Positions 1 through 64,000 of a stretch of 64,000 nt of DNA are shown in pieces. Every line of letters begins with the position of its first letter. The first letter of the stretch is position 1. The stretch is from positions 15,569 to 79,568 of the IMG/VR virus record IMGVR_UViG_3300045117_000026, one strand, 5' to 3'. The notes under the pieces were generated by a model. The model was not told the DNA's origin. It ran no database searches and saw nothing but the letters and a program-made list of their open reading frames with translations. The stretch is from a virus. The position numbers and the translations under genes were made by a program.

Positions 1-99
1 ATGTAGATACTTGGCCCCTTTAGTTCCTTGAGTTTGTGCTCGAATGCATCTTTGTTATCCGCTATGTTGCCTATATGGGTATCCCTAAATTGAATTATC

Positions 100-771
100 T
101 TAGGCACTTTTACCACTCCTTTGGTTCTTTGTGTACCACTCAAGACTGCGTAAGGCTTTGTAGACCTCTTCGGTTTTATCCTCGGTACAGCGGACGGAGA
201 TGTCAACAAATACTTTTCCTAATACATCAAACGCTGGGAATACTATGTTTCCGCATAGCCTTAGTTCGACTGCTTTGTCTGTGTCGGAGATAAGGTAGGC
301 CCTGCCCTCACGATTGTATTTATCTTCATCTTTCATCCCCAACTTCGCCCTGATATGCTGGGCAAAGGCAGTCGCTTTATCATGCTCGACTTTCTCGTCC
401 TCGATACCTTGGAGCACCCGTTTCTGTTGCTCCAGCCCTTCGGCATACTTGGCTTTGAGTTTATCGGAGTCAAGGTAGTAGGCAAATTGCTCTGCGCGTG
501 AGACGGTTGTGGTCTTCCCCTCCTTTGGGGGAGGTATCGCCGTGGCTTTCACGCGCCTAAACCACGTTCTGTTTATTGTGAACGCCACCCCGCCGACATA
601 GTCATTCCAGAGCGGCGGGAACGTGCCGTACTCCTTGATTCTCAGGTGGTTATAGTCGGTGTATACGAAACCTACTCCAATGATCTCCTTGACGGTCTCT
701 GATAGGCACTTCGACCAGTTGATACTACCATCCGTGTTCTTGCTGGTTGGTTGGATTCTAACATTGCTCAT
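100..771 (-). CDS. Hypothetical protein
   Basis: 223-aa ORF co-oriented with the arm; AGAAGGAG SD upstream. Confidence 0.7.
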   Translation of the reverse strand: MSNVRIQPTSKNTDGSINWSKCLSETVKEIIGVGFVYTDYNHLRIKEYGTFPPLWNDYVGGVAFTINRTWFRRVKATAIPPPKEGKTTTVSRAEQFAYYLDSDKLKAKYAEGLEQQKRVLQGIEDEKVEHDKATAFAQHIRAKLGMKDEDKYNREGRAYLISDTDKAVELRLCGNIVFPAFDVLGKVFVDISVRCTEDKTEEVYKALRSLEWYTKNQRSGKSA

Positions 772-838
772 CGTACTCTCCTTCTTGCCCTAGAGTGGAC
801 ACTCATCAATGATTGTCAATACAAATATTTCCATTCTG

Positions 839-1054
839 CTATTTCAAAACATCATAAGCACGAACGTGATACTCTGCTGGTATTATCAAACCATCTCCAG
901 TGCCAAGCTTCTCGAGTGCTACCATATCGCCGTATTCGTTACGTTTCCACTCCAGTTCTTTTACTTCCGGAAGCTGGGCTGCTTCCTCAGTGTTATATAC
1001 TCCGAGTATATCAGTAGAGCGTCCCTGTATTGCTGTCAGGATAAATACTTTCAT
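839..1054 (-). CDS. Small hypothetical protein
   Basis: 71-aa ORF overlapping the stop of the upstream gene (ATGA). Confidence 0.6.
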   Translation of the reverse strand: MKVFILTAIQGRSTDILGVYNTEEAAQLPEVKELEWKRNEYGDMVALEKLGTGDGLIIPAEYHVRAYDVLK

Positions 1055-1488
1055 CTTGTTTCCCCTTTCTGTTGGTCTTCTTTTGTTGTTGATTGACAGC
1101 AGGTTAGCGTATCAAGCGGAATGCAATGTCGGCATCGCATCGGGAACATGGAGTACAAATCACATATTTCCTTGTCATGCATAACGGCATGTTGGCACTT
1201 CCTTTCAATGCATAAATACCGTTCTTGATTAAAACAGATGTAACTTGTGTTTATAACAGAGGGATTTGATAGTTCATAGGATTGCTCGAAAATCTCCTTG
1301 TCGCAGATGTAGAGTTCTCCCTTAACTCCCTCGATTAAGTAGTCGCCCTCTTTCCCTTGATGGTTGCCCTCGAGAGAAGCGACCCAGAATGTCTGGTCAA
1401 TCTGCAATGCTCGTAATGGAATCGGCTTCTTGACGTAGAACCTTGCGACTCCATTCATCATTTCCTTGGTAGCTTCAATACCTTTCAT
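1051..1488 (-). CDS. Conserved phage protein (PGDYG-like)
   Basis: Motif KKPIPLRALQ...SLEG...EGDYLIEGVKGELYICDKEIFEQSY, typical of this widespread phage family. Confidence 0.6.
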   Translation of the reverse strand: MKGIEATKEMMNGVARFYVKKPIPLRALQIDQTFWVASLEGNHQGKEGDYLIEGVKGELYICDKEIFEQSYELSNPSVINTSYICFNQERYLCIERKCQHAVMHDKEICDLYSMFPMRCRHCIPLDTLTCCQSTTKEDQQKGETR

Positions 1489-1502
1489 TTACCTGTATCT
1501 CC

Positions 1503-1679
1503 TTACATCCTCTTGAAAAGCACAAAAGCTATAAGCACGCCCGCCGCTGCTCCTATAAGCGGGGCAAGTATAATACCTAAGAACGTGTATTGAGGAAACG
1601 CTCGTACGAGTAAATAGGTGATTATAATCGAGATGAAGAATATTAGCGCGACTAATATAGAGGTTATTGCTGTTTTCAT
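1503..1679 (-). CDS. Small two-TM membrane protein
   Basis: Two hydrophobic stretches; AGGAG SD before the ATG at 1679. Confidence 0.6.
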   Translation of the reverse strand: MKTAITSILVALIFFISIIITYLLVRAFPQYTFLGIILAPLIGAAAGVLIAFVLFKRM

Positions 1680-1683
1680 ATTA

Positions 1684-2055
1684 CTACTCCTGTTCGATTG
1701 TAAAGCTATCAAGGAACTTATCCATCTTGGAAACTATTGCTTTGGCTTTCGCCATAGATGAAGCATAAACAATAACTATGTCATTCGACAAATTGATAGA
1801 ACGTGACTCCATAACCTCTCTAGCAATATCAGCACAAGAGGCATAGTAGTTTGGATTGTAATTAAGAGGACATTTCGGGCATCTCATCTCTTGATTTGTC
1901 TCCCATGGTACTGTGCCACATATGCAATATCCTTCAATACAGTAAGCGTTACGAGACAACTCGTACAGCCTTTCAGGATTAAACCTCTTTTTGAGCCTGC
2001 TCCACTGCTTGTCAGTTAGTCTTATAGCAAAGTCATTATATTTACCTATTCTCAT
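1684..2055 (-). CDS. Cys-rich hypothetical protein, paralog family A (copy 1)
   Basis: MRIGKY...LTDKQWSRLKKRFNP...CIC...CPKCPL; homologous to 22669-23049 and 23050-23424. Confidence 0.75.
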   Translation of the reverse strand: MRIGKYNDFAIRLTDKQWSRLKKRFNPERLYELSRNAYCIEGYCICGTVPWETNQEMRCPKCPLNYNPNYYASCADIAREVMESRSINLSNDIVIVYASSMAKAKAIVSKMDKFLDSFTIEQE

Positions 2056-2068
2056 TTATATCCTCATT

Positions 2069-2878
2069 TTAGACTAATTCCGTTCCTGTAAGTTCAAATT
2101 GAATAGCCTGTTTATACCTGTCAACTGCTATACGGCAATAGCGTTCCTCGATGTCAATACCGATACACTTGCGTCCTAGTTTCTTGGCAGCAACAATAGC
2201 GGTACCCGAACCGAGAAACGGGTCAAGTATCGTTTGCCCCTCTAGTGAGTATGTCTGGATAAAGTACTCGAATAGCTTTAATGGTTTTTGTGTCGGATGC
2301 AATCCTCTGTCACCCGTTGCTCGGTTGTTAAACTCTACGACAGAAGACGGGAATCGCAAAGTGTCTGCTTTGTTATTATATTCCGCTTCTAGATTATTAA
2401 ACTTACCTACGAACTCGCCACTATTCCGGCGTGTCGCATCACTGAATAGGTACTTAACACGTTCTGTACCGCTTCCTCGCCTCTCTATCTTTATAGGATA
2501 GTAGTTCACCTTTGCTTTGCCGAACACAAGCACTTCCTCGTGCTCTTTCATCGGGGCATAGTCGGCTTGAGCAAAATTGCTCGCACACAGTTTCTTGTAT
2601 ATCCATTCATGCCTAAACTGCTTTGGATTACTGGAAACCAATACAGAAGTATATGGTTGGCTAGCAGTGAATATCATGGCAGAGGACGGCTTGATTAGCC
2701 GATTAAATAACGACCACATTTCGTTAGTAGGTATAGTTGAATCCCATGAGCAAGATGTTATCCCGTAAGGCGGGTCAGTTAGTATCAAGTCTATGCTCAG
2801 TTCGGGGAGTAATGGCAACACGCTCTTGTAGTCGGCATTATAGACGCATATGTCATTGTCTTGGAAATAGGGTTTCAT
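2069..2878 (-). CDS. DNA amino-methyltransferase (N6A/N4C, beta class)
   Basis: N-terminal DPPY, HPTQKP, C-terminal LDPFLGSGT SAM-binding motif. Confidence 0.93.
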   Translation of the reverse strand: MKPYFQDNDICVYNADYKSVLPLLPELSIDLILTDPPYGITSCSWDSTIPTNEMWSLFNRLIKPSSAMIFTASQPYTSVLVSSNPKQFRHEWIYKKLCASNFAQADYAPMKEHEEVLVFGKAKVNYYPIKIERRGSGTERVKYLFSDATRRNSGEFVGKFNNLEAEYNNKADTLRFPSSVVEFNNRATGDRGLHPTQKPLKLFEYFIQTYSLEGQTILDPFLGSGTAIVAAKKLGRKCIGIDIEERYCRIAVDRYKQAIQFELTGTELV

Positions 2879-2936
2879 CTATAGCTCCATTGCCTGTTGC
2901 GCCATTCGCGCGATAATCCATTTAGCACCCCCTTGC

Positions 2937-3413
2937 TTATGGTACTATGTACATTCTTTTTGCTACTACTACTGTCGGCGAGTACCGGAAGCCAAGCCAG
3001 TTGCGGAGTATATTACTGTTCTTGCCTTTAGCGACTACCTGCTCATAGCGGACTTTGAATACTTTATACCTACAAACTATCTGTGAATGGAGTTCTTGAG
3101 AAAGAAGCCTCTTTGCGTCCCTCTTGTTTGTATAGATATGAAAACCTGCCGGATAGCTATCATAGTCAAGACAAACAAGCACAGTAGAAGAGTCCTCCTC
3201 AGACATATGAACCGATTCGAGCAGAGCATTGTTAGCATCAGTGTACCATTTGGCTAATTGGAATGGCTCGTGCTCTGAGTCCCTGAATAGGCTGTGGAGT
3301 TTGTAATTAGCTTCTGTATCTTGCCTCTCATAGATAGCGAATACTTTATACCCAACCTTGATCTCTGTACTGGGTGTCTTGAATACCTTGAGACCTTTTG
3401 TTTGTAAGCACAT
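2937..3413 (-). CDS. Hypothetical phage protein
   Basis: 158-aa co-oriented ORF with VGYKVF and YPAGFHIY motifs. Confidence 0.65.
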   Translation of the reverse strand: MCLQTKGLKVFKTPSTEIKVGYKVFAIYERQDTEANYKLHSLFRDSEHEPFQLAKWYTDANNALLESVHMSEEDSSTVLVCLDYDSYPAGFHIYTNKRDAKRLLSQELHSQIVCRYKVFKVRYEQVVAKGKNSNILRNWLGFRYSPTVVVAKRMYIVP

Positions 3414-3422
3414 TTTATTCCT

Positions 3423-3761
3423 CTAGAATAAATGGTGGTAGCAAGTTCGATAATAGGGCCAGCCGGAACTATCTTTTGGATAATAGGGGTAGAGAGGATG
3501 CCAATAAGATGGTACGCCCAGCTCGTAGTGTGATTCCTTGTGGTTGGGGTTGTTCTTGCAGGTGCTGCACGCTATGCCCTCTTCTAGGCAGTTACCAGAG
3601 AATTGGCACCTTGTTGCTACTGTCTTTGTAATCCTTGTAATTCCTTCCATTGGTTTCTCCTTTATTCTTGTAATTTCATCGAAGCCGGTGTTTTCAAAAT
3701 GCAGAAATGTTTTAGCGAACCATTGCTCAAATCCGTTCATTAGCTTGCTCCATTCTCCCAT
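3423..3761 (-). CDS. Hypothetical protein with Cys cluster
   Basis: 112-aa co-oriented ORF. Confidence 0.55.
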   Translation of the reverse strand: MGEWSKLMNGFEQWFAKTFLHFENTGFDEITRIKEKPMEGITRITKTVATRCQFSGNCLEEGIACSTCKNNPNHKESHYELGVPSYWHPLYPYYPKDSSGWPYYRTCYHHLF

Positions 3762-3788
3762 CCAGCAATTCTTAATTTACCTTGCTTA

Positions 3789-4787
3789 TCATCCCAAGTC
3801 TGTAAATGCTGTAATAGATAACTGCTCGTGCTTCAGGCAACTAGGGGAAAACCATATTGTTTCACGCTTGCTGTTTTCACGCCCTTGCCCTTCGCCTTGA
3901 TTTCCGTAGCCACCCCCGGACTTCCATCGGTAAACAGCCCAATCATCGGGCATGGGATGTTCTGTATCATAACCGCATAGGGCAATCCGCATTAGTGGAT
4001 TTTTGCCTGCTTCGATTGCCCACGCTCTGACCTCCGCCGATACTGCATTACCGCCAGTAGTGTACATACTTTCATAGTCATCATACGGTGGGTCAAGGAA
4101 TATCCCCGTTAGTCCTAGCACAAACGTAGGTGACGGCGTTACTATACGTGACCAATCGCCACAGCATACACGCACATCCTTAAACCGTCCCGATAACCTA
4201 TCAAACCACTCATATAATGGTTGAGTGGGGCGGTTGACACCTTCCCCTAGGTTTCTCAGCTGAGGTAGTTGGCGGTTGATACCCCGTGAACCACTCATGT
4301 GGGGTAACTGACGATTGACACCCTGTCCTTTACCAGCCTTAACCATCAATCCATTCTCTGATACCCATGAGCCTTTTCCTCTACAAAAACCCCGACCTAT
4401 CCAGCAGGACATACCCCATGCCCACCAGCCTGCTATCTTTGGGTCATACCAATCAGGGTTGCCCTCCAGTTTAGCAGCCAGTTCATCCTTGCGCTGTACC
4501 AGCCAATAGTGACGGGCGTGTAGGTCATTCTCAATAACAGGATAATCCGCATATTCAGCCGTCTTCTGTGGGTCATGCTTAACTGCTCGCCAAAAGTTGC
4601 TAACGTAGCCATCTTTATCATTCACCGTTTCGATATGCCCTGTATGCCATGCCGGGCGGCGTAGCAAAACAGCACCGGAGCCAAAGAACGGCTCTACATA
4701 GTTCGGCACATCTCCGAACCTGCGCCATACCTCATCGGCTATTTTAGACTTCCCTCCGAAATAGGGGAACGGTGCTTCAAGTACCAT
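3789..4787 (-). CDS. Dam/D12-class DNA adenine methyltransferase
   Basis: PFPYFGGKS, YVEPFFGSGAV, ETVNDKD and FLDPPY; internal G[VI]NRQLP repeats. Confidence 0.92.
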   Translation of the reverse strand: MVLEAPFPYFGGKSKIADEVWRRFGDVPNYVEPFFGSGAVLLRRPAWHTGHIETVNDKDGYVSNFWRAVKHDPQKTAEYADYPVIENDLHARHYWLVQRKDELAAKLEGNPDWYDPKIAGWWAWGMSCWIGRGFCRGKGSWVSENGLMVKAGKGQGVNRQLPHMSGSRGINRQLPQLRNLGEGVNRPTQPLYEWFDRLSGRFKDVRVCCGDWSRIVTPSPTFVLGLTGIFLDPPYDDYESMYTTGGNAVSAEVRAWAIEAGKNPLMRIALCGYDTEHPMPDDWAVYRWKSGGGYGNQGEGQGRENSKRETIWFSPSCLKHEQLSITAFTDLG

Positions 4788-4800
4788 CGGCTACTCGCTT

Positions 4801-5025
4801 TTATAACTCTCTTTTCATAAACCGCTTGACTTTTCTGACAACTTCGGCAGACTGTTTCCTGACTGCTTCCGCAACGGATGACTCGTTATCCGAACTGTAA
4901 GGATTGGTAACAACCACCAGTATCCCGATGTTCTTGTATCGGAGACCCACCCTGTAACAGTATTCGCACCCTTCTTTGGAAATGCGGTGAGAAGCACCTA
5001 GCCTATTTACAATTATCCTATCCAT
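4801..5025 (-). CDS. Small hypothetical protein
   Basis: 74-aa co-oriented ORF. Confidence 0.55.
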   Translation of the reverse strand: MDRIIVNRLGASHRISKEGCEYCYRVGLRYKNIGILVVVTNPYSSDNESSVAEAVRKQSAEVVRKVKRFMKREL

Positions 5026-5236
5026 TATCTCTCCCCATGCTTACGTCTGTCACAAGGGCTAACGACTTTGCTTTCTCAAATGCCTCTCGTAATTCATCGT
5101 AAGCCTCAACGTCATCAAGAACTCGCTCGGCGTCATTTATCGCTTGTATTAACGGCGTAACATCCACAAGTCTGTTGTCGATTCTTCCAACGGCAATCTT
5201 AGCCATTTTAATAAGTTGTTCTACTTCTTTTAGCAT
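5018..5236 (-). CDS. Small helical hypothetical protein
   Basis: ATG at 5236 with GGAG upstream; overlaps the stop of the C5 MTase. Confidence 0.55.
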   Translation of the reverse strand: MLKEVEQLIKMAKIAVGRIDNRLVDVTPLIQAINDAERVLDDVEAYDELREAFEKAKSLALVTDVSMGRDNG

Positions 5237-6390
5237 CGTTGCCTCTCCACATCCGCTATCGCCTTGAGTATTGGGTAAGCCTGTGGGACGCAAATTGCAT
5301 TACCTAACGCCGTGAGCCGGTTGACCCTTTCCGTTTTGTCTGTCGTGAGGGGGTGCGGCATTTCCCATTCTCCCCCTGCCCAGGTGGGGATATATCCAGC
5401 CAGCCCTTCGGAAATCCCATCATCCATGCTACAAAGTCGGGGTTCAATGTCCCCTTGTTTTTCGGAAACTGGTTTGTCCATTCGGGCAGATTCCCGTGAT
5501 AATCCTTGCTCCCCGGTTTCCTGGTGGACACGCATCCCTTGTAATCCCTTGCCGACGGAGTGGGTATCGTGACTGAACGAGTCAGTGATTGATATTGACC
5601 GCTCTCCCGTGTCGCATTGTTGGCGTCGTCCGCTGTCGGTGTAGCCAATAATCCAGACCCGGTCCCGGCGGTGGATGGCGTTGACGGCGCAAGCTGGAAT
5701 AATAATCGGTTGGACTCTGTAACCGATTCGCTCCATCTCGGTTGTGATTCCGTCCAACCACGAAAACAATTCTGCTTGTGTCTGACCACCTTCTTCGTCC
5801 TCGTCACCCGCCACTTCAGATACGCTATCTGACTTGTCCATTCCCTTGATTCCAGCAGGATTCTCAAACACGCACCAAGTGGGTCTGAGTTCTTCAAGCA
5901 CGCGGATAGTTTCATCCCAGAGCCAGCGGTCATCTGCCGTGCCTCCTCGCTTCCCGGCAACACTGACAGGCTGGCATGGAGGAGAGGCTGTAAGCAGGGT
6001 GAGGGGGATTGACCAACTCTGACTGCTATCCCCAACGGTGTTCCCCCTTGCTGATAAGGGGTTTTCCTGTCCCCCTCGCTGGCTCTCGGTGTCGGCAGTA
6101 ACCCCTTTTGTGCGAATGTTTCCAGCGTCCTGTCCGATTGCCGCTTGCTGCGAGGATTGTATTCCTTGCCAGGTCCTCTCCGTCCGTCCCATGCATTTGG
6201 TGTCGGAATTAATCCGCTCATACGTAACCTCCTTGACATCTGAGATAATCGGCACACCTGGGAAATGGTGTCTGAGTATGGATTGGCAGTAGGGGTTGAT
6301 TTCACATAGGGCAACCGTGCGAAACCCTGCCCATTCAGCAGCCAAGGTAAACCCGCCAATCCCGCTATACAGGTCGATGTGCGATAACAT
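5230..6390 (-). CDS. C5 cytosine DNA methyltransferase (alpha polypeptide)
   Basis: Motif I (DLYSGIGG), IV (PPCQ), VI (ENP), VIII (HRRDRVW) and X (ALGNA); motif IX missing from this frame. Confidence 0.9.
   Translation of the reverse strand: MLSHIDLYSGIGGFTLAAEWAGFRTVALCEINPYCQSILRHHFPGVPIISDVKEVTYERINSDTKCMGRTERTWQGIQSSQQAAIGQDAGNIRTKGVTADTESQRGGQENPLSARGNTVGDSSQSWSIPLTLLTASPPCQPVSVAGKRGGTADDRWLWDETIRVLEELRPTWCVFENPAGIKGMDKSDSVSEVAGDEDEEGGQTQAELFSWLDGITTEMERIGYRVQPIIIPACAVNAIHRRDRVWIIGYTDSGRRQQCDTGERSISITDSFSHDTHSVGKGLQGMRVHQETGEQGLSRESARMDKPVSEKQGDIEPRLCSMDDGISEGLAGYIPTWAGGEWEMPHPLTTDKTERVNRLTALGNAICVPQAYPILKAIADVERQRC
5304..6221 (-). CDS. Alternative-frame beta polypeptide of the C5 MTase (motif IX-like)
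   Basis: Nested ORF with perfect AAGGAGGT SD (6234-6227) before the ATG at 6221; PTP-x-A repeats and LNPDFVAWMMGFPKGW. Confidence 0.75.
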   Translation of the reverse strand: MSGLIPTPNAWDGRRGPGKEYNPRSKRQSDRTLETFAQKGLLPTPRASEGDRKTPYQQGGTPLGIAVRVGQSPSPCLQPLLHASLSVLPGSEEARQMTAGSGMKLSACLKNSDPLGACLRILLESREWTSQIAYLKWRVTRTKKVVRHKQNCFRGWTESQPRWSESVTESNRLLFQLAPSTPSTAGTGSGLLATPTADDANNATRESGQYQSLTRSVTIPTPSARDYKGCVSTRKPGSKDYHGNLPEWTNQFPKNKGTLNPDFVAWMMGFPKGWLDISPPGQGENGKCRTPSRQTKRKGSTGSRR

Positions 6391-6405
6391 TCCCTATTAT
6401 CTTGT

Positions 6406-6993
6406 CTACTTAAGACACTCCTCTAAAACTCCTGTAAGCATCATCACCAGCACAAAGGCATGGCCCATCTTACGGTCCGGATTATTGATTACGTCTTTAA
6501 GTGTCATGCCCAATACTACATGGTCATAAGCGTCATAGTCACGCAGTATGATGTTTTGTCCCTCAGTATAGAGGGATTGTAACCGCTTGAATGCGCTGGT
6601 CTGTCCTACATACTTGGAATAAATTGGTACGTAGATAGCTTTCCTTGCTTCAACATAACTCAACCTCTCGCCGTTCCAGTATGAATACTCAGCCTTTACA
6701 CCTTTGCCCATCGGATAGCGTACTGGAGTATTCAGCTTAAGCCCAGCCTCTCGCCACTTAAACCAACCGGCATTAGGGAAGCCGTTCTTATTGACGTGCT
6801 GTAAATATACTTTGCTGTACTGCCAGAGGTTCTCGAATATCACACCATGAGGATTAAACTCGACAGCAAAGGGTATGCGGAGTATGAACGGGCTTAGTTC
6901 CTTGAAAACACTATTCGATGATGATGTTGTATCTATATCCACCACGGGCTGTGGTTCATTATGCTTGGCAAACTTAAATAAGGCTTTTATCAT
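6406..6993 (-). CDS. DUF6939-like protein (possibly NADAR-related)
   Basis: FENLWQYSKVY, RYPMGKG, LSYVEARKAIYVPIY and GHAFVL motifs. Confidence 0.5.
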   Translation of the reverse strand: MIKALFKFAKHNEPQPVVDIDTTSSSNSVFKELSPFILRIPFAVEFNPHGVIFENLWQYSKVYLQHVNKNGFPNAGWFKWREAGLKLNTPVRYPMGKGVKAEYSYWNGERLSYVEARKAIYVPIYSKYVGQTSAFKRLQSLYTEGQNIILRDYDAYDHVVLGMTLKDVINNPDRKMGHAFVLVMMLTGVLEECLK

Positions 6994-7299
6994 TATAGTT
7001 CCTTTACTATCTTCCAATCTTTTACCAAGCCCTCTTTCTCTTCGGGCATTTCTGTTCTAAAGTTATAAAGCCACAGCACGATATCCTCTAGCTTCTCAGC
7101 AAAGTCTTTTACATTATGGTCAAGTGTTATTTCAATAAGATATTTCCTGCCCATTGTTACTCCTCTTTAGCTTTCATTATGGGTATCTCCTTAGAAAATA
7201 TCATGAATTAACATTATGAGTCCGTAGACTGCACCGACAAGGATTGCAATGTCTATCAAGATACCAATGGCTACTATGAACCACTTAATCATTATATCT

Positions 7300-8520
7300 T
7301 TAATCCAAACTCAACCCAGGTGTCACCGTAACCCTGTGTTTAATCAGTTCGCAATAGTTCTCGGATTGCTCCACCAGTATTGACCGCCTGCCTAATTGAG
7401 TCGCTACCTTTCCTGTAGTACCTGTTCCGGCGAACGGGTCAAGGACAATTTGCGGTTCAATAGGAGCATTACAATCGCACTGTGGTACCCAAGAACTTTT
7501 AGTTACCTGCGACATTCGTTCCAAAATGCGTTGCTTCAGGCGTGAGGGAGTAACGGCGCCAGTACCTTCATAATCTTTCATGTCGCTACCGAAATACTCG
7601 CCGTCACTATTACAGCCGGCTCGTTTCATTTCCTCGGTAATCTGGTGGTCAATAATAGTAATCTCACGCTGCCAAGGTTTGCCACACTTTGAGCATTGTC
7701 CTTTAGCAGATGTAGCCATTGAAATACACAGGCGAGGTATCTCTTCGGGGAAAGCAGCGAAGTGCGAAAGCCAATTATTTGTCCCACACTTCCGGCACCA
7801 CCGCCCATCTTCTTTGAGAACAGTCCCCTTGGTGAATTCATCCCGCCCGTAAATCGTCTTGCACGTCAGGCACATATTGGCTGAGTAAGATACAGTCGGT
7901 ATCTCCCATATTGCTCGGATGTTTCTGCCCGAGTTTGCGCACCTGTCACCAGGCTCGACTTGCCTCATGCCGTGCTCACCCTGCCCCTTAAGCTTCATGT
8001 TGCCATCGCCATATTCATTGCGCATTCTGGTTGACTCTTTATATGGGACACGGACGGCTTCCATGTCAAAGAAGTAATCTTCATTTAGCACAAACATAAG
8101 AATATGCTCGTAGTCAATCGTCGGTCTATCCGGTGCGGATGACGGCATTGAATTCGGCTTCACCCATATTATATCAGCTCGTGGTATCCAGCCCTCATCA
8201 GCTAATGCTATAGCAATGCGATGCGGGATTAACTCGAGGTCCTTTGCTCTGGTGACGCCGAACTTATCGCCGACATTCCAGAAAACAACCCCGTCATTAC
8301 GCAACACTGGTAACAGCGAGCCACAAAAGAAATCAACTGTATGCTGTACATATTCGGCAACCGTTTTCTCTGCTCCAAACCATGCGTTACCATCATAGTC
8401 TCGCTGATTGAAATACGGTGGCGAAGTGACTACGCATTGTACCTGGTAGGGCAGGGTGGCAAGGTCCTTGTTATCTCCATGATAGAGGGAGAGGAGAGGG
8501 GTCTGGTAAAAGACTTTCAT
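7300..8520 (-). CDS. N4-cytosine-type DNA methyltransferase with Zn-ribbon insertions
   Basis: VTSPPY, HFAAFP and LDPFAGTGTT; inserted CxxC pairs. Confidence 0.9.
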   Translation of the reverse strand: MKVFYQTPLLSLYHGDNKDLATLPYQVQCVVTSPPYFNQRDYDGNAWFGAEKTVAEYVQHTVDFFCGSLLPVLRNDGVVFWNVGDKFGVTRAKDLELIPHRIAIALADEGWIPRADIIWVKPNSMPSSAPDRPTIDYEHILMFVLNEDYFFDMEAVRVPYKESTRMRNEYGDGNMKLKGQGEHGMRQVEPGDRCANSGRNIRAIWEIPTVSYSANMCLTCKTIYGRDEFTKGTVLKEDGRWCRKCGTNNWLSHFAAFPEEIPRLCISMATSAKGQCSKCGKPWQREITIIDHQITEEMKRAGCNSDGEYFGSDMKDYEGTGAVTPSRLKQRILERMSQVTKSSWVPQCDCNAPIEPQIVLDPFAGTGTTGKVATQLGRRSILVEQSENYCELIKHRVTVTPGLSLD

Positions 8521-8527
8521 CTTAAGT

Positions 8528-8890
8528 CTATCTCGCTAGGTTTATCTCATAGACGATCTTGTACATATCCTTTAGTTTGGCTGCGTGCTCCGGGTCTTTA
8601 AGCTGTTCTTTCCACCATTCAAGAGGATGGCTCCAATCAAACATATTGACTATTTTAGAGATTATCTCCAGCCCTTTGGTTGCTGTAGGAGTTGAGCAGA
8701 CTGCGTGCCCCGTAGGGGCATGAGAGACTCTCCATTCTCTTCCATCGGCATTATAACGCGGTGGCGTAAGTTCACGGTGAACAACTAACAGCGGAGAGTC
8801 TTTTGATGCGATGGCGGAAACCGGAACGTGACGTATCTCCCCATCGCGGTCAATGATAACTGCGTCGAAGAGTTTATGTTTATACTTCAT
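8528..8890 (-). CDS. Hypothetical protein
   Basis: 120-aa co-oriented ORF with WRVSHAPTG motif. Confidence 0.65.
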   Translation of the reverse strand: MKYKHKLFDAVIIDRDGEIRHVPVSAIASKDSPLLVVHRELTPPRYNADGREWRVSHAPTGHAVCSTPTATKGLEIISKIVNMFDWSHPLEWWKEQLKDPEHAAKLKDMYKIVYEINLAR

Positions 8891-9314
8891 TTGCTACCCC
8901 CGGTTGCATGTTAACAGTTGCTTGCATCACGTTTGATATAAGGGAGATTTCGTCTCTCCTTAGTGCCGGAGAGTAGCAGGACTTAAACGCAAAGCCAACT
9001 TTCCGCAGGTGCCCGCGACCTTCCCGTAAGAGTATCGGCAAGGTAGAATTAGCCATGTATACAGCGTGCACGGCCCTGCTGAATGATTTCTTGCGCCCAA
9101 GCTTCTTACAGAACTGGTCACTGGGGGATTGGATTGCGACGCCACGGGAGACTACTGCTACTTCCCTCTCGAGGACAAGAGGCAAGTTTTTAACAAGCAA
9201 GCAGACCGTCATCCTTGCGTTGTCGTTTAATTGCTGATTGTAGAAGATGGCGCGGTCGAGTTTCATTTCCTGTAGTTTTTTGTTGATACGTTCTTGTTGA
9301 TTGTCACCTTTCAT
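8880..9314 (-). CDS. Hypothetical phage protein
   Basis: 144-aa ORF with SRGVAIQSPSDQFCKKLGR motif. Confidence 0.65.
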   Translation of the reverse strand: MKGDNQQERINKKLQEMKLDRAIFYNQQLNDNARMTVCLLVKNLPLVLEREVAVVSRGVAIQSPSDQFCKKLGRKKSFSRAVHAVYMANSTLPILLREGRGHLRKVGFAFKSCYSPALRRDEISLISNVMQATVNMQPGVANEV

Positions 9315-9704
9315 TTATTGCTCCTTTAATATTTTAGGTCTATATAGACCAAGCCCTGCTTCGTATTCCTCTCTGTTAGAGAGTTTGAACTTGAGTATGA
9401 ATACTCGCTTGTCCTCGTCCCACGAACTGGGGCCGTTAATCTCCTCCCACACTTCGATAAATCTTTGAGGTGAGTATCTACCCTCATAGTAATAATCAAA
9501 ATGGTCGAAGTCCCCGAGTGCCTTTGTTTTAACTTCCTCGATTGAGATATAAGTTTGAGTTAATACTCCGGCAGAGCGAATCCGCATGATGGCGCCGGGC
9601 TTGGTTTCAAGCCCGAGTTTAATGCGGGCAGTTTGCGTCTTGGTGCCATCAATAATCATCTGATGGTGCACAGGCGTAAAGTTAATAGTAAGGGGGGTAC
9701 TCAT
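9315..9704 (-). CDS. ASCH domain protein
   Basis: I-x-F...IIDGTKTQTARI signature (GxKxxTxR), followed by EG and W motifs. Confidence 0.85.
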   Translation of the reverse strand: MSTPLTINFTPVHHQMIIDGTKTQTARIKLGLETKPGAIMRIRSAGVLTQTYISIEEVKTKALGDFDHFDYYYEGRYSPQRFIEVWEEINGPSSWDEDKRVFILKFKLSNREEYEAGLGLYRPKILKEQ

Positions 9705-9815
9705 ATTGCTCCTTTTTCCTTAATGCTTGCTGTTACTTGGACAGCATAATAACCAAAAGAAAGACGATTATGAAAGAACAGGTGAACCACAGAAGCGGGC
9801 TGTCTGTCGTGTACA

Positions 9816-10445
9816 TTAGACTATTGCGCCTTCGGTAGTCAGGACACCGCTTGCTACCAGCTTCAGACCTTTAGCGTATTCATAATCCCAGGGGAAGGTC
9901 GGAATATCGGTTCGGCTAAAGAAACGATAATCATATACGAAGTCGGCTGCCTCGGAGCAAATATAGCGGGAGTCTCGAGCATAACCGAAGCCACACCACT
10001 TGCCGGATATGCGGTGCCATAATATAGAGGGGATTGCGTACCGGAATATGCACCAGTAATCATAGACCTGGTCGCCATCAAGAACAAGGTTGTTCATCTT
10101 GATTGCGGCTTCAGTGCTGACGCTGACGGTCTTATACCTGTAGACATCAACGTGCCGTCCGGCGGATTTTAACAACTCGGTCTTACACTGGCCCCTGCCG
10201 ATACTCTCACAATGGAGAGGAGAGAACTTCTTGTTCAGCGAAGTATCCCAATCTCCACAGAGTTCGTCACCACCAGGGGTCTTGAATCCCCAAAAGACAG
10301 AGACGTGCCCGCGGTCCGATTGGGTGATAAAGTGCTTTATCCTGCGGATGATGCCCTTCTCTGAACTCTCCCAAACGAGAATGTCCCCGGGTTGAAGCGT
10401 AATCTCCATATCTCTCCTTATACCAGAATCTTTAGGTCTTGTCAA
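9816..10445 (-). CDS. Permuted papain-like (NlpC/P60, YiiX/YebB-type) amidase or peptidase
   Basis: LQPGDIL, N-terminal catalytic His (GHVSVF), YDY, C-terminal catalytic Cys (YICSE). Confidence 0.8.
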   Translation of the reverse strand: MTRPKDSGIRRDMEITLQPGDILVWESSEKGIIRRIKHFITQSDRGHVSVFWGFKTPGGDELCGDWDTSLNKKFSPLHCESIGRGQCKTELLKSAGRHVDVYRYKTVSVSTEAAIKMNNLVLDGDQVYDYWCIFRYAIPSILWHRISGKWCGFGYARDSRYICSEAADFVYDYRFFSRTDIPTFPWDYEYAKGLKLVASGVLTTEGAIV

Positions 10446-10684
10446 TCGAGCGTCTTGATTTTCAGGAAATTAAGGATGTCCTTGACAGCTTCCCTATTCG
10501 GAAGACCCTTAAGCTTCACACCCTCACTAACAGACATCAAATCCACACCCACAACTCTTGCAGGGGGAAGTGTATAGTCCACAAGGCGATTGTGGTCCAA
10601 CGTATTTGTACAGCCTATCGGCTCTATCAACCACTGGATATAGACTGCGTCTGCTTTATCGTCATATTCAATTCTCAACATCAT
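10442..10684 (-). CDS. DUF2283 family protein
   Basis: IEYDDKADAVYI...VVGVDLM. Confidence 0.8.
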   Translation of the reverse strand: MMLRIEYDDKADAVYIQWLIEPIGCTNTLDHNRLVDYTLPPARVVGVDLMSVSEGVKLKGLPNREAVKDILNFLKIKTLD

Positions 10685-10780
10685 TTAACTCCTATTGTTT
10701 TTGAGGCATCCATTTAACAGGCTGACTGTTTCCATAGCCCAGATAGTGGACGTGGCAAAAACAGCCTTAAATCGCTATTT

Positions 10781-11362
10781 CTAGGCTTTCTGTGCTTTAG
10801 TTAAAAGCCGTTTCTTAGCTTGGTACTTCCGGCAAGCTTTACGGGAAATCTCCCGATAGCGTTCGGGGTGTTCAACTTGCCACTGCTTTACGCACCATGC
10901 GTGCTTCGTCCTGCGGGATGTCGACCAGTTAACATAGCGGAGCCTCTCATGCTGGCATTCAGGACGGCTACAGTATATCTGCCTGATGGAAGTTTTACGG
11001 CCCATGGGTTGATTACAGAAAGCACATGTCGAGTTGAAGATCACATCCTTTAGCAAAGGGATGGACTGAACCGGGACTAGAATATTACTGTTATTAGACC
11101 CACCGCTTTTACGTGTAGGTAGTTTAATGGACCGACAGAACTTGCGGACCACGCTCTTAGACACGTTGAGTTGAGAGGCAACTACCGCTATCCGGAGATA
11201 ACTGCAGTCCTCGTAATTGACATATATCCTATGCCGCTTAATCAACTGCTCTATGCGTTGACGGCTGACGCCACCAAGTAACTGACCTATGCGGTCATAG
11301 GATAACCCGAGTGCGAGCGATTTCTTAATTATTTGTATCTTGTCCGGCACGCTTAGTTTCAT
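10781..11362 (-). CDS. HTH DNA-binding protein (sigma-r4-like HTH plus Zn finger)
   Basis: LSYDRIGQLLGGVSRQRIEQLI; a second HTH; CAFC...YCSRPEC. Confidence 0.7.
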   Translation of the reverse strand: MKLSVPDKIQIIKKSLALGLSYDRIGQLLGGVSRQRIEQLIKRHRIYVNYEDCSYLRIAVVASQLNVSKSVVRKFCRSIKLPTRKSGGSNNSNILVPVQSIPLLKDVIFNSTCAFCNQPMGRKTSIRQIYCSRPECQHERLRYVNWSTSRRTKHAWCVKQWQVEHPERYREISRKACRKYQAKKRLLTKAQKA

Positions 11363-14280
11363 CTGTCTCTCTCCAGTGCATTTAGCGCCAAGTGGAAACA
11401 AGTAAAACAATAGTTCTTGTAATACATCGGCATGAAGTTATGGCATTCTGCGCACCACGCAAAGTCCATGGGCAACTTGAGTGGAATCTTGTAATCTTCC
11501 AACAGTAGCTTAAGCGCAACCTTAGGGTCTTCGTTGGGGTCCCTCAGCGTGGAATCATTGAGTATTGTCCATGCCCATATCATTATTACTTGCGGTTGGT
11601 GCTCCTTGTTGAGCAGATGATACAAGCTTTTGAATAGCCTGTAGTTCTTGCCATTCCGAATCTCTGTATCCGTCACGCTCTGTCTCCTTGTTATGGGTGA
11701 ACTTGAATGTCTTGACGGCGAAAGGTACATCCGGCTTTATCTTGCTTTGCAGAAACTTCAGCGCCTCATCAGCATCTTCCTGGTGCAACCTTATCCACTT
11801 CAAAAGACCAGGGCGGTCAAGCGATACAGGGATAAGCCCATCAGACTTATCAGGAAGAAGGAACTGCTCGATGTTCCCCCATGAACCAACGAGTAGATAA
11901 CCCCGCCTTATAAGTGAGGCTTCGCAATCGGAACAGATGTTGACACCGCTTCTCTTTACAGAATACATTGCCAGGTAGCCGGGGCCGTATAATACCCCGC
12001 AGGAAAAACATTGATTGTGTCTAATTTCGTCTTCCAATTGGTTCTCCTGTATACAGGTCCTCTAACCAAGTTCTGGCCCGACCGATAGCAAAATTAGCAA
12101 TGCTCCTTGCCTCGCTTAATAGTTCAGGCTCTTTTATATCGGAATCCCACCCGCTGACTCTTTCACTACTTATCACTACTCCATTGAGAGAGACTTTTGC
12201 GGATATGGTTAACATGCACCAGTCTATCCCGTATTTACAAAGCCTCTTGCTGTCTGCTATGGCCCAAGAACCACGGAGATGTCCGTTATTGTGAAAGGAA
12301 TAAAGATACATTATATTCTTTCGATAATGGTCGGGCGCAAAAGAGACGAACCTGCCCTTGTCGTCGCGCCATATTCCCTTATGGTCCATAACATATCTAA
12401 AGTTAAGGTATACCAGCTTCTCCTCTTTGTTCTTGGGGAGTCTCCAATCGGAGAACTCTCCAAGCCAGCTTAAGTCCGGGGATTCTGAGCAGTCTGTACC
12501 TACTACCAGCCGGATGCGACCAACAGTCTTGTCAATCAAGGTGTCCACGACTTATCCCTTAGTGGGCTTGCCAGCCACGATGTACCTTCCAGCCAACGAT
12601 CTGCTTGATATTCTCTTGCTCTGCTTCCTCTTTACCAGCATTATCTTTCTCTTTGAAGAACTCGAATGCGTACATGAAAGCAGCTCCTCGAAGCGCTCTA
12701 GCTTTTTCGATGAAGTCTTCCTGATCAGCAGAGGTAAATCTTTCCTGCTTGTTTAACTTCATATCCGCTAGCATAGTAGCCGAGACAACCGATGCTACAT
12801 CGCACGTGGAGAGAGCAGCAAGTGTCGGCGTAGCGGCAAGCACTCTGACCTGCTGTTGCAACTCCTTATAGAATCGCTCCACCACATCTTCATCATCAAT
12901 GAGAGTGAATACTAGTCCTACTGGTTTCATTTGGTTTACTCCTTCTTAATATATATTTTGAATTCATCATCGCCTGGGTAGAAGCGATACTTCTTACCAT
13001 CGGCGGTCTTCCCCCCAAAGTTTAAGTCGTCATCAATGCTGATTACTTCTACCAGAGAGGCCGGCTCAATATGTTCCCAGGGATCGTTGTACTTGATGAC
13101 TTCAATTATGTCCCCGACCGCCAGCCCCCCTAGACCATCAAGTAGTAATTGCTTCTTGCGCAACCATTGCGGGTATAAGTCTTCTGGCGTTAGTTCATAA
13201 GCGGGACCGCGTCTAACGTCTGCTTCCTCTTCGGCGTTCTTGATTCGGGGTTTACGGCTTGTTGTTGCTTTGAGCTTGGTTGTGGAAGCCTTTGAGAAAC
13301 CGCCGAGTTTCATTTATGCTGTCCCTTTAAGAAAGGCTAACGCCTGTTGCTCCGATATGAATAGCAATGCTTCGCACTCGGGACAATGAAAGGTGATAGA
13401 ACGTAATACGCACGGGTCAAGCTTAGTATATTGAATGGCTTTGGTTTTCTTGTTGACCATGACCTCGAATATATCTGTAACCTGAGGACCCTTGGCAAGC
13501 AGGTAAGCGATATGCTTATTACAACTATGGCATTGTGGATACACGTCTAGACCTCTTCCTCAAAGATATTAGGCGGGTCATCCGACTCGACAATATCGAA
13601 ATCATCACGGGTATAGCTGTCTTCCATATCACCCCTCTTAACAGCTTCATCGCACTCATGGATTTCTGCTTCTATCTCCGCTTCAGCAAGCGCCCTTGTC
13701 GCAAAGCGGATAGGGACCTCTAGCTTGCCATCTTCGCTAAATGTCCAGCAGTCCACCCAACCATCAAGCAGTGTGTCGGTTAGTACTATCCAACTCATCT
13801 TTTGTAATCCTTTCTATTCTCCACTACGGAAATAGTACGTTACGCCATCGAGCTTCGCCGATGTACAACTCATTTGCCTCATTACCGCACAGTACACAGA
13901 TATTGTGCTCAACTGACTCGCTAAGTTTTCTACCATAGTTTTTTTCATATATTAAATCAAGCGTCTCTTTGTGCTTCTCTTCGCTCCACCATTTTTCTGT
14001 ATTCATTAATGCACGCTGTTCAACATCCTGTTAATGTATTCAGCCTCACGCACCATCCCTTTGGTCAGATGGTTCATTAACTCGCTGTGTGTGAACGGTG
14101 GTGGAGTATCTCCAATAAGAGCAGGGTCAACACTCCTGATAGCCTTACACGCTTGGCTAAATGCTTTATAATCGTGAGTCATAAGGTACTCACGACAAAC
14201 CAGTGTTACTACCATCAGAGCGTCAAGCAGTTGGACCTGTCTTACTAGGAGTTCTGCTTGTATCGTTAATTCATCCATTA
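11359..14280 (-). other. Run of tightly packed small hypothetical CDSs (11555-12037, 12021-12548, 12559-12930, 12936-13313, 13314-13544, 13547-13798, 13824-14006, 14006-14278)
   Basis: Abutting co-oriented ORFs, several with CxxC motifs; no recognisable family. Confidence 0.65.
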
Positions 14281-14306
14281 TTCTACTTCTCCATCGCTGT
14301 TCATGT

Positions 14307-14693
14307 TTACTCGCTTGAGACTTCACCATAGAACAAATCAACCTCGTTCTCAGCAAAGTCTACCCCGTATTGCTTACATATACGGATGAACATCAATCTC
14401 AGTTCGCGCACTGTTAGGTTGGCGCAGAGTTTGTCAAACGCTGGTATGCCCACATAATATGGTTCATAATCTCTCCAATATACCTCATCATCATCAACGC
14501 CATAGGCAAGTTCTCCGCCAATGAACACCAGCGCCTTTCCTTGGTTAGTACCACCCCATCCTTCGGTGCACTCATCCAGCTTTATGAGCTTGTGGATTTT
14601 CTCGTTGAACTTCTTGTCATCCGAATTCGCAACACCCACGATGAGGAAGCTGGATGAACTCGAATTGGAGACAAAGCCGGTTCTGATTTTCAT
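14307..14693 (-). CDS. MK-x-R-x-[GS]FVSNSS-motif protein
   Basis: N-terminus MKIRTGFVSNSSSSSFLI; AAGGAG SD. Confidence 0.8.
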   Translation of the reverse strand: MKIRTGFVSNSSSSSFLIVGVANSDDKKFNEKIHKLIKLDECTEGWGGTNQGKALVFIGGELAYGVDDDEVYWRDYEPYYVGIPAFDKLCANLTVRELRLMFIRICKQYGVDFAENEVDLFYGEVSSE

Positions 14694-14711
14694 TGCTTAC
14701 TCCTTATTACT

Positions 14712-15065
14712 TTAATCGTGCCAAGCTTCGGAAATATCCCTGATGTCTGTATCCGAAAGGTCTTCGCCAAATGCTTCCTTGAGTGAAAGGTTCTTAGTGG
14801 CAGCAAGGGACAGCAAGGCAAGCATAATTTTAACCTTGGTAGTATACCGGAATGAAGCCCCTGTTTCGTCATCCTTTAATGAGTCATAACTGCGACCAAT
14901 GTAGAGATCGTCATAGGGTGACACCCTGACGGTGAGACCATGCTTACCACAAATGTCGCTGATTTGCAAAGCGTCAAATGCGCAATCAAGGAGATTGAGG
15001 TATACTCCGTGGATCAGGAAAGAGGTGGTACTACTGTTGCTTACGAAGCTTGTTCTTAGTTTCAT
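14712..15065 (-). CDS. MK-x-R-x-[GS]FVSNSS-motif protein (paralog)
   Basis: N-terminus MKLRTSFVSNSSTTSFLI; AAGGAGG SD. Confidence 0.8.
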   Translation of the reverse strand: MKLRTSFVSNSSTTSFLIHGVYLNLLDCAFDALQISDICGKHGLTVRVSPYDDLYIGRSYDSLKDDETGASFRYTTKVKIMLALLSLAATKNLSLKEAFGEDLSDTDIRDISEAWHD

Positions 15066-15077
15066 GTTTAGCCTCCT

Positions 15078-15884
15078 TTACACCTCATTAACGTAAACAT
15101 AATCTACCAAGAGGTAGATAGCATCTTGTTTATCAGAGGGGGAGAGCGGAGCATCGGTGCGCAGTAGGTTAATAAGCCTTTTAGCAATAGACTTATCAAG
15201 GGTATCTCGCAAAGAACCAGATGTTGCCGGACCATTGTAATTGTAATGAGCCTCAAGAGGGTACTCGTCTACAAGAGGAGCTTTTGATACATTAGTCTCT
15301 GGTAGCGGGTCAGCCTTGACTGTTACAGGCGCAGTTGTGAATACTTGAGTTAGCGTGCCTTTACCTCCCCATGTATCTGCTTTATCCGGCATTGACAAGA
15401 GGAATGTTTTTGTTTCCTCTGCCCATTTGGTATGATCGGGCCAGTCATGCACATGGACCGTAATCTCTTTCACCATGACTGCACCGCACAATGTCTTTCC
15501 TTTGACTGATGCGCTGATGGCGCCGGAGTTGGTGATTATCAAGCTGACAGGATTATTGGCGTCTACATAACTCTGATCAGCCGGCGAATGGAATGTCCCC
15601 ATGTTGTGGTGCGAATGTATGACGCCGACTTTCCGCTCCGGGGAGACTTCCCCAGGTAACATCTCGCACCAGCCGGAACTGGGTTTGACCTGGCGTGGAA
15701 TAACGATGTCATCGACAAGTACCAGTTCATCAGAGATCGTGCCGAGACACCATCCAATCCACTCAAGGTTGCTCATTGCATCGCATAGGGAACATGCTTT
15801 GGCAAAGGCGTCAAGGGTTATTGAAACATCTGGGAAGATACCGGGTTTTCCGCATTGGGTAATACACTCTTTAGATTGCCACAT
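15078..15884 (-). CDS. JAB/MPN+ (JAMM) metallo-isopeptidase
   Basis: N-terminal Glu (LEWIGW) and H-S-H-x7-S-x2-D (HSHHNMGTFHSPAD). Confidence 0.9.
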   Translation of the reverse strand: MWQSKECITQCGKPGIFPDVSITLDAFAKACSLCDAMSNLEWIGWCLGTISDELVLVDDIVIPRQVKPSSGWCEMLPGEVSPERKVGVIHSHHNMGTFHSPADQSYVDANNPVSLIITNSGAISASVKGKTLCGAVMVKEITVHVHDWPDHTKWAEETKTFLLSMPDKADTWGGKGTLTQVFTTAPVTVKADPLPETNVSKAPLVDEYPLEAHYNYNGPATSGSLRDTLDKSIAKRLINLLRTDAPLSPSDKQDAIYLLVDYVYVNEV

Positions 15885-16915
15885 TATGTCTTAATCTCCT
15901 TTCTTCCTTTTTCCAGACCTGCCATGAATGCCTCGCAATAATCGCAATTATGTTGCTTACAGTTAAGACACTTACCAGGTCCGTCAGCTAGACCCTTATT
16001 GTATGCTCTGCAGTCCTCACAATCTCTGTGTACGCATTCATTACAATTACCAAAGTCAACTTCATCCGCGTCAACCTTACCGCAGTTCTCGCACGCATTT
16101 GCGACGGCTCTACAACCATCACACTTGTCGCAGTCATCGCAGTCCCCACGGTAGCAGTCATCGCACATTTCTCTGTGCGCCTTGCATTCGTCACGTTTAC
16201 AGCGGTCACAATCATCGAAGCTGTCTTTCTTGGTACATGTCTTGCACAGTTCTGGGCTGGCAACCTCTTGAGTAACAATCCTGGGTTGTCCTACATCACC
16301 GATATCCATTGATAGTTGAAGCAATGGAAACTTCATGAGCTTGGCTACACCCATTGCGGCGGCCGCTATAGCTGGGACGACCCAGCTTGGGATAAAGTTG
16401 TAGGCCGCTATCTTACCGTTCTCGTCTACTACGGCAGGAACTTTCTCCTGAACCCATCCGGGTAACTTGTCTGCTACCATGAAGTGAGTACCATCATACC
16501 CAAGCTTTGTGTATGTCACTCCATAGTCAACTGACCATTTGTAGTTAATCCCCTGGGAAATCAGAGTGTCGGTACAATCTATCAGATTGTCGGGTAAGAC
16601 ATAGTCATTGTGGAAATCCTCGAGCGGGAACTTTACGATATACGCATTACACGTAATATCCGGTCGCAGGGCTATGATAAGCTCCCTTGTCGCTTCAGCT
16701 TTATACTGGTCAAGCTGATGGATTGTGAACGGCAGTCGGTTCAGGTTAGAAGCTTCAATCCGGTCAGGGTCGTACAGTTCAATGTGCGGTACCCCTGACA
16801 TCGCAAGGAGCAAAGCTACCCAAGCACCGACACCACCGCACCCAACTACTGCCACCTTTTGTGGCATCAAGAGGTGCAACTCCTGTTGCCTGTTATAAAT
16901 TATGTCGGCTTCCAT
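15884..16915 (-). CDS. E1-like ThiF/MoeB adenylyltransferase with Cys-rich C-terminal tail
   Basis: YNRQ, VVGCGGVG, DPDRIEASNLNRL, KAEA and IDCTD; more than 10 CxxC-type units at the C-terminus. Confidence 0.92.
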   Translation of the reverse strand: MEADIIYNRQQELHLLMPQKVAVVGCGGVGAWVALLLAMSGVPHIELYDPDRIEASNLNRLPFTIHQLDQYKAEATRELIIALRPDITCNAYIVKFPLEDFHNDYVLPDNLIDCTDTLISQGINYKWSVDYGVTYTKLGYDGTHFMVADKLPGWVQEKVPAVVDENGKIAAYNFIPSWVVPAIAAAAMGVAKLMKFPLLQLSMDIGDVGQPRIVTQEVASPELCKTCTKKDSFDDCDRCKRDECKAHREMCDDCYRGDCDDCDKCDGCRAVANACENCGKVDADEVDFGNCNECVHRDCEDCRAYNKGLADGPGKCLNCKQHNCDYCEAFMAGLEKGRKEIKT

Positions 16916-17775
16916 AATCCTGATCCTTTCGCTTCGTCATTAAAGTCTTCCTTCAATGCATTAATCACATCATTGTACGTCGGGATATTATCCTCTGGAT
17001 TTTCATGCATACCGGAAAACTCGTTAATGTAACCCTGTTGTGCTATTGCTTGTGTTATTAGTTGTGTCGGCTCGGGGTTTAAGGGAACGTTGCGATAAGC
17101 AAGAGATCGCACACAGTTATTGTACCCGGAGCCGTAATAGTTGCGGAACGGGGCGCCGTCCTGCCGGAAGAGACCAATGTTACTGCATACAGGTGATCTG
17201 GTGCCTGTGAAACGGAGTTGCAGGAATACGTTACGGCTTGAGGCTTCTTGTATTTCCTTTGGTATATCGTAGAACTTCCCGTGACGTTCAAGCTTTGTCG
17301 GGCACCAAGTGAACGGGACTGCATATACAAGACAGTCTAGATGATAGAACAACCTCTTACCGCTAACGGCGTATTGTATGGTGAACCACTTTGGGAACTT
17401 GAACTCGTTTGACGTATTTACTTTTCTGAGGAATTCGTTAATGGCAATGACAGCAACCCTTTTGTTAGAACTTGCTTGGTCTGCCATTACACCAACCAAA
17501 CTCTTTATGATAGGCTCTTTGGTTTTCTTGTTGGTGACGGAAACGTCGCAGGAGCCAATGTCTGCGTCGTTTAATTTCAGGGTAATGGAGTTGTCTTCCG
17601 TCCTTAGAGCGTCAATGATCTGCTTATACTCAGGTGGCTCTTCAGGCACATGTCCGTTTGATGCCAGCCATACCGACAGCGGGCAACGTTCACTAAAAGA
17701 ACAAGCGGTGTGCGGTATCAATGACTGCGGAACACGTGCACCGTTGACAGACATTACTTCTTGATTTGTCGGCAT
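16900..17775 (-). CDS. Putative E2-like (prokaryotic UBC-fold) conjugating enzyme
   Basis: Sits between Ubl and E1; GAPFRNYYGSGYNNC resembles the APF-x-N-x-Y-x-x-G-x-x-C active-site motif of Prok-E2 families. Confidence 0.6.
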   Translation of the reverse strand: MPTNQEVMSVNGARVPQSLIPHTACSFSERCPLSVWLASNGHVPEEPPEYKQIIDALRTEDNSITLKLNDADIGSCDVSVTNKKTKEPIIKSLVGVMADQASSNKRVAVIAINEFLRKVNTSNEFKFPKWFTIQYAVSGKRLFYHLDCLVYAVPFTWCPTKLERHGKFYDIPKEIQEASSRNVFLQLRFTGTRSPVCSNIGLFRQDGAPFRNYYGSGYNNCVRSLAYRNVPLNPEPTQLITQAIAQQGYINEFSGMHENPEDNIPTYNDVINALKEDFNDEAKGSGLWKPT

Positions 17776-17798
17776 AGTTACCCTCCTTAAGGATTATG

Positions 17799-17827
17799 AA
17801 GTCGGGGGTCATTACGACCCCCGACTT
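17799..17827. terminator. 12-bp stem-loop downstream of the Ubl gene
   Basis: AAGTCGGGGGTC-ATTAC-GACCCCCGACTT; weak U tract on the coding strand. Confidence 0.6.
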
Positions 17828-17866
17828 GTTTGTTGTCCGGACAGTCAAACTATATAAGCTACGGGA

Positions 17867-18103
17867 TTAGCACCCGCCAGCGTTATAAGCCTCAATCCGA
17901 ACGGTCATACCAACCTCGAAGGAAGCTGGTACGTTGTTGCCGGTCTCGTCAATCTCTACATCGTTGACGTAGACGCGGGCACTGTTGATACCGTGCTTGA
18001 TAAGGAGATCATTGATGCCGCTACCGAATTTGGTCCCTGCAGCGACTTCGACCGCCTTACCATCGACCGTGACACTGAGCGCCTTTGCTTTCTGTTCCCA
18101 CAT
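17867..18103 (-). CDS. Ubiquitin-like beta-grasp protein ending GG-C
   Basis: 78 aa with ThiS/MoaD-like pattern (VTVDGK...VYVNDVEI...GMTVRIEAYNAGGC); GAAAGGAG SD. Confidence 0.85.
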   Translation of the reverse strand: MWEQKAKALSVTVDGKAVEVAAGTKFGSGINDLLIKHGINSARVYVNDVEIDETGNNVPASFEVGMTVRIEAYNAGGC

Positions 18104-18160
18104 CGGAGAACTCCTTTCGTGAGCTATATATTTTGCGGTCTTTGACCGCGTAGCTCCAAA

Positions 18161-18697
18161 CTACCCGCCCCTCGGGCCGTTATAGAAATCGTTTCCATCA
18201 ACCTTGACTTCTCCACCCTCTATCACAAGCGTTGCTTGGAAACCCATCCCGCCCTCGTAAGAGAGCATTTCAAATCGCAATGACGGGAATAACTCACCAG
18301 CTTTTATGATAAGCGGAGTAGGCGGGGACCATGCGGTCTCAAAGGTATACTCCACTTTACCTTTTGGCTTGGTGGTTGACTTAGAGATCATTTTCACCTC
18401 GCAGAACCCCCACTTGGTACCCCAGTTGTCAATACACCACTCATAGCCACCGCTGTTAAAGCCGTTCTTTGGACGGTTCTCCAACAGAGATGAGAAGTTA
18501 GGGTCCTTAGCTTTATTCTCCCGTACTTCCCTGTCCCACTTCGTGGCTTCCTCATCCAGTGTCCTGAACTCCTCTGGATAAGGGATAAGCTTGTTGGCAT
18601 CCATTAAAGAGTTTTTCCCTTTAACTAACTCCACAAACTTCTTTAACTCTCCAGAGGGCCCCGTGATTGTAAGATCGTTCTCGCACCAGTTAGGCAT
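18161..18697 (-). CDS. DUF1281/YubB-like ferredoxin-fold protein
   Basis: MPNWCEN, WCIDNWGTKW, FETAWSPP and YEGGMGF. Confidence 0.8.
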   Translation of the reverse strand: MPNWCENDLTITGPSGELKKFVELVKGKNSLMDANKLIPYPEEFRTLDEEATKWDREVRENKAKDPNFSSLLENRPKNGFNSGGYEWCIDNWGTKWGFCEVKMISKSTTKPKGKVEYTFETAWSPPTPLIIKAGELFPSLRFEMLSYEGGMGFQATLVIEGGEVKVDGNDFYNGPRGG

Positions 18698-18717
18698 TAC
18701 CTTTTCTCCTTTCTGTT

Positions 18718-19392
18718 TTATTCGCGGGATATATCACGTAAATCCAGTTTACCCTTAAGTATCATGACACCACCGTTCTCCACGTTACGATACGTATTAA
18801 ACTCCTCGAGTGCTTTGAATACAGCATCAACATCATCCGTTGGTATAGCAATAATCTCGTTATCCGAATTCAAAGAGGTACCACGCACATATAGTGTCTT
18901 GGTCTTCTCATTAAACTGAGGATGGATTATGCTGGCTATGATTATCCCGTTTGATGCTTCGAAGGGACGGAATTCACGTGCTGTTTGCTGTTCCACTTGG
19001 TACAAGTACATCTTATCCCCATCGACATCAAACAAGTCCATATGTATATCTGCCGGTCTTAGTTTTAATACTATATCGGTCCCTGATATACCGTTTAACT
19101 CATGGATAGCTGCTACCAGCGTATCAAGACTTACATCGGACTTAGGAATAGTGACAACATCGTTGTCCCTATCTTTTACAGAACCTTGAACGTACAGAAC
19201 CTTATGATTCCAATCAGGAAAATCTTCACTGCTGATAACAATCCCGCAACTAGTTCCATAATCCCTTGCGTGCTCAAACCCACGTTGCTCGACTACTTGG
19301 AGTAATATGACATTCCCGATGTCCTTCAGCAATACTGATAGATAGGGTCTATCGCCAGATTCAATCGTTGATGGAGTATTAATTTTCTGCAT
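18718..19392 (-). CDS. Hypothetical protein with a tandem duplicated domain
   Basis: Two copies of QV-x-[EQ]Q...S-x-GI-x-I-x-S...P...LYV-x-G...DN...IP. Confidence 0.75.
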   Translation of the reverse strand: MQKINTPSTIESGDRPYLSVLLKDIGNVILLQVVEQRGFEHARDYGTSCGIVISSEDFPDWNHKVLYVQGSVKDRDNDVVTIPKSDVSLDTLVAAIHELNGISGTDIVLKLRPADIHMDLFDVDGDKMYLYQVEQQTAREFRPFEASNGIIIASIIHPQFNEKTKTLYVRGTSLNSDNEIIAIPTDDVDAVFKALEEFNTYRNVENGGVMILKGKLDLRDISRE

Positions 19393-19452
19393 TTACCTTT
19401 TCTCCTTTCTGTTATTACTCAGCTTATTACTACTCCTTAGCGCACTTTCATT

Positions 19453-20436
19453 TTACACCTCGTATATCGGACATCTGCGGTAATTGGTTAACAGCCTATT
19501 CCGGAAAGCAATAGTGTGTCGATTGTTCCATACCTCGTTCATAAAGTTACCAGAATGAACAACATCCACGCCATCGCACACATTCTCGGTGAATGAGCAA
19601 GGGAAGCCAATGCCTTTAGCGTTAATGTAGTAGGAGAACAAGGTTGACTCACACGGCTCAACGCTACTAGCATCCACAGATACGCCGGAGTTGATTACGT
19701 TATGAGCACTACAGCTATCAAAGCCGACAGTTACCTGCCTGTCCAATGATGCTTGGAGTAATCGCTGATATGACCTTGTATCCTTTACTTTACTGAACCT
19801 TGATGTCTGTCCGCGACCCTTTGGCTTAAAGGCAAGAAAGACAATAGCGTTGACCTCGAGACCCATAGCTTTAGTGTTACTCACCTCGGTAATAAGGCGA
19901 ACGCAATCATCAAGTGTTTCCTCAGAGAGAAGTGCATGGATATTATTCTGCGTGATACCACGTTTCCTTAATTCATGGAGAGCGGTAAAGCATACGTCTT
20001 TGTCATAGTACGACACCGCCACCGCTCCACACAGCTTGGAGAGAATGTCATAGTACCTCGGCGTCATACGGAAGCCGTTGATAGTAATGTTGGGTATAAC
20101 GCCTTTGCTTCGAGTATACTCAAGGATGGCGGGGAGGTCGGGGTTGCCATCAATGTCTCCTATGCCGAACGCTATTTGCGTGAGGTTACTTGGAGCTTTA
20201 TCAATGATACCCTTGAATGTATCAAGGCTCATGTTGTAACCATCAGCAGTATTACCCTTATAGCAGAACCTGCATCCTTGATGACAGACGGTGCTCAGTT
20301 CAATATCAAGGAGTTCCGGACCAAGTGGCGACACCTGCGGGTCGTCCTGTATGGTGTTACCCCAACGCATAAAGAAGCCGTTGTTTTGATTGAATATGTA
20401 GTTGTAACCAGGGTGCTTAACTACTTTGAGCGACAC
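19453..20436 (-). CDS. Radical SAM protein with C-terminal Cys cluster (SPASM/twitch-like)
   Basis: CHQGCRFC (CX3CX2C), QIAFG, GFDSC, PCES..FS.YIN..G..FPCSF and terminal CP. Confidence 0.92.
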   Translation of the reverse strand: MSLKVVKHPGYNYIFNQNNGFFMRWGNTIQDDPQVSPLGPELLDIELSTVCHQGCRFCYKGNTADGYNMSLDTFKGIIDKAPSNLTQIAFGIGDIDGNPDLPAILEYTRSKGVIPNITINGFRMTPRYYDILSKLCGAVAVSYYDKDVCFTALHELRKRGITQNNIHALLSEETLDDCVRLITEVSNTKAMGLEVNAIVFLAFKPKGRGQTSRFSKVKDTRSYQRLLQASLDRQVTVGFDSCSAHNVINSGVSVDASSVEPCESTLFSYYINAKGIGFPCSFTENVCDGVDVVHSGNFMNEVWNNRHTIAFRNRLLTNYRRCPIYEV

Positions 20437-20850
20437 GCTAATGACCTTTGCTGTGCTTGTTCTATCGCCTCTTTAAGGCTCCAGTGCGGGGTATACTTAA
20501 ATGTCTTCTCATTGACCTTTAACTTGCTTGTCCAGTTTTCCCATTCTTCTTTGGTCACATCCTTATCAATCCATTTGACGTCATACTGGGTTAAGCGGAA
20601 AGGCTCATGAACAAGGAATGGTAAGCGGTATGTAGCCATGAAGATTGCCTGCACAAGGGTCTTGCCTGCGCCATTGTTGAACCAGAAGTTCGCTTCGAAT
20701 GACCCCCATCGGATATAGTGTCCCTTGCTATCGGTACCGATGCGCCATCCGTATCCGTCAATGGTGAAATCGTAATGCTCAATACGCTTGTAAGGAAAGA
20801 TTCCATTGCGCTTGTCGTCCTTTTCGACAGTTACCGTGATGACCGGTTCT

Positions 20851-21357
20851 TTAACTATTATGCATTCTGTCTCTATTGTTCTCCTGTTCGTCTGTACAAA
20901 AGACATTAAACTCTGTACCGCAGGATGAGCATTTGGCACAGGTTATCCTTGCCGGTGATATGCTTACATCCGCCAAGCAATCAGGATTAGGACAAACTAC
21001 CTTGTGTGGTGGTGGTACCATTCGCCTTAATTCGGCAGTATCAATGTAGCAGATATTACCGGGAGGTACAGTCTCAGTTTGGAATGCACGCTTGAAAGCT
21101 TCGATGGTAAGAACAACTATATCACCAGTTGGTCTTGCTTCAAGCTTGTTTGGACCATCAACCCCGATAAGCAGAACGCCATTGGTGAGATACTTGTCAC
21201 CGCATTCCTTGCATACGTTAGGAGACCATGACCTCATTGGTGCCTTGTCTTTACATTTGTTACCAAGCAGCATTATCTCCCCATTGTCTCTTTGGCATAT
21301 GGGACAGATGCCGATGGTCGGGTTTAATCCGTATTCTTTATGGAGATTGATGGTCAT
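20851..21357 (-). CDS. Zn-finger hypothetical protein
   Basis: GLNPTIGICPIC, CKEC, CPNPDC and CSSC. Confidence 0.7.
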   Translation of the reverse strand: MTINLHKEYGLNPTIGICPICQRDNGEIMLLGNKCKDKAPMRSWSPNVCKECGDKYLTNGVLLIGVDGPNKLEARPTGDIVVLTIEAFKRAFQTETVPPGNICYIDTAELRRMVPPPHKVVCPNPDCLADVSISPARITCAKCSSCGTEFNVFCTDEQENNRDRMHNS

Positions 21358-21525
21358 TTACTTTACCTTCTTTGCTGTCGGCGCTTTTGCAGTCGGCTTG
21401 CTATCCACAGGCTTCAGATCGCTGACTACCTTGACGCCTTGGATGGACTGTATCCAATCCCGTAGGAAGCTGGCATTCTCTTTGCTGGATGCCTCGATGT
21501 TGACCTCAACACTGAAGATCGGCAT
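21358..21525 (-). CDS. 55-aa hypothetical protein (not in the ORF track)
   Basis: AGAAAGGAG SD, MPIFSVEVNIEAS...KKVK; its stop abuts the next ATG. Confidence 0.65.
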   Translation of the reverse strand: MPIFSVEVNIEASSKENASFLRDWIQSIQGVKVVSDLKPVDSKPTAKAPTAKKVK

Positions 21526-21542
21526 GGTGTCTCCTTTCTTTC

Positions 21543-22574
21543 TTAATAGTTCATGTCTATATCAAGTTTATACTTGACCGCTGTTTTAAGCACTGAGATG
21601 TAATTCTTGAGAATACTTTGGAATCGGGTTACTACGCCATACGTCATAAGACGCGTTGCGTTGTCCTCGAATGAGATGGAGAAGAACAACAGGTGGTCCG
21701 ATGATTCCAGTATGGTCTCAAGTAACGGGATAAGAGGCTCGGCATCTTTATACCATAGGTACTTGTTGCGGTAGATAAGAGTTGACATGAAGCGATTAAT
21801 AATTGGACCACCTGTATTCGGTATCCTATCAGCCTTTATAGACTCGCTTATGGAGCCTAGCGCCACAACAGCTTCGTTAAAGAACTTCTCACCGGCAAGG
21901 TTAACTTCACCATTACCCAATAACATCATTAGCTTTGGTATGACATCCTTTGGTTTCTCATTATCGGCATGGCGGAGATGTGGGAAGCTGAAGAGACCAT
22001 CAGTCGCTTTCTCATTAAACTCCGAACTGAACATGTATGACAGGGTCAGATTAAAGCCAGCCTTGAACCCTGCTATTGACGGGTAGTTGGAAAAGCGGAC
22101 ATAGCAATTGCGCTCGTTCTCCATGCAGATTGGACACTTGCTACATATCTTGATGCGTTGCTCATAGGTTAGTTCACCGTACCAATAACTTTCCCTGTGG
22201 TCTTCACCAGCTTCCAATAGGGCCTTATTCACACGTTGTGAGGTAAGACCCTTGAATGGAATATAGGTAGTGGCTCTGTATTCGGCAACCGGTTCAAGCA
22301 ACCGTCGGGTTGCGGGACTTAGTTCGTCAAAGAACATGGTATTGGTTTCAGAACGGAAAGCTTCCTTGAATAACTGATCCGCAACATCAACCGAGATTTT
22401 TTGAGCTGCCTCACGGGTAAGTATCTTGTTCTTTTTGCGGTACTTCAACCACGGGTCATTGCCGGTTTCAGGTATCTTAATATAGACCCCGACAACAGAG
22501 GTCCTATGCTTACGGCACAATGCGAACTTGGAAGCCATTAAACTCTTTTCGGTAAAACTGATATCAATACCCAT
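21543..22574 (-). CDS. Hypothetical protein
   Basis: 343-aa ORF with AAAGGAG SD and CSKCPIC. Confidence 0.75.
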   Translation of the reverse strand: MGIDISFTEKSLMASKFALCRKHRTSVVGVYIKIPETGNDPWLKYRKKNKILTREAAQKISVDVADQLFKEAFRSETNTMFFDELSPATRRLLEPVAEYRATTYIPFKGLTSQRVNKALLEAGEDHRESYWYGELTYEQRIKICSKCPICMENERNCYVRFSNYPSIAGFKAGFNLTLSYMFSSEFNEKATDGLFSFPHLRHADNEKPKDVIPKLMMLLGNGEVNLAGEKFFNEAVVALGSISESIKADRIPNTGGPIINRFMSTLIYRNKYLWYKDAEPLIPLLETILESSDHLLFFSISFEDNATRLMTYGVVTRFQSILKNYISVLKTAVKYKLDIDMNY

Positions 22575-22668
22575 TCTACTCCTTTAACCATTAATTAGTG
22601 TGACGGCTCTAATGATGATTGCCAACACCATGAGGGTGATTATAACGGTGGATACTTCAAGCACTTGA

Positions 22669-23049
22669 TTAGGCTTCTTCCACAGGTTCAAAGGTGTTGA
22701 GGAAGTTGAACATCTTGGAGACTATCATCCGCGCTCTCGACTCAGAGTCGGTAAAGACCGTGACATTAAATATACCGAGATGAACTTGGTCTGTATCCAG
22801 TATCTCATGCGCCGGATACTTGCAAGGAGTATAAGCATCATCAGAGTTCCTATGAGGGGTGAAGCTTAACGGACATGCATCACATGGGTTTCTGCTATCT
22901 ATGGTATCGCAGATGCATCTCCCCGCAATCTCGTAAGTGTTTCGCAATGAATTGTAGGAGAGAAGTGCCGGGTCAAAGCGGGTCTTAAGAGTGCTCCATT
23001 GTTGATCGGTTAATACAATCTTGATTCCATTATAGTAACCTATTTTCAT
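22669..23049 (-). CDS. Paralog family A (copy 2)
   Basis: MKIGYY...LTDQQW...RFDP...CICDT...CDACPL. Confidence 0.75.
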   Translation of the reverse strand: MKIGYYNGIKIVLTDQQWSTLKTRFDPALLSYNSLRNTYEIAGRCICDTIDSRNPCDACPLSFTPHRNSDDAYTPCKYPAHEILDTDQVHLGIFNVTVFTDSESRARMIVSKMFNFLNTFEPVEEA

Positions 23050-23424
23050 TTATCTCCTTCGCTTAAAGCTCTTCAGGAATTCGCTCATCCTTGAAACTAC
23101 CTCTTTGGCTTCTTCCGTAGAGTTGGTGGAGAGAGTAAGTCGGCTATGGTAGAAACGTACAGAACTTGTCTCCATGATATCCCTTGCGACTTTAACGCAA
23201 GGAGCGTAACTCTCGGGGTCGAAGCTAAGAGGACATTGCTTGCAATCAGGGTACTCATACAGGGGATAACGGGGTATCGTGTCGCAAATACATTTCTCCT
23301 CAACACAGTGACCCTCAATTGCTTCGTGCTTGACGATGTTCTTTGGATCGAACCTGCGCCGGAGCCTGTTCCACTGCTCGTCAGAGAGCAGGATTTCTTT
23401 ACCCTTATACGTGCCAACCCTCAT
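23050..23424 (-). CDS. Paralog family A (copy 3)
   Basis: MRVGTY...LSDEQW...RFDP...CICDT...CKQCPL. Confidence 0.75.
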   Translation of the reverse strand: MRVGTYKGKEILLSDEQWNRLRRRFDPKNIVKHEAIEGHCVEEKCICDTIPRYPLYEYPDCKQCPLSFDPESYAPCVKVARDIMETSSVRFYHSRLTLSTNSTEEAKEVVSRMSEFLKSFKRRR

Positions 23425-23428
23425 CTTA

Positions 23429-23767
23429 TTATCCCCCTATCTTGTAGGACATAATAAGACCGCAACGTGTGCAGATATAGGTGGCAGTGCGCAGGGTATC
23501 ATTCTTCCTTCTCCCCTTTGCCCGCGCATGGCAATCCTCGCACAGCACCCATTTTGGTGCATTGAATGCCGGAGGAGTCGGCTTTATGAACTTTAACTTG
23601 GATGTTTCCTCAAGACGCTTGCGCATTGAGGACGAGAGGTCATCCCATGGTTTCTTGAGCACCTTCTTGACCCACTGGTTAAGCGGGTGCTCGAGAATTT
23701 CCGCTGGAGTAACGAGCACCACAGGAGATTCACCTGTACCAATAGCCTTTAATTCTTTCTCAGGCAT
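23429..23767 (-). CDS. Zn-ribbon hypothetical protein
   Basis: CEDC...CTRC. Confidence 0.6.
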   Translation of the reverse strand: MPEKELKAIGTGESPVVLVTPAEILEHPLNQWVKKVLKKPWDDLSSSMRKRLEETSKLKFIKPTPPAFNAPKWVLCEDCHARAKGRRKNDTLRTATYICTRCGLIMSYKIGG

Positions 23768-23996
23768 CTAATGTACTCCTTATTACCTTACTTAATCTCT
23801 TTGCTACATTCAGGAGATTCTTCCTGAAGCAATTGGGGTGCGCATAGTTGGTAATCTTGTTCTCAGGATAAAAGGTGTCAATCCTGCTTGCACCACGCTG
23901 TATCGGGGTGTTGCAGTACTTGCACTTTGTCCTGCCGGTAGGAGCAGTGACAAGTTTAAGGTCCAGTCCCGTGCTACTTGAGTAACCGCTTACCAT
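23760..23996 (-). CDS. Stand-alone PARP-type zinc finger protein
   Basis: A-x-TGRTKCKYC-x3-I...RI...HPNCF matches the zf-PARP C-x2-C...H-x2-C pattern. Confidence 0.75.
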   Translation of the reverse strand: MVSGYSSSTGLDLKLVTAPTGRTKCKYCNTPIQRGASRIDTFYPENKITNYAHPNCFRKNLLNVAKRLSKVIRSTLDA

Positions 23997-24648
23997 GCTT
24001 CCCGCCTTTCCAAGTTGCTTCGTCCTGTATTATGCTATCTTCGAGGACATCGACCTCGTCGAGCGAAACCACCGATTCGATGACAACACTCTCAACCATT
24101 CCCGGCACATCTCGGTAATATACCCGACGATAGATTGTTCCTGGGGATGGACCGGCACGAGGCGTAAACTCCTTGAACCGCATCGCTTTAAGATGTACTT
24201 CAAGGGAGTCGAGCGAATACTCCGGCTGTTTCTTTTCCGCATTATCCATTTCATTTGAACTATCTTACTTTTATCTCATAACTGCAATCGAGCATAATCT
24301 GTTCAATGCCATCCACGAGGTCCTTGACCCGCGATAGTCCGGGTTCTTCCTTGACCCAATGGAGACCCTTATCGCCATCCATTGCGATATCAGAAAAGCG
24401 GGTCTGAAGGTACTTGATTATTGGAATCTTGAGGAAGAAGTGAGGGGGTCTCGAAGCCAATTCATCCTTGGTTTTCGCAAGTTCTTTCCTCATGGTATAG
24501 TCTGACAAGTCCCTCTCAGCGAGAGCCTCGTTCGCTACATTGTACCTGTCAACCAGGTTCTGCAAGGAACATACGCTGCCGTCCTTGAGCTTGATCCTGA
24601 TTTGATTACCATCGACCTTACTGGGTGTCATGGAGTCGGGGAATAATA

Positions 24649-25065
24649 TCAACATTCTATTTTCCTCCTTGTTTTCCTTTCCCGCAGGACAAAATTACTG
24701 CCACGGCGCTCGACGATGTCCCCGAGGTCAAAAGCCTCTGATACCGTTTTGATGTCGTCTATGCAATCCGAGATTGTTTGAGCAGCATCATCCGGGGTCA
24801 TGATACTTAACCAGCCACCAGCCTCCAAACTCTTCCTAATTATTCCCTTAAACGTGTTTACGCTCATGGGAATATTAACCACCCTCATTGTGGTTGTAGC
24901 TTTGTGGCTAGTGGCTCCTGACCATGACCGGCGACATCCGCAAAAACCATCTACCTCTTCATGGTCACAGTCAAGGTGTGGCAGGACAATCTCACCCTCG
25001 ACCGCATGGCAGAAGTCATTTGTCCTCTGACCCTGTGTCTGCTTGGTTGCTACTAATAGTTTCAT
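24649..25065 (-). CDS. Conserved Cys-containing hypothetical protein
   Basis: LVAT..TQGQR.NDF...EGE.V...CGCRRSW.G..S.KATTT, a pattern recalled from bacterial and phage hypotheticals. Confidence 0.65.
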   Translation of the reverse strand: MKLLVATKQTQGQRTNDFCHAVEGEIVLPHLDCDHEEVDGFCGCRRSWSGATSHKATTTMRVVNIPMSVNTFKGIIRKSLEAGGWLSIMTPDDAAQTISDCIDDIKTVSEAFDLGDIVERRGSNFVLRERKTRRKIEC

Positions 25066-25316
25066 CGTTCTCCTTTCCTTAATTCATGCACCGCTCTATG
25101 ATAAGAGTGGTGGGATCAAGCTGATATATCCTTGATGTTCTAAGGATATGGATGAAAGCATTCAGCTTAGCGGTCTCGACCTCGAGAATGATAAGTTTGT
25201 TACCGCAGGCGCAATAGGCAACTTGGGTCTTCGGTTCATAGTTGCCACCAGCGGCAAGCACACCATCAATCTCATACCCGCCCATCTTGCACTTTGTACA
25301 ATAGTATGTCATCCTA

Positions 25317-25640
25317 TTACAGCTTACCCTCGTTTAACTCATCCTTGGCTATTGCATCCCACTTGTCCGGGGTATTGTTCTCCACTTCAAAAGCCTGAAG
25401 CACCTGCTCTCCATCGGAGTCGTCGTAGCAAACCACGACCTCTAGGTAGGACCCGAAATCATGAGGGAATATTTTCGTCTTGAAATAGCAACCGACCTCC
25501 AGCGCCTTTGGGAATGTCCGCTCGAGTTGCCGTACGAATACACGGGACTCCCGCTTCGCCTCCTCCATGTAGTTGTCTGTACCGACCTGGACACAATCCT
25601 CGCTGCACGGTACAGGGCCAAGCTCCACATACTCTATCAT
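25317..25640 (-). CDS. Conserved phage hypothetical protein
   Basis: LGPVPCSEDCVQVG...QLERTFP...HDFGSYLEVV. Confidence 0.7.
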   Translation of the reverse strand: MIEYVELGPVPCSEDCVQVGTDNYMEEAKRESRVFVRQLERTFPKALEVGCYFKTKIFPHDFGSYLEVVVCYDDSDGEQVLQAFEVENNTPDKWDAIAKDELNEGKL

Positions 25641-25670
25641 TGTTTTCTCCTTTCTTTTACTTCCTTTTAA

Positions 25671-26246
25671 TTACGGACAAGAAGCTCTTGGTGACTCGTG
25701 TACATCTTTATAAGTGTCAACATATATATCAGGTATAGTTCCTGCGATCATACCTGCCGCTACAAGAACCGGGGAGTACGACCAAGCCGGTACAAAGTAT
25801 TGTGTCTCTTCTCCAGAGTTGTTAGTGATAGCGAAGTAACATCCTTTGTAACTAATCTCCGCATAATTTGCTCCTAGTCCCGAGGCCCAGTCGGAGCATG
25901 CGACCCGTTCGGAAGGACTTTTAATACCGCACGTTACAATCCACTGTGGTTGCTCGCAAGAATAAACAGGTGCGCTTGTGGTCCTAATATTCAATTTACA
26001 ATCGGGTCTAATGGACAGTATCATTCTCCTTACTGCTTCTACCTTATAGGCGCCAACCTGATGGGGCAAAAGAGCTAACATAAGTTCCTCGTTGGTTTTG
26101 CTCTCGACCCTGGCAGGATCAATCAGCGTAATGGTTTTGATACCAGATGTCGCCAACAACAGGGACTCCAATATACCAATGGAGCCAAGTCCGACTACAA
26201 TGACATGGTCATCCAATGGATTATGCTGTTTAATACCTTCATCCAT
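25671..26246 (-). CDS. Second, truncated/degenerate ThiF/E1-like protein
   Basis: VVGLGSIG, LIDPARVE, VGAYKVEAVRRMILSIRPD and PAWS; lacks the SNLNRQ ATP-binding motif. Confidence 0.75.
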   Translation of the reverse strand: MDEGIKQHNPLDDHVIVVGLGSIGILESLLLATSGIKTITLIDPARVESKTNEELMLALLPHQVGAYKVEAVRRMILSIRPDCKLNIRTTSAPVYSCEQPQWIVTCGIKSPSERVACSDWASGLGANYAEISYKGCYFAITNNSGEETQYFVPAWSYSPVLVAAGMIAGTIPDIYVDTYKDVHESPRASCP

Positions 26247-26578
26247 TAGCCTGACATCTCCTTAACATCCTTGATTGCGACCTTTATCATCCTATGCTCC
26301 TGCTCCAGCGTCTCCCTGTACTCGAAGCTCTTAAGGACAATAATCTGATAAGCCGCTTCCATCTCTACCCGTGGTGGGTTCAAGTAGGAGTACTTGGCAA
26401 GTTCCCAACATAGGTCGGTAATGTCTTCCTCGACCCCACAGGATGCGCACTTGTAATATATAAAACCGCCGTTGAAGCGGAGCATTGGGACACCACCTTT
26501 CGGATTTGCGGTTAAAGTATCGGATTCACCACAGACAATCGTCCCGTGTATTTGAATAGGAATACGGATAGCGCACAT
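26246..26578 (-). CDS. Hypothetical protein
   Basis: 110-aa co-oriented ORF with CASC. Confidence 0.6.
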   Translation of the reverse strand: MCAIRIPIQIHGTIVCGESDTLTANPKGGVPMLRFNGGFIYYKCASCGVEEDITDLCWELAKYSYLNPPRVEMEAAYQIIVLKSFEYRETLEQEHRMIKVAIKDVKEMSG

Positions 26579-26611
26579 GTTCTATTCTTACCCCTTGGAA
26601 GTTGGAAATGT

Positions 26612-26640
26612 GGGGCCCGGGGACGGCATACCCGGGCCCC
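26612..26640. terminator. GC-rich 10-bp stem-loop
   Basis: GGGGCCCGGG-N9-CCCGGGCCCC just after the 26648 stop; no strong U tract. Confidence 0.5.
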
Positions 26641-26647
26641 TATAACC

Positions 26648-27760
26648 TTAAGGAAGCCGGAGCTTGTGGCGTCGCTCCATCGTGGAAAAGGCTTCCAGGC
26701 GCTCGCGCTCGGCTATGAAGCACTCCTGCGCCCTCATCCCCTGCTCCACGGATATGCGGGTCGTGTCCCTCTCGATCTCGTCCCTATCGGGACATAGTCT
26801 TGATACCAAGTCCTCTATCTGCTGGTAGCGCTCCTGGGCTTCCCGCTTCTCTACCAACTTCAGCATGAGTGCGTGGTCACGGTACACTTCCCTCTTCGCA
26901 GCCACCACAATGGTAAGCACCATGTCAGGCGGCACCTTGTGCCACCTTGGTTTGTACCGCTTCATCGCCACCTGTAGGGTGATGGGGTCCTTGCGGTACT
27001 TCCACCAGTATTCCATTCCCCCGTAGTGATGGGGACAATCGGCGGCTTCTTTGGAATAGACGCAGTTGGTACAAGTCTGTTTAACCGCTGTACCTGGCTT
27101 CTTCGGGTTGTATACCAGAGTCCGCATTAACTGCGCCTGACGGAGCAATGACCTGTCGGGCTTGCACCGCCATAAGCCGGAATGTTGTTCGTAGGTGAAA
27201 GGTGGTCGCTCATAAGTGCCGCACCTTTCGGTAATGATGTCATTACGGATGTTGAACTTGTGGATGTAATTGGCTAGGGGATGCTCCATGCTATCCCAGT
27301 GGTCACACCCCTTGCGAGTGGTACACTGCGGGCACCGGCATCCCACAACCCGTGGGTAGCCATTCCCGTCACATAACGCTGGCACATTCAACCCTGGATA
27401 GACAACGGTGTCTTCACCAGCGGTAAAGTCCCAGCCGAATGCAGTTACCTTGCCGGTGTCATGGTCATGCGGAGGCTGCCGCTTGGGACAGACCTCAGCG
27501 GCGATGCACCTCAGATTTTCACTCGGTCGGTAACACTTCAAATGTACTGCAGAGAGCGGCATCCATCGGGGCTTCTTCCGTTCCTCCTCTTGGAGACGGA
27601 GATATTCCTCGAACGCCGCATTCCGTTCAGCCGTCGGTAACGAGTTGATCTCCTTGAGGGTACGGCGCTTGGTAACTTGCGCCGTACCTTTCAAGGACTT
27701 CCGGCGGACAGAGGGTGCTCTCGTGATCGTACCGTCGAGGTTAATAAGCACCCTACCCAT
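26648..27760 (-). CDS. Cys/His-rich hypothetical early protein
   Basis: 370-aa ORF, second gene after the leftward promoter; N-terminal INLDGTIT. Confidence 0.75.
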   Translation of the reverse strand: MGRVLINLDGTITRAPSVRRKSLKGTAQVTKRRTLKEINSLPTAERNAAFEEYLRLQEEERKKPRWMPLSAVHLKCYRPSENLRCIAAEVCPKRQPPHDHDTGKVTAFGWDFTAGEDTVVYPGLNVPALCDGNGYPRVVGCRCPQCTTRKGCDHWDSMEHPLANYIHKFNIRNDIITERCGTYERPPFTYEQHSGLWRCKPDRSLLRQAQLMRTLVYNPKKPGTAVKQTCTNCVYSKEAADCPHHYGGMEYWWKYRKDPITLQVAMKRYKPRWHKVPPDMVLTIVVAAKREVYRDHALMLKLVEKREAQERYQQIEDLVSRLCPDRDEIERDTTRISVEQGMRAQECFIAERERLEAFSTMERRHKLRLP

Positions 27761-27763
27761 TGA

Positions 27764-28072
27764 CTAGTTTCCTGCCGGTGCAGTTTCGATGGTTGCCGGG
27801 ACTTCGGTGACCTTGGCAGCGACCTTCTTGGGACGGGGAGTAGCCTTCTTCCCCGGACGAGCCAGGAGATTGGAGGCGATTTTGACGCAGTAATCAAGGA
27901 TGGCGGAATCGGGGGCGTTGGTGAAGCGCTTCTGGAGGCGATCCCATGCCTTGAGTCCCTCATCGGACAGGGTCGTGCTCTTGCGACCGGGGTACTTGAC
28001 CTCACCGTTGCCAGAGGCGCCGCCGGTGATGGTCCCATCGAGTTTGATTTCCACCTTGGAACGAGTAGACAT
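27764..28072 (-). CDS. Putative ribbon-helix-helix DNA-binding protein
   Basis: RKSTTLSDEGLKAWDRLQKRF...SAILDYCV resembles CopG/Arc; GAAAGGAG SD; basic tail. Confidence 0.55.
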   Translation of the reverse strand: MSTRSKVEIKLDGTITGGASGNGEVKYPGRKSTTLSDEGLKAWDRLQKRFTNAPDSAILDYCVKIASNLLARPGKKATPRPKKVAAKVTEVPATIETAPAGN

Positions 28073-28212
28073 CTTGGGTCTCCTTTCCTATTTGGTGCCA
28101 CACCCGGTAAGCGTATGCTCCTCGCTGGTGTAGTCACCTGTCAGGTGCTTGCGGAGCTTTTGGTCTATCGACCCCTCGACCCCACGCTCCGCCCTGCCTC
28201 CCTGACAGTGAT

Positions 28213-28241
28213 ATTCTAGCATAGCCAGACTAGGCAGTCAA
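28213..28241 (-). promoter_or_regulatory. Leftward sigma70-type promoter
   Basis: TTGACT-17bp-TAGAAT with extended TG. Confidence 0.8.
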
Positions 28242-28297
28242 GTCGGTACTGTGGGTGAACTGGGTGCTGTGGGAGGCCAGGGTGCTGACTACCGGCT

Positions 28298-28976
28298 GAG
28301 TATATACCCACAGAGTATATACCCGCGTGGTATATACCCCCCTGATAGCCCACTGACTCAGGTGGCATAGGTGGGCAGTACCCGGCCGGAGGAAGCCCCG
28401 CAAACACGCAAAATCCTTTCAGGAAGGGGCATCCTTGGGGGTGGCAAGGGAATCAGTCACCCAGGTGGAAATGGACACCAAATAGGGGCATTGCACAACG
28501 TTTTCCTCGTGGGCGTTTAAGGGGCCGTAGGTGGACAAGGTATATACCCACGTTGGTGCTGGCACCTCGATTTGCGTTTAATAGGCCGGGTATATACCCA
28601 AACGGCACCCCCACCATCTCAGGTATATACCCGCGTTAGGTATATACCCAAACGAGTGGGCTATTAGGCTTGGTATATTCCCCTGTCTCTATCTTTGTAC
28701 TGCACCTAGTACTATATCTAGTATTATATATTATATTATATATTATATATATATATATATATTATATAGTGCACAGGGGGGTGGGGATGATATTGCTTAT
28801 AGAGAGCAATATCATATGGGGTGGGGCTGTAGTATGCACATGTAATTAACATGCACTTAATAGACCCCACCCACTGTGCTCTTTATAAGCACAGTACCCC
28901 ACCCCCCATTGTTGTGCAATATGGACTAAGACCTATATATGGACCAAGACCTATGTAGGTGCTGTAGGTATATACC
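28298..28976. repeat. Cluster 1 of GGTATATACC(C) palindromes with AT tract (origin-like)
   Basis: Copies at about 28298, 28313, 28329, 28539, 28588, 28622, 28639, 28672 and 28967; pure A/T at 28722-28768. Confidence 0.85.
28919..28954 (+). repeat. 18-bp tandem direct repeat
   Basis: ATATGGACTAAGACCTAT / ATATGGACCAAGACCTAT. Confidence 0.85.
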
Positions 28977-29078
28977 GTCTTAATAGCCCACTGAAAATGG
29001 TAGTGGACACCAACTACACCTATATGACCATATGCACCATGGTACGTCTGCCTGGTGTTCGGCTTGCCTCAGTAATAG

Positions 29079-29107
29079 TTGACAAGGCATAGCCGATATG
29101 ATAGACT
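29079..29107 (+). promoter_or_regulatory. Rightward sigma70-type promoter
   Basis: TTGACA-17bp-TAGACT with extended TG. Confidence 0.8.
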
Positions 29108-29155
29108 ATTTACAGTCAGACGACAGACGTTTGACAGGAAAGGAGAAAGGGTATC

Positions 29156-29281
29156 ATGGGTGACACGGGGTGTAGGTCTTTCGGACGTCAAGTGCGACTC
29201 TCACACACCGATGGCTACACGGCTAGAGTACAACGATGTCTCGAGGACTTACATCGCAAGGTAAGGCAAGTGAGGAGCTAG
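29156..29281 (+). CDS. 41-aa ORF (not in the ORF track)
   Basis: GAAAGGAG SD, MGDTGCRSFGRQ...; stop is 1 nt before the next start. Confidence 0.45.
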   Translation: MGDTGCRSFGRQVRLSHTDGYTARVQRCLEDLHRKVRQVRS

Positions 29282-29282
29282 G

Positions 29283-29498
29283 GTGAATTACTTCGTCAAC
29301 AAGAACCAAACACCTGAAGAGAGGAGAGCCAAGTATGCTCTCCTCCGCTCCCACGGATTTAGCCCCATGAGGGCAAGGAGAATGAGAGACTGCACAATGT
29401 CCACGATAAGGAGTTTCGTCAGCTCCGGGTTCACCGATAATTGCTTCGGTAGACCCACGACACACATCTCACTCGATGGTATAGTAACGAAATATTAA
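29283..29498 (+). CDS. Small basic hypothetical protein
   Basis: GAGGAG SD, GTG start; C-terminal HISLDGIVT. Confidence 0.65.
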   Translation: MNYFVNKNQTPEERRAKYALLRSHGFSPMRARRMRDCTMSTIRSFVSSGFTDNCFGRPTTHISLDGIVTKY

Positions 29499-29696
29499 GG
29501 AGACGGCAGTGGACCCAATTGTACAACTAATAGAGGCTATCGCCAGGGACATCACCGTAAGGGATGAGAATGGCAACCCTACACTCGCTACTGACTCCGA
29601 CAGGGAACTAGGGATTCTCGGAATACTGGCTGCTTACTCCATTGGTGAAGAGGCTGTCACCAATATCCTGGGGAAATAAATATAAAGGAGAACGAA

Positions 29697-30026
29697 GTGA
29701 AAGGACTTATCAAGCACCACGAAGTCGCAGTCTCCGAACTCCCGATGTGCGACATCTGTAAGAAACAGGTAGCCGCCTACGATGCCAAGATGAAAGCGGG
29801 GCCGTGGGCCTACATGTGCGAGAGCTGCTTCGGCTCTCACGGGATCAGCACCGGGCTGGGGCTGGGACAGCGACTCATCTGGTGCGAACCAGTGAACCTG
29901 CCCGCCACCGCTCCAGTGCCCTCTGTACCACTTCACGTCGGCACCAACAAGGTGGTGCTCTTCGGCACACCGCTCAATGTGAAAGTGGGAGTCAAGGGGC
30001 AAGTCACCAAAATCCAAGTCATCTAG
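29697..30026 (+). CDS. Conserved phage Zn-finger protein
   Basis: CDIC...YDAK...GPWAYMCESCF..HG..G.GLGQ; AAAGGAG SD. Confidence 0.75.
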   Translation: MKGLIKHHEVAVSELPMCDICKKQVAAYDAKMKAGPWAYMCESCFGSHGISTGLGLGQRLIWCEPVNLPATAPVPSVPLHVGTNKVVLFGTPLNVKVGVKGQVTKIQVI

Positions 30027-30036
30027 ACCACTGACC

Positions 30037-30078
30037 AAAGGGGGCCGGGGCCTTTCTCCCCGGCCCCCTTTTCTTTTT
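30037..30078 (+). terminator. Intrinsic terminator
   Basis: AAAGGGGGCCGGGG-N7-CCCCGGCCCCCTTT followed by a T-rich tail. Confidence 0.9.
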
Positions 30079-30089
30079 GTCCGCAGTTA

Positions 30090-30372
30090 AATACCCGGTA
30101 TGTATATACCCATAGGTATACTTGGAGCAAGCTCCACTAGCCAAAGGCGATTCAAGAGGTGGTGCACATGGATAATACCCATACCGCAGGTGCTTGCCCC
30201 GTTTGCGTTTAATAGGACGGATGGTATATACCCATTGGTATACACGGAATATACCTATTGGCGTTTAAGAGGACGGTACGGATGGTATATACCCACGACG
30301 TGGGAGCGCTCAAGATTGCGTTTAAGAGGACGGTATATACCCATAGGTACGTATACGTGGGAATATACCCAC
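30090..30372. repeat. Cluster 2 of GGTATATACCC and GCGTTTAA-x-AGGACGG repeats
   Basis: GTATATACCC at about 30102, 30222, 30284 and 30333; GCGTTTAA[TG]AGGACGG at 30205, 30261 and 30318. Confidence 0.85.
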
Positions 30373-30392
30373 GACAGCCTGGAGGGGGCCAC

Positions 30393-30422
30393 AAAAAAAA
30401 GAGGCTGTCTTGCGACAGCCTC
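30393..30422 (-). terminator. Intrinsic terminator (minus strand)
   Basis: GAGGCTGTC-GCAA-GACAGCCTC followed by T8 on the minus strand. Confidence 0.9.
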
Positions 30423-30445
30423 TTTCACTGTGTTGCTACTCTGGC

Positions 30446-30727
30446 TTATGGCATCGGTAGTAAGTCTCGATCGCCTTTGCCTTCGACGATATCGTGTCTG
30501 CCTGAAGCCGTCATGTCGCCATACAGCCGACTTCGCCAAAATTGGCAGCCGGCTTTTTTATTTAGCAAGCCAAAGCTTTTCAATATCTTGGCTTGCTTCT
30601 GCCTGCCTTTTCTATCAAGACTTTTATACTTCAAGTCTTGACACGGCTTGGCAGCCGGACACACTAAACACTTGTAGTTGCCACGTGTGACTACGCCGTC
30701 GCTGATGCCTGATAAAATCTCTGCCAT
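30446..30727 (-). CDS. Small basic Cys-containing protein
   Basis: 93 aa with CLVC...C; GAAAGAGGC upstream. Confidence 0.6.
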   Translation of the reverse strand: MAEILSGISDGVVTRGNYKCLVCPAAKPCQDLKYKSLDRKGRQKQAKILKSFGLLNKKAGCQFWRSRLYGDMTASGRHDIVEGKGDRDLLPMP

Positions 30728-30785
30728 ACTTTTGCCTCTTTCGTTTCATATTTGGCAGTTTATACGATACTGCCAAACGTCTTGA

Positions 30786-30884
30786 TTATGATAACTTTGC
30801 TTTTAACTCTGCCAATGTAGCGTTTTTTGCCTTGAGTATCTTTTTGACGTCTGCCATCTTGCCTATGATTTTGACAATCAACAT
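30786..30884 (-). CDS. 32-aa Lys/Ala-rich peptide (not in the ORF track)
   Basis: MLIVKIIGKMADVKKILKAKNATLAELKAKLS; AGAAGAGGC upstream. Confidence 0.55.
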   Translation of the reverse strand: MLIVKIIGKMADVKKILKAKNATLAELKAKLS

Positions 30885-30992
30885 CGCTGCCTCTTCTCTT
30901 ATGTATTGGCAGTTCTACGCTACTGCCAAACGGCTGAGATGTATTTAGCAGACTATTTGCTTACTCGCCGTCTGCCATGGCGATTTTCGTCT

Positions 30993-31454
30993 CTAGACTT
31001 TCGCCTCTTCTGCTTCAGCCTTCGCCGTAGCTGTTTTCTTCGTCTCTGCCTTTGCCTTTGCCTCTGCCTTTGCCTTTGCCTTTGCTGTAGCCTTGGCAGT
31101 AGCTTCAGCCTTTGACTTGATTTCGCTTCTGAGTTCAGCAATTTCATCAGCAAACGTAGTCACTGATGCAGCCTCAAGCCTTGCTATGGCTGCTTGAATA
31201 GCTGCCTTGCGATGCGATGACGTGTTATAGCCAGACTTGACAGCAGTGTACATCACGCAATAGTTCATCACCATTGTCATTGATACCTCATCGCCTTTAT
31301 TCTTCGCCTGTAGCCATAAGCGAACGAACATCAAGAATGCTAAGTAAAGTGGCTGTATGAAGTAATGAAGAGTATTTCTCTTCACTTGAACACCGCCGGC
31401 GTCTTTGCTTCTAGCGCCGCTGATTTTGCCATCTAGAGAGATTATTGTTTTCAT
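30993..31454 (-). CDS. Basic protein with AK-rich tail; likely paralog of 27764-28072
   Basis: IISLDGKISGA N-terminus, NYCV, (AK)n tail. Confidence 0.7.
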   Translation of the reverse strand: MKTIISLDGKISGARSKDAGGVQVKRNTLHYFIQPLYLAFLMFVRLWLQAKNKGDEVSMTMVMNYCVMYTAVKSGYNTSSHRKAAIQAAIARLEAASVTTFADEIAELRSEIKSKAEATAKATAKAKAKAEAKAKAETKKTATAKAEAEEAKV

Positions 31455-31706
31455 TTTAGTAGCCTTTTCTACTTTAACAGTTAGGCGTTTAATATTTCGT
31501 CTAACTCTATCATTCTAGGCTTCAACATCTAAGCTTTAATGATAGTGATTGCCTGTCTAGCTTTGAATTTGCCTGTTTATAGCCTCCTGACTATTGACGC
31601 CGGCTAATAGCCGGCTGATTAGCATAAGCTAATCAAGGCAATCATTGAAACTGTATTAAATTGTTAACTGTTTTCGTATCGTCGTGACATACGAAAGTAT
31701 GTCACT

Positions 31707-31735
31707 ATAATATATTTCAACATTTGATATGTTAA
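31707..31735 (-). promoter_or_regulatory. Putative leftward promoter with an adjacent palindrome
   Basis: TTAACA-17bp-TATTAT; GTGACATAC-GAAA-GTATGTCAC (31684-31705) covers the predicted start site. Confidence 0.55.
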
Positions 31736-32148
31736 TACGTGTAACCACTACACTTTTACGAATGAGCTTTATAGGTATCCTTACATGGTTAAAGCCAGGT
31801 GTATGGGGGATTCCCTCTCGTCCAATTTGCGTCGGGCCAGTGGAATTTGGGCAATTCTACTTATGGTGATTGAGCGAAGTGGACGGTGGCGGATGGTGGT
31901 GGGGATGATAGAGTAGCCGCATAGGAGGGCGAATTCGATGAAGAACATAACTCGGGCGAAATATATAACCAAGGTAAAATACATTGCGATTGCGTTGCTA
32001 GGGGCGATTTTGGCGCCTGTTTTGCTGTGGGTGGCACTCGGGGTCGCCTTGCATATCAGGTGCCGTAAAAACAGCCCCAGACAACGATTTAGCGAGATAC
32101 TACAAAAGGTCGGCACTTGTTGATAACTACCGACAATTTGTATGGCCC

Positions 32149-32177
32149 TTGACACGGGGTCTTCGCTCTGTTAAAAC
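32149..32177 (+). promoter_or_regulatory. Putative promoter upstream of terminase
   Basis: TTGACA-17bp-TAAAAC with extended TG. Confidence 0.5.
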
Positions 32178-32201
32178 TATATATTAGAGGACGACCCGAA
32201 T

Positions 32202-33770
32202 ATGACAAAAAATCCGACAATGTTGCCCACCCCGGAGATAGAACTCCTCAATGAGCTAGAGGGGCAACTCAACCGCCCCGAGAGCAAGGAAGCCAAGAGA
32301 GCCAAGAGCGACTTCGGGTATTTTATTTCCAAGATATTCCCCGCATGGAAACTCAAGCCCTTCCACAGGGAAGCCATCAGGTTACTGGAATCCACGAACT
32401 CCGAAGATGAGAGATTGCTGTTCCTCTGGCCCCGTGGATTCGGCAAGTCGTCACTCACCTCGGTCGCCTACCCGCTATGGAGAATCGCCAAGAACCGCGA
32501 TGTCAGGGTAGTTATTGCCACCAATATCCAGAGGCTCGGTATGGAGTGGCTCCGCGAGATGGAAGACATCATGATGAAGAACTTCATCTACCGGGATTGG
32601 TTCGGCAACATGGTCCCAGAACCGCGGACGCTTACCTGGACCGATACTGAAAAGATTGTTCTAGGACGGACGCCGATGGCAACCCATACCACTTTGTATA
32701 CCATCGCTGTCGGCGGGTCAGCTCTTGGCAAGCGTGCCGATGTATTGATAGTTGATGACATAATGGAGCCGGAAGAGGGTATCATGACGTCGCTGATGGC
32801 GAATAAGGTCAATGAATGGTTCTGGAAGGTCCTCTACCCCGTATGCGAACCCGGCAGCAAGAAGATAGTCATCGGGACACGGTTTGGAGACGGTGACCTT
32901 TATGGTCGCCTTGTTGACAGGCGATGGAACACCTTCCGGATACCGGCGCTTGACGAGCATGGCGAGTCAACCTTCCCTGAAAGATTCTCCACCAAGGAAC
33001 TACACTCCCGCCGAGAGGATATGGGTACCACTATTTTCAATCTTCAATATATGAACGATATCGGTGGTCTGATAGGGAACATGCTCAAGAGCGATTGGCT
33101 CCACTATTATTTCGAGACCCCGCCGCTTAGAGAGATGACCGTTATGATGGCGGTTGACCCACAGGCGTTCGACAAAGTAAAGGTCAAAGACGGTACGGAC
33201 CCGGACTATTTCATTATCATGGTTGGCGGATACTATGCCAAGATAAGAACACTTTATCTACTTGACATGATCCGCACCAGAGCAACACCCATGCGACAAC
33301 TTGAACTTATCAAGACACAACTTGATAAATGGCATCCGGCGGTGACAGGCATTGAAAGCAATGCGTCCCAGGTCTTTGTTGCCGAGATGGTACAAAAGAC
33401 AACCAATCTCCCAATCAAGAAAGTGCCGTCCGTTACCAGCAAGGAACTTCGCTTCATGAGTATGTCGGCACTGTTTGAGGCCGGCCGGATATTGATTCCC
33501 GGTACCAAGGACGCCGATACCGTCATGCCAAGAGAGGAGTTCAAGGCATTCAAAGATGAGTGGGCTTTGTTCCCCAACGGGAAACATGATGACACGCTCG
33601 ACGCTGCTTCCATTCTTGCCAGGATGCTGCCGAACGCTTCACCAAAAGCAGCCGTTGGCTCGCTTGATGTCAAGGACGATAAACCGCAACAGTTTATGAC
33701 GAGGCCTATAGTCAAAATGTTCGACAGGACAATTGGGCCAAATCGTGTTAATATACTTAGGAGAATGTAA
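32202..33770 (+). CDS. terL: Terminase large subunit
   Basis: Walker A PRGFGKS, Walker B LIVDD, IGTRF coupling motif, nuclease AVDP and HDDTLDA. Confidence 0.95.
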   Translation: MTKNPTMLPTPEIELLNELEGQLNRPESKEAKRAKSDFGYFISKIFPAWKLKPFHREAIRLLESTNSEDERLLFLWPRGFGKSSLTSVAYPLWRIAKNRDVRVVIATNIQRLGMEWLREMEDIMMKNFIYRDWFGNMVPEPRTLTWTDTEKIVLGRTPMATHTTLYTIAVGGSALGKRADVLIVDDIMEPEEGIMTSLMANKVNEWFWKVLYPVCEPGSKKIVIGTRFGDGDLYGRLVDRRWNTFRIPALDEHGESTFPERFSTKELHSRREDMGTTIFNLQYMNDIGGLIGNMLKSDWLHYYFETPPLREMTVMMAVDPQAFDKVKVKDGTDPDYFIIMVGGYYAKIRTLYLLDMIRTRATPMRQLELIKTQLDKWHPAVTGIESNASQVFVAEMVQKTTNLPIKKVPSVTSKELRFMSMSALFEAGRILIPGTKDADTVMPREEFKAFKDEWALFPNGKHDDTLDAASILARMLPNASPKAAVGSLDVKDDKPQQFMTRPIVKMFDRTIGPNRVNILRRM

Positions 33771-34438
33771 TGAGCAACTGGGCAGGCAAAGAAAGACCTA
33801 TATGTGGCGCGAAGACCCGCACCGGCGAGCCTTGTAAGAAGACAGCCGGTCAGGGCACGCCTTTCTTTGGTAAAGAAGGATATAGGTGCAGCAATCACGG
33901 GGGCCTCTCGCCAAAGGCGATGACCGCTGCCGACGAAACAACCGCGAGAGGGCTGACATTCGATACCCTGGACCAGGCTCTGGCAAAGCGGATTGAGGAC
34001 TTTGCCAACGACCCAAACATTCTTGACTTAAAAAGGGAAATAGGTCTCTGCCGAGCACAGCTTGAGAACCTTGCTACGAGTGGCGATAAGGCAATCGAAA
34101 CCGCCGCCATAGTATCCAGCCTGTCCAGTACCATCGGTAGGCTGGTGGTCCGAGTGCACAAGATGGAGATGGATAGGCAGGGGTTGGTGCAGGTTTCATT
34201 GGTGCGAATCCTTATTGACTCCTGGCGAAGAGCAATACTTGAGACGTTGCCGGATGCCGATGTCAGGAACATGCTTATCGCAAGAATGCTCGACCTTAGC
34301 AAGTCCAAAATGGCTGTAATATTAAGCGGAGACGTAAGGAGACAAGGTGTTATCACTAAGAACTCTACTGATTCGGTGGTTGCTAAAGGACTCACAACTG
34401 GAGAAGGTAATAACTTCACGAGTCCGGACGGCAGTTAA
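33770..34438 (+). CDS. HGGxSTG-type Zn-finger protein, candidate terminase small subunit
   Basis: CGAKTRTGEPC...RCSNHGGLSP followed by a helical LDLKREIGLCRA segment. Confidence 0.6.
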   Translation: MSNWAGKERPICGAKTRTGEPCKKTAGQGTPFFGKEGYRCSNHGGLSPKAMTAADETTARGLTFDTLDQALAKRIEDFANDPNILDLKREIGLCRAQLENLATSGDKAIETAAIVSSLSSTIGRLVVRVHKMEMDRQGLVQVSLVRILIDSWRRAILETLPDADVRNMLIARMLDLSKSKMAVILSGDVRRQGVITKNSTDSVVAKGLTTGEGNNFTSPDGS

Positions 34439-34790
34439 CAACAAAATTGAAAGCATCCTGGACGCCCGAGATGTCAAAGGCTCCAAGTCCAACGAACTAG
34501 TAACGGTGCCGGATGCCGAGTTTACTATCGTTGAGGTTAACGAGCCGTGTAGCATATGGGGCTTCATGGATTTATCCGGTCTTGCTAACGGGGATAAGGT
34601 AGAAGTGAGTTTGGATATGAAACTGAATACAGCTTCCGAGTTCAAACTCAACAGGGTTATCGCCTTTAGCGGGCCGATTGTAGACCCGCTTGTCAACTTC
34701 CCCGTATTCGAGACTGAGTCAGCTAGGGTCAGGATCAAGCAGGTCTCAGGGCAACAGCGCAAGATTAAGTACCACTTTAAGTGGAGGTAA
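34347..34790 (+). CDS. Hypothetical (beta-rich) virion-associated protein
   Basis: 147-aa ORF between terminase and portal. Confidence 0.6.
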   Translation: MLSLRTLLIRWLLKDSQLEKVITSRVRTAVNNKIESILDARDVKGSKSNELVTVPDAEFTIVEVNEPCSIWGFMDLSGLANGDKVEVSLDMKLNTASEFKLNRVIAFSGPIVDPLVNFPVFETESARVRIKQVSGQQRKIKYHFKWR

Positions 34791-34792
34791 GA

Positions 34793-36100
34793 ATGGCGGA
34801 GTTTTCTAATAGACTAGTAGAGTCGTCAGGGCAATTCCCAATGCTGGTAGACGAAGAGGATGTCGGCTGGCAGCCAATCAACAGGCAGCCAACGACCAAG
34901 TTCGATCTTGCCCCTTATACTCGAGAGCGCATGCATAATGTTGCGCAATACCTTTATGTTACGAACCCGTTTGCCCACCAGCTTGTTGAACTCTCCGTTG
35001 CCCTCACTATTGGCTCAGGACCAGAGTTTGAGTTCCGGAGCCGTGCTACTCAAGATGTCGTGACACGATTCTGGGAAGACCCGATCAACAACTGGCCGAA
35101 GAAGTTGCCGGAACGTATCCGTGAACTCTCGTTATATGGTGAGCAGTTCTACAGCACTTCTGTCAGTCAAAGCGGCAGGGTCCGTATCGGCTACATCAAC
35201 CCGCTTGATGTAAGCGAGATCGTGGTTGATAAGGAGAATGTCGAGATATACAAGAAAGTTCGTGTTAAGACCGGCGTTGATGCGACAAGCTTCCAAGATA
35301 TCCCCGTGATTAACATGGACGAGGACCCCGAGTCCGAGACATTCGGGTACAGGGTTGGTGAAGTATTCGTCTTTAACATCAACAAGCCGATAGACGCTAC
35401 CCGTGGCAACTCCGACCTCTTGGCAATTGCTGACGCAATCTCGATGTACGACCAGTTCATCTTTAATACTCTCGAGCGTTCACAGCATATGAACTCATGG
35501 TTGTGGGATGTCGAACTTACCGGTAAGACCGAGAGCGAGATAGTCAAGTGGCTCAAGACAATACAGGCGCGTTCGCCGAGGCCCGGTTCTATCCGTGCTC
35601 ATAATGAGAATGTCAAATGGAACGCAGTCGCTCCTAACCTGCATAATGAAGACCTCGAGGACTCTGCCAAGATATTCAAGAGTTACGTCCTGGGTGGAGT
35701 AGGTTATCCGGATTACTTCTTTGGCGAAACCCAGTACGCCACCCGTGGTATCGCATCCGAAGCAAGCATGCCCGTCTTTAAGCGAATTGAGCGACGGCAG
35801 GGCATAGTCAAATCAATACTGTTCGACATGCTGAATTATGTTATTGACCAGGCCATCCTGCACAATACACTACCCAAGACAGAGAACAGGGAATTCACAA
35901 TCACCCTGCCAGAACTTGCCCTCAGGGATTTACAGAGGACAAGTGGCGCCGTTTATCGCCTGACACAGGCAATGCAACTTGCCAAGCAAGAGGGATGGTT
36001 AAAGGACATTGACTGCCGTAGAATAATCAATGAAGTCATGAGGGAACTAGGGCTTCCTGTTAACAAAATACTTGATACAAGGGAGATAAGTAATGAGTAA
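34793..36100 (+). CDS. Portal protein
   Basis: Position and size; NPFAHQLV, LSLYGEQF, RGNSDL and GYPDYFFG motifs; GGAGGT SD. Confidence 0.88.
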   Translation: MAEFSNRLVESSGQFPMLVDEEDVGWQPINRQPTTKFDLAPYTRERMHNVAQYLYVTNPFAHQLVELSVALTIGSGPEFEFRSRATQDVVTRFWEDPINNWPKKLPERIRELSLYGEQFYSTSVSQSGRVRIGYINPLDVSEIVVDKENVEIYKKVRVKTGVDATSFQDIPVINMDEDPESETFGYRVGEVFVFNINKPIDATRGNSDLLAIADAISMYDQFIFNTLERSQHMNSWLWDVELTGKTESEIVKWLKTIQARSPRPGSIRAHNENVKWNAVAPNLHNEDLEDSAKIFKSYVLGGVGYPDYFFGETQYATRGIASEASMPVFKRIERRQGIVKSILFDMLNYVIDQAILHNTLPKTENREFTITLPELALRDLQRTSGAVYRLTQAMQLAKQEGWLKDIDCRRIINEVMRELGLPVNKILDTREISNE

Positions 36101-36479
36101 GAAGAACTACAGACCATCGCCAAAGACCGTCAAAGAGGAAACGACTGAAGCGCCGGAGAAAAACGTACCCATAAGCACCGAAGTCGCAGAGCCAAAGATA
36201 GTTATCGAAATACATCCCAACGGAAGTAGCCCGAGCGGGGATGCTATCGAGAACCCGATAATGGAGATTCCGTCAATGGTCAGCATTGTCGACATTGTCC
36301 GGCAGTGCGCAAATGGTGTTGAACCAAACATCGAGGACGCCGATATACTTGAAGCAATGAAAGCATTTAAGATTGATGCCAAGGAAGTGCTGTGCGTCAA
36401 GCATTGGGACGTCCAGAATATCAAGATAATCACCGTCGCCGGTAAGAAACTGATATGGCCGAAAGGTAGAAAAGCATGA
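36093..36479 (+). CDS. Hypothetical head-module protein
   Basis: 128-aa ORF overlapping the portal stop. Confidence 0.65.
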   Translation: MSKKNYRPSPKTVKEETTEAPEKNVPISTEVAEPKIVIEIHPNGSSPSGDAIENPIMEIPSMVSIVDIVRQCANGVEPNIEDADILEAMKAFKIDAKEVLCVKHWDVQNIKIITVAGKKLIWPKGRKA

Positions 36480-36685
36480 AACTAAAGGAAGACTTCGGGG
36501 TAACGGCATTATTCGGTTGCCTGATAATTGTCGGCGCCTTTGCTGTTATCCTTGCCGCCCTGTTAAAGGACAAGATAGAGTTCGAGTCTGTTTTTGTTGC
36601 TGTTTCATCCTGGGTAGGGTCGATAATCACAGCGTACGTACTCAAGGCTAAGACCAACGGCTTTGGGGGGAAAGAACAAAAATGA
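36476..36685 (+). CDS. Two-TM membrane protein (holin-like)
   Basis: Two hydrophobic helices and a charged C-terminus. Confidence 0.55.
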   Translation: MKLKEDFGVTALFGCLIIVGAFAVILAALLKDKIEFESVFVAVSSWVGSIITAYVLKAKTNGFGGKEQK

Positions 36686-38355
36686 CTGAAGAAAACGGGT
36701 CCCTCGCTAGCAGACCAGATGAAGTTGTTGGAGCTGATGGCTCGTTGAATGCGGCTGGGCTTCACAAGGACGGTCGAGAGGGACCCGCCGAACTCAATGA
36801 ACAGCATATCCTGACAGGAATGCCACCGATACCGCAAATATTACAGTGCGTTGTCACCTTTCAGGCAGTTAACCTTGTCGGCTCCTCTGTATATGACGGT
36901 AGCAAACCCCACGATGCCGATGTTCTGGTTCGCTCGTCAAGCTCGCTCCCAGAACTCGAGCGTAATCTGGAAACACAACTTGGGCCAAAGGTACATTTCC
37001 TCTACGAGACTAAAGGGCCGTCTTGGGACCACATGCCTCTCGGCGACTTTGTTCTTTATCCGGTTAACGGCAAACCAGCTATAAGCGAAAGTTCTGCAGC
37101 AGATACGCTAGCTGGAAAGTTACGGCCAATACTCGTCGACCCTCGGTATCTCAACCTCGTCAAATCTTCCGGAACTATCAAATTCCGAGTGAACTCCGAT
37201 TCGCCTGACCCCGGTTTCTTTCTGAAGTTACAGAGGATGATGGGTGACTTGGGGCAGGATGCGGTGGGTTTCTCTCAGAAGACTGAGGTGGGGGAGGTAC
37301 CGGTGGGGATGCTTTATTTTATTCCATATCCGGCCTTTCAGAAAGTCGTGGTTAACGAACCGGACTTTAAGCGATTCTATATTAAGAAAACAAATGTTGA
37401 GGAGAATGCAATGCTTGTAAAAGATTTTTTGGAGTTGATTGAGGGTGTCGGTCTAGTTGAGGGAACGCGGCCGCCGTGGGGTTCTCCAGGTGGCAAACGC
37501 TTCATGGCAAGGCGTCTTATAAAGATGTTTCCGGAAGAGTTCAAAACCTATGTCGAGCCGTTCTTTGGCGGTGGCGCCGTTTTCTATGCGATGGATAATC
37601 AAAAGCAGGGACGCAAAGAGATTATCAACGACCTTAATAAAGACATCGTCCGTGCCGTCAAGTTTATCCAGCATATATCCGACGCACAAATTGACGCCCT
37701 GTCGAAGAAGGATTGGAAGCCGACTGCCGATCACTATGCTTATCTTAAGAACTTGAAGCCGGTGCGGGAAGTTGATTGGATGTACCGCTTCCTCTACATG
37801 AAGCGTCATTCCTACGGTGGCAATATCGGTCAGCAAGGATTGAAACAAGCCACCCACACCCCCGCCTACTTTGAGAACCTGAAGAGGGTGAGAGAGCGTC
37901 TCAAGGGTGTCGATGTCCGTAGCGAAGACGCTGCGAAACTCATCCCCAAAGTTGACGGCAAGGACGTGTTCTTTTTCCTTGACCCGCCGTATCCTGAGAA
38001 GACAAAGAACTGGTTTAATCTCGGCTGGATAGAGATGGACGACCTCGTCAAGCTGGCAAAGGGGATGAAAGGCAAGTTCCTGATGACATTACAGGCCGGT
38101 ACCAAGGTCCGGAGTGCTTTCAAAGACTTCAACGTCAAGTCAATGAAGACATATGCCTACATTATCACCAATCGTCCAGGACAGGCCCCTGCAGTCCGCA
38201 ACGAAACCATCATCACGAACTACGATAAGAAGAACGTCAAGGAAGCTTTTCCTGAGAAGTTCTTTACTATTACTGCGAGTGATGGCATTACTGTCATCGA
38301 GCAGAAACTACTGACGCCTGAAGAAATGGAAGCCCTCGAGTTTTCTGAGGATTAG
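36682..38355 (+). CDS. Fusion of an unknown N-terminal domain and a Dam/D12-class adenine methyltransferase
   Basis: C-terminal half has SPGGKR, YVEPFFGGGAV, IINDLN and FLDPPY. Confidence 0.85.
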   Translation: MTEENGSLASRPDEVVGADGSLNAAGLHKDGREGPAELNEQHILTGMPPIPQILQCVVTFQAVNLVGSSVYDGSKPHDADVLVRSSSSLPELERNLETQLGPKVHFLYETKGPSWDHMPLGDFVLYPVNGKPAISESSAADTLAGKLRPILVDPRYLNLVKSSGTIKFRVNSDSPDPGFFLKLQRMMGDLGQDAVGFSQKTEVGEVPVGMLYFIPYPAFQKVVVNEPDFKRFYIKKTNVEENAMLVKDFLELIEGVGLVEGTRPPWGSPGGKRFMARRLIKMFPEEFKTYVEPFFGGGAVFYAMDNQKQGRKEIINDLNKDIVRAVKFIQHISDAQIDALSKKDWKPTADHYAYLKNLKPVREVDWMYRFLYMKRHSYGGNIGQQGLKQATHTPAYFENLKRVRERLKGVDVRSEDAAKLIPKVDGKDVFFFLDPPYPEKTKNWFNLGWIEMDDLVKLAKGMKGKFLMTLQAGTKVRSAFKDFNVKSMKTYAYIITNRPGQAPAVRNETIITNYDKKNVKEAFPEKFFTITASDGITVIEQKLLTPEEMEALEFSED

Positions 38356-38358
38356 AAG

Positions 38359-39363
38359 ATGCCGTCTAGAGAAGAGCAAAGGGAATTAGGCGAAATCGCT
38401 AAAGGCGACCTGTATATGAATAAACAGGAGAGCGATAAGCCGTCGCCTTTTGTTGTGCAGATGCACGTTCGTGGAATCTTTACCGACTCGGAGAGATTGG
38501 CATTACTCAAGAAGCCGACTGCCGAGTCTTTACGAAAAGCCGGTTGTGAGTATCTGAACGGTAGTGTCCAGGAATTCACCAACAAGCTGGATAAGGCTGA
38601 TGCTTCAGAGGATATCTCGAGCATACAGAAGCAGTTTATCGTTGACGTCCCAGACGACTTCGATATTGCGAAAGTCATCAATCGTGGTAATTCGCACCAT
38701 GACTTGAGGATTCATCCTGCAGGAGAGAAGCACCTGATTGGCTGGACGATTACGGCTCCTCGATTCGCCGTACAGTTGTTAAAGACAGGCAACATACTAT
38801 TCCCCGGCAGAGACAAACTTCTTGCGAATGAGGCTGGCGACAAGATACCGTCGGTAAAGAAAGCGAAGCAACCCGTGGAATGGTTGACGCTGGTTACTAA
38901 CGGCAAGAAAACATATGAAGCAGACGCAGGGGAAGTTGGTGCTACTCCTGAAACCGGTGGCAAGTTCTTCTTCAATGCTTCCGGCTCCCTGCTGTTCGGC
39001 GTACAGAAAGATGACTATCACGAACTGTTCCTGCGGTTTGATCCCCCGTATAGTAAACTCTCCGGAAGATGGGGTTTTCAAAAGATAGCTGGCAGCCCGT
39101 CATACAATAAGGTTTCTGCCCAGTGGTGGATGATGGATAAGGTGTATGAAAACCCTGCCCCTTATATAATCCATTATTCCAGGGAAGCTAAAGAGAAGCA
39201 AGCGAAAGAAGATGGAATCAAACAGATTATATGGAATGCCAAGACACTATCTTTACTTAAGTCTCTTGATTTCGGCAAGCAATTGCTAGAGGGTATTGAC
39301 AAGGAGAAGATAGATGAAAAGATTGCCGAATACTCCAATGGTGGTGGAGTATGGGAAGCCTAA
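38359..39363 (+). CDS. LigD 3'-phosphoesterase-like protein
   Basis: FVVQMH-x-R...HHDLRI...LIGWTI resembles the LigD PE motif FVxQxH...HxDxRL...SW, with an insertion. Confidence 0.55.
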   Translation: MPSREEQRELGEIAKGDLYMNKQESDKPSPFVVQMHVRGIFTDSERLALLKKPTAESLRKAGCEYLNGSVQEFTNKLDKADASEDISSIQKQFIVDVPDDFDIAKVINRGNSHHDLRIHPAGEKHLIGWTITAPRFAVQLLKTGNILFPGRDKLLANEAGDKIPSVKKAKQPVEWLTLVTNGKKTYEADAGEVGATPETGGKFFFNASGSLLFGVQKDDYHELFLRFDPPYSKLSGRWGFQKIAGSPSYNKVSAQWWMMDKVYENPAPYIIHYSREAKEKQAKEDGIKQIIWNAKTLSLLKSLDFGKQLLEGIDKEKIDEKIAEYSNGGGVWEA

Positions 39364-39376
39364 TGATTAAAAGCGC

Positions 39377-39697
39377 GTGGACAGCACAAGGCAACGGCTT
39401 TGCTCCTTTCCCGTTCGCCCCAAATACTCCTATCATGGCTACCACCGGCCATCGGTAGGTGCTGTCCCGTCTTTTTGTTTGGAGAGAAACTTGGCAGAGT
39501 TCGGGAGTACGTTCGACAAACCAATCAACATTACAAGAGTGGATACTGACAGGATGCGCGAATCTGCTAGTCCTTCCGCCTTAAGGCTGTTGTGGGTTAT
39601 CTCGCAGATAGGGTACGGTGAACTACGGGTAATAGTTAAGAATGGTGAGCCGGTCAGGGTGGTAGAGGCCGTCAAGGAGATCAAACTCGATGTCTAA
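39377..39697 (+). CDS. DUF2292 (YezD)-like protein
   Basis: C-terminal IGYGELRVIVKNGEPVRVVEAVKEIKL; true start may be downstream. Confidence 0.65.
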   Translation: MDSTRQRLCSFPVRPKYSYHGYHRPSVGAVPSFCLERNLAEFGSTFDKPINITRVDTDRMRESASPSALRLLWVISQIGYGELRVIVKNGEPVRVVEAVKEIKLDV

Positions 39698-40022
39698 TAC
39701 GTCAGAACTTTCGCAGTTTTCCAAATACAACAGGTTTATTGTTAACTTCCAGATTGGCAGCAAAGGCGCTGATATTGCTGGGACCCCGTGGCACCTGAAA
39801 CTTGATATGTCGTTCTTTATTGACAAGCTTGGAGATGACAAATTCCTTGCCTGGTGGAATCAGTATGCCGGATACGGAGATTGCCCGCGGTCTGCCATCA
39901 GCGATGCGATCATCCATATTGCTCATGAATACACAAGGCTGTTGTCTAACCTTGAGAATTTGTCCAGCGAGGAAGCCAAGAATGCCGAGATGCTAGGCTG
40001 GATATTCGAGCCACGCAAATGA
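39690..40022 (+). CDS. Hypothetical protein
   Basis: Overlapping co-oriented ORF. Confidence 0.6.
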   Translation: MSNTSELSQFSKYNRFIVNFQIGSKGADIAGTPWHLKLDMSFFIDKLGDDKFLAWWNQYAGYGDCPRSAISDAIIHIAHEYTRLLSNLENLSSEEAKNAEMLGWIFEPRK

Positions 40023-40318
40023 TCCTAAAAGTTGTGATGGTGCACTGGAGAGATGTTTCTACCGAGGATTCTTTGGTTCCTCAGAAGGGCACTAGCCTGT
40101 TAAGCACGTGGCCCAGATGTGATGTCGGCTTCCTGTTATTCGATGGTAAAGATGAAGACGGCGTTGAGGTTGTAAGGATTTCTCCGTTCTATGCGTTCCA
40201 TAATAACGAGGTCTTTTACCAGAGTATCGTAACGTACCCGAGGGCCATCATTACTAAGTTAATGCATTTATGCGAGCTGGATGTTGGGAAAATTTCTCCA
40301 ACAGCCCTTGACAAATAA
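40019..40318 (+). CDS. Hypothetical protein
   Basis: VMVHWRD...DVGFLL...YPRAII motif pattern common in phages. Confidence 0.6.
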   Translation: MILKVVMVHWRDVSTEDSLVPQKGTSLLSTWPRCDVGFLLFDGKDEDGVEVVRISPFYAFHNNEVFYQSIVTYPRAIITKLMHLCELDVGKISPTALDK

Positions 40319-40373
40319 ATATTTGTGTGCTTTACTTCCTGTCAGAACACTTGTTTTTGCCTAACAGGACAAC

Positions 40374-40404
40374 CGGGGCAGTCTTACGACTGTCCCGTTT
40401 TTTT
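40374..40404 (+). terminator. Intrinsic terminator immediately upstream of the capsid gene
   Basis: CGGGGCAGTC-TTAC-GACTGTCCCG followed by T7. Confidence 0.85.
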
Positions 40405-40445
40405 AGGTCTGAGTGGCAAAACAAAGAATGGAGGACGCAAGGTCG

Positions 40446-43130
40446 ATGTCCAAAACTTTACTAGAGGCCAAAGTGGATGCGGAGGTGTTTGGGGCTATCA
40501 AAGCCGCACTGGGGAAACTCAGTGCCGTGTCTGACAAGTTGCCCGAAAAGGCAAAGAAAGCTGTCGAGACACTAGCCTCTATCCTTGGTGGCAAAGTTGA
40601 AGCCAAGGAATCCGAAAAAGCTGAAGAGAAGGCGGATGAGGAAGAAGTGAAGTGTACCGGCAAGGAAGATTGTCCTTGTCCTGAATGCAAGAAAAAGCGC
40701 GGGGAAGAAGTAGAGGAAGCTTGCAAGGGCAAAAAGCCGGGTGAGGCTGATGAGGAATCCGGGGAATGCACTGGGGAAGAAGATTGTGAATGTCCGGAGT
40801 GCAAGAAAAACAAAGCCAAGGCTAAAGAGGCCCTGCGGCCGAGTGAAATCGTAAAATCACTCGACCTGCTTTATGAGGCCGAGAAAGAATCCGGGGACAA
40901 ACTGCCCAAGGATGTCATTACCGCTATCAAGGCGCTGATGACAAAACTAGCTGATGTTCTCAAGGACCTCGGTTACTCATACAGTGATGGTGGGAGCGGT
41001 AAGGGGTTCTATCATAATGATAAGGACTCCAAGCACAAGGGTAAGAAACCGCCTGCCTACTATTACTCATCTTCCTATGGAGATGCCACTCAAACTGTGC
41101 GTGAGCCTGTACCACATGACAGGAAGCGCATCCAGGCTTCCGCCAGACTGATTGAGTCTGTTAGCGGAACAGAGGGCAAGAAGTGGCACGCCGTCCTGAT
41201 TCAGTCAGGTCTATCGAAGAACCGTTTCATGTACCGGGATGATGTACTCGAAAAGGCTACGCCTCTCTTTGAGGGGTGTAAATCCTATGTTGACCATCCG
41301 AATACAACCGACAGGAAACAGTTACCTGAGAGAAGCGTGGCTGATATTGCTGGATGGTTCGAGGGTGCTACGAAGCAACCCGATGGCATTCATGCTACGT
41401 TCCATGTAGCAGGGGGCAAGGAATGGCTCCGTGAAATGTTCATTGATGCTTACGAGCACAATAAGCCCGACCTGCTCGGTTTCTCAATCTACGCCGAGGG
41501 TAAGACCCGTGTTGACAGACAAGACGGGAAACTAATCTGGATGGTTGAGAGTATTGACAAGGTAGATTCCGTTGACGTTGTGACTCAACCTGCAGCCGGC
41601 GGTCGAATTGCCGGACTAATTGAATCCGAAGATGGAGAAAGAGAAATGAAAGAACTCGAAAACATGACAGTTGAAGAACTGTCGAAGATTCGTCCGGACC
41701 TGGTCGAATCTATCAAGAAAACTGCTCAGCCCCAGCCGCCACCCAAGAATGATGAGGGGGATAAGGTGATTGCGAGGATGGCTGAAGCGGAAAAGGCAAT
41801 TAATGTTAAGCTTTGCGGCGTTGCCTTAAAGGAAAAGCTTGCTGGTAGTAAGCTTCCTGTCGCCTTTAAGGAAGCCATCGAGAAGGACTTCGCCGGTCGT
41901 GTTTACCCCGAAGCCGAACTTGATGCCCGAATCACCCGCGATACCGATATCTGGGCAAAAGCTTCTCCCCCGCCCCAGCCCGTTACTTCGAGAGTACGGG
42001 AAATGCACGAGAACAAGGACAACATCAGCAAGGCTCTTGATGCCATGATACAGAACAAGACGGATGTAGATGGCGTCAAACCGTTCCGGTCTCTTACCGA
42101 GGCCTACGCAACCTTTAAGGGAGTGCCGATTGTCGATGTTAATCCCCTGAACATACTCCGTGAATCGGCTGCCGGATACGATTCTGGCGCCAGGACCCTG
42201 AGGGAATCCGTTACCACTTCCTCTTGGGGTGAAATTCTTGGCGACTCCGTTACCCGTGCCCTGCTTGCCGAATACAACATCCCCGGCCTTGATGATTGGC
42301 GCAAGGTGGTCTCCACCATTACCAGCCTCAAGGACTTCCGGACTCAGCGCCGGCAGAGACTCGGCGGATACGGCACTCTGCCGTCCGTCGGACAGGGTGC
42401 TACTTATCAGTCTCTTACCTCACCAACTGATGAGGAAGTCACCTACTCTCCGAGCAAATATGGTGGGTTGGAAGACCTGACCATAGAAACCATCGCCAAT
42501 GACGACCTCGGTGCCGTTCAGTCCATTCCGAGGCGTCTCGCACGTGCCGCCAAGATTACGCTGTATCGCTTCGTGTTTGACTTCCTTGCGAACAACAGCT
42601 CCATCTATGACGCACTTGCCCTCGCCCACTCGACCCACGGCAACATCAGCACCACCGCCCTGAGTTATGCTCAGGTAATCTCTGCCGTCCAGAAGATGCG
42701 TGACTTCACCGCCTACGGCGCGACAACCGAGTTCTTGCAGATTCGGCCCAAGTTGCTCGTAGTCCCGAATGAACTCGAAGCCACTGCGTTCTACATCAAC
42801 ACGATGGATACCTATCCGGATACCGTTACCCCGGCTGCCGGTGGTACCGCTGCCGTTGACCTTCGCCGCAACATGGTTAAGGGATGGTTCGAAGTTATCG
42901 TGGTTGACTACTGGACCGATGCCGATAACTGGTGGCTGGTTGCTGATCCCAAACTCGCCCCGACATTCGAACTCGGCTTCCTTAACGGGAAGCAGGAGCC
43001 TGAACTGCTCTCGCAGAACGACCCGACCCAAGGCTCACTGTTCTCTGCCGATAAGGTCTCCTACAAGATACGCCATATCTACGGCGGAGCCGTTCTTGAT
43101 TGGCGGTCATACTTCGGCGGGATAGTGTAG
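40446..43130 (+). CDS. Prohead protease-scaffold-major capsid polyprotein (Mu gpT-like capsid domain)
   Basis: Protease motifs SKNRFMY, YVDHP, GFSI and SVDVVTQPAAGG; capsid motifs RPKLLVVPNELE, FLNGKQEP and YKIRHIYGGAVLDWR; GGAGG SD before the ATG at 40446. Confidence 0.92.
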   Translation: MSKTLLEAKVDAEVFGAIKAALGKLSAVSDKLPEKAKKAVETLASILGGKVEAKESEKAEEKADEEEVKCTGKEDCPCPECKKKRGEEVEEACKGKKPGEADEESGECTGEEDCECPECKKNKAKAKEALRPSEIVKSLDLLYEAEKESGDKLPKDVITAIKALMTKLADVLKDLGYSYSDGGSGKGFYHNDKDSKHKGKKPPAYYYSSSYGDATQTVREPVPHDRKRIQASARLIESVSGTEGKKWHAVLIQSGLSKNRFMYRDDVLEKATPLFEGCKSYVDHPNTTDRKQLPERSVADIAGWFEGATKQPDGIHATFHVAGGKEWLREMFIDAYEHNKPDLLGFSIYAEGKTRVDRQDGKLIWMVESIDKVDSVDVVTQPAAGGRIAGLIESEDGEREMKELENMTVEELSKIRPDLVESIKKTAQPQPPPKNDEGDKVIARMAEAEKAINVKLCGVALKEKLAGSKLPVAFKEAIEKDFAGRVYPEAELDARITRDTDIWAKASPPPQPVTSRVREMHENKDNISKALDAMIQNKTDVDGVKPFRSLTEAYATFKGVPIVDVNPLNILRESAAGYDSGARTLRESVTTSSWGEILGDSVTRALLAEYNIPGLDDWRKVVSTITSLKDFRTQRRQRLGGYGTLPSVGQGATYQSLTSPTDEEVTYSPSKYGGLEDLTIETIANDDLGAVQSIPRRLARAAKITLYRFVFDFLANNSSIYDALALAHSTHGNISTTALSYAQVISAVQKMRDFTAYGATTEFLQIRPKLLVVPNELEATAFYINTMDTYPDTVTPAAGGTAAVDLRRNMVKGWFEVIVVDYWTDADNWWLVADPKLAPTFELGFLNGKQEPELLSQNDPTQGSLFSADKVSYKIRHIYGGAVLDWRSYFGGIV

Positions 43131-43146
43131 AAGGAGGAATGATAAA

Positions 43147-43566
43147 ATGGTAATCTCTTTACATGATGTCCCCGGAACTTTCGTAAGCGATCCGATCACC
43201 ATCCCGAAGCAGGCTAACGCCGAACTGGCCGACTTCGTGGTATTCCGGGCGCCTTTTAAGTGCAAGGTAACAAAGGTTCTTGTTACTACTGGCGCCAACT
43301 GGGCTGGAGTAAACGATGCTACTAACCACAACAGATTTGTCCTTCTTGATGTTGGTGTTGGTGGCACCGCAACCCCAAGTGGCCTTGGTACAATTTCCGG
43401 TTCTCCAACTGGAACTGTACTGACTGCCTATCAGCCGGGTACCCTCTATTCTGGTACTCTTAGCTGCGAGGCAAATCATGAACTAGTCTTCCGTGTCGGC
43501 ACCGTCGGCACCGGTACTACGGCTGCACCTGCGGCCGCTTGTATTGTGGAGTTTATAGGCGCCTAG
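43147..43566 (+). CDS. Head decoration / minor capsid protein
   Basis: Directly after the capsid gene; Gly/Thr-rich beta protein; AAGGAGG SD. Confidence 0.65.
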   Translation: MVISLHDVPGTFVSDPITIPKQANAELADFVVFRAPFKCKVTKVLVTTGANWAGVNDATNHNRFVLLDVGVGGTATPSGLGTISGSPTGTVLTAYQPGTLYSGTLSCEANHELVFRVGTVGTGTTAAPAAACIVEFIGA

Positions 43567-43592
43567 ACACACTTGACCTGACCTGCTATACT
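43564..43592 (+). promoter_or_regulatory. Putative promoter
   Basis: TAGACA-17bp-TATACT with extended TG, followed by a long G-U-rich hairpin at 43597-43638. Confidence 0.6.
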
Positions 43593-43682
43593 AGTTGTGT
43601 GGGGGGAGTGGGAAGTTGCTAATCCGCTCTCCCCGCACGAATCACCTAGCGGTAGAGAAAAACACACTATCGGAGGAAGAGA

Positions 43683-44000
43683 ATGTGGGAAACCGTAGCT
43701 TATGGCACCGTGGCAGTTGGTACTGCCGCAGTAGGACTTAATAATACCGACGCAGGTGCGGTTCTTGCGCCTGCTAGTTCACCGCCTATTCAGGCAGCCC
43801 TCGTATACGTTGAACTCAATGCTGGAAGTGTCCGTTTCCGCGTGGACGGAGGGACCCCGGGTACAGCCTACGGCGGTGGATTCCTTGGTGCTTCAGATGA
43901 CTACATCTGGATAACCGGACAAAACGACCTAAGAAACTTCAAGGCTGTTGCTGCTAACAGCACTGTAGATGGTATATTGGTAGTTGCTTTCAAGCGGTAG
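43683..44000 (+). CDS. Small virion protein; paralog of the C-terminal domain of 62407-63573
   Basis: QAALVYVE...VRFRVDGGTP...G.FL...D.I.I.G pattern is shared. Confidence 0.65.
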   Translation: MWETVAYGTVAVGTAAVGLNNTDAGAVLAPASSPPIQAALVYVELNAGSVRFRVDGGTPGTAYGGGFLGASDDYIWITGQNDLRNFKAVAANSTVDGILVVAFKR

Positions 44001-44006
44001 GTAGTT

Positions 44007-44552
44007 ATGATAACTATCATCAACAGAAAGACCGCGGTAAGCGATATTCGTGCCACCGTTAATGAAATCAAAACGGAGGCCGAGTTCACTGAGGACCACA
44101 TCCATTCTAAGAACCGCGCATTAGGGAAGAAGAACCCCCAAACGGCTACTGTTTGGGCTGAACTTCAGTCCCTGAATCCGTTTGTTGTAACCTCTGGCAA
44201 TAATGATTTCGGAGCAGCAGAGCAACTGATTGGCTCTGCTGATACACCGTTTATAGTTGGAGAACTATCGTTCGACTGCGGTGATATGCTTATAACAGCC
44301 ACATCAGCAACAACCCCGTACATCATAAGGACTATATTTGGGACGGTCGATGCCGCGACTGCTGAAGCTGCCGGAGATTTTTCCGAGATACAATTTATGA
44401 AAGAAAGTGCTTCGGGTAGAGCTACCATTGTAAGAATTGGTATGCCAGCGATAGTCTCCGGTACTAAGGTCTGGGCAAAAGTCAAGAATGCGAGTAACGG
44501 GGAAACCATCTCGTTCTTGCTAAATATTCACCATTACGATATTGTGTATTAA
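44007..44552 (+). CDS. Putative virion structural protein
   Basis: 181-aa ORF in the head module with EDHIHS. Confidence 0.65.
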   Translation: MITIINRKTAVSDIRATVNEIKTEAEFTEDHIHSKNRALGKKNPQTATVWAELQSLNPFVVTSGNNDFGAAEQLIGSADTPFIVGELSFDCGDMLITATSATTPYIIRTIFGTVDAATAEAAGDFSEIQFMKESASGRATIVRIGMPAIVSGTKVWAKVKNASNGETISFLLNIHHYDIVY

Positions 44553-44618
44553 GATGGCTTTTGTAATGATTCGCAAAAAGGATAAGACCAAGATGCCAGG
44601 GAAGGTGCAGAAAGTCTA

Positions 44619-46739
44619 ATGGGCGCAGTTATTACTAGGGATGTCTCTCTTTCCGAGTTTACTGATAACGAGTACTGCTACTTTGGCAGTAGCAACGACG
44701 CTGCTATCTTTTATGATACCAATGACGCTAATGCCAATCACCTGAAGATTAAGTTGCCAACAGGCGATGCAACCAATGTGCCAGTTATCTCAATCGGCAT
44801 TGGCATCAATGTTGATCTCGGCTTTTTCAACGGCATAACCGAGCCACAGTTAGCAGTGCTGGACGCTGATCGTGACTCGTATATCCGGCTAGGGCATAAA
44901 GCAGACGACGAACCTACTCTATTCGGATATGCGACTGGACGGCTTCACATTCTATCTTGGGGCGAACTCGCACTTGAAGCAAACAATGATGCGACTCACT
45001 ACATTCGTATTAACTCAGGTGCAGTCCCCACTATGTATGGCACAGGCGCATATCTACGAATAGGCGACGCCGCTACCACAAGTCACGCGCTCGCCACCGA
45101 AGATGATTTAATGGTATCAGGGAAACTTGAAGCCGATGGCGCGTCATTCTTCGATGGTCTAGTCACGCTCGGTGCGGCTATGAATATGTCGGCGACTGAC
45201 CTCTTCGGTGTTGAAACAATCACGCGCTCCGACTCCTCTTTCACTTTGCGCGCGAAGTCGGGACTTAACTTCCAATCACAGAAGGCTGACGCGAGTTACC
45301 TGACTCGGCTTGCGCTATCAGGATTCGCCGACGAAGTGATATTGACCGTCCAAAACGCGACGCGCTTTATCTTCAACTCTTCGATAGCTGGTAATTACAA
45401 CGGAGCGGTAGCTTTAGCGCCTACGCTTACAGGGACGGCTGGTTCACAAGCGGCAGTCAAGATTAATCCGACATTTACGGGCGACCCAGCTGACGCTAAT
45501 CCGATGTTCGCAACGGCTATTGAGCCTGTTTTCAATATCGGCGGCGGGAATACTCACGGCGATTTGCGCGCCTTGTGGATTGCCGCGCCGACTATTAGTA
45601 GCGGGACGCTGACGAATTATTACGCGCTATTCCTTGATTCAGGCGGCGCGGCAACGTCTAATTACGCGATATTTGTATCGTCGGGTAAAAGCCGACTCGC
45701 ACCTGATAGCGTAGCCGTCGGATGGGGTAATTCAGACGACGCGAAATTCATGTTTGACGCCGCCGACGCGAACGCCAATTTATTCAAACTCGATTTGCCC
45801 GCGGGTAGCGCGACAAACGTGCCTGTTTTTGCCCTTGGTATAGGTATTATCAGTGTTGACCTTGGTTTCTTTAACGGTGTCACAGAACCACGCTTAGCGA
45901 TTTTCGACTCTGACCGCAACTCATGGATTGGAATTGGTGCTGTCAATTCAAGCGGGCGAGTAGGCATACTATCATCCGAATGGATTGAGATATGCCCGTC
46001 CAGTCAGACAACTTACCTTGTCAAAGTCGGCGCACCCTCAAACGTACCTACACTATTCGGTACAGGCGCATATCTCAGAGTAGGTGATGCCGGAACGACT
46101 AATCATAGCCTCGCTTCCGAAGATGACTTGATGGTGAGCGGTATCTTCGAGGTCAAGGGCTACGCCTATTTCGATGGTAAACTCCGAATGTTGAATAATT
46201 ATGATATTCAGATGAGGAATGTCGCCGGAACTGATAAAAGCGTTCTTTACGTTTCCACCAGTGACCAAGTAGTCCTCTCGGGCGATGGGCTGAATATCAT
46301 AACATCTGCCCCGCAGAAACAGATGAATATCACCAGTGCCGAAAGGGATTTTCACTGGCGGGATGTTTGGAATGTAGATGTAGTAGCATATACCACCATT
46401 TTAACTATTACCCCTAGCACTGTCAGTCAAGTATGGACACAAGGGATTGTTAAGGCTCACATAATGGGACATACCGGGGCAGTAGGCAATGGTTGTGTCG
46501 TATCGGCTTGGCGGTTTGCGATAGCAGATAATCCGCCTACAGTAGCAGTACTTGGAACTGATATTACAGAAGGTGGTGGCGCGCCAGCTTTTAGATTGAA
46601 CATGAGTGGTAATAATATTCAAGTTCAAGTTCGGTCTAGTAATGGGTCTGCTAGTTTCACAGGGCTGGCGGCGATTGAGGTATTTGCCCCGCATGGTGCT
46701 GGCTCTAGTGGGTCAAGCATGACATATACTATAAGTTAG
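44619..46739 (+). CDS. Head/tail fibre-like protein with internal duplication
   Basis: 706 aa, G/A/T/S-rich; a ~160-aa block occurs twice. Confidence 0.75.
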   Translation: MGAVITRDVSLSEFTDNEYCYFGSSNDAAIFYDTNDANANHLKIKLPTGDATNVPVISIGIGINVDLGFFNGITEPQLAVLDADRDSYIRLGHKADDEPTLFGYATGRLHILSWGELALEANNDATHYIRINSGAVPTMYGTGAYLRIGDAATTSHALATEDDLMVSGKLEADGASFFDGLVTLGAAMNMSATDLFGVETITRSDSSFTLRAKSGLNFQSQKADASYLTRLALSGFADEVILTVQNATRFIFNSSIAGNYNGAVALAPTLTGTAGSQAAVKINPTFTGDPADANPMFATAIEPVFNIGGGNTHGDLRALWIAAPTISSGTLTNYYALFLDSGGAATSNYAIFVSSGKSRLAPDSVAVGWGNSDDAKFMFDAADANANLFKLDLPAGSATNVPVFALGIGIISVDLGFFNGVTEPRLAIFDSDRNSWIGIGAVNSSGRVGILSSEWIEICPSSQTTYLVKVGAPSNVPTLFGTGAYLRVGDAGTTNHSLASEDDLMVSGIFEVKGYAYFDGKLRMLNNYDIQMRNVAGTDKSVLYVSTSDQVVLSGDGLNIITSAPQKQMNITSAERDFHWRDVWNVDVVAYTTILTITPSTVSQVWTQGIVKAHIMGHTGAVGNGCVVSAWRFAIADNPPTVAVLGTDITEGGGAPAFRLNMSGNNIQVQVRSSNGSASFTGLAAIEVFAPHGAGSSGSSMTYTIS

Positions 46740-46751
46740 AGAGGTGACAAA

Positions 46752-46976
46752 ATGGCAACAAATGTAGAAATCAAGGCAATTGTAATCACGTTTCCGGTGG
46801 ATGACAATGGAAACAAGAGTGTCGAGATCAGAACTGATTACGAAATATCAACAGAAGTTGGTACGGACACGCTGTCTGTTATGAGAAGCAAGGACACAAC
46901 GAAAGCGGATGCTACTCTTACCAAGAAGATAGAGGAGTATGTAGCCGACGTACTTGAATCCCTGCAACCGGCGTAG
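46752..46976 (+). CDS. Small fibre-associated (chaperone-like) protein
   Basis: Follows the fibre gene; GAGGT SD. Confidence 0.5.
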   Translation: MATNVEIKAIVITFPVDDNGNKSVEIRTDYEISTEVGTDTLSVMRSKDTTKADATLTKKIEEYVADVLESLQPA

Positions 46977-47040
46977 ACGACCAACTATGTGGTATAATCG
47001 CAATGGTGGTGGATAAAAGTAATTAAAGGAGATTAATAAG

Positions 47041-47400
47041 ATGTCAAGTAGCACAGTAAAACTAAAGAACAAGAAGCTCTTTACCATTGATGACGAGCCT
47101 ATGCAAACCGATGCAAAGGACGAAGGAAAGGCAGGCATGAGAGACGCCTATCTTCGGGATGCCATCAGGGTCTTGTGTAAAAGCCTGCCGGCTGGCAAGT
47201 TCACGATGGATGACAGTATCAAGGCGTATGAAATCGTACAAGCTGTCAAACAGCAACCTGGTGAGTTCTTTGAGATAGAACAGTCTCAGCTTGATTGGCT
47301 CCGGGATATGCTAAAGGCTCATGGCTCACTCGTCTTTGGTATCAATGAATGCATGGTCAAGTTTGCTTTGAATGCCGAGGAAGCGAAGAAGAAAGAGTAG
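47041..47400 (+). CDS. Hypothetical protein
   Basis: AAGGAG SD; extended -10 TGGTATAAT at 46990-46998. Confidence 0.65.
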   Translation: MSSSTVKLKNKKLFTIDDEPMQTDAKDEGKAGMRDAYLRDAIRVLCKSLPAGKFTMDDSIKAYEIVQAVKQQPGEFFEIEQSQLDWLRDMLKAHGSLVFGINECMVKFALNAEEAKKKE

Positions 47401-47839
47401 CAATGTGCTGATTACGCTTGATATAGGAACAATACTAGGTATCTTAACATTCATCGCCCTTATTGTGGAGGGCTTGATAAGACATCTAGTTATTGATGCC
47501 AAGAAAGACAAGCGTATTGCTATCCTTGAAATGCAGATAGGCCCGTTTTGGGAAATCATCAAGAAGAACATTCCGGAATTGCTTCACTCGCCAACGCATG
47601 TAGAAAAAGATGATTTGCTCAAGAAACTAGCTACTGGAGAAATCTCGTTACCCGATGCGATTAAACTAAAGGAAATACTGGGTGAGGAACTTGTCCAATG
47701 GAAAGAGGCAGAAAAGCTAGATAAGGTCAATGGCGGAATCTGGGTCATGATGGCTTTGAATGCCGAAATCGTAAAACTCGAAACTACAAAGAAAGAACTT
47801 GAAAGGGTAACAGGGAAACATAAATGGGGATGGAAATAG
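47372..47839 (+). CDS. Membrane-anchored coiled-coil protein
   Basis: N-terminal TM segment; true start probably GTG near 47405. Confidence 0.55.
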   Translation: MPRKRRRKSSNVLITLDIGTILGILTFIALIVEGLIRHLVIDAKKDKRIAILEMQIGPFWEIIKKNIPELLHSPTHVEKDDLLKKLATGEISLPDAIKLKEILGEELVQWKEAEKLDKVNGGIWVMMALNAEIVKLETTKKELERVTGKHKWGWK

Positions 47840-48090
47840 GCAATATAATAACTATCACCTTTATTCTTGGGTGTCTTGGCGCAAGCATATACCTATACAA
47901 GCTTATAGACGGAAGGGCAACAAAGTTTTTCATCTTTGCCTTTGCGTTTGGATTGGCACTGCAGTTCATGCTAATGATACCCGCTGTTTCTGATCTTGCC
48001 TTGCAATTAAGAGGCCTTTACTATGTAATGTTTTTCGCTGGAATCATGCTTATAGTCTACGATGTGAGGAAATTCTTCCGGGGAGATTAA
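47824..48090 (+). CDS. Three-TM membrane protein (holin candidate)
   Basis: Three hydrophobic helices; possible dual start M-G-M. Confidence 0.55.
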   Translation: MGMEIGNIITITFILGCLGASIYLYKLIDGRATKFFIFAFAFGLALQFMLMIPAVSDLALQLRGLYYVMFFAGIMLIVYDVRKFFRGD

Positions 48091-48091
48091 T

Positions 48092-48445
48092 ATGACTAAA
48101 CGATATACCACCTTAAAAGAACTAGCGTCGTTGACGTTATCAGGTTCAACGAGTGGCGTTGTTGCCTGTGATGACTATGACGTTAGTGATTATGCTGAGG
48201 GACTACTCTTCCCCTATATCTCAGCCCTTACTGGCGTTGGCACAATAGTCTTTACTTACGAACTGTCCCCGGATGGTACTAACTTTGCTGCACCTGCCAG
48301 CAATACGATTGGTACTATTGCGTCGGTTTCATATGGTGCCCCGCTAGCAATCACCAACTTCGGGCAATACATCCGTGTAAAATATAATGCTACAGGGGCC
48401 TTTACAGCAATGACCGCAGGTGTTAAATTTATGGTGAAGGACTAG
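48092..48445 (+). CDS. Small beta-sandwich virion protein
   Basis: ELSPDGTNF...YIRVKY pattern. Confidence 0.6.
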   Translation: MTKRYTTLKELASLTLSGSTSGVVACDDYDVSDYAEGLLFPYISALTGVGTIVFTYELSPDGTNFAAPASNTIGTIASVSYGAPLAITNFGQYIRVKYNATGAFTAMTAGVKFMVKD

Positions 48446-48446
48446 C

Positions 48447-49133
48447 ATGGCAATCACGCTTGATAATCTAGTAGAAAGCACTTACGACAAGATACAGGAC
48501 CAGAGTATCACTCGTGCTAGAGTCGAGCGTGCTGTTCTCGAGGCCGTCGCCTCTTATAGTCGGCTCCGTCCTCGAGTTCGAGTTCATGATATCCCCGGTG
48601 ATGGTTCAGCGTATGCTTTTGCGTTACCATCCGACTACGACACCAACTTTTCATTAATTACAGCAGTCGAATTTCCGGCTGACGAACAAGACCCTAACTA
48701 CCTAAAGCCAAAAGAGTACACGGTATATCAGGGAACTGCGAGTTACACACTTCGCCTAATCGATGACACACCCTCGTCATCTGATACTGTCCGTGTGACG
48801 TACACCGTACCCCACAGCGCAACGTCCTCAAGTTGCACAGTCCCGGACAATGATCGCTATGCGGTAGCTGCCCTGGCTGCCAGCAAATTAGCGAAGCAAC
48901 TGGCCGCTGAAAAAGCCAGAACACAATCCTCTACGTTGGAAGCAGACGTTGTCAACTATCTCACACAAGTTGACCACTTCCAGCGCATTGCCAAAGAAGC
49001 TGAAATGGACTACAGGAAGCACATGGGTATTCCTGATGGTTCTGATGTTGATGCGGCACATGATTATGGGGATATTGATACGCAGTTCTTCTGGGGCGAA
49101 GAATTCTTAACACACAAGGATCGTTTCCAGTAA
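48447..49133 (+). CDS. Head-tail adaptor
   Basis: Position; AVASYSR, VRVTYT and AVAALAA helical pattern. Confidence 0.65.
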   Translation: MAITLDNLVESTYDKIQDQSITRARVERAVLEAVASYSRLRPRVRVHDIPGDGSAYAFALPSDYDTNFSLITAVEFPADEQDPNYLKPKEYTVYQGTASYTLRLIDDTPSSSDTVRVTYTVPHSATSSSCTVPDNDRYAVAALAASKLAKQLAAEKARTQSSTLEADVVNYLTQVDHFQRIAKEAEMDYRKHMGIPDGSDVDAAHDYGDIDTQFFWGEEFLTHKDRFQ

Positions 49134-49181
49134 TCGGTGGTTCACAGTACAACTGAATATATATAAGGAGCAAAAGAGACT

Positions 49182-51959
49182 ATGGCTAGGATTATGGTTC
49201 ACAGCAATGCGCCATGGTGCGCGAGCGGCTATGGCAAGCTAACCCGATACCTTGTTAACGGGTTAATGAAGCGTGGTCACAAGATGGCAATATCAGCCTT
49301 CTTCGGCCTTCAAGGTGGGATTATCAATGCCGAGGGGGTTGATATATATCCGTGCGGCATTGAGGGATGGGGAAACGACGTCATTGAAGCGCATGCCAAG
49401 AAGTTTGGCGCCGACATGGTAATCACCATCATTGACAACTGGGTCCTCAAGGACTTTGGCAAGAAACTGCCCGACAAGTGGTTTCCGTGGTTTCCCGTCG
49501 ACAGCCATCCTGCTTCACCGCAGATACTTGCCAATCTTGGCGGGTCTGTCAAGAGTATCGTAATGTCGAAATTCGGTCTTGAAACGATAAGCAAAGAAGC
49601 CAAGTTTCCGAATCTTATCTACATCCCGAACTCTATTGATACGAAGATTATGAGGCCCCTCGCCCCCACCATCATAGAGTCAAAACGCAGGGCAAAAAGA
49701 GTCCTTGGTATACCGGATGATATGTTCCTTGTCTCCATGGTAGCGGCCAACCAGAGCAACCCCTCACGCAAGTGCTTTGAGGAAAACATCGAGGGGTATT
49801 TGAAGTTCCATGCCAAACACCCGAATTCAATGTTGTATATTCATACCGACCCATTGCCCGTCAGACAAGGCATTGACCTTTATCGGGTAATCAATATTCT
49901 CGGTGGCGATAACTCAATTCGTTTCCCTGACAGATACGATTACCATCTTGGAATTGACGAAGAGCAGATGAATGTCCTTTACAATGCCAGCGACGTTCTC
50001 CTCTCATGCTCTGGGGGGGAGGGTTTTGGGATGCCTATCTGTGAAGCCCAAGCTGCCGGTACTCCTGTCATTGTTACGAATGCCACAGGGATGCCTGACC
50101 TTGTTGGGGCGGGATGGGTGGTGCCTATCCATCACAAGAGGTTCTACAATCTCGGTAATTGGCATTTTCTTCCTGAGATAGAAAAGATAACCGAGGCGTT
50201 AGAGAATGCTCTTAGTATCAACAAGGAATTTTTGGGTGACAATGCCCGCAAGCACGTTATGCAGTTCGATTGGGATTACTGTATTGATAACTACTGGATG
50301 CCTCTTATAGAGGAGCACGAGAAAGGCTCTGTTGATAGGCTACTTAAGAGTTTCCCTGTTAATGCGGATGGGAACAACTATGCTGGCGAAGAAAGCAATA
50401 TGATTGTTGTGCCGACATGGTCATGCAATCTAGGTAATAAAGCAGAGACAAAGTGCGTCTATTGCGACTATGTGCCGTCAGAGGGTGGTCATTGTGTCAA
50501 TATGTTCCAAGGCATTAACAACGTTAAGATAGATAAGCACCTTGAGCCGAAAGAATGGTTGGACTTCATTAACAAGCGAATGAAGAAACCGGGGCTTGTT
50601 GAATTCACAGGCGGTGAGCCGTTGATGTACCCTGGGTTCAAAGAACTTGTTAACAATCTGCCTGACGGAATTACATGGGCTATTACCTCAAATACGATAC
50701 TTTCAACAGAGGGGATTGACCCCAGCAAGTGCAGAGCATGGACAGCTTCTTTCCATCCGACAGCACCAGCTCCGTATTCAAATCTAGGTTGGTTCATCGA
50801 GAGAATGGCAGCACTTCGTAAGCAGGGGTTTAAGAATATAGCGGTAACTGTTGTTGCCCATCCCAGTTACTTGGATGGTCTCCGTGACGTTGTTAAGGCG
50901 CTACGGATGGCGAGACTCGAAGTCAATGTCGCTCCGTTCTACTCGAGAGCCTTTGATTGGCGCAAGGACCCATCGAATCTTCGCAGGTTGCTTGACTTCT
51001 CCAACTTCTTCCATGGTTTTAATCGGCTGTGGTGGGACGATACTCCGTCGAATGCGATGTGCTCTGCCGGTGTAACAAGCGGTATAGTCATGCCTGATGG
51101 CAGGATATATCGTTGCTACTCGTCCATGCTGTGGGACAAGCAGTTATTGGGGAATGCTACTGACGAGAAATCGCCTTACCTAGAGAACGAATCAATGTGC
51201 GGGTTGCCTTGCATGTTCCCCTGTGACTACGGCAGGAGACGGATAGTTTCTTTGCCGACAGTATCGGTAGCCACTCTTGTTGGACCGGATGCCACCAAAG
51301 AACACCTCTCAAGGTTCTCAAAGATGATTCGTGAGATAGGTTATCCGAAAGAGAAGATGAAGGTCGTTGTCATGTCGCATCCGTCAAAGACCGAGAGTGT
51401 TTCAGAACTGGACTTCGGTGGCAGGGAAGTTATTACGATTATTGAACCAGTAATCAAAGGTACCAAGTTCCAGCGTATAGCCGGATGGCGAAACGCCTTG
51501 AAAGAAAAGGCTCTCGAGTCCAATCCTGATTACATACTGATGATTGATAGCGATATAGTCAGCATGTCGCCAAGTTCGCTTTCAAGAATGACATCGCTAG
51601 GCGCTGATGTAGTAGCCCCTCTTGTTGTCCTCGAAAACTCACCATGGGGACAATACTACGACACCCTAGCTTTCCGCAGAGATGGACAGCGATTCGGGCT
51701 GGCCCCGCCGTATTCAAAGGGTGTTGAACTTGGCTCCGGCAAACTACTTGAACTGGAGTCCTGTGGCACCGTTTATCTAATCTCGAACAGGGCAGCCAAG
51801 ATATCCAATTATGCCGGAGATATAGACTCCGAACACGTTGCTTTCTGTCATAATGTGAGGACTAACGGAATGAAAGTCATGCTTGACCAGAAATCTACTG
51901 CCTTTCATGTAATGCTCGAGAATCCGCACATGGAAGATGAGTGGAGGAAAGTAGCGTAA
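49182..51959 (+). CDS. GT4 glycosyltransferase - radical SAM - GT2/GT-A fusion
   Basis: SGYG and EGFGMPICEAQAAG (EX7E); CNLGNKAETKCVYC plus FTGGEP and CSAG...PDGRIYRC; C-terminal IDSD (DxD) and SEHVAFC. Confidence 0.88.
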   Translation: MARIMVHSNAPWCASGYGKLTRYLVNGLMKRGHKMAISAFFGLQGGIINAEGVDIYPCGIEGWGNDVIEAHAKKFGADMVITIIDNWVLKDFGKKLPDKWFPWFPVDSHPASPQILANLGGSVKSIVMSKFGLETISKEAKFPNLIYIPNSIDTKIMRPLAPTIIESKRRAKRVLGIPDDMFLVSMVAANQSNPSRKCFEENIEGYLKFHAKHPNSMLYIHTDPLPVRQGIDLYRVINILGGDNSIRFPDRYDYHLGIDEEQMNVLYNASDVLLSCSGGEGFGMPICEAQAAGTPVIVTNATGMPDLVGAGWVVPIHHKRFYNLGNWHFLPEIEKITEALENALSINKEFLGDNARKHVMQFDWDYCIDNYWMPLIEEHEKGSVDRLLKSFPVNADGNNYAGEESNMIVVPTWSCNLGNKAETKCVYCDYVPSEGGHCVNMFQGINNVKIDKHLEPKEWLDFINKRMKKPGLVEFTGGEPLMYPGFKELVNNLPDGITWAITSNTILSTEGIDPSKCRAWTASFHPTAPAPYSNLGWFIERMAALRKQGFKNIAVTVVAHPSYLDGLRDVVKALRMARLEVNVAPFYSRAFDWRKDPSNLRRLLDFSNFFHGFNRLWWDDTPSNAMCSAGVTSGIVMPDGRIYRCYSSMLWDKQLLGNATDEKSPYLENESMCGLPCMFPCDYGRRRIVSLPTVSVATLVGPDATKEHLSRFSKMIREIGYPKEKMKVVVMSHPSKTESVSELDFGGREVITIIEPVIKGTKFQRIAGWRNALKEKALESNPDYILMIDSDIVSMSPSSLSRMTSLGADVVAPLVVLENSPWGQYYDTLAFRRDGQRFGLAPPYSKGVELGSGKLLELESCGTVYLISNRAAKISNYAGDIDSEHVAFCHNVRTNGMKVMLDQKSTAFHVMLENPHMEDEWRKVA

Positions 51960-52786
51960 TGGCTCACTTAATCGCTTTCTTGACATGGAGATGCGGGTTA
52001 GGTTGCCCCTACTGCGGGTATTACCTGCAGCCGGATGGCATGTCGCTGAAGTATTGCCCGTTCCAAGATAAGCATACATACGTTGTCGAACGCGAGATTA
52101 CCGGGGACGAGTGGATAAAACAACTTAAGCATTTTGCTAAACTTCAATACACTATTGAATTTTGCGGTGGCGAGGTCACAAAACACCACGACTTCGTTAA
52201 GATAGCCAATAGCTTGCCACAATGGGCAATCACATCTAATACCATGAATCTTCCAGAGGGATTGGATTACTCAAAGTGCTTCAGTTGGACCGCGAGTCTT
52301 CATTACCATATTGGAGATAAAGGCATTCAGAAGTTCATGAACAATGTTGACATTATCGCCAGCAAGGTTAGTTCCTACAGCATGACGATGGTTGCTATGC
52401 CAAATACAATAGCTAGAGTAAAAGCGCTATCCGAGATGTTAACTAGCAAGGGTATTAAAAATCAGCAACATGTTTTCTATGATGATCCATCGTTCTCATG
52501 GTATCATCATCCAAAGGAACTTAAGGAATTAGAGACACTTCCTAATGTTTGTTATGAGAAGAGATTGTTTAGTTGGGGTCAAGTCAAAGGCTCGAGTATG
52601 TGCCGTGGCGGTAGTGGTTACATAACAATCGGTCCGGATGGGAAGATGTTCAGGTGTCTTACTGCAATGCTGGAGGGGTGGGGGGAGATACCCGCGCCTG
52701 ATATAAACTTCTACGATTGCAAGAGACCATGTCATCTACCTTGTGATTGGTCATGGCGTGATTGGTTATGGGGAAGTGGTGCGTAA
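51941..52786 (+). CDS. Radical SAM protein (paralog of the fusion's middle domain)
   Basis: CGLGCPYC, FCGGE, WAITSNT, CRGG...GPDGKMFRC and CKRPCHLPCD; start may be the ATG at 51959. Confidence 0.88.
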   Translation: MEESSVMAHLIAFLTWRCGLGCPYCGYYLQPDGMSLKYCPFQDKHTYVVEREITGDEWIKQLKHFAKLQYTIEFCGGEVTKHHDFVKIANSLPQWAITSNTMNLPEGLDYSKCFSWTASLHYHIGDKGIQKFMNNVDIIASKVSSYSMTMVAMPNTIARVKALSEMLTSKGIKNQQHVFYDDPSFSWYHHPKELKELETLPNVCYEKRLFSWGQVKGSSMCRGGSGYITIGPDGKMFRCLTAMLEGWGEIPAPDINFYDCKRPCHLPCDWSWRDWLWGSGA

Positions 52787-52918
52787 TGCGTGATATAATG
52801 CAAAATAGAGGCGTCCAGCTAATGGAGCGACTGATTCCATGTCTAAGCATAATGGACGCTAAAAACGAGGCTTCTAGGGGCATTTCTCGCCAAAGTAGAA
52901 GCTGGCTGGAGTCGTATA

Positions 52919-53434
52919 ATGGCTAACTCAAAGATATGGCGTCTGATGGAAAAGGTAAAGGAAGCTCTCGAGAATATCGAGGGTATTGCCGAGGGCAAGG
53001 CGCGTGTCCGCATTATGGCGCAACGTGCGGTCACGCCCGAGGTATTCGAGAAGATTTTCCAGGTACAGTTAGAGGCGACTAAGCCCGTTCATGCATGGGT
53101 TATCAGGTGGAACGGCGCCAACGACATCACGTACCCGGAGACTTCTCTCCAGACCGTAATGCGCGACCATGATTTAACAATCTTTGGCTTCAAGAGCTAT
53201 AGCGAGCACTCTGATGAAGAGATGCTCCAGATAGCGGAAAGGATTATGGATTCTTTAACGCAAAAGAAAACATTGGGTATCGGGCTTGTTACCGATGCCG
53301 ATGAGCCGATATTAATGCATTCAAGGACTGCAGTAGCTAATCTGAATCAAACAATGCTTGGGCCCGTTCTGTGCAGTTTCGCTGAATTCCGTGTTACTGC
53401 TCGCGAATGGAAGGGCGACCAGCAATTCACTTAG
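52919..53434 (+). CDS. Tail terminator / neck protein
   Basis: Position before tail tube; alpha/beta pattern. Confidence 0.55.
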   Translation: MANSKIWRLMEKVKEALENIEGIAEGKARVRIMAQRAVTPEVFEKIFQVQLEATKPVHAWVIRWNGANDITYPETSLQTVMRDHDLTIFGFKSYSEHSDEEMLQIAERIMDSLTQKKTLGIGLVTDADEPILMHSRTAVANLNQTMLGPVLCSFAEFRVTAREWKGDQQFT

Positions 53435-53443
53435 GAGGACATA

Positions 53444-53692
53444 ATGAGAGTTCGAATAACAATTGACACTAATCTGCTGGTAGTAAACAGGATGGAAATC
53501 CCTGTACCGGCGGACCGCATAGTCGAGTGCGAAAATGAGTTAGCGGAGGTAATTGTTAAGACATTGAAGTATGGCGAATATTTATATGATGATGTCTTGT
53601 CAGCATTACCGGAGCCTGATAAAATGGAGGAAAAGCATGAGGATTTAAGGCCACCTATTCCAATGGGAAGCTTTAAGAAGCGCAAGAAATAA
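53444..53692 (+). CDS. Small hypothetical protein
   Basis: AGGAGG SD. Confidence 0.6.
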   Translation: MRVRITIDTNLLVVNRMEIPVPADRIVECENELAEVIVKTLKYGEYLYDDVLSALPEPDKMEEKHEDLRPPIPMGSFKKRKK

Positions 53693-53710
53693 CTTGGAGG
53701 TCAATGAAAC

Positions 53711-54682
53711 ATGACGCAGACTTTTAGGACAAAAGTAGGCATTGCTGGCGAAACCGCTTGGGGCAGCGGTACTGCCAATGGCGCCTACCATATTATTCCA
53801 TGTGAAACACCGAGAGTTTCAATCAACTACGAGCAGATACTTGATAGCGGTCTCCGTGGTATCGCCATGAAGGACTTCGGCGCTTATCAGGGCGTCGGTC
53901 ATTCAGAAGTAACACTTTCCGGCATGGCGTATCCTGACGAGATCGGATACTTCCTGTGGGGCATACTCGGCTCCGTATCTGCTGCCGCTGGCACACCAAC
54001 AGTCCATACCATGACGTTAGCAAATGAACCACCGTCGTTCATCATCGAGGACCAGACTAACGTTAATGCTCCTGGAGGCGCCGTTGAAACCAACGCGATA
54101 AAATTCACCGGAATGCTTGAGAACTCGCTCTCATTGCGTTTCAATGCCGGTGAAGGAGCGGTCAGTTTCGAGGCATCATTCATGGGCAAGATAGGTGCCG
54201 TGGGCGCCTTAAACACCATCGTTGGTACACCTGAAGCGCCTTTCCTGGGTTGGTATGGTTCAGTCTCAGCAGGAACGGTGCTCACCACGAAGATCATCGA
54301 CACCGAGTTCACGTTCTCCCGCGAAGTCGCCGTTGTACATACTGGTGCTCAGACACAGAATCCGTCATTCGGGTATCATGGTCCGCTTGAAGTCACCGGT
54401 AGGGCAACGATGGCATTCCATACGTTCGATGACTATAACAAGTACCTGAACAACACACAGGAAGAACTTATCTTCGAGTTCGTCCGTGGTTCTAGTACTA
54501 CTCTCCGCAGTCTCAGGATTACCCTGCCCAAGGTCAGTTATCTTGAAGCCCCGATGGAAATTGACCGTGGCGCAGTTGACGCAAGGCTAAGCGTGTCGTT
54601 CCGTGGCTTGTGGGATTCAAGCGATGGGGACAAGCCGGTGATTATATTGAAGTCCCTGGAAGACAACTACCAGACAGCATAG
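53711..54682 (+). CDS. Major tail tube protein
   Basis: VGIAGETAWG N-terminus, GYFLWGILG, PSFIIE and EVTGR; 323 aa. Confidence 0.88.
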   Translation: MTQTFRTKVGIAGETAWGSGTANGAYHIIPCETPRVSINYEQILDSGLRGIAMKDFGAYQGVGHSEVTLSGMAYPDEIGYFLWGILGSVSAAAGTPTVHTMTLANEPPSFIIEDQTNVNAPGGAVETNAIKFTGMLENSLSLRFNAGEGAVSFEASFMGKIGAVGALNTIVGTPEAPFLGWYGSVSAGTVLTTKIIDTEFTFSREVAVVHTGAQTQNPSFGYHGPLEVTGRATMAFHTFDDYNKYLNNTQEELIFEFVRGSSTTLRSLRITLPKVSYLEAPMEIDRGAVDARLSVSFRGLWDSSDGDKPVIILKSLEDNYQTA

Positions 54683-54687
54683 TTTCC

Positions 54688-54718
54688 GAAACCCGAGTGC
54701 TAAAAGCACTCGGGTTTC
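54688..54718 (+). terminator. 14-bp stem-loop after the tail tube gene
   Basis: GAAACCCGAGTGCT-AAA-AGCACTCGGGTTTC. Confidence 0.75.
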
Positions 54719-54736
54719 TCAGGAGTGTAATTCTAG

Positions 54737-55059
54737 TGGCAATAGCACTTAAGATAGCTAGGAAGAGAAAGAAGATGACGCAAGCTGAACTCGCCGAGGC
54801 GACAGGCGTAGACCGTCGGCAGATTTCGGCGTATGAGACTGGTCGTGTAATCCCGCAACTATCAACTATTGTAAGGCTCGCTTCTGTCCTAGGCGATGCC
54901 ATACATGAGAGATACAGTTTTATTGACACCAATGGTAATAAGAGTGAGTTCATCGTCATGTTTTCGAGTGAATTCGTCTCTAATGGGTTCAAGACAACCA
55001 TCATGCAGACAGCAGATGGCAAGACAATAGTATCAAGAAAAAAGGAGATAACTAAATGA
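54737..55059 (+). CDS. XRE/Cro-C1 HTH protein
   Basis: LKIARKRKKMTQAELAEATGVDRRQISAYETG...P; AGGAG SD before the GTG. Confidence 0.85.
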
Positions 55060-55412
55060 GTTGGGAAGCTTATCGCAAATCAAAGGTTAAAAGGTTTACC
55101 CTAGAGTCACTTTCTCTTCCGGAGTTCTGGATAGATATCCGTGACATGAAGTCGCTGACTCCGGCAGAAGCGAAAGAACTTGACGCAAAGACAAGGGTTG
55201 ATTCCCCGGCAATTGATGACATTATTTCAACCATCGCCCCGCTTGTCGTGGCATGGAATGTCACTGATGAAGCTGGTAATCCGTTGCCGGTCCCGTCCAA
55301 GAGTAGGGAGTCTCTTGAGAAGTTGCCACTTGATATAACCCTTTTCATTGCTCAAAGTTCAACCAATGAAATACGGAAAGAGGATGAACTCCCGGAAACG
55401 AAAGGGACCTAA
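55056..55412 (+). CDS. Tail assembly chaperone (gpG-like)
   Basis: VVAWNVTDEAGNPLP motif; position upstream of tape measure. Confidence 0.8.
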   Translation: MSWEAYRKSKVKRFTLESLSLPEFWIDIRDMKSLTPAEAKELDAKTRVDSPAIDDIISTIAPLVVAWNVTDEAGNPLPVPSKSRESLEKLPLDITLFIAQSSTNEIRKEDELPETKGT

Positions 55413-55645
55413 TCTGGGCAGTCATTAACGAGACGTATACAGGTCAGGTCCCTCTCCCGCCGTGGTATACTACAATACAGTTGATGAGGACGTTAAAATG
55501 TACCGAGAAACAACTGGAAGAGGAATATACAATCGGCACCTTAAATAGAATAGCTTATGTCCTTGACCTCGAGGGCAAACATAACAAGATGATGATGGAC
55601 AATGCCAAAGCTAAGCAAACTCATACGAATACCAAGTCTCGTTAG
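55388..55645 (+). CDS. -1 frameshift extension of the tail chaperone (gpGT-like)
   Basis: Open -1 frame overlapping the chaperone 3' end with no SD-led start; LMRTLKCTEKQLEEE. Confidence 0.65.
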   Translation, partial: TPGNERDLIWAVINETYTGQVPLPPWYTTIQLMRTLKCTEKQLEEEYTIGTLNRIAYVLDLEGKHNKMMMDNAKAKQTHTNTKSR

Positions 55646-56573
55646 GAATCCCAAACTCGCTAGTTCGGGGACCCCGACGAAGAAGCCAACAAAGTTTGGT
55701 TCTCTAGGAGCGTGGCCTGTTAGACCCAAAGTAGGTCGCCCCGCGTTGCCACCCCCCTTGCCTCTGCCGGTAGTCGAAAGCGGACTGAAGATACGGTTCG
55801 ATGTTGACGCTAAAGACCTGTCAAAGTTCGGTATCAAGCTAAAGTACTTTCGTGAGGAAAACATCGAGCCTATTCTCGCCAAGGTCCAGGACATCATGTT
55901 GCACAACTTCAAGCTGATGATTCAGTTTATTCATAATGAAGAAGTCGATATGTATACCGGTCAGTCGTTCGGGGCAATCCGCATGAAGAAAGTTCCCGAT
56001 CCTACGGAGGAATCGGGCTATCGTGGCTATGTTGGCTATTTCCCTCAAGGTGTTGAGAACTCTGAACGTAATACCTCGAGGCCTGTTATGTCGTATCTCC
56101 CCGTGCTTGATAGAGGCTTGCCCCCTGGTGTTCTTGGTATACAGGGCAATGCTCTTAAAGAGATATCCCCTCAGGGCCGTGAGAGATTGGGTATGTGGGC
56201 ACTCGAGCATGGGATTACTATCCCGCCACAAACGATTACTTCACGTATCAAGGTCAAAGGCAAGTATAAAATGAAGACCCATAAACTTCCAACACGCTCG
56301 GGTTACAAGAGTGTCGGTTGGGTTCTTGCCCGCCATATTGGTTCGGCAGGTATGCGTGGCAGGCAATTACGGATGAAGATAGGACAAAGGCTGATGCAGA
56401 ACTGGACATTATGGCTGGAAGACGCTATACGTTCGGCAACGTTGCTTGTTGGCGCATTCAATCCGCAACACGTTTCCGGTGTGTTCAGGCCCGAAGCAAC
56501 CACTATCATTACGCATGGCGGTAGTGCTAGCCGGAGAATACCTGAGAGGAGGAGAGCAAGGCACGGTGGTTAG
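55602..56573 (+). CDS. HK97 gp10-like neck/tail completion protein
   Basis: YTGQ...I, YLPVLDRG.PPG, LGMWA..HG and LARHIG..G.RG. Confidence 0.55.
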   Translation: MPKLSKLIRIPSLVRNPKLASSGTPTKKPTKFGSLGAWPVRPKVGRPALPPPLPLPVVESGLKIRFDVDAKDLSKFGIKLKYFREENIEPILAKVQDIMLHNFKLMIQFIHNEEVDMYTGQSFGAIRMKKVPDPTEESGYRGYVGYFPQGVENSERNTSRPVMSYLPVLDRGLPPGVLGIQGNALKEISPQGRERLGMWALEHGITIPPQTITSRIKVKGKYKMKTHKLPTRSGYKSVGWVLARHIGSAGMRGRQLRMKIGQRLMQNWTLWLEDAIRSATLLVGAFNPQHVSGVFRPEATTIITHGGSASRRIPERRRARHGG

Positions 56574-56585
56574 AGGAGAGGTTAA

Positions 56586-59500
56586 ATGCCAAATCTAGGT
56601 GAATGGTCTGCTAATGTACGGATGCATGCCGAGGGCTTTGAGAAGCTCAACGAGATACAGTCCAGAGTTGAGTTAACCAAAGCTAAACTTGAGGGCTTGG
56701 CCCGTGCCAGGATTGCGCCGTTAGGTATTGAACTCGGTAACATCCTGAATACGATACGGGCAACTACTCCGGCGGCCAGAGGATTACAGGAAGAAATCCA
56801 GCGTGTCATGAAGAGCGGCAATGTTTCTCCACGGCAACTGGAAAAGATAGTCGCTAAATCCGGTGAGCAGGCAGTTAAAGCAACTGGGCAAATTAAAAAT
56901 GTACTCGCTCAGGGCGGAAAAGACGTCCATAGTATCTACGAAAAGATGAAAACTGACCAGCAGAACTGGGCGTCTTCAGTTCGGGCAAGTGTGCTTGGTG
57001 TCGCTGATGATTTCCGCCTTGCTTTCCCGTCTACCAAAGTCCAGATGGAAAAGAAAGTCGCAAAAGAACTGGAGATTGTCAATAAGCTTGAGGACTTGAG
57101 GAACGTTAGAAGCGAGAAAGCTAACGTACAACGCTTCAAGCTGAAGAACCAACTCAAGGTTGTCAAGAACGAAATACAGAGTATGGGTGGCAGGGACCTT
57201 GTTCAACTCCGCGAGAAGATACTAACAACGCTAATGGCTCTTTCGGAAAGTGCCCAAATTACTCCGGAAGCTATACTCAAGGTTGCCAGGGAAATGCAGT
57301 TCTTTGGCGAGGTTGCTGATGACGCAACCGGCAAGGCTACCAAGTTTCAGAGGAGCCTTAACGACATCGCTACTATCTATGGCGAGAAACTCACGAACGA
57401 GCAGATTATAGCAACGAACGCCTTGTCTGCTTACGCTGACGAACTTAACAAAGTACTGGGCACTCAAGGTAAAGTATCTCCCGAACTGGAGCAGTTGTTC
57501 AATGTAATAATGTCCCGCAAGCCGATGTCTATCGGGCAGGCAAAGGACTTGTTTGGCAGGCTGATGGCAATCGAGGACCTGAATATACCTGATGCCCAAA
57601 TACGTGACCTTATTTCCAATATGAAAAAGGCGCTGGAAAAGGAAATTATCCCGACCCTGGTAGAAGCCGAACGTCGCTATAAGGCAACAGGCACTGGCGG
57701 ATGGACACAGCTTGATCCCAATGTTAGGGCAAGGCTCGATATGTTAAGCTACGCTGCCCATGGCGCAATGCTTGCCTTTGGTGCAATGCAGGGTTCTATC
57801 ATTCAAACAGGCTTCTCCTTGATATTCCTGAAGTTCTCCCTGCCACAGGTGGTTTTGCCTGTTGCTGCTCTAACTTCCGAACTTCTGCTTTTAGCTAAAG
57901 CGTTCAGCTTTGTAAAAGATGTAATGATCGGTGCTGCTGAATACAGCCGTCCGATGATAAGTGCTTGGAACGCCTTAACGAAGACGACTAAGAAGCTAAA
58001 GAAAGATATTGGTACGGCAATGTTTGAGCCTTTATACCAATATCTTGGGATACCAGTATTACAGACTGTAAATCAGGTCGTTAAAGAACTTGCCAGCAAC
58101 TTCATCAGCATATTCAAGGGAGGCGCAAAGCTTGATGAATTCCGCTGGAACATGAAAGTTATCGGCGAGGGCGTACAAGAGATTCTAGGGTTTGTTAAAG
58201 CGCTTGGCAAAGAGTTCAGCGTCGTGCTGGCCGAGGGCCTCAATATACTGGTCAAGGTTATCAAGCCGATAGCCCAGATTACCGGAACTATTCTAGGCTG
58301 GATAGGTAGGACGATCGAGGCGTACCCGGTGATAGGAAAAGCCTTAAGTATCGTTGGGATTATGGCTGTAATAGCCTCTCAAGTAACATTAGGGTACTTC
58401 CTGCTGAAGGTCTTTATTCCAAGCTTATGGAACGTTACAAAAGCCATTAATATAGCATCTGCCCGAATGGTGGCATCGGCTGGTGCTACTGGTGTGGTTG
58501 CCACTGGTGGTGCTGCTGCCGCTGGTGGTGCTGCTGCAGGGGCAGGAGGTGCTGCTGCTGCAACAGGCAAAAGGGCAACTGGTGGAGCGGGCCGAGGGGT
58601 AGGTAAAACTGTGGCTAAAAGTAGCGTCTATTTTCTTTTAGCATCACTAGTTGGTGGTTTGTTTGCTGGCGGAAGTGATGTCAACGAACAGTTGATGTAC
58701 GAAAGAGCCGTGGAGAGAGGCGATAAGGCAGAAGCATTGCGAATTCGCAATCGCGCCGAAGCACTTGGTCATCCAATAACGCCGATTTTCGGATTTGCTA
58801 CTGGTGGCATTGTAACAAAGCCGACTATTGGGTTAGTTGGTGAAGCTGGTCCCGAGGCCATCATCCCGCTTACCGACGCTAAAGCTGGTGGCGCAACCGG
58901 GATGGAGAACTTCACCCAGCGCATCAAAGTGTTTGTTAATCCTGTAGTCGAGAAACTATCAGAGGGGTTCAAAACTATCACACTGAGATTGCGCGACTTA
59001 TGGCGTGGGTGGCAAATGATTTCTGGCCCGTTAGCTGTTGTTACTGGTTGGTTCAGTCGCCTTTGGGGATGGGTTGCCAGGATATTCGGGATGTGGAAAA
59101 TAAATATCAAAGTCCCTGAATGGCTGACTACCGATTGGTGGATAAGCAAGTTCGGGGAGTGGAACGTTTCTCTGCCGGACATCTTCAATGCCGAATGGTG
59201 GGCAACGAAATGGGAAGATATCAAACAACTTGATTGGATACCAGACTTCCTGAAGCCTAATACTTGGGGCGGGTATATCTCGGATTTAGCTAAAACTGTA
59301 CAGAATTGGTGGGAAAGTGTTAAGCCTGACTTCTTCCGTCCTGAATGGTGGTCGCTGGTTGCAGGAGAGATCAATGTAGCGTGGCTGACATTAAAAGGCT
59401 ACTTCATTAGTTTCTCTGTCAGCTTCATGGAAGTATTTGGCCCATTTATACAAACGATTGTAGATAGCTGGAACAAAATTCCGTGGGTAGGCGAGAAGCT

Positions 59501-59936
59501 TCATTGGGACTTTAAGGTTGAGGATTATAAGGCGGAATTAAAGCAACTCAGCGAGGCTAATACAAAAGCCATTGCCGAGCAGATTGCTGCTAATAACGCA
59601 CTTGCTAGGTCAATTAACAACCTCAAGCAAGCTGGTATGAATACAATGGGTGGCACGTATACGAACCCGCCTTATCCGATTGATTATACCTCTCCATATC
59701 CTCAATTCCCAGGACAGCCATTTGCCAATGGCGGAATAGTTACCCGCCCCACCCGCGCCATCATAGGAGAACGGGGACCAGAGGCAGTTATCCCGCTTTC
59801 AAGGATGCCGCAAATCGTGGTTAATGTCACAGGGAACTACATACTGGACAAGCATGGTGCCGATGCATTAGCTGATGTCGTATCTGAGAGTATTATGCGA
59901 AAGTTACGGAACTACATTCCGGTGTCGGTGAGATAA
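56586..59936 (+). CDS. Tape measure protein
   Basis: 1116 aa, helical, with TM-like and Trp-periodic regions; two FA.GGIVT.PT...GE.GPEA.IPL motifs. Confidence 0.92.
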   Translation: MPNLGEWSANVRMHAEGFEKLNEIQSRVELTKAKLEGLARARIAPLGIELGNILNTIRATTPAARGLQEEIQRVMKSGNVSPRQLEKIVAKSGEQAVKATGQIKNVLAQGGKDVHSIYEKMKTDQQNWASSVRASVLGVADDFRLAFPSTKVQMEKKVAKELEIVNKLEDLRNVRSEKANVQRFKLKNQLKVVKNEIQSMGGRDLVQLREKILTTLMALSESAQITPEAILKVAREMQFFGEVADDATGKATKFQRSLNDIATIYGEKLTNEQIIATNALSAYADELNKVLGTQGKVSPELEQLFNVIMSRKPMSIGQAKDLFGRLMAIEDLNIPDAQIRDLISNMKKALEKEIIPTLVEAERRYKATGTGGWTQLDPNVRARLDMLSYAAHGAMLAFGAMQGSIIQTGFSLIFLKFSLPQVVLPVAALTSELLLLAKAFSFVKDVMIGAAEYSRPMISAWNALTKTTKKLKKDIGTAMFEPLYQYLGIPVLQTVNQVVKELASNFISIFKGGAKLDEFRWNMKVIGEGVQEILGFVKALGKEFSVVLAEGLNILVKVIKPIAQITGTILGWIGRTIEAYPVIGKALSIVGIMAVIASQVTLGYFLLKVFIPSLWNVTKAINIASARMVASAGATGVVATGGAAAAGGAAAGAGGAAAATGKRATGGAGRGVGKTVAKSSVYFLLASLVGGLFAGGSDVNEQLMYERAVERGDKAEALRIRNRAEALGHPITPIFGFATGGIVTKPTIGLVGEAGPEAIIPLTDAKAGGATGMENFTQRIKVFVNPVVEKLSEGFKTITLRLRDLWRGWQMISGPLAVVTGWFSRLWGWVARIFGMWKINIKVPEWLTTDWWISKFGEWNVSLPDIFNAEWWATKWEDIKQLDWIPDFLKPNTWGGYISDLAKTVQNWWESVKPDFFRPEWWSLVAGEINVAWLTLKGYFISFSVSFMEVFGPFIQTIVDSWNKIPWVGEKLHWDFKVEDYKAELKQLSEANTKAIAEQIAANNALARSINNLKQAGMNTMGGTYTNPPYPIDYTSPYPQFPGQPFANGGIVTRPTRAIIGERGPEAVIPLSRMPQIVVNVTGNYILDKHGADALADVVSESIMRKLRNYIPVSVR

Positions 59937-59937
59937 G

Positions 59938-61461
59938 ATGATAACGATTTATCTCATAGACAGGCAACGCGGTGTTGTGGATATCACAGCGTATGTAGAT
60001 ATTACCAGCGTCAATATAACTGATAGCATCAAGGTTAAAGCTGACTCGTTGCATTTTACTATGAAGATTAAAGGTTGGGAAACTCGCAAGCCGTTAGCCG
60101 GAAACAACATCAAAATAGTAAGCAACTTACTGAAGTACCCGCATGCTTCATCTGAGGGGTTCGCTACCCGTGTCTACGAGGAAATCGAGTTCTGGGGCCA
60201 GATTATGACGGTGACACAGACGATGCTCAACCCCGTCACTTTCCAGTATGAGGTTGAGTGCCAGGACTGGACACACTGGTTTGACCGCCATCTTGTGACT
60301 CTTGATATCGAGGCCGGCCGAACGACAAGGGAAATCATCGGGATGCTCGACGACGATACTATTCTTGGCGCCGGCCCTAACCGTTATTCCAATGAGGCTA
60401 GCATAGAACCAATATTCACTACCGATAATGTTGTTGAGATTGCCGACTGCCCAGCCTTTCAATGGAAGAACGTAGAACCGTCACAGGCGATGGATGAACT
60501 TGCCGAAGCTATGGGATGCCAATGGTACATTGACTATGAGAAGGACGTGCACTTCAATTATCCGCACAAGCTGTTTGAGGGCGCTAATACTCCGGTAACT
60601 ACGGCAAGCGGGGCAATTGTTATTGATGCCGATAACGATAATCTTGTCTACGGCGACCTGGTTATTACAGAAGACTTTACGCAACTGCGCAATCGTGTCA
60701 TTGTCGCTGAAGCAAAAGAGGCAGCACCAACAATGACGACCGACTCCTTTACTACCGACTGGGAGACTAAGTATTTCTTTGCGTTAACCCGCGATGCTTT
60801 CTGTCCTGATAACCCAGGGAGTGCCGAACTAAATACTCTTATGAGAGGTTGGATTAAGAACCGTGTAGACGGGGCGATTGAACGTACTCTTAATGACGTT
60901 AAAGTAGACTACAAGGAAGGGCGGTTTGGTGATGGTAAAGGCGGGGCGAATACTATTTACTGGAATCCGGAGATGAACTCAATCCGCCTACCCGATAACT
61001 TCCCTCTCCAGTATTATTACGGGACCCCTGGTACTGTCGTGGTTGGCACACAGGCTGTCCTAGAAATACAATACTATGCTGCAGAGGAATTCGAGGATGT
61101 GGTATTCAGCCGTGACAGCGTTGAGGAAGTTCGTGACAGGGAAGGACGTATTTCGTCAGGGCAGTATGAGATAAAAGTATCTGAAGCGCAAATCTACGAC
61201 AGGACGGACAGGGAACAAATCATGCAGGCTGCCAATCGTGCCCTGCTACGCTACGGGCAACCAGCCGTGAACGGGTCCTTTTACTCAATGCTTCCGGGGT
61301 GGAAGGCGGGGCAAAAGGTAGTTATCTCCTCGGTCGTGAGAGGCGAGAAAGAGAATCCTTTTGTTGTAGAGGCATATGTTCAGTCCGTCAAGCGCACCTA
61401 TCCGTCTGGTGAATGGGTTCGATCCGAAGTTGATTTCTCGAATACGCCGTGGGGTAATTAG
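59938..61461 (+). CDS. Tail tip / baseplate hub protein
   Basis: Follows TMP; YEVECQDW, WYIDYEKDVHF, NRVIV and GWKAGQ. Confidence 0.75.
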   Translation: MITIYLIDRQRGVVDITAYVDITSVNITDSIKVKADSLHFTMKIKGWETRKPLAGNNIKIVSNLLKYPHASSEGFATRVYEEIEFWGQIMTVTQTMLNPVTFQYEVECQDWTHWFDRHLVTLDIEAGRTTREIIGMLDDDTILGAGPNRYSNEASIEPIFTTDNVVEIADCPAFQWKNVEPSQAMDELAEAMGCQWYIDYEKDVHFNYPHKLFEGANTPVTTASGAIVIDADNDNLVYGDLVITEDFTQLRNRVIVAEAKEAAPTMTTDSFTTDWETKYFFALTRDAFCPDNPGSAELNTLMRGWIKNRVDGAIERTLNDVKVDYKEGRFGDGKGGANTIYWNPEMNSIRLPDNFPLQYYYGTPGTVVVGTQAVLEIQYYAAEEFEDVVFSRDSVEEVRDREGRISSGQYEIKVSEAQIYDRTDREQIMQAANRALLRYGQPAVNGSFYSMLPGWKAGQKVVISSVVRGEKENPFVVEAYVQSVKRTYPSGEWVRSEVDFSNTPWGN

Positions 61462-62403
61462 ATGGGACAACTTGAAGATTTAGCAGTACTGTTAGGCAAG
61501 CATGACAAAGCGCCGGAACGACGTGGGCGACGGCAGACGCAGTCTATCGAACGATACAGATATGCCGAGCGTGGAGAGGGTTCTGTGCTGTCATCCAGTT
61601 TCCTTTGTCAGAACTCCAGGTATCCGGCTCGACTTGACAGGCAACAGTATTTCTCGGAAGTACAGTTGTGTTCGTTGGACCAGCAGTTATTAACATTGTA
61701 TGACTTCTACGATGGGAACGATTGGTTCTACGGCACTGGCGGTCAAATTCAGGATAGAAAGATTGGCACTACTTCTATCGGGTATTTGGTATACCTCTTC
61801 TCGTCGTGGTTGACTGCCTCAATCGGTTGGTCTGAAGCGACTACTCGAGAGCAGACCGTCTATCGTATGAACGGCTCGACTTCAACTTGCTCGGCTGCTA
61901 CCGGTAGCGGATTGGCGACAAATCTTGCGACAGGCTCTGTTTATGTAATATTCCGTCCAGAGAATATCCTGACCGACCAAGCTATTGTATATGACTACAC
62001 AGGAGTAGGCGGTTGGAAGTTCTATAGCCAAACCAGTGGATTTTACTACTGGGGCGTTACTTGGAATCTAGGGACCGGTAACGGTATGATTGCCAAGCAG
62101 TTAACTTCAGGTGACATGAATAAGTGGTATCTATCGGCTTTTACTTTTAATGGTACGGTTTTTGCTACCTATTGGGTTGATTTGAGTACCGGAGTATTAA
62201 CTGAGTCGCTTTATAATTATTCTGCTAGAACAATAGCCCCGTCCGGTTCTACTTTATACCTTGGCGCGACTCCTCTCAACCTGCAGAAATTCACAGGCTC
62301 ATTCGCAAGGCTAAGCATTATGCCGGGGAAAATACTGACATCAGCCGAGATTTTGGCGATTGCCGGTGGTAACTACTTCGTTTCTCAGGGGGTAATAGTG
62401 TAG
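61462..62403 (+). CDS. Tail protein with LamG/ConA-like domain
   Basis: KWYLSAFTFNG...LYLGA...FTGSFARLSI...LTSAEI. Confidence 0.65.
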   Translation: MGQLEDLAVLLGKHDKAPERRGRRQTQSIERYRYAERGEGSVLSSSFLCQNSRYPARLDRQQYFSEVQLCSLDQQLLTLYDFYDGNDWFYGTGGQIQDRKIGTTSIGYLVYLFSSWLTASIGWSEATTREQTVYRMNGSTSTCSAATGSGLATNLATGSVYVIFRPENILTDQAIVYDYTGVGGWKFYSQTSGFYYWGVTWNLGTGNGMIAKQLTSGDMNKWYLSAFTFNGTVFATYWVDLSTGVLTESLYNYSARTIAPSGSTLYLGATPLNLQKFTGSFARLSIMPGKILTSAEILAIAGGNYFVSQGVIV

Positions 62404-62406
62404 AAT

Positions 62407-63573
62407 ATGGAAATGAATGTAAGAGGCCAAGTAACAGTTAATGGGGTTACTTTCAAAAACCTCACGACTACTTACGCAAGAGAACAACTAGCTACATGGT
62501 GGACAGGCGGTACAGTTACCCCGCCATCTTATATAGCCATTGGTTATGGGACGGTTGCCGCCTCAGTAGGGGATACGGCGCTGTATAACGAGATATACAG
62601 GAAGTCTGCCGTTAGTCGTTTAGCCAGAGCAACGTATTACGCTAGAATAGCTACAACCTTTACTACCCACGAGCCACCGGTCCCGCCAGGTTCGGCTAGT
62701 GTTAACATTAAAGAGATGGGTCTTTTCGATGGTGGGACTGTCACTATAAACAATAACTGGTTCGAGACATGGACGCCCGGGACGCCAGCTTCACCTAACT
62801 CATGGTTGTGGTCCGGTGGCACTCCCGGTTCTATATCCGGAACAGCAAGCGTTTATGAGGGTTCTGCTGCATGTCGCTTTTCCGGTACTGCTGCCAATGC
62901 CCAGTTGTATCAGAACGCTTCATTTGACTCGTCATGGGTAAGCCAACAGTTCACATTCCGTGTGGCGGTTAAAGCTGGTAGCGCATCGCTGGCAAGGGCT
63001 TTCATCTATGATGGGTACACAACGACTTACTCCGGCTATAATTCTGGTACTGCGAGTTACGAGGTACTTTCAGCGCAAAAGACACTGTCGGGCACAGCTA
63101 ACGCGCTGAGGGTTGGTGTGGAACTAGCTGCTGCAGGAACAGCAGATGTCGACTGGGCAAATGCAGTAAAGAATGGAAACTGTTGGGCAAGAGCAGCAGT
63201 GAATGTTACTAAAGAGACTAATGATCCTGTAACGGCAATATGGGAGGTATATTCCGAAGAACAGGACGAGGAGGGTTCAATGCCTTATGTGCCTTACAAC
63301 AATGAAGAGATTTCAGCAGGGACGTCTTCGTATGGGTCGCTAGACCCTACGAAGTACCAGCCGACAGGAGAGGCACCAGCTCAGAAAGCAGTGCTGACAA
63401 TAGAGAGTAATCAGTTGCGGTACTGGGTTCATAGCGGAACGCCTACGGCTTCTTCCGGACACGTTCTTGACCCCGGCGATGTGTTAACGCTCGAGGGCGC
63501 AACGACTATAAGCCGGATGAAGTATATTGGCGTTGGCGGAACTGCTACTGTCAAAGTGACTTATGAGAGGTAA
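62407..63573 (+). CDS. Tail protein with carbohydrate-binding-like insertion
   Basis: NLTT, YIAIGYG...DTALYNE and IKEMGLF; NNWFETW beta-sandwich insertion. Confidence 0.7.
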   Translation: MEMNVRGQVTVNGVTFKNLTTTYAREQLATWWTGGTVTPPSYIAIGYGTVAASVGDTALYNEIYRKSAVSRLARATYYARIATTFTTHEPPVPPGSASVNIKEMGLFDGGTVTINNNWFETWTPGTPASPNSWLWSGGTPGSISGTASVYEGSAACRFSGTAANAQLYQNASFDSSWVSQQFTFRVAVKAGSASLARAFIYDGYTTTYSGYNSGTASYEVLSAQKTLSGTANALRVGVELAAAGTADVDWANAVKNGNCWARAAVNVTKETNDPVTAIWEVYSEEQDEEGSMPYVPYNNEEISAGTSSYGSLDPTKYQPTGEAPAQKAVLTIESNQLRYWVHSGTPTASSGHVLDPGDVLTLEGATTISRMKYIGVGGTATVKVTYER

Positions 63574-63578
63574 CTAAA

Positions 63579-64000
63579 ATGACAGCGAATATGAGTCGTC
63601 CGTTTACCAATCAGGACCTTTGTAGTGCTGACTTTCTGAACCTATTGCGTGATGATGTTCTGGATGAAGCAACAGGGCACAAGCATACAGGTGCGACTGA
63701 CGATGGATATCTTCTGACTTATTATGGTACGCTGGCTAACCGTCCGGCAGCATCAGCGTCAAACAAGGGGTTCTTGTATTTCGCCAGCGATGAATCGGTC
63801 CTGTATCGTAGCAACGGCTCAAGCTGGGACACGATTTCTGTAGCGCGGACGGACAACCTGATTAAGATGGTTTGGAAAGCTGCTAACCAGACAATCAACA
63901 ATAGTACTACTCTTCAAGATGATACTCACTTGAAACTCACGGTAGCAGCTAACGATGTCTATCAAATTAGGATGACACTTAAAATTACATTCAATGGTAC
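63579..64000 (+). CDS. Tail fibre protein (truncated by the window end)
   Basis: MTANMSRPF...GHKHTGATDDG...GTLANRPAAS; frame is open to the end. Confidence 0.65.
   Translation, partial: MTANMSRPFTNQDLCSADFLNLLRDDVLDEATGHKHTGATDDGYLLTYYGTLANRPAASASNKGFLYFASDESVLYRSNGSSWDTISVARTDNLIKMVWKAANQTINNSTTLQDDTHLKLTVAANDVYQIRMTLKITFNG

Follow-up and report, generated by a model that had tools for sequence, protein, structure and literature searches.

The question raised by this locus is whether phages themselves encode, and conserve, a cassette with the same logic as the prokaryotic Ubl-E1-E2-JAB systems (type II CBASS, Bil and Bub), which have been characterised only as host defence against phages (PMC11601596, PMC11601603). 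If the cassette works as predicted, phages and hosts would both use protein tagging in their conflict. The locus lies in a window of 64,000 nucleotides (the whole stretch of DNA that was analysed), taken from an IMG/VR virus contig of an uncultured tailed phage, with terminase, portal, protease-capsid fusion and tape-measure genes on the opposite arm of the record. The ORF list contains four adjacent minus-strand ORFs at 15078-18103 (Table 1), exactly where a sequence-only reading had placed them and with the motifs it had listed, and no E3 is present among the four. The cassette is compact, with four genes in about 3 kb. As that reading had also stated, the last three genes overlap, the E2-like and E1 genes by 16 nt and the E1 and JAB genes by 1 nt (TAATG), and the E2-like gene is translationally coupled to the E1 gene. 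The gap of 91 nt from the Ubl gene to the E2-like gene contains a 12-bp hairpin, which may serve as an mRNA 3' stabiliser or attenuator, yielding more Ubl than enzymes.

Table 1. Features of the cassette and of the second ThiF-like gene (positions in the window)
Feature	Position	Strand	Length	Remarks
Ubl gene	17867..18103	-	78 aa	ends ...EAYNAGGC
Stem-loop	17799..17827	-		stable, 12 pairs, 8 G-C; between Ubl and E2-like genes
E2-like gene (ORF291)	16900..17775	-	291 aa	
E1 gene	15884..16915	-	343 aa	
JAB gene	15078..15884	-	268 aa	
Second ThiF-like gene	25671..26246	-	191 aa	Pfam ThiF 42 bits

The cassette's arm is an accessory-gene arm with many DNA methyltransferases, and a radical SAM gene lies 1.3 kb upstream of the cassette. 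A Pfam scan of the neighbouring window genes detected no thiamine or Moco genes near the cassette, in agreement with the earlier observation, and no rhodanese, cysteine desulfurase, PP-loop ATPase, ThiG/ThiH or MoaE was found in the cassette's arm. The 191-aa product of the second ThiF-like gene can be aligned with the E1 family, with the SNLNR arginine and the DCTD aspartates missing, and judging by these residues it is apparently inactive. It could be a pseudo-E1 partner, its membership in the cassette being uncertain, and no such second copy was found in five related viral records.

Related loci were gathered via the E1 alone, which yielded 78 viral contigs and 24 MAG contigs. The full cassette was present in the same gene order in 57 of the 78 viral contigs and in 19 of the 24 MAG contigs; this arrangement goes far beyond chance. 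The conserved synteny that had been suggested as something to look for in phage databases was thus found. The literature search returned no paper describing such a phage cassette. The radical SAM gene and two FVSNSS proteins were considered as further cassette components and rejected, having only weak, chance-level matches in the related loci, and the window's neighbouring genes, radical SAM included, had no match there. The record, with a completeness of 67%, gave no homolog of the sliding-clamp protein of one related phage contig (L047).

The Ubl is a ThiS/MoaD/SAMP-type beta-grasp protein, and its length falls within the ~70-100 aa of that fold. Its Atlas model (pLDDT 0.71) matches 'ThiS' clusters at TM 0.78, and ThiS (PF02597) and SAMP2 (PF21965) clusters at TM 0.60-0.62, which bears out the earlier beta-grasp assignment, as does the family alignment, where a ThiS-like pattern is seen across 37 aligned relatives. 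The best PDB match of the family profile was SUMO (E = 0.024). A terminal A-G is almost invariant in these relatives and is aligned to G76-G77 of the window's Ubl, so that the terminal Gly used for adenylation in beta-grasp modifiers is present, followed by the single residue Cys78 (codon 17870-17872). The mature C-terminus is predicted to be Gly77, with Cys78 as a one-residue cap. Nine other family members also end Gly-Cys; these and other short caps make up a subset of the family, and in most family Ubls the Gly itself is already terminal. The sequence-only reading had proposed that the JAB trims the Cys off the Ubl. The nine further Gly-Cys caps fit this proposal, but trimming cannot be the conserved role of the peptidase, since most family Ubls end at Gly.

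The E1 had been described as a ThiF/E1 with intact motifs, and the comparison with its family and with ThiF upholds that description: it is an intact adenylating ThiF core. The Pfam ThiF model scores 84.5 bits (cut-off 28.1), the motifs GCGGVG (residues 25-30), SNLNR (56-60) and DCTD (113-116) are in place, and the Rossmann GxGxxG, Arg finger, Lys and DxxD Mg site of E1/ThiF proteins (PF00899) are all present, with G25/G27/G30, D49, R60, K72 and D116 kept in the family. A PDB search with the E1 recovered E. coli ThiF, UBA5 and Cap2. The minimal adenylating core comprises residues about 1-215, and a tail of ~120 aa (about 15887-16243) carries about ten CxxC motifs; CxxC-rich tails occur in 16 of the 21 long-tailed family E1s. 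Canonical thioester E1s carry their catalytic Cys within the crossover loop or on an insertion into it. The window's E1 has no Cys between GYDG and PSW, 55 of 58 family E1s likewise have none in this loop, and a Tyr directly precedes PSW in all 58 (Tyr172 in the window). The lack of a crossover-loop Cys makes a classical E1~Ubl thioester step unlikely, and the cassette, judged by its sequence, departs from the canonical E1-thioester cascade. On the window's E1, every curated NCBIfam E1 model scored below its cut-off, the best being ThiF PRK08644 (65.6 bits vs. a cut-off of 159); the best named matches were ThiF/MoeB, with sub-threshold similarity to UbaA. In the defence library (PADLOC), Cap2 models were the top matches of the E1, covering the nucleotide-binding part only.

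The fourth protein proved to be the intact JAMM peptidase that had been proposed. Its zinc site (E41, H90-S-H92-x7-S100-x2-D103) conforms to the JAMM/MPN+ pattern E...HxH-x7-S-x2-D, and E41, H90, H92, S100 and D103 are invariant among 32 family members. The MPN+ domain occupies residues about 1-140, followed by a C-terminal half without an assigned domain. Pfam Prok-JAB scored 22.3 bits on the peptidase, slightly below its cut-off of 25. The family profile was nearest to AMSH-type deubiquitinases, matching the solved structures of AMSH-like Sst2 (E = 1.6e-5), AMSH-LP, STAMBP, AfJAMM and BilC. The predicted roles of the JAB are removal of the cap from the pre-Ubl and/or removal of the Ubl from targets.

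The best-surviving alternative to a conjugation cassette, which we nevertheless consider unlikely, is a sulfur carrier: the E1 would adenylate the Ubl to give a C-terminal thiocarboxylate, the protein with the conserved Cys (Cys221) would act as a persulfide relay, sulfur would pass to a small molecule or a nucleic-acid modification, and the JAB would only mature or recycle the carrier. JAMM peptidases that mature or recycle sulfur carriers exist, namely Mec+ with CysO and QbsD with QbsE. The nearest named relatives of the Ubl are the sulfur carriers ThiS/MoaD, which counts against conjugation, and its closest named clusters are ThiS and SAMP2; the E1, whose top curated matches are ThiF/MoeB, shares with those proteins the lack of an E1-type catalytic domain; the terminal Cys after Gly-Gly resembles the CysO-cysteine adduct; and the upstream radical SAM gene and the methyltransferases of the arm could be read in the same way. 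However, the sulfur-pathway genes listed above are absent from the arm, the radical SAM gene and other neighbours are unmatched in related loci, the E1 matches all fall far under equivalog cut-offs, and the JAB profile is nearest to AMSH-type isopeptidases. Moreover, the motif of the Cys-bearing partner in divergent family members is the E2 signature HPN..G.VCLG and not a rhodanese loop.

That partner, ORF291, found only itself when searched as a single sequence in 5.8 billion proteins (word search) and in 1.84 billion representatives (phmmer). An Atlas search with ORF291 gave no usable match, IMG/VR scanned with the single sequences of ORF291 and of the E1 yielded no match, and the cassette, ORF291 and the E1 had no match in GenBank phages (blastn, tblastn). 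ORF291 is a significant member of the syntenic E2-like family, whose gene always lies between the Ubl and E1 genes: the HMM of this family (70 members, built without ORF291) scored ORF291 at 28.4 bits (E = 5e-11), compared with 5.3 for the top of 2000 shuffles. Its conserved domain spans residues about 98-291 (16903-17484). A single Cys is kept in 71 of 71 family members (in ORF291 Cys221, codon 17113-17115, in the stretch GAPFRNYYGSGYNNC), and further hallmarks common to ORF291 and the family are P, G, IN..S and a C-terminal W, the Trp peptide of ORF291 being GLWKPT. In E2 enzymes the catalytic Cys follows an HPN motif at a distance of about 8 residues. Most family members read HYH-x3-6-DCWG, and the divergent members L065, L055 and L058 read HPN/HCN-x-x3-G-x-V-C-L-G, carrying the classical E2 signature HPNV..G.VCLG. 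ORF291 reads FRNYYGSGYNNC, with Asn212 in place of the family's conserved His and Arg223 in place of the Gly after the Cys, and on account of these two residues it could be a weakened family member.

Comparisons of this family to known E2 enzymes gave matches below significance. Pfam UQ_con and Prok-E2_D matched the active-site region in four relatives of ORF291, sub-threshold throughout (best E for UQ_con, 0.0013). The AlphaFold (AF2) model of ORF291 (pLDDT 82.1, vs. only 33 from the single sequence) has E2-like order and spacing, with the Cys at a fixed distance after the beta-meander and before a helix, as in E2s. When this model was searched with Foldseek, E2 enzymes took 9 of 23 first ranks, none of them significant (best PDB match, E = 0.38). 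The family profile had no match among PDB sequences at E up to 10, a profile search of a large protein collection with one alignment (A2) returned only two proteins, and 5 MAG genomes and 301 genomes from a single phylum yielded no bona fide Prok-E2_D sequences for a profile-profile comparison. ORF291 is probably a non-canonical E2-like carrier. The earlier view of it as E2-like is probably right, given the syntenic family with its invariant Cys and HPN..C-type motif and the UBC-like order of the model; for the UBC fold expected of it (alpha1, four-stranded meander, active-site loop, alpha2-alpha4), no Foldseek match reached significance.

The second alternative, unlikely as well and ranked behind the sulfur carrier, dispenses with an E2. 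Conjugation of the Ubl would need no enzyme beyond the E1, as in archaeal SAMP/UbaA or Thermus TtuB/TtuC, and ORF291 would be a substrate, adaptor or regulator that keeps one Cys by chance. Archaea and Thermus do have E2-less Ubl systems with a JAMM peptidase, and the non-significant UBC fold of ORF291, its loss of the family's His and Gly around the Cys, and the sub-threshold similarity of the E1 to UbaA speak for this alternative. Chance retention, however, is at odds with a Cys that is present in every one of the 71 members and placed as in E2s, with E2 active-site matches, albeit sub-threshold, in four independent relatives, and with a gene whose place is always between those of the Ubl and the E1 and whose translation is coupled to that of the E1.

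Least likely of the three, and in our view improbable, is a carried defence or superinfection-exclusion module, Bil-like and tagging the proteins of competing phages instead of serving the phage's own replication or host takeover: all experimentally studied prokaryotic Ubl-E1-E2-JAB systems act in anti-phage defence (PMC11601596, PMC11601603), the cassette here sits in an accessory-gene arm with methyltransferases, and near-identical cassettes occur in MAG contigs of Omnitrophota and Planctomycetota, but the PADLOC Cap2 match is limited to the nucleotide-binding part of the E1, the defining features of Bil and Bub are missing, and 38 of the 57 complete viral loci have the cassette inside the replication module, directly after the clamp-loader and clamp genes, which is not the usual site of moron-type defence genes.

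We consider it rather likely that the four genes are the phage's own cassette for ubiquitin-like conjugation and a divergent form of a module found widely among tailed phages. What the analysis shows is which genes are present, the families they belong to, the residues that are kept and the synteny; the chemical steps of the route that these suggest are all predictions from homology and sequence. The Ubl would be made with its one-residue Cys cap, which the JAMM peptidase would cleave to expose Gly77. The minimal E1, with its ATP and Mg residues intact and no catalytic Cys, would then adenylate Gly77, and the activated Ubl would be transferred to Cys221 of the E2-like protein, either from the adenylate directly or via Tyr172, the latter as proposed for Bub E1s. 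From there, the E2-like protein would pass the Ubl to one or more target proteins, a modification that the JAMM peptidase could reverse. The sequence-only reading conjectured that such targets might be host defence proteins or competing phages, and that the arm is an early one. A broader picture, which we hold only tentatively, is that tailed phages run a stripped-down ubiquitination-like pathway in which a ThiS-like Ubl goes directly from a Cys-less mini-E1 to an E2-like family that is new and specific to phages, so that replisome or host proteins are tagged during infection in a JAMM-reversible manner; the pathway would be the virus-side counterpart of Bil, Bub and CBASS, and in the phage studied here a zinc-rich tail on the E1 and a pseudo-E1 paralog would have been added.

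Comparison of the cassette to known systems shows partial likeness to several of them. In the literature searched, the only phage Ubl-JAB association found was that of the lambda/T1 tail-assembly Ubl (TAPI) with the JAB-NlpC/P60 protein TAPK (Iyer et al. 2006, PMC1779556); unlike the cassette, TAPI/TAPK has no E1 or E2, belongs to the tail module and is presumed to concern nothing but processing (PMC1779556). The PRTRC systems (ParB-related, ThiF-related; NCBIfam TIGR03734-03742; operon type 6d of Iyer et al. 2006) share a mobile-element-borne Ubl, E2-like protein and ThiF with the cassette. Membership was rejected, as PRTRC_ThiF TIGR03736 scored 24.4 bits on the E1 (cut-off 144.75) and the other PRTRC models had no match to the Ubl, E2-like protein or JAB of the window or of two relatives. 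SAMP/UbaA/HvJAMM1 of archaea, ThiS-ThiF, MoaD-MoeB and CysO-Mec+ have, like the cassette, a ThiS/MoaD-type beta-grasp protein with a terminal Gly, a ThiF-type E1 of one domain and, in some cases, a JAMM peptidase. An E2-like partner is absent from these systems, most of which function in sulfur transfer, whereas the cassette always includes the conserved Cys-bearing E2-like gene and has no linked sulfur-pathway genes. Membership in the ThiS-ThiF/MoaD-MoeB pathways was rejected on the PRK08644 score and on the absence of ThiG/ThiH/MoaE/sulfurtransferase genes from the arm.

Among the defence systems, type II CBASS unites an E2 and an E1 adenylation domain (fused in Cap2) with a JAB (Cap3), as the cassette does with separate proteins; Cap2, however, has a catalytic E1 Cys and conjugates the C-terminus of the CD-NTase and not a beta-grasp Ubl, and the cassette contains no CD-NTase or effector. 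Bil (BilABCD, types I and II; ISG15-like anti-phage operons) shares with the cassette four separate genes for Ubl, E2, JAB and E1, the absence of an E3, a Ubl ending in Gly and an E2 with a cysteine. The E1 of Bil (BilD) has the architecture IAD-AAD-CYS (PMC11601596), whereas the cassette's E1 is a core of ~200 aa with a single adenylation domain and neither a catalytic Cys nor a Cys domain; in addition, no known E2 matches the cassette's E2-like family significantly in sequence, and the cassette is phage-encoded and often inside the replication module. The comparison with Bil that the sequence-only reading had drawn therefore holds as an analogy and fails as membership, which was rejected on the E1 architecture. 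Bub (formerly 6E/DUF6527) resembles the cassette in its homodimer-type, ThiF/UBA5-like E1, in which a Cys is absent from the crossover loop and one loop Tyr is invariant (PMC11601596), in its JAB, which trims the Ubl after a conserved Gly (as predicted for the cassette), and in its non-canonical E2. In Bub the proteins occur as fusions (Ubl-E2, JAB-E1 or E2-E1), accompanied by the serine protease BubE (DUF6527); a Pfam scan of neighbouring genes in the window gave no DUF6527 match. Membership in Bub types I and II was rejected on this and on the E2 residue, which is an invariant Ser in Bub (oxyester chemistry) and an invariant Cys in the cassette's family. With the cassette, a new family of E2-like proteins and a second type of Cys-less E1 would become known, the latter paired with a Cys-bearing instead of a Ser-bearing E2, a pairing that bears on the evolution of the E1-E2 relay.

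Four consecutive minus-strand open reading frames lie at exactly the coordinates that the sequence-only reading had claimed for a phage Ubl, E2-like, E1 and JAB operon, and all of the motifs that it quoted were found in the four proteins. The gene overlaps that it described are likewise present, with 16 nt shared between ORF291 (the 291-aa E2-like protein) and E1, and 1 nt (TAATG) between E1 and JAB. A 91-nt gap separates the Ubl gene from ORF291 and contains a 12-bp GC-rich hairpin, which, judged from sequence, may set the Ubl-to-enzyme ratio. Copies of these proteins that differ by one or two substitutions and keep the GGC end are found in three public sources, on eight or nine contigs in all.

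Coordinates of the cassette and of other features (window positions unless a locus is named)
Feature	Position	Strand	Description
Ubl	17867-18103	-	78 aa, C-terminal EAYNAGGC
Ubl N-terminal peptide	18091-18103		MWEQ
Ubl terminal Cys	17870-17872		GG-C
Hairpin	17799-17827
E2-like ORF291	16900-17775	-	291 aa
ORF291 C-terminal peptide	16903-16926		GSGLWKPT
E1	15884-16915	-	343 aa
JAB	15078-15884	-	268 aa
Second ThiF-like gene	25671-26246	-	191 aa
Api92-like (DUF1281_C) gene	18161-18697
Radical SAM gene	19453-20436
DUF7715 gene	24649-25065
DNA methyltransferase genes	2069-2878, 3789-4787, 5230-6390, 7300-8520, 36682-38355		N6/N4; D12-class N6-adenine; C5-cytosine; second N6/N4; one in structural arm
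Apparent protease-capsid fusion	40413-43130	+	905 aa
Clamp-associated cassette locus	L047 2117-4704 and 8894-10540
Compact cassette locus	L102 (NZ_CP019384.1) 635454-647945

The window corresponds to positions 15569-79568 of an IMG/VR virus record that is 79.6 kb long and estimated to be 67% complete. Genes for a large terminase, a portal, a protease-capsid fusion and a tape-measure protein on its plus-strand arm identify the source as a tailed phage; the fusion appears as such because head-maturation protease and major-head PHROG matches fall in one protein. The cassette is surrounded by small unknown genes and DNA methyltransferases, of which this one phage carries five. The same arm contains radical SAM, Api92-like and DUF7715 genes, and when related cassette loci were searched, neither the radical SAM nor the Api92-like protein had a match there.

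Because ORF291 alone finds nothing, we turned to synteny and retrieved loci with an alignment of E1 relatives, which yielded 78 viral loci and 24 from genome assemblies. The assemblies are chiefly MAGs of Omnitrophota, Planctomycetota and Woesearchaeota, with the complete Ca. Velamenicoccus archaeovorus genome among them. Across these loci the genes recur in the order Ubl, middle protein (the ORF291 counterpart), E1, JAB, and complete four-gene cassettes were identified in 57 of the 78 viral and 19 of the 24 MAG loci, the remainder being mostly cut contigs. The gene content is solid: the cassette is real and conserved, and the window copy is an unusually divergent member. Of the 57 complete viral cassettes, 38 come immediately after genes that encode both clamp-loader subunits, large and small, and a sliding-clamp-like protein, and this position hints at replication proteins as targets. 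The clamp protein of one such relative, L047, has no homolog in the 67% complete record of the window phage. Five loci also carry a TROVE/Ro60 gene downstream of JAB. In the compact cassette of loci L081-L104, carried by contigs binned to the same three lineages and by the complete Ca. Velamenicoccus archaeovorus genome, the Ubl is 77 aa long, the E2-like protein ~195 aa and the E1, which has CxxC motifs, ~310 aa; JAB completes the set.

ORF291 had no match in Pfam, PADLOC or PHROG, and among 5.8 billion and 1.84 billion proteins it retrieved only itself. Middle proteins form two mutually related size classes (hhalign E 6e-5), ~290 aa in phages and ~195 aa in MAGs. Against an HMM built from 70 of them, with ORF291 left out, ORF291 scored 28.4 bits (E 5e-11, residues 89-277) vs. 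5.3 for the top of 2000 shuffles, which indicates that by sequence it is a real, divergent member of the family. One cysteine (C221 in ORF291) is invariant in 71 of 71 members, with a conserved His motif before it and C-x-G and IN..S after it. The majority of middle proteins have F-x-HYH-x3-6-DCWG at this site, and three divergent ones have HPNV/HCNV-x3-G-x-VCLG, the textbook UBC signature. Sub-threshold Pfam matches to UQ_con or Prok-E2_D (best E 0.0013) fall on the active-site region of those profiles in four independent relatives, UQ_con being the sole family matched by more than one of 60 members.

An AlphaFold model of ORF291 residues 98-291, computed with 59 homologous domains as input (pLDDT 82.1, pTM 0.71), consists of a long helix, a beta-meander, a loop with N212 and C221, a helix 15 residues past the Cys, and two more helices, an order and spacing that we take to be those of a UBC domain. 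Foldseek yielded no significant PDB match for the UBC fold expected from the sequence-only reading; E2s (UbcH7, Ubc13, UBCi) nevertheless hold 9 of the first 23 ranks, aligning over their full length at non-significant E values of 0.4-1.5, and a mimivirus E2 ranks 30 in BFVD. Family membership, the invariant Cys and the E2-type motif thus speak for an E2-like protein, although the fold match is below significance, and we consider the E2 assignment probable. The only near-significant structural neighbour, the 241-aa unnamed viral protein A0A7R7G2H5 (BFVD; probability 0.97, E 0.0036), is probably another member of the middle-protein family.

In phage-type cassettes (L003-L080), the N-terminal extension of the Ubl and the very C-terminus of the E2-like protein share a short peptide of similar form, [DE]-[VIY]-W-[STGD] (DEVWST and DEVWGS in L048), and in MAG-type counterparts both termini carry NL-x-E-[LE] (MNLNEL..., ...NLIEEII). 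These matching peptides suggest that the two termini dock on the same site.

The E1 matches Pfam ThiF with 84.5 bits, and its residues 10-126 align with E. coli ThiF, UBA5, MccB and Cap2. An alignment with 20 relatives retains the nucleotide-binding glycines, D49, the SNLNR arginine, K72 and the DCTD aspartate, and the enzyme should therefore adenylate. Its core is only ~200 aa; the window E1 has a tail of ~120 aa with about ten CxxC motifs, and 16 of 21 long-tailed relatives have at least two. In the 191-aa product of the second ThiF-like gene GxGxxG is intact, but the SNLNR arginine and DCTD aspartates are gone; the protein may pair with E1 as an inactive subunit. Each of five related viral records has only one ThiF gene.

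JAB alone scores just under the Prok-JAB cut-off. Residues E41, H90, H92, S100 and D103 are invariant across a 32-member alignment, and the family profile matches solved JAMM deubiquitinases (AMSH-like Sst2, 1.6e-5, then AMSH-LP, STAMBP, AfJAMM and BilC). C11 and C133, also invariant in all 32 proteins (alignment A5), might bind an additional metal or pair as a disulfide.

The Ubl family alignment has a ThiS-like pattern. The Atlas model of the Ubl (pLDDT 0.71) superposes with TM 0.78 on 77-aa clusters auto-named ThiS and with TM 0.60-0.62 on ThiS (PF02597) and SAMP2 clusters; the best PDB match of the family profile is SUMO (E 0.024). The family C-terminus is [YF]-x-x-A-G. Most members end at that Gly, nine add one Cys as in the window, and others add one to seven different residues. 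The cap is thus a recurrent variant, and its trimming by JAB, as the sequence-only reading proposed, is plausible; BubCD cleaves immediately after the conserved Gly of BubAB (PMC11601596). Since most Ubls already end at Gly, trimming cannot be the sole conserved task of JAB, whose general role is more likely to undo conjugation. The Cys directly after the terminal Gly (as AG-C, PG-C, or GG-C in the window) occurs in several lineages (L021, L090, L092, L093, L096, L097, L098, L104); being commoner than any other cap residue, it may be more than a disposable cap.

The crossover segment from GYDG to PSW contains no cysteine in the window E1 or in 55 of 58 relatives, so the relay must differ from the classical E1 relay. 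Cys221 of the E2-like protein may attack the Ubl adenylate directly; alternatively, an intermediate may form on the loop Tyr that lies just ahead of PSW in 58 of 58 E1 relatives, a route proposed for Bub E1s, in which Tyr is the sole invariant loop residue (PMC11601596).

The chemistry and biology that we infer for the cassette compete with three other readings. A sulfur-carrier pathway agrees with the ThiS/ThiF-like sequence affinities, but it leaves the E2-type motif unexplained, and the scanned neighbouring genes of the cassette arm include no linked sulfur-pathway gene, in keeping with the lack of thiamine and Moco genes that the sequence-only reading had stated. The cassette is possibly a carried defence module, which fits poorly with its replication-module position in relatives. 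An E2-less system in which ORF291 serves as a substrate or adaptor is difficult to reconcile with a Cys that is both invariant and correctly placed.

In the literature we found no phage Ubl-E2-E1-JAB cassette; phage Ubl-JAB pairs were found only in lambda and T1 tail assembly, and E1-like genes alone in Asgard viruses. PRTRC membership was rejected (PRTRC_ThiF reaches 24 bits vs. a cut-off of 145, and none of the partner PRTRC models matches). The cassette resembles Bil, Bub and type II CBASS in outline, whereas their defining features are absent: the E1 lacks the IAD-AAD-CYS architecture of Bil; the E2 residue is Ser in Bub and Cys here, with no DUF6527 protein among the scanned neighbouring genes; and neither the E2-E1 fusion nor the CD-NTase of type II CBASS is present. 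Taken together, these comparisons indicate that the cassette follows the logic of known systems as a member distinct from Bil, Bub, CBASS and PRTRC.

Follow-up and report, generated by a model that had tools for sequence, protein, structure and literature searches.

A predicted small gene unit of an uncultured lake-water phage is written almost without the DNA words GGD/HCC

Organisation of the locus

The region described here lies in a linear record of an uncultured lake-water phage (IMG/VR record IMGVR_UViG_3300045117_000026, 79.6 kb, 67% complete), of which positions 15,569 to 79,568 form the window of 64,000 nucleotides; all coordinates refer to this window. Next to the terminase gene, and next to a dense cluster of GGTATATACCC boxes, lies a 1358-bp stretch that coincides with one leftward predicted transcription unit, running from a sigma-70-like promoter in a face-to-face promoter switch to a strong intrinsic terminator. 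Between these lie three small orphan ORFs and two copies of a 29-bp operator-like palindrome (Table 1). The two opposing promoters were found in a genome-wide promoter scan.

Table 1. Predicted features of the island (window coordinates)
Position	Strand	Feature	Description
30387..31744	.	Island purged of HCC/GGD (ACC, CCC, TCC / GGT, GGG, GGA)	6 such triplets against about 120 expected; GCC/GGC number 77, 1.9x the genome rate; G+C 43% against 48%
31707..31735	-	Sigma-70-like promoter of the island unit	TTAACA-17-TATTAT, reading leftward
31684..31711	+	Overlapping rightward promoter	GTGACA-16-TATAAT, 11 of 12, best match in the genome; its -10 hexamer lies on the same bases as the -10 of the leftward promoter
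31684..31705	.	Perfect 9-bp inverted repeat	GTGACATAC-N4-GTATGTCAC, across both promoter cores; candidate operator of the switch
30993..31454	-	ORF of 153 aa	Orphan; N-terminal motif IISLDGKIS, three helices and a long Ala/Lys-rich helix (AKAKAEAK repeats); glycine is GGC in 5 of 6 codons
30904..30932	.	29-bp element, copy 1	CGTTTGGCAGTAKCGTAKAACTGCCAA, with 8-bp arms TTGGCAGT/ACTGCCAA; upstream of the 32-aa ORF
30786..30884	-	ORF of 32 aa	Lys/Ala-rich; Shine-Dalgarno site GAGGC
30750..30779	.	29-bp element, copy 2	Upstream of the 93-aa ORF
30446..30727	-	ORF of 93 aa	Orphan; Shine-Dalgarno site GAGGC; poor structural model (pLDDT 36), so that it is uncertain that a protein is made
30393..30426	-	Intrinsic terminator of the unit	13-bp stem, GCAA loop and run of eight U (-27.5 kcal/mol, z = -5.4); first banned triplets begin 5-9 nt beyond the U run

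Depletion of three trinucleotide pairs

A sequence-only reading of the region had drawn attention to 30423-31740 as a segment in which CC/GG occurs almost only as GCC/GGC, and this observation is confirmed. Between these positions there are 53 GCC and 20 GGC (73 in total), three ACC, and one each of GGT, TCC and GGA, while CCC/GGG is absent, in agreement with the earlier hand count of roughly 70 against about 6. The natural limits of the island are slightly wider, at 30387-31744: a GGGGG ends at 30388 and the next ACC is at 31744. From genome frequencies the expected counts within these limits are 33.9 for CCC/GGG, 42.8 for GGA/TCC and 42.5 for ACC/GGT, against observed counts of 0, 2 and 4, respectively (Poisson P(X<=6 | 122.8) = 2e-44), while all other trinucleotide pairs lie between 0.5x and 2x of expectation. 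Of 79 CC/GG steps in the island, 73 are in GCC/GGC context, compared with 24.6% window-wide (binomial 2e-37). In an unbiased scan of all two- and three-letter words over the 79.6-kb record, the three strongest gaps are these three word pairs, all of them at this locus. No other 300-bp window of the genome has fewer than 11 such triplets, whereas windows of the island have 0-5. Outside the island the words occur at 9.0 per 100 bp, and the flanks are rich in them, the left lying in the 98th-99th percentile and the right in the 92nd. The Shine-Dalgarno sites within the island do read AAGGC or GAGGC, as had been pointed out. Logan contigs from independent lake-water runs bridge both junctions with no differences, so the island is not an assembly chimera; only identical copies were found in these runs.

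The bias survives both shuffled and codon-matched controls. Two thousand dinucleotide-preserving shuffles gave 52.5±4.1 HCC/GGD triplets (minimum 39) against the 6 observed. When the two larger ORFs were resampled to encode the same proteins with the codon usage of the phage, 24.8±4.2 (minimum 12) and 23.1±3.9 (minimum 11) triplets were obtained, or about 48 together, against 3 and 2 observed. Glycine is encoded by GGC in 16 of 17 cases, against 29% in the phage; threonine by ACC in 0 of 15, against 29%; and serine by TCC in 0 of 17, against 18%. The 515 bp of non-coding DNA hold 2 such triplets where about 45 are expected. On the message strand GGD occurs 4 times and HCC 2 times, each with about 60 expected, so the bias is symmetric. 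GCC/GGC is not depleted: it is at the codon-expected level in the ORFs of 153 and 32 aa, somewhat above it in the 93-aa ORF (22 against 15.0±2.8, P≈0.014), and 1.7x enriched in non-coding DNA. The tetranucleotide CCGG is at normal frequency but is forced into GCCGGC.

Searches for homologues, relatives and a donor

No homologue of the island DNA or its proteins was found in phage records by blastn or tblastn, in PHROGs, or by a word search of 5.8 billion clustered proteins; a phmmer search of 1.8 billion representatives gave only one spurious low-complexity hit, and the ESM Atlas gave nothing. AlphaFold2, run without an alignment, predicted an all-helical structure for the 153-aa protein (pLDDT 67) with no Foldseek match in the PDB, while the 93-aa protein was not foldable. 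Rfam gave nothing for the island or for the left end, and no tRNA genes were found. The pattern TTGGCAGT-N10-ACTGCCAA had 26 matches in IMG/VR, in contigs with no purged island near them, and these are treated as unrelated, probably chance.

Terminase relatives are only 41-48% identical and sit on short contigs with no purged stretch upstream; a 250-bp dip in L004 was weak and was discounted. No prophage relatives, no further IMG/VR relatives and none through the adjacent gene p370 were found. Apart from the banned words the unit looks native: the tetranucleotide signature outside GG/CC words gives r = 0.64 (rank 10 of 56), within the native range, and the 153-aa protein shares the rare N-terminal motif [ILV]x[LIV]DGx[IV][TS] with the adjacent genes p102 and p370, which are of normal composition. 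Only five hits to this motif occur in all six frames of the genome, four of them within 4 kb.

DNA-modifying enzymes and genome-wide word avoidance

The phage encodes at least four DNA methyltransferases, namely two of the beta-class (N6/N4), one Dam-like and one C5, together with radical-SAM and glycosyltransferase genes. The methyltransferase genes lie at window positions 2069-2878, 3789-4787, 5230-6390 and 7300-8520, with a Dam domain in the head module. The C5 gene (window 5230-6390, minus strand) matches PF00145 at 67.8 bits and belongs to the dcm superfamily. Its closest relatives are 26-45% identical, too distant to place it in the clade of phage C5 methyltransferases that mostly target GpC[C/T] (PMC8256090). 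The TET partner of that clade was found neither in this record, which gave no Tet_JBP match, nor in four records of the closest methyltransferase relatives, although in the latter search the controls also did not match. Profile searches with PF01702, PF06508, PF01242 and PF01227 gave no match in the 79.6-kb record, while all controls matched; thus no DpdA/TGT, QueC, PTPS or FolE domain was found in the available 67% of the genome.

The genome as a whole avoids GATC, GGCC (O/E 0.41), TGCA, CGCG and TTTAAA. Palindromes containing GGD/HCC were examined for weaker genome-wide avoidance than others, as a hint of protection, but they are not less avoided (O/E 0.78 against 0.86 and 0.81).

A possible mark-free unit

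The analysis establishes the depletion itself, its symmetry between strands, its presence in coding and non-coding DNA alike, its achievement mainly by synonymous choice together with lower Gly, Pro and Trp content, and its coincidence, to within about 10 bp, with the limits of the predicted promoter and terminator. What follows is inferred, from sequence alone. It is tempting to suggest that the island is one native, self-contained regulatory or early transcription unit, kept by purifying selection on double-stranded DNA free of the degenerate word GG[A/G/T] = [A/C/T]CC, with GGC/GCC exempt. In this view the word is the recognition site of a DNA-acting enzyme that works on the rest of the genome, where it occurs about once per 11 bp at normal or high density and so is not harmful in itself, and that distinguishes the third base. 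The most likely candidate would be one of the phage's own DNA-marking enzymes, and the unit would stay unmarked so that the unmodified host RNA polymerase and the unit's own putative operator-binding proteins can read it, for example straight after DNA entry. Published phage DNA modifications do act on words of two to three letters. Nevertheless, this explanation is tentative: no enzyme with GGD/HCC specificity was identified, no relative with the same locus was found in which conservation, the usual proof of selection, might be seen, and simple methylation is not known to stop host RNA polymerase, so the benefit of staying unmarked is conjecture.

The interpretation offered by the sequence-only reading is partly supported by these results. 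Strong selection at the DNA level is supported by the codon-matched and shuffle controls, the non-coding DNA and the equality of the strands; transfer from a donor with the same bias, which would have told against it, finds no support but is not excluded. That the segment is the first-injected end remains a suggestion, in a linear fragment whose termini are not mapped. That GCC is tolerated because a phage C5 enzyme methylates it has a real precedent (PMC8256090), and a C5 gene is present, but of undetermined specificity. What the earlier reading missed is that the island is exactly one promoter-to-terminator unit.

The boldest form of the proposal, which is possible but rather less likely than not, is that this phage marks, or lets be read, its whole genome at GGD/HCC with an enzyme of undescribed specificity while keeping one regulatory or early unit as a programmed mark-free zone, and that the unit would be one member of a widespread, unpublished class of motif-purged phage cassettes. 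If so, the banned word in such a unit is a sequence-only read-out of what a phage's DNA-modifying enzyme, or its host's DNA reader, recognises, and modification specificities could be predicted from metagenomes without chemistry. It would also show that dense DNA marking has a cost that phages solve by keeping their first or regulatory genes unmarked. The present instance is informative because GG/CC is not banned as such: the third base decides, which narrows the candidate reader to something with GGD/HCC specificity, or to a CC/GG reader blocked by GpC methylation. It also shows how far selection on DNA words can reshape codon choice and protein composition.

Alternative explanations

The alternative closest to the earlier proposal, which we regard as unlikely but the strongest of the rivals, is evasion of a host factor (a frequent-cutting nuclease or nickase, a PAM-reading CRISPR complex, or a silencer) that acts on CC/GG steps, by a unit that is exposed first or alone, as first-entering DNA or first-expressed genes, with GCC/GGC shielded through methylation of the adjacent GpC by the phage C5 enzyme. 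In its favour, 73 of the 79 CC/GG steps abut a GpC step, tested phage C5 methyltransferases mostly act on GpC[C/T] (PMC8256090) and the enriched GC-containing words of the island are both GCC/GGC (1.9x) and GCT/AGC (1.5x), and the neighbouring boxes could mark a special DNA region. The chlorella-virus pair Nt.CviPII/M.CviPII shows that three-letter (CCD) nicking and methylation pairs exist. However, the distance of the C5 enzyme from its relatives and the absence of a TET match in four of their records do not help this view, GGCC, which such methylation would cover, is strongly avoided genome-wide, and no PAM or nuclease is known that is blind to GCC only. It is less likely still that the unit is a recently imported cassette whose bias, shared by the whole donor genome, has no function here. 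Its promoter-genes-terminator layout, lower G+C and orphan proteins, and the absence of anything like it upstream of the terminase in relatives, are as expected of such a cassette, but no donor was found in the libraries searched, the remaining signature is within the native range, the rare N-terminal motif is shared with neighbours, and a genome-wide ban of three word pairs would itself need the same kind of explanation.

Two further possibilities appear improbable. Repeated cytosine deamination at CC in single-stranded DNA of a heavily transcribed unit, by an enzyme that disfavours G at position -2, might have erased HCC on both strands; the limits do match a transcription unit, G+C is lowered, and the order of tolerance GCC >> ACC > TCC > CCC is the reverse of the preference of CC-specific deaminases such as APOBEC3G. 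Yet the expected product words are not enriched (ACT/AGT 1.13, TCT/AGA 1.20, ATC/GAT 0.95, CTC/GAG 0.63, TTC/GAA 0.93), the gains being instead in GCC/GGC, AGC/GCT and AAA/TTT, as expected from codon replacement; ORFs, Shine-Dalgarno sites, operators and the terminator are intact; and we know of no described bacterial CC-specific transcription-coupled deaminase. Alternatively the words might be avoided in the transcript, for example to escape a ribonuclease, Rho loading or stray Shine-Dalgarno/anti-Shine-Dalgarno pairing. The island ends within about 10 nt of the predicted 3' end of the transcript, the message strand is purine-rich (58%), as in Rho-avoiding genes (PMC13323073), and GGA, GGG and GGU are the cores of Shine-Dalgarno-like words; but GGD and its complement are equally absent from the same strand, which fits a double-strand reader rather than an RNA one, and the real Shine-Dalgarno sites keep GAGG and simply add C.

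Comparison with known systems

Literature searches for a described word-free phage gene unit found nothing, and the island is best compared with known systems one by one. Among motif-specific phage DNA modifications, DpdA-dependent 7-deazaguanine occurs at GA and GGC in CAjan (PMC7544227), phage C5 methyltransferases act at GpC[C/T] with TET and glycosyltransferases (PMC8256090), and PA5oct carries guanine modification at GA/GG and Pbunavirus thymine modification at TG (PMC12191111). These show that phage enzymes mark DNA at words of two to three letters, including words that discriminate GGC/GCC from other GG/CC contexts, which is the kind of specificity the island implies. GGD/HCC is not a published specificity, this record has no DpdA, Que or TET genes, and none of these papers, as far as we have read them, reports a modification-free gene unit.

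The first-step-transfer (pre-early) region of phage T5 and the transcription-entered leading end of T7 offer the parallel of a small, separately controlled set of first-acting genes that sits apart from the rest of the genome, next to a repeat-rich region. In the present linear, incomplete record there is no evidence for a genome end, a terminal repeat or two-step entry; the island proteins have no homologues, of T5 pre-early genes or otherwise, in PHROGs, phage records or the large protein libraries; and the T5 region is not known for a word ban.

In restriction-site and PAM avoidance in phage genomes (e.g. Rusinov et al. 2018, PMC6286503), selection removes a short DNA word that an enzyme reads, largely through synonymous codons, and in the island too a defined word is significantly under-represented against composition-matched expectation. 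Here, however, the word is a degenerate one of three letters, far shorter than restriction sites, and its avoidance does not extend over the genome: it is removed almost completely, but only inside one 1.36-kb unit, and is normal or enriched everywhere else. With the morons of temperate phages, which are promoter-gene-terminator cassettes of deviant composition, the island shares its layout, having its own predicted promoter (31735..31707) and terminator (30426..30397) and a G+C content different from that of the flanks. The signs of a foreign origin are mixed: the deviation of the island in its words is limited to three word pairs, while the remaining signature is within the native range and the main gene has motif-sharing neighbours.

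A unit depleted of GGD and HCC

In positions 30423-31740 there are 53 GCC, 20 GGC, 3 ACC, 1 GGT, 1 TCC and 1 GGA, and no CCC or GGG, so that the hand count of the sequence-only reading was confirmed exactly. The positions of all [A/C/T]CC and GG[A/G/T] triplets (hereafter HCC and GGD) put the natural limits of the island at 30387 and 31744: a GGGGG run ends at 30388, and the next ACC starts at 31744. Inside these 1358 bp there are only six exceptions, listed in the table below. GGCC is also absent, while CCGG occurs five times, about the genome rate, and four of the five are GCCGGC. The flanks are indeed rich in the depleted words, as had been claimed, the left flank lying in the 98th-99th percentile and the right flank in the 92nd.

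The depletion was compared with several expectations. From the trinucleotide frequencies of the genome itself, the island should hold 33.9 CCC/GGG, 42.8 GGA/TCC and 42.5 ACC/GGT, and it holds 0, 2 and 4 respectively (Poisson probability 2e-44); every other trinucleotide pair lies between 0.5x and 2x of expectation, with GCC/GGC at 1.9x. Given that a CC/GG step is present, 73 of 79 are in GCC/GGC context, against 24.6% window-wide (2e-37). Dinucleotide-preserving shuffles give 52.5±4.1 depleted triplets, with a minimum of 39. Recoding of the ORFs with the phage's own codon usage, while keeping the proteins, gives 24.8±4.2 (minimum 12) against 3 observed for the 153-aa ORF, and 23.1±3.9 (minimum 11) against 2 for the 93-aa ORF. 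The 515 bp of non-coding DNA holds 2 such triplets against about 45 expected, and no other 300-bp window of the 79.6-kb record has fewer than 11. To guard against choosing the word after seeing it, all 10 dinucleotide and 32 trinucleotide strand-symmetric words were scanned for their longest gaps. The three strongest anomalies of the whole genome are CCC/GGG (1419 bp, E = 8e-13), GGA/TCC (928 bp, 5e-10) and ACC/GGT (814 bp, 2e-8), and all three lie in this island. Contigs from independent lake-water metagenome runs cross both junctions with no differences, so the island is not an assembly artefact.

Organisation of the island and its surroundings

The window belongs to a single-contig virus record of 79,568 bp, classed as linear and 67% complete. 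The early and DNA-metabolism genes run leftward from about 28.1 kb, while the terminase and virion genes run rightward from 32.2 kb, and the island lies between these two arms as one leftward transcription unit, as judged from its sequence signals. A sigma-70-like promoter overlaps, -10 on -10, the best sigma-70 match of the whole genome, which faces rightward, and a perfect inverted repeat GTGACATAC-N4-GTATGTCAC spans both cores, an arrangement that looks like a switch. There follow a 245-nt leader, an ORF of 153 aa, a 29-bp element (CGTTTGGCAGTAKCGTAKAACTGCCAA, with 8-bp palindromic arms), an ORF of 32 aa, a second copy of the element, an ORF of 93 aa, and finally a strong intrinsic terminator. 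The banned triplets resume 5-9 nt beyond the U run on the left and 9 bp upstream of the -35 hexamer on the right, so the island and the transcription unit coincide. The three Shine-Dalgarno sites read AAGGC, GAGGC and GAGGC, keeping the GAGG core and adding a C. The only canonical AGGAGG in the island lies instead in the 5' leader, in the loop of a predicted small hairpin; no start codon follows it, and it supplies one of the six exceptions.

The region between the left arm and the island is rich in repeats, and holds many GGTATATACCC boxes preceded by GCGTTTAAKAGG. It also contains further word gaps, being free of AA/TT for 135 bp and of CG for 323 bp, and Logan contigs break here at two places. 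Just right of the island, upstream of a 61-aa membrane-like ORF and the terminase gene, lies a G-rich run of GGTGG-type words (GGACGGTGGCGGATGGTGGTGGGG), which by resemblance alone recalls Chi-type or packaging-signal sequences.

Coordinates of the island, its predicted features and neighbouring features (window positions)
Feature	Position	Direction	Description
Island	30387-31744		1358 bp
Exceptions to the ban	30456; 30657; 31270, 31285 and 31392; 31585		GGT; GGA; ACC; TCC
Sigma-70-like promoter of the unit	31735..31707	leftward	TTAACA-17-TATTAT
Overlapping promoter	31684-31711	rightward	GTGACA-16-TATAAT
AGGAGG in the 5' leader	31583-31590
153-aa ORF	30993-31454	leftward
29-bp element, first copy
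32-aa ORF		leftward
29-bp element, second copy
93-aa ORF		leftward
Intrinsic terminator	30426..30397 plus eight U	leftward	-27.5 kcal/mol, z = -5.4
Gene p102	27764-28072	leftward	neighbour of normal spelling
Gene p370	26648-27760	leftward	neighbour of normal spelling
Hits of [ILV]x[LIV]DGx[IV][TS]	27745, 28048, 29466, 31442		within 26648-31454
Repeat-rich region	28200-30372
AA/TT-free stretch	28258-28393		135 bp
CG-free stretch	28653-28976		323 bp
Breaks of Logan contigs	28716-28775 and about 30340
G-rich run	31860-31905		GGTGG-type words
DNA methyltransferase cluster	2069-8520		four genes

How the words are avoided

In the three ORFs, glycine is GGC in 16 of 17 codons, against 29% in the phage; threonine ACC is 0 of 15 (29% in the phage), and serine TCC is 0 of 17 (18%). 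Proline is used only as CCA or CCG after a G. The 153-aa protein is also poor in Gly, Pro and Trp (3.9, 0.7 and 0.7% against 7.5, 5.0 and 2.0%). Two of the six exceptions come from codon pairs ending in G followed by a GTN valine codon, and the Met-Val pair (ATG-GTG) cannot avoid GGT. In contrast, GGC/GCC is not avoided: its count equals the codon-resampled expectation in two ORFs (25 against 24.3, and 4 against 4.3), is somewhat higher in the third (22 against 15.0±2.8), and in non-coding DNA is 1.7x the genome rate. Lysine AAG before GCN is used as freely as elsewhere. On the message strand there are 4 GGD and 2 HCC, each with about 60 expected, and the ban is therefore strand-symmetric. Taken together, these results support selection on double-stranded DNA against a three-letter word whose third base matters; the pattern is not codon bias and not a protein property.

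Origin and possible role of the unit

The island DNA and its proteins have no match in phage records, in PHROGs, or in protein libraries of 5.8 billion and 1.8 billion sequences. When all tetranucleotides that contain GG or CC are left out, the signature of the island correlates with the rest of the genome at r = 0.64, which is inside the range of native segments of equal length (rank 10 of 56, median 0.73). This is also above its correlation with each of the five unrelated phage loci tested, though only narrowly for one of them (locus L001, 0.60; the others 0.15-0.47). The 153-aa protein begins MKTIISLDGKIS. The pattern [ILV]x[LIV]DGx[IV][TS] has only five hits in all six frames of the genome, of which four lie within 4 kb of each other. 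Three of these sit at residues 5-12 of consecutive leftward genes, namely this one, p102 and p370, and the fourth at the C-terminus of a small plus-strand ORF; the motif may be a shared N-terminal tag, for example for targeting or processing. Pairwise BLAST is weak (E 0.03-0.04). The two neighbouring genes write the same motif with GGG, ACC and GGT, and lie in the most GGD/HCC-rich DNA of the window. We take this as moderate evidence that the gene is native and has been recoded, rather than imported with its bias, although the only copies found in public runs are identical, the nearest terminase relatives (41-48% identity) sit on short contigs without any such stretch, and no other route gave relatives.

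Structure prediction for the 153-aa protein gives an all-helical model, with a hydrophobic first helix and a long Ala/Lys-rich helix (pLDDT 67), which returned no fold match; the 93-aa ORF folds poorly. The switch-like promoter pair and the two operator-like palindromes suggest a regulatory role for the unit.

What might read the word

The ban itself, its sharp limits, its strand symmetry and its presence in both coding and non-coding DNA are established from the sequence and are statistically overwhelming, whereas the existence of an enzyme or factor that reads the word, any mark on the remaining DNA, and a regulatory role of the genes are inferred. The rest of the genome carries GGD/HCC once per 11 bp, so the word is not harmful in itself, and only this unit must lack it. 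Two families of explanation fit. In the one that we tentatively prefer, at rather less than even confidence, the word is the site of a DNA mark that the phage puts on its own genome, and this unit must stay unmarked. The phage encodes, in one cluster, two beta-class N6/N4 methyltransferases (269 and 406 aa), a D12/Dam-like enzyme (332 aa) and a C5 methyltransferase (386 aa), with a DUF6939 gene between the C5 gene and the second N6/N4 gene; it also has radical-SAM, cytidylyltransferase-like and glycosyltransferase genes. However, none of these enzymes can be tied to GGD/HCC, and 7-deazaguanine and TET genes were not found in the available 67% of the genome. In the other, which was proposed in the sequence-only reading and which we consider doubtful, a host factor would read CC/GG steps on the first-entering or first-expressed DNA, and GCC would be shielded by GpC methylation. 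This is attractive because the CC/GG steps of the island (73 of 79) abut a GpC, and because GCC and GCT, the published targets of one clade of phage C5 methyltransferases, are the two enriched GC-containing words. The shield is nevertheless assigned to the C5 enzyme of this phage only by analogy: the relatives of this enzyme are distant, and no TET neighbours were found for them. Moreover, GGCC is avoided genome-wide (O/E 0.41), which such methylation should make unnecessary. Also strongly avoided over the whole record are GATC (O/E 0.24), TGCA (0.55), CGCG (0.52), TTTAAA (0 against 18), CAGCTG, ATCGAT and GGAACC (1 against 23), while GGCA/TGCC is the most over-represented tetranucleotide. The interpretation offered with the original observation is supported in part.

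Other explanations are less likely. The footprint of a deaminase is improbable, because the expected product words are not enriched and all functional elements are intact. A cause at the RNA level is unlikely, because complementary words are equally absent from one strand. Neutral import of the unit cannot be excluded, but nothing supports it.

A literature search found no paper that describes such word-purged phage units. Published phage DNA marks do, however, act on words as short as the one implied here: GA and GGC for DpdA of phage CAjan (PMC7544227), GpC[C/T] for phage C5 methyltransferases (PMC8256090), and GA/GG and TG in Pseudomonas phages (PMC12191111).

Follow-up and report, generated by a model that had tools for sequence, protein, structure and literature searches.

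What do two radical SAM domains do beside two glycosyltransferase domains among the genes that build a phage particle? The question is raised by a window of 64,000 nucleotides from an uncultured tailed phage (positions 15,569 to 79,568 of IMG/VR record IMGVR_UViG_3300045117_000026, which is 67% complete), in which we found two open reading frames on the + strand, at 49182-51959 (925 amino acids) and 51941-52786 (281 amino acids), exactly where a preliminary description had placed a glycosyltransferase fusion and a second radical SAM gene. Both genes lie in the late virion operon, on the same strand as and between the prohead protease-major capsid fusion gene (40413..43130, +; PF25209 4.7e-45, phrog_29592 1.2e-138, phrog_133 2.3e-48) and the tail tube gene (53711..54682, +; PF18906 Phage_tube_2 9.7e-20, phrog_290 1.8e-21). 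The genes from capsid to tail tube are tightly spaced, Shine-Dalgarno sites are strong, a stop and a start codon overlap as TAATG, and across 43000-57000 terminator-like sites do not exceed their frequency in shuffled sequence. The upstream neighbor (228 aa; 48447..49133, +) has no match in Pfam or PHROG searches, and 16 of its 30 nearest ESM Atlas clusters fall in the SU10_adaptor set (score 0.97), which makes it an adaptor-like lead only. The downstream neighbor (171 aa; 52919..53434, +) likewise lacks a Pfam or PHROG match, and judged by its place in the operon it could be a neck or tail-terminator protein. Of the suggested setting between head-tail adaptor and tail terminator, the adaptor stands as an Atlas lead and the terminator has no family match, whereas the tail tube gene is a solid landmark.

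The fusion gene (49182..51959, +), preceded by the Shine-Dalgarno sequence AAGGAG (49165..49170, +) 11 nt 5' of its ATG, encodes a GT4 / radical SAM / GT-A protein of 925 residues, an architecture borne out by Pfam, PHROG, and family-profile matches. The same three-domain layout occurs in one other protein, P0043 (914 aa), which shares 41% identity along its full length and conserves each domain together with its motifs. The GT4 domain (residues 1-386; 49182..50339, +), of the GT-B, retaining type, passes the PF00534 gathering score (45.3 bits against 26.4) and matches phrog_2170 over residues 4-345 (E = 1.7e-29); its EX7E motif, E280-x7-E288 in GEGFGMPICEAQ at 50019-50045, is conserved in P0043. 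The middle domain (residues 405-686; 50394..51239, +) is recognized by a radical SAM family profile at 4.8e-89 and carries the atypical CX9CX2C motif that had been read from the sequence (C415-x9-C425-x2-C428, 50424-50465), together with GGEP, TSNT, and further cysteines toward its C-terminal end (C627, C645, C673, C677, and C681). The GT-A domain (residues 688-925; 51243..51956, +) reaches 30.1 bits with PF03452 Anp1 (cut-off 28.8) over 62 residues only, and its DXD motif, D789-S790-D791 at 51546-51554, is invariant in P0043 and P0083. In the Atlas structure search, this domain gave TM values of 0.77-0.81 to viral Anp1/GT2_4 clusters, and Foldseek with its AF2 model, a mediocre one (pLDDT 64, TM about 0.5), returned COLGALT1 (1.4e-8), LH3 (2.3e-8), and Mnn9 (2.2e-6). 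A GT-A fold of the C-terminal domain is supported by these predictions.

The second gene (51959..52786, +) encodes a stand-alone radical SAM enzyme of 275 residues if it begins at ATG 51959, or of 281 residues if it begins at GTG 51941. The ATG is the likely start, because a Shine-Dalgarno GGAGG (51943..51947, +) lies within the 3' end of the fusion gene, the stop and start codons overlap as TAATG, and the N-termini of homologues agree. The overlap is therefore 1 nt instead of the 19 nt given by the GTG start, and the two genes are probably translationally coupled via TAATG. The CX3CX2C motif that had been recognized here (C18-x3-C22-x2-C25 in the 281-aa numbering, 51992-52015) is invariant in 42 family members, and the GGE SAM-binding motif, G76-G77-E78, is invariant or nearly so. 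Besides C113, there are five C-terminal cysteines, and the putative auxiliary-cluster set C221...C268 is encoded at 52601-52744. The first half of this C-terminal motif, C221-x12-G234-x4-C239, matches the SPASM pattern CX9-15GX4C, whereas the second half is CX3CX3C (C260, C264, and C268) instead of CX2CX5CX3C; this partial motif would suit either a twitch domain or a partial SPASM domain, and TIGR04085 (SPASM) reached 17 bits where its cut-off demands 27. The AF2 model (pLDDT 85.3) predicts a SPASM/twitch-type fold with a partial TIM-barrel, and Foldseek found 28 solved structures at E<=1e-3, all those listed being radical SAM enzymes. Most of the named matches modify peptides or proteins (SkfB 1.7e-7, SuiB 1.8e-7, TigE, PqqE, EpeE, and anSME), and the sugar modifiers BlsE and DesII occur among them too.

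Compared with each other, the stand-alone enzyme and the middle domain are 27% identical over 285 residues (E = 1e-27). The proposed paralogy thus holds, and it is old, since the two fall in different subfamilies. In both, the three SAM-cluster cysteines are retained along with GGE, TSNT, and six more cysteines, and both look intact as predicted enzymes. By sequence they belong to one uncharacterized family, probably of the twitch/partial-SPASM kind, which numbers some 455 representatives at E<=1e-10; every member examined is known from metagenomes only. Neither domain reaches the PF04055 cut-off of 29.5 bits (21.5 for the middle domain and 18.9 for the stand-alone enzyme); because the stand-alone enzyme falls short as well, the low score is a family trait, and some members do pass, such as P0058 at 40.1 bits. 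Among the NCBIfam equivalogs searched (PqqE, MoaA, anSME, viperin, QueE, the STM4011 family, and N_Twi_rSAM), no curated cut-off was reached, the best being PqqE, with 26.5 against 381 bits, and STM4011, with E = 2.6e-10 among the 42 members against a 200-bit cut-off.

The family is repeatedly tied to glycosyltransferases. In nine of ten metagenome loci, and on one further viral contig, the closest radical SAM homologues (37-41% identity) adjoin a homologous GT4, and a class I SAM methyltransferase, fused or adjacent, is usually present in the metagenome loci. At locus L001, the order is MCP, methyltransferase, radical SAM, GT4, connector, and tube. Members are also fused to GT4 (P0058), to GT4 and Anp1 (P0043), to Anp1/GT2 (P0083 and P0095), and to Mannosyl_trans3 (P0118), and the fusions to GT4, to Anp1-type GT-A, and to Mannosyl_trans3 are independent of one another.

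The GT4 clade belongs to virion modules. Among 50,697 phage records searched by tblastn at E<=1e-5, the GT4 domain matched only Microcystis, Pontimonas, Tetrasphaera, Synechococcus, and Rhodothermus phages, and no mycobacteriophage glycosyltransferase. It is 33-35% identical (residues 2-380) to the capsid-adjacent GT4s of Microcystis phage Mae-JY09, where the gene is one after the MCP, and Pontimonas phage phiPsal1, where the order is MCP, GT4, SAM methyltransferase, GT2, and neck protein; it is 31-38% identical to the GT4s in 23 IMG/VR loci, often GT4-GT2 fusions of 650-684 aa. Where upstream DNA is available, the GT4 gene is at most one ORF from an HK97-type capsid gene (PF05065, 1e-51) in 18 of 19 IMG/VR loci, and it is often followed by an SDR epimerase/dehydratase (PF01370, 1e-28), a GT2, or methyltransferases, and then a gp6-like connector. 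The slot that holds radical SAM enzymes in our phage is taken by sugar-tailoring enzymes, SDR epimerase/dehydratase and methyltransferases, in its relatives. The module itself follows the adaptor-like gene, whereas in the relatives it directly follows the capsid gene.

We therefore read the module as a late-expressed virion glycosylation system in which the radical SAM enzymes tailor the sugar, and we regard this reading as about evenly poised between right and wrong. The GT4 would start a short glycan on a structural protein, with the capsid protein, a 706-aa repeat protein, and the tail tube protein as candidate acceptors, and the GT-A domain would extend it. The two radical SAM enzymes might edit a C-H position of the sugar, either on the nucleotide sugar or after attachment. 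For this they would use an auxiliary Fe-S cluster as well as a 5'-deoxyadenosyl radical, and the candidate reactions are epimerization, oxidation to a keto sugar, and deoxygenation/decarboxylation. They would thereby replace the NAD-dependent epimerase/dehydratases and the methyltransferases of the related cassettes. We infer the virion target, the sugar substrate, and the order of these steps. The radical-tailored virion glycan first suggested for this locus gains support from the operon context, the capsid-side GT4 clade, the linkage of radical SAM enzymes to glycosyltransferases, and the sugar-tailoring enzymes in the corresponding slot of relatives. DNA, its alternative target, is disfavored because genes for QueC, TGT/DpdA, and a thymidylate-synthase-like hydroxymethylase are absent from the record, although this is 67% complete. 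Literature searches are consistent with the claim that such chemistry is undescribed for phages. Several observations count against our reading: the fold matches to peptide modifiers, the TPR fusions in the wider radical SAM family, the PHROGs class of the GT4, the position of the module off the capsid gene, the failure of the GT4 to match mycobacteriophage enzymes, and the absence of a nucleotide-sugar synthesis gene from the 67% complete record. On reading the capsid and tube sequences, we also noticed no obvious Ser/Thr-rich C-terminal tail.

The peptide-modifier matches lead to another explanation, which we consider rather unlikely: the substrate of the radical SAM enzymes would be the acceptor protein, in which they would create or alter the residue that is then glycosylated, or they would carry out a separate cross-link or epimerization in a virion protein. 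The logic would be that of the collagen lysyl hydroxylase LH3, in which a hydroxylase is fused to a GT-A domain, or that of the anSME-type Ser/Cys oxidation. The top fold matches of the stand-alone enzyme are protein- or peptide-modifying SPASM/twitch enzymes, and for the GT-A domain the best solved matches, at about 1e-8, are COLGALT1 and LH3, which glycosylate the hydroxylysine of collagen, alongside an Atlas match; LH3 is itself a glycosyltransferase-hydroxylase fusion. TPR domains, to which some family members are fused, usually bind proteins, and radical SAM enzymes are often anaerobic counterparts of O2-dependent enzymes. However, the 275-aa enzyme is essentially a core plus an auxiliary-cluster domain, with no RRE (RiPP recognition) domain, and in the loci compared the radical SAM-GT4 pair is not accompanied by any conserved small gene for a precursor or acceptor. 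The same slot in related cassettes is held by enzymes that act on sugars, BlsE and DesII act on sugars too, and the GT-A fold match, which comes from a mediocre model, leaves the acceptor unfixed. A more specific form of the idea, which we hold to be quite improbable, is that the radical SAM domains are the anaerobic counterpart of residue hydroxylases or oxidases and would activate a C-H bond in a virion-protein side chain, making the glycosylation site that the flanking GT4 and collagen-GT-like GT-A domains would decorate. If true, this would be a radical SAM-dependent protein glycosylation without O2, following the glycosyltransferase-hydroxylase logic of LH3 or mimivirus L230, and side-chain activation for glycosylation would be a reaction type undescribed for any radical SAM enzyme.

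We think it improbable that the module serves a target other than the virion, be it a host envelope glycan or glycolipid, for receptor masking or superinfection exclusion, a small glycosylated metabolite, or the phage DNA. In PHROGs, the GT4 family is assigned to the 'moron / host takeover' category, with moron/auxiliary genes, and both DNA and host serotype are known targets of phage glycosyltransferases (PMC12619734). The same phage has other DNA-modifying and unusual enzymes, namely a Dam fusion among its head genes and two additional radical SAM genes, and in a record of this completeness, pathway genes could be missing. On the other hand, the position inside virion operons, by capsid or neck genes, is conserved across unrelated phages, the genes expected for DNA modification named above are absent from the record, and domain searches detected no membrane-transferase or flippase family in the fusion protein. 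Virion glycosylation is the sole experimentally established role of glycosyltransferases placed in this way (Freeman et al. 2023, via PMC12619734 and PMC10877033).

That the middle radical SAM domain is a dead linker or scaffold, leaving only the glycosyltransferases and the stand-alone enzyme active, is very improbable: its low PF04055 score and its departure from CX3CX2C would suit such a role, but a low score is shared with the stand-alone enzyme, the domain retains GGEP, TSNT, and each of the nine cysteines conserved in the family, as does P0043 at 41% overall identity, and spacers of 7-13 residues recur in neighboring members that keep everything else (Cys1-Cys2 spacers of 3, 7, 7, 8, 8, 9, 13, and 13), as other radical SAM enzymes also tolerate insertions between Cys1 and Cys2, for example, the CX14CX2C of a QueE.

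Glycosylation of phage virions has been shown recently, only with ordinary transferases and methyltransferases, and it affects how the particle is recognized, for example, by antibodies. The present locus links an uncharacterized radical SAM family to glycosyltransferases through both fusion and adjacency, and the 925-aa polypeptide is a ready-made construct for probing the role of a radical SAM domain within a glycosylation line. With the sugar as substrate, the module would perform a new glycan-tailoring reaction on virus particles, and with the acceptor protein as substrate it would carry out a novel type of protein modification. In both cases, it represents a widespread, unstudied class of late phage genes, probably from anoxic habitats.

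The capsid and tail tube subunits of mycobacteriophages are glycosylated by phage glycosyltransferases (Freeman et al. 2023, Cell Host Microbe 31:1216, as cited in PMC12619734, PMC10877033, and PMC13313380). In these citing papers, the glycosyltransferase genes, often with methyltransferases, lie among virion structural genes, and no radical SAM partner is mentioned. The glycosyltransferases of our phage lie inside the virion structural operon too, but the GT4 lacks a mycobacteriophage match at E<=1e-5. Phages phiPsal1 (gp010-012) and Mae-JY09 share a homologous GT4 that likewise lies in the operon region from the capsid to the neck genes. In phiPsal1, a tailoring enzyme sits between the GT4 and a GT-A-fold transferase, as the radical SAM domain does in our phage; however, the phiPsal1 enzyme belongs to the class I SAM methyltransferases and the three are separate genes, whereas our fusion protein joins both transferases through a radical SAM domain and has another radical SAM gene behind it, and our GT-A domain has no detectable similarity to the phiPsal1 GT2. 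Compared with the solved SPASM/twitch enzymes SkfB (6efn), SuiB (5v1t), anSME (4k36), PqqE (6c8v), EpeE (8ai1), BlsE (7vob), and DesII (8hzy), matched by Foldseek at 1.7e-7 to 5e-4, the modeled stand-alone enzyme shares the partial TIM-barrel core, GGE, and a Cys-rich C-terminal putative auxiliary-cluster domain beginning C-x12-G-x4-C, but the sequence identity is 11-16%, the C-terminal motif is CX3CX3C, the RRE domain is lacking, and curated family cut-offs are not reached. For the human enzymes COLGALT1 (GT25) and LH3, the fold match comes from a modest-quality model and sequence comparison gave no significant similarity (E 0.16-0.2); in those operon proteins that were read by eye, no repeat of the collagen type stood out. 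LH3 nevertheless resembles the fusion protein in joining a transferase to a C-H-activating enzyme, which is an O2-dependent Fe/2-oxoglutarate hydroxylase in LH3 and a radical SAM domain here.

The 925-aa ORF at window positions 49182-51959 (+) comprises three domains, and the GT4/radical SAM/GT-A fusion with an atypical CX9CX2C motif, followed by a CX3CX2C radical SAM gene, that the preliminary description had proposed was confirmed by the ORFs, domain scores, and motifs. Residues 1 to ~386 form the GT4 domain (PF00534, 45.3 bits against a cut-off of 26.4; phrog_2170, 1.7e-29), with the EX7E motif at E280-E288; the radical SAM middle domain (residues ~405-686) carries C415-x9-C425-x2-C428; and the GT-A domain (residues 688-925; PF03452 Anp1, 30.1 bits against a cut-off of 28.8) contains a DSD motif at 789-791. 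Among the proteins searched, this three-domain fusion appears to have one other example, the 914-aa radical SAM family member P0043, which shows an identical GT4-radical SAM-Anp1 layout and 41% identity throughout. A search for near-length homologues of residues 395-925 returned the fusion protein alone, no shorter homologues of the GT-A domain were recovered when sought, and this domain has no detectable similarity to the GT2 of Pontimonas phage phiPsal1 or to the neighbouring protein in Microcystis phage Mae-JY09. It resembles viral Anp1/GT2_4-type clusters with a TM of ~0.8 in the ESM Atlas's own model, and its AF2 model, of modest quality (pLDDT 64), matches COLGALT1, LH3, and Mnn9.

Directly 3' of the fusion lies the gene of a small stand-alone radical SAM enzyme with a CX3CX2C motif (51959-52786, +). 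Its true start is almost certainly the ATG at 51959, for a product of 275 aa and an overlap of 1 nt (TAATG), because the stop/start junction reads GCG TAA TGG, a GGAGG is located 11 nt upstream, and the homologues begin at the equivalent Met. The overlap with the fusion gene noted previously thus exists, but it is almost certainly only 1 nt. The TAATG arrangement suggests translational coupling with the fusion gene. Residues of this enzyme are numbered below from the GTG at 51941 (281 aa).

Both genes sit in the late virion operon, which occupies the plus strand from ~32 kb onward; the source IMG/VR record is 79.6 kb long and 67% complete (CheckV). The large terminase (starting at 32202) and portal (starting at 34781) are followed by a Dam-methylase fusion (36682-38355, +; D12-class adenine methyltransferase domain, PF02086, 5.2e-23), in which an N-terminal half without an identified family is joined to the D12 domain, between the portal and capsid genes. 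The prohead protease-major capsid fusion (40413-43130, +) precedes several small plus-strand ORFs, a 706-aa internally repeated protein, and a 228-aa protein directly before the fusion gene, and a 171-aa protein (+), a putative terminator, separates the stand-alone radical SAM gene from the tail tube (53711-54682, +; PF18906, 9.7e-20), and the tape measure (+) starts at 56586. The 706-aa protein (44619-46739, +), between the capsid and neck genes, has two similar halves (...DANANHLKIKLPTGDATNVPV... vs ...DANANLFKLDLPAGSATNVPV...) and no family match; a decoration or fibre role is conceivable, and it is a candidate glycan acceptor. The 155-aa and 88-aa proteins at 47372-48090 (+) contain hydrophobic, membrane-like stretches, and the head-neck block in which they lie is an unusual location for holin-like genes. 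An Atlas lead marks the 228-aa protein as a candidate adaptor. Homologues of the flanking 228-aa, 171-aa, and 117-aa proteins were absent from all the relatives' loci compared, and close relatives of the tail tube and of the whole fusion protein were not found in IMG/VR; the phage is an orphan.

A word-sharing search of 5.8 billion clustered proteins yielded only 12 homologues of the stand-alone enzyme (36-46% identity), and a family profile search of 1.84 billion representatives gave 2,400 matches at E<=1e-3, 455 at E<=1e-10, and 59 at E<=1e-30. All ten family members checked are metagenome-only singletons or near-singletons. No tblastn match to the enzyme was obtained among 50,697 isolated phage records, and a pattern scan of 185,579 species genomes detected no family relatives, the broader alignment A2 having no stretch conserved enough for such a scan. 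The invariant or near-invariant residues are the three SAM-cluster cysteines, GGE, T98 and N100 of TSNT, H121, and a C-terminal set of C221-x12-G234-x4-C239 and C260-x3-C264-x3-C268; C113 is invariant within the close homologues (alignment A1). This cysteine layout is apparently that of a twitch or partial-SPASM family. The AF2 model of the enzyme (pLDDT 85.3) matches the solved SPASM/twitch enzymes SkfB, SuiB, BlsE, TigE, PqqE, EpeE, anSME, and DesII at 1.7e-7 to 5e-4. Neither of the window radical SAM domains nor any of 42 family members reached the curated Pfam/NCBIfam cut-offs; the family is undescribed. No informative literature was found on STM4011, one of the families matched below its cut-off. 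Two variants were observed among the homologues. The 554-aa protein at L021 468-2132 (Ga0307379_10186561) has a ~280-aa insert immediately following CPYC in the SAM-cluster motif, with both flanks aligning to the family, and it looks like an intein within the active-site motif. One clade of the family (L017 1356-2294, L018 161-1066, and L020 2569-3459) bears a ~35-aa N-terminal extension with a zinc-ribbon-like CPKC...E(L/I)... motif, which the window enzyme lacks.

The two window radical SAM domains had been called paralogous, and the relationship is borne out as an apparently old one. In a quick tree, they fall in different subfamilies, so a local duplication was rejected as their origin: the stand-alone enzyme clusters with the metagenome loci L013, L014, and L019 (97% support), and the middle domain falls together with P0043, P0019 (42% identity), and P0021, the last two being stand-alone proteins. 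The middle domain retains all the family-conserved cysteines and motifs, and the Cys1-Cys2 spacers around it in the tree are 3, 7, 7, 8, 8, 9, 13, and 13; CX9CX2C would thus be a tolerated variant, and decay of the motif was rejected. Two further radical SAM genes were observed in the record. The third (19453-20436, -; PF04055, 3e-10) lies on the opposite arm within a group of ubiquitin-like conjugation genes (15078-21357, -), together with a ThiF/E1-like protein (15884-16915, -; PF00899, 8e-24), a JAB-like protein (15078-15884, -; 1.3e-4), and an IBR/half-RING-like protein (20851-21357, -; 8.5e-4). The fourth (250 aa, -; PF04055, 6.5e-7; weak PA0069-family match, 8.8e-10) is outside the window at record position G000:C1:1063-1815 (L024).

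The family is repeatedly linked to glycosyltransferases. A GT4 homologous to that of the window (26-28% identity) adjoins the radical SAM gene in nine of the ten metagenome loci with the closest radical SAM homologues, and a class I SAM methyltransferase is usually present, either fused to the GT4 (L013, L019, and L020) or beside it (L014, L016, L019, and probably L017). Viral contig L001 has the order terminase, portal, protease, capsid, methyltransferase, radical SAM, GT4, connector, and tail tube, and in L002, L006, and L008 more distant radical SAM relatives form part of large glycan clusters that immediately follow the capsid gene. Several of the 20 longer family proteins scanned are fusions to glycosyltransferases of differing families, namely, besides P0043, GT4-radical SAM (P0058), radical SAM-Anp1/GT2 (P0083 and P0095), and Mannosyl_trans3-radical SAM (P0118); in other long members the fusion partners are TPR repeats or additional radical SAM modules. 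The three-domain fusion, the specific twitch-type family, and the independent fusions to several glycosyltransferase families appear to be the distinctive features here.

The operon position, the coupling, the capsid-adjacent GT4 clade, and the fact that virion glycosylation is the only role demonstrated for glycosyltransferases in such a position (Freeman et al. 2023, as represented in PMC12619734, PMC10877033, and PMC13313380) point to a module that would build a glycan on a virion protein. In relatives, the slot next to the transferases holds sugar-tailoring enzymes, an SDR epimerase/dehydratase and methyltransferases, and on the most parsimonious interpretation the radical SAM enzymes would tailor the sugar as well. 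Dehydrogenases, epimerases, and decarboxylases are all represented among auxiliary-cluster radical SAM enzymes of this type. No SDR sugar epimerase was found in the 67%-complete phage record, and a search for a Ser/Thr-rich acceptor tail revealed no clear one. The leading alternative has the acceptor protein, not the sugar, as the substrate of the radical SAM enzymes, which accords with the TPR fusions in the family and with the similarity of the GT-A domain to transferases acting on collagen hydroxylysine; the predicted fold matches cannot separate the two readings. Modification of DNA or of the host envelope is less likely, since PF00303, PF06508, and PF01702 are all without a match in the incomplete record (no hydroxymethylase, QueC, or TGT) and the fusion protein matched none of the membrane-transferase or flippase families. 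The chemistry had been noted as unrecognised for phages, and our literature search likewise turned up no account of a phage virion glycosylation cassette that contains radical SAM enzymes.

We found 23 IMG/VR contigs with a homologue of the window's GT4 domain (31-38% identity); none of these loci has the radical SAM gene. The GT4 is at most one ORF from an HK97-type capsid gene (PF05065, 1e-51) in 18 of the 19 contigs having upstream DNA, although these loci perhaps stem from four or five lineages and should not be counted as 19 separate events. On the 3' side are an NAD-dependent sugar epimerase/dehydratase, GT2, or methyltransferases, and then a gp6-like connector. The relatives in isolated phages also adjoin the capsid gene: phiPsal1 encodes MCP, GT4, methyltransferase, GT2, and neck protein in order, and the gene order of Mae-JY09 is similar. 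Many of the IMG/VR homologues are GT4-GT2 fusions of 650-684 aa, and since the pairing of GT4 with GT-A is common in these relatives, the fusion protein looks like that arrangement with a radical SAM domain inserted between the two transferases.
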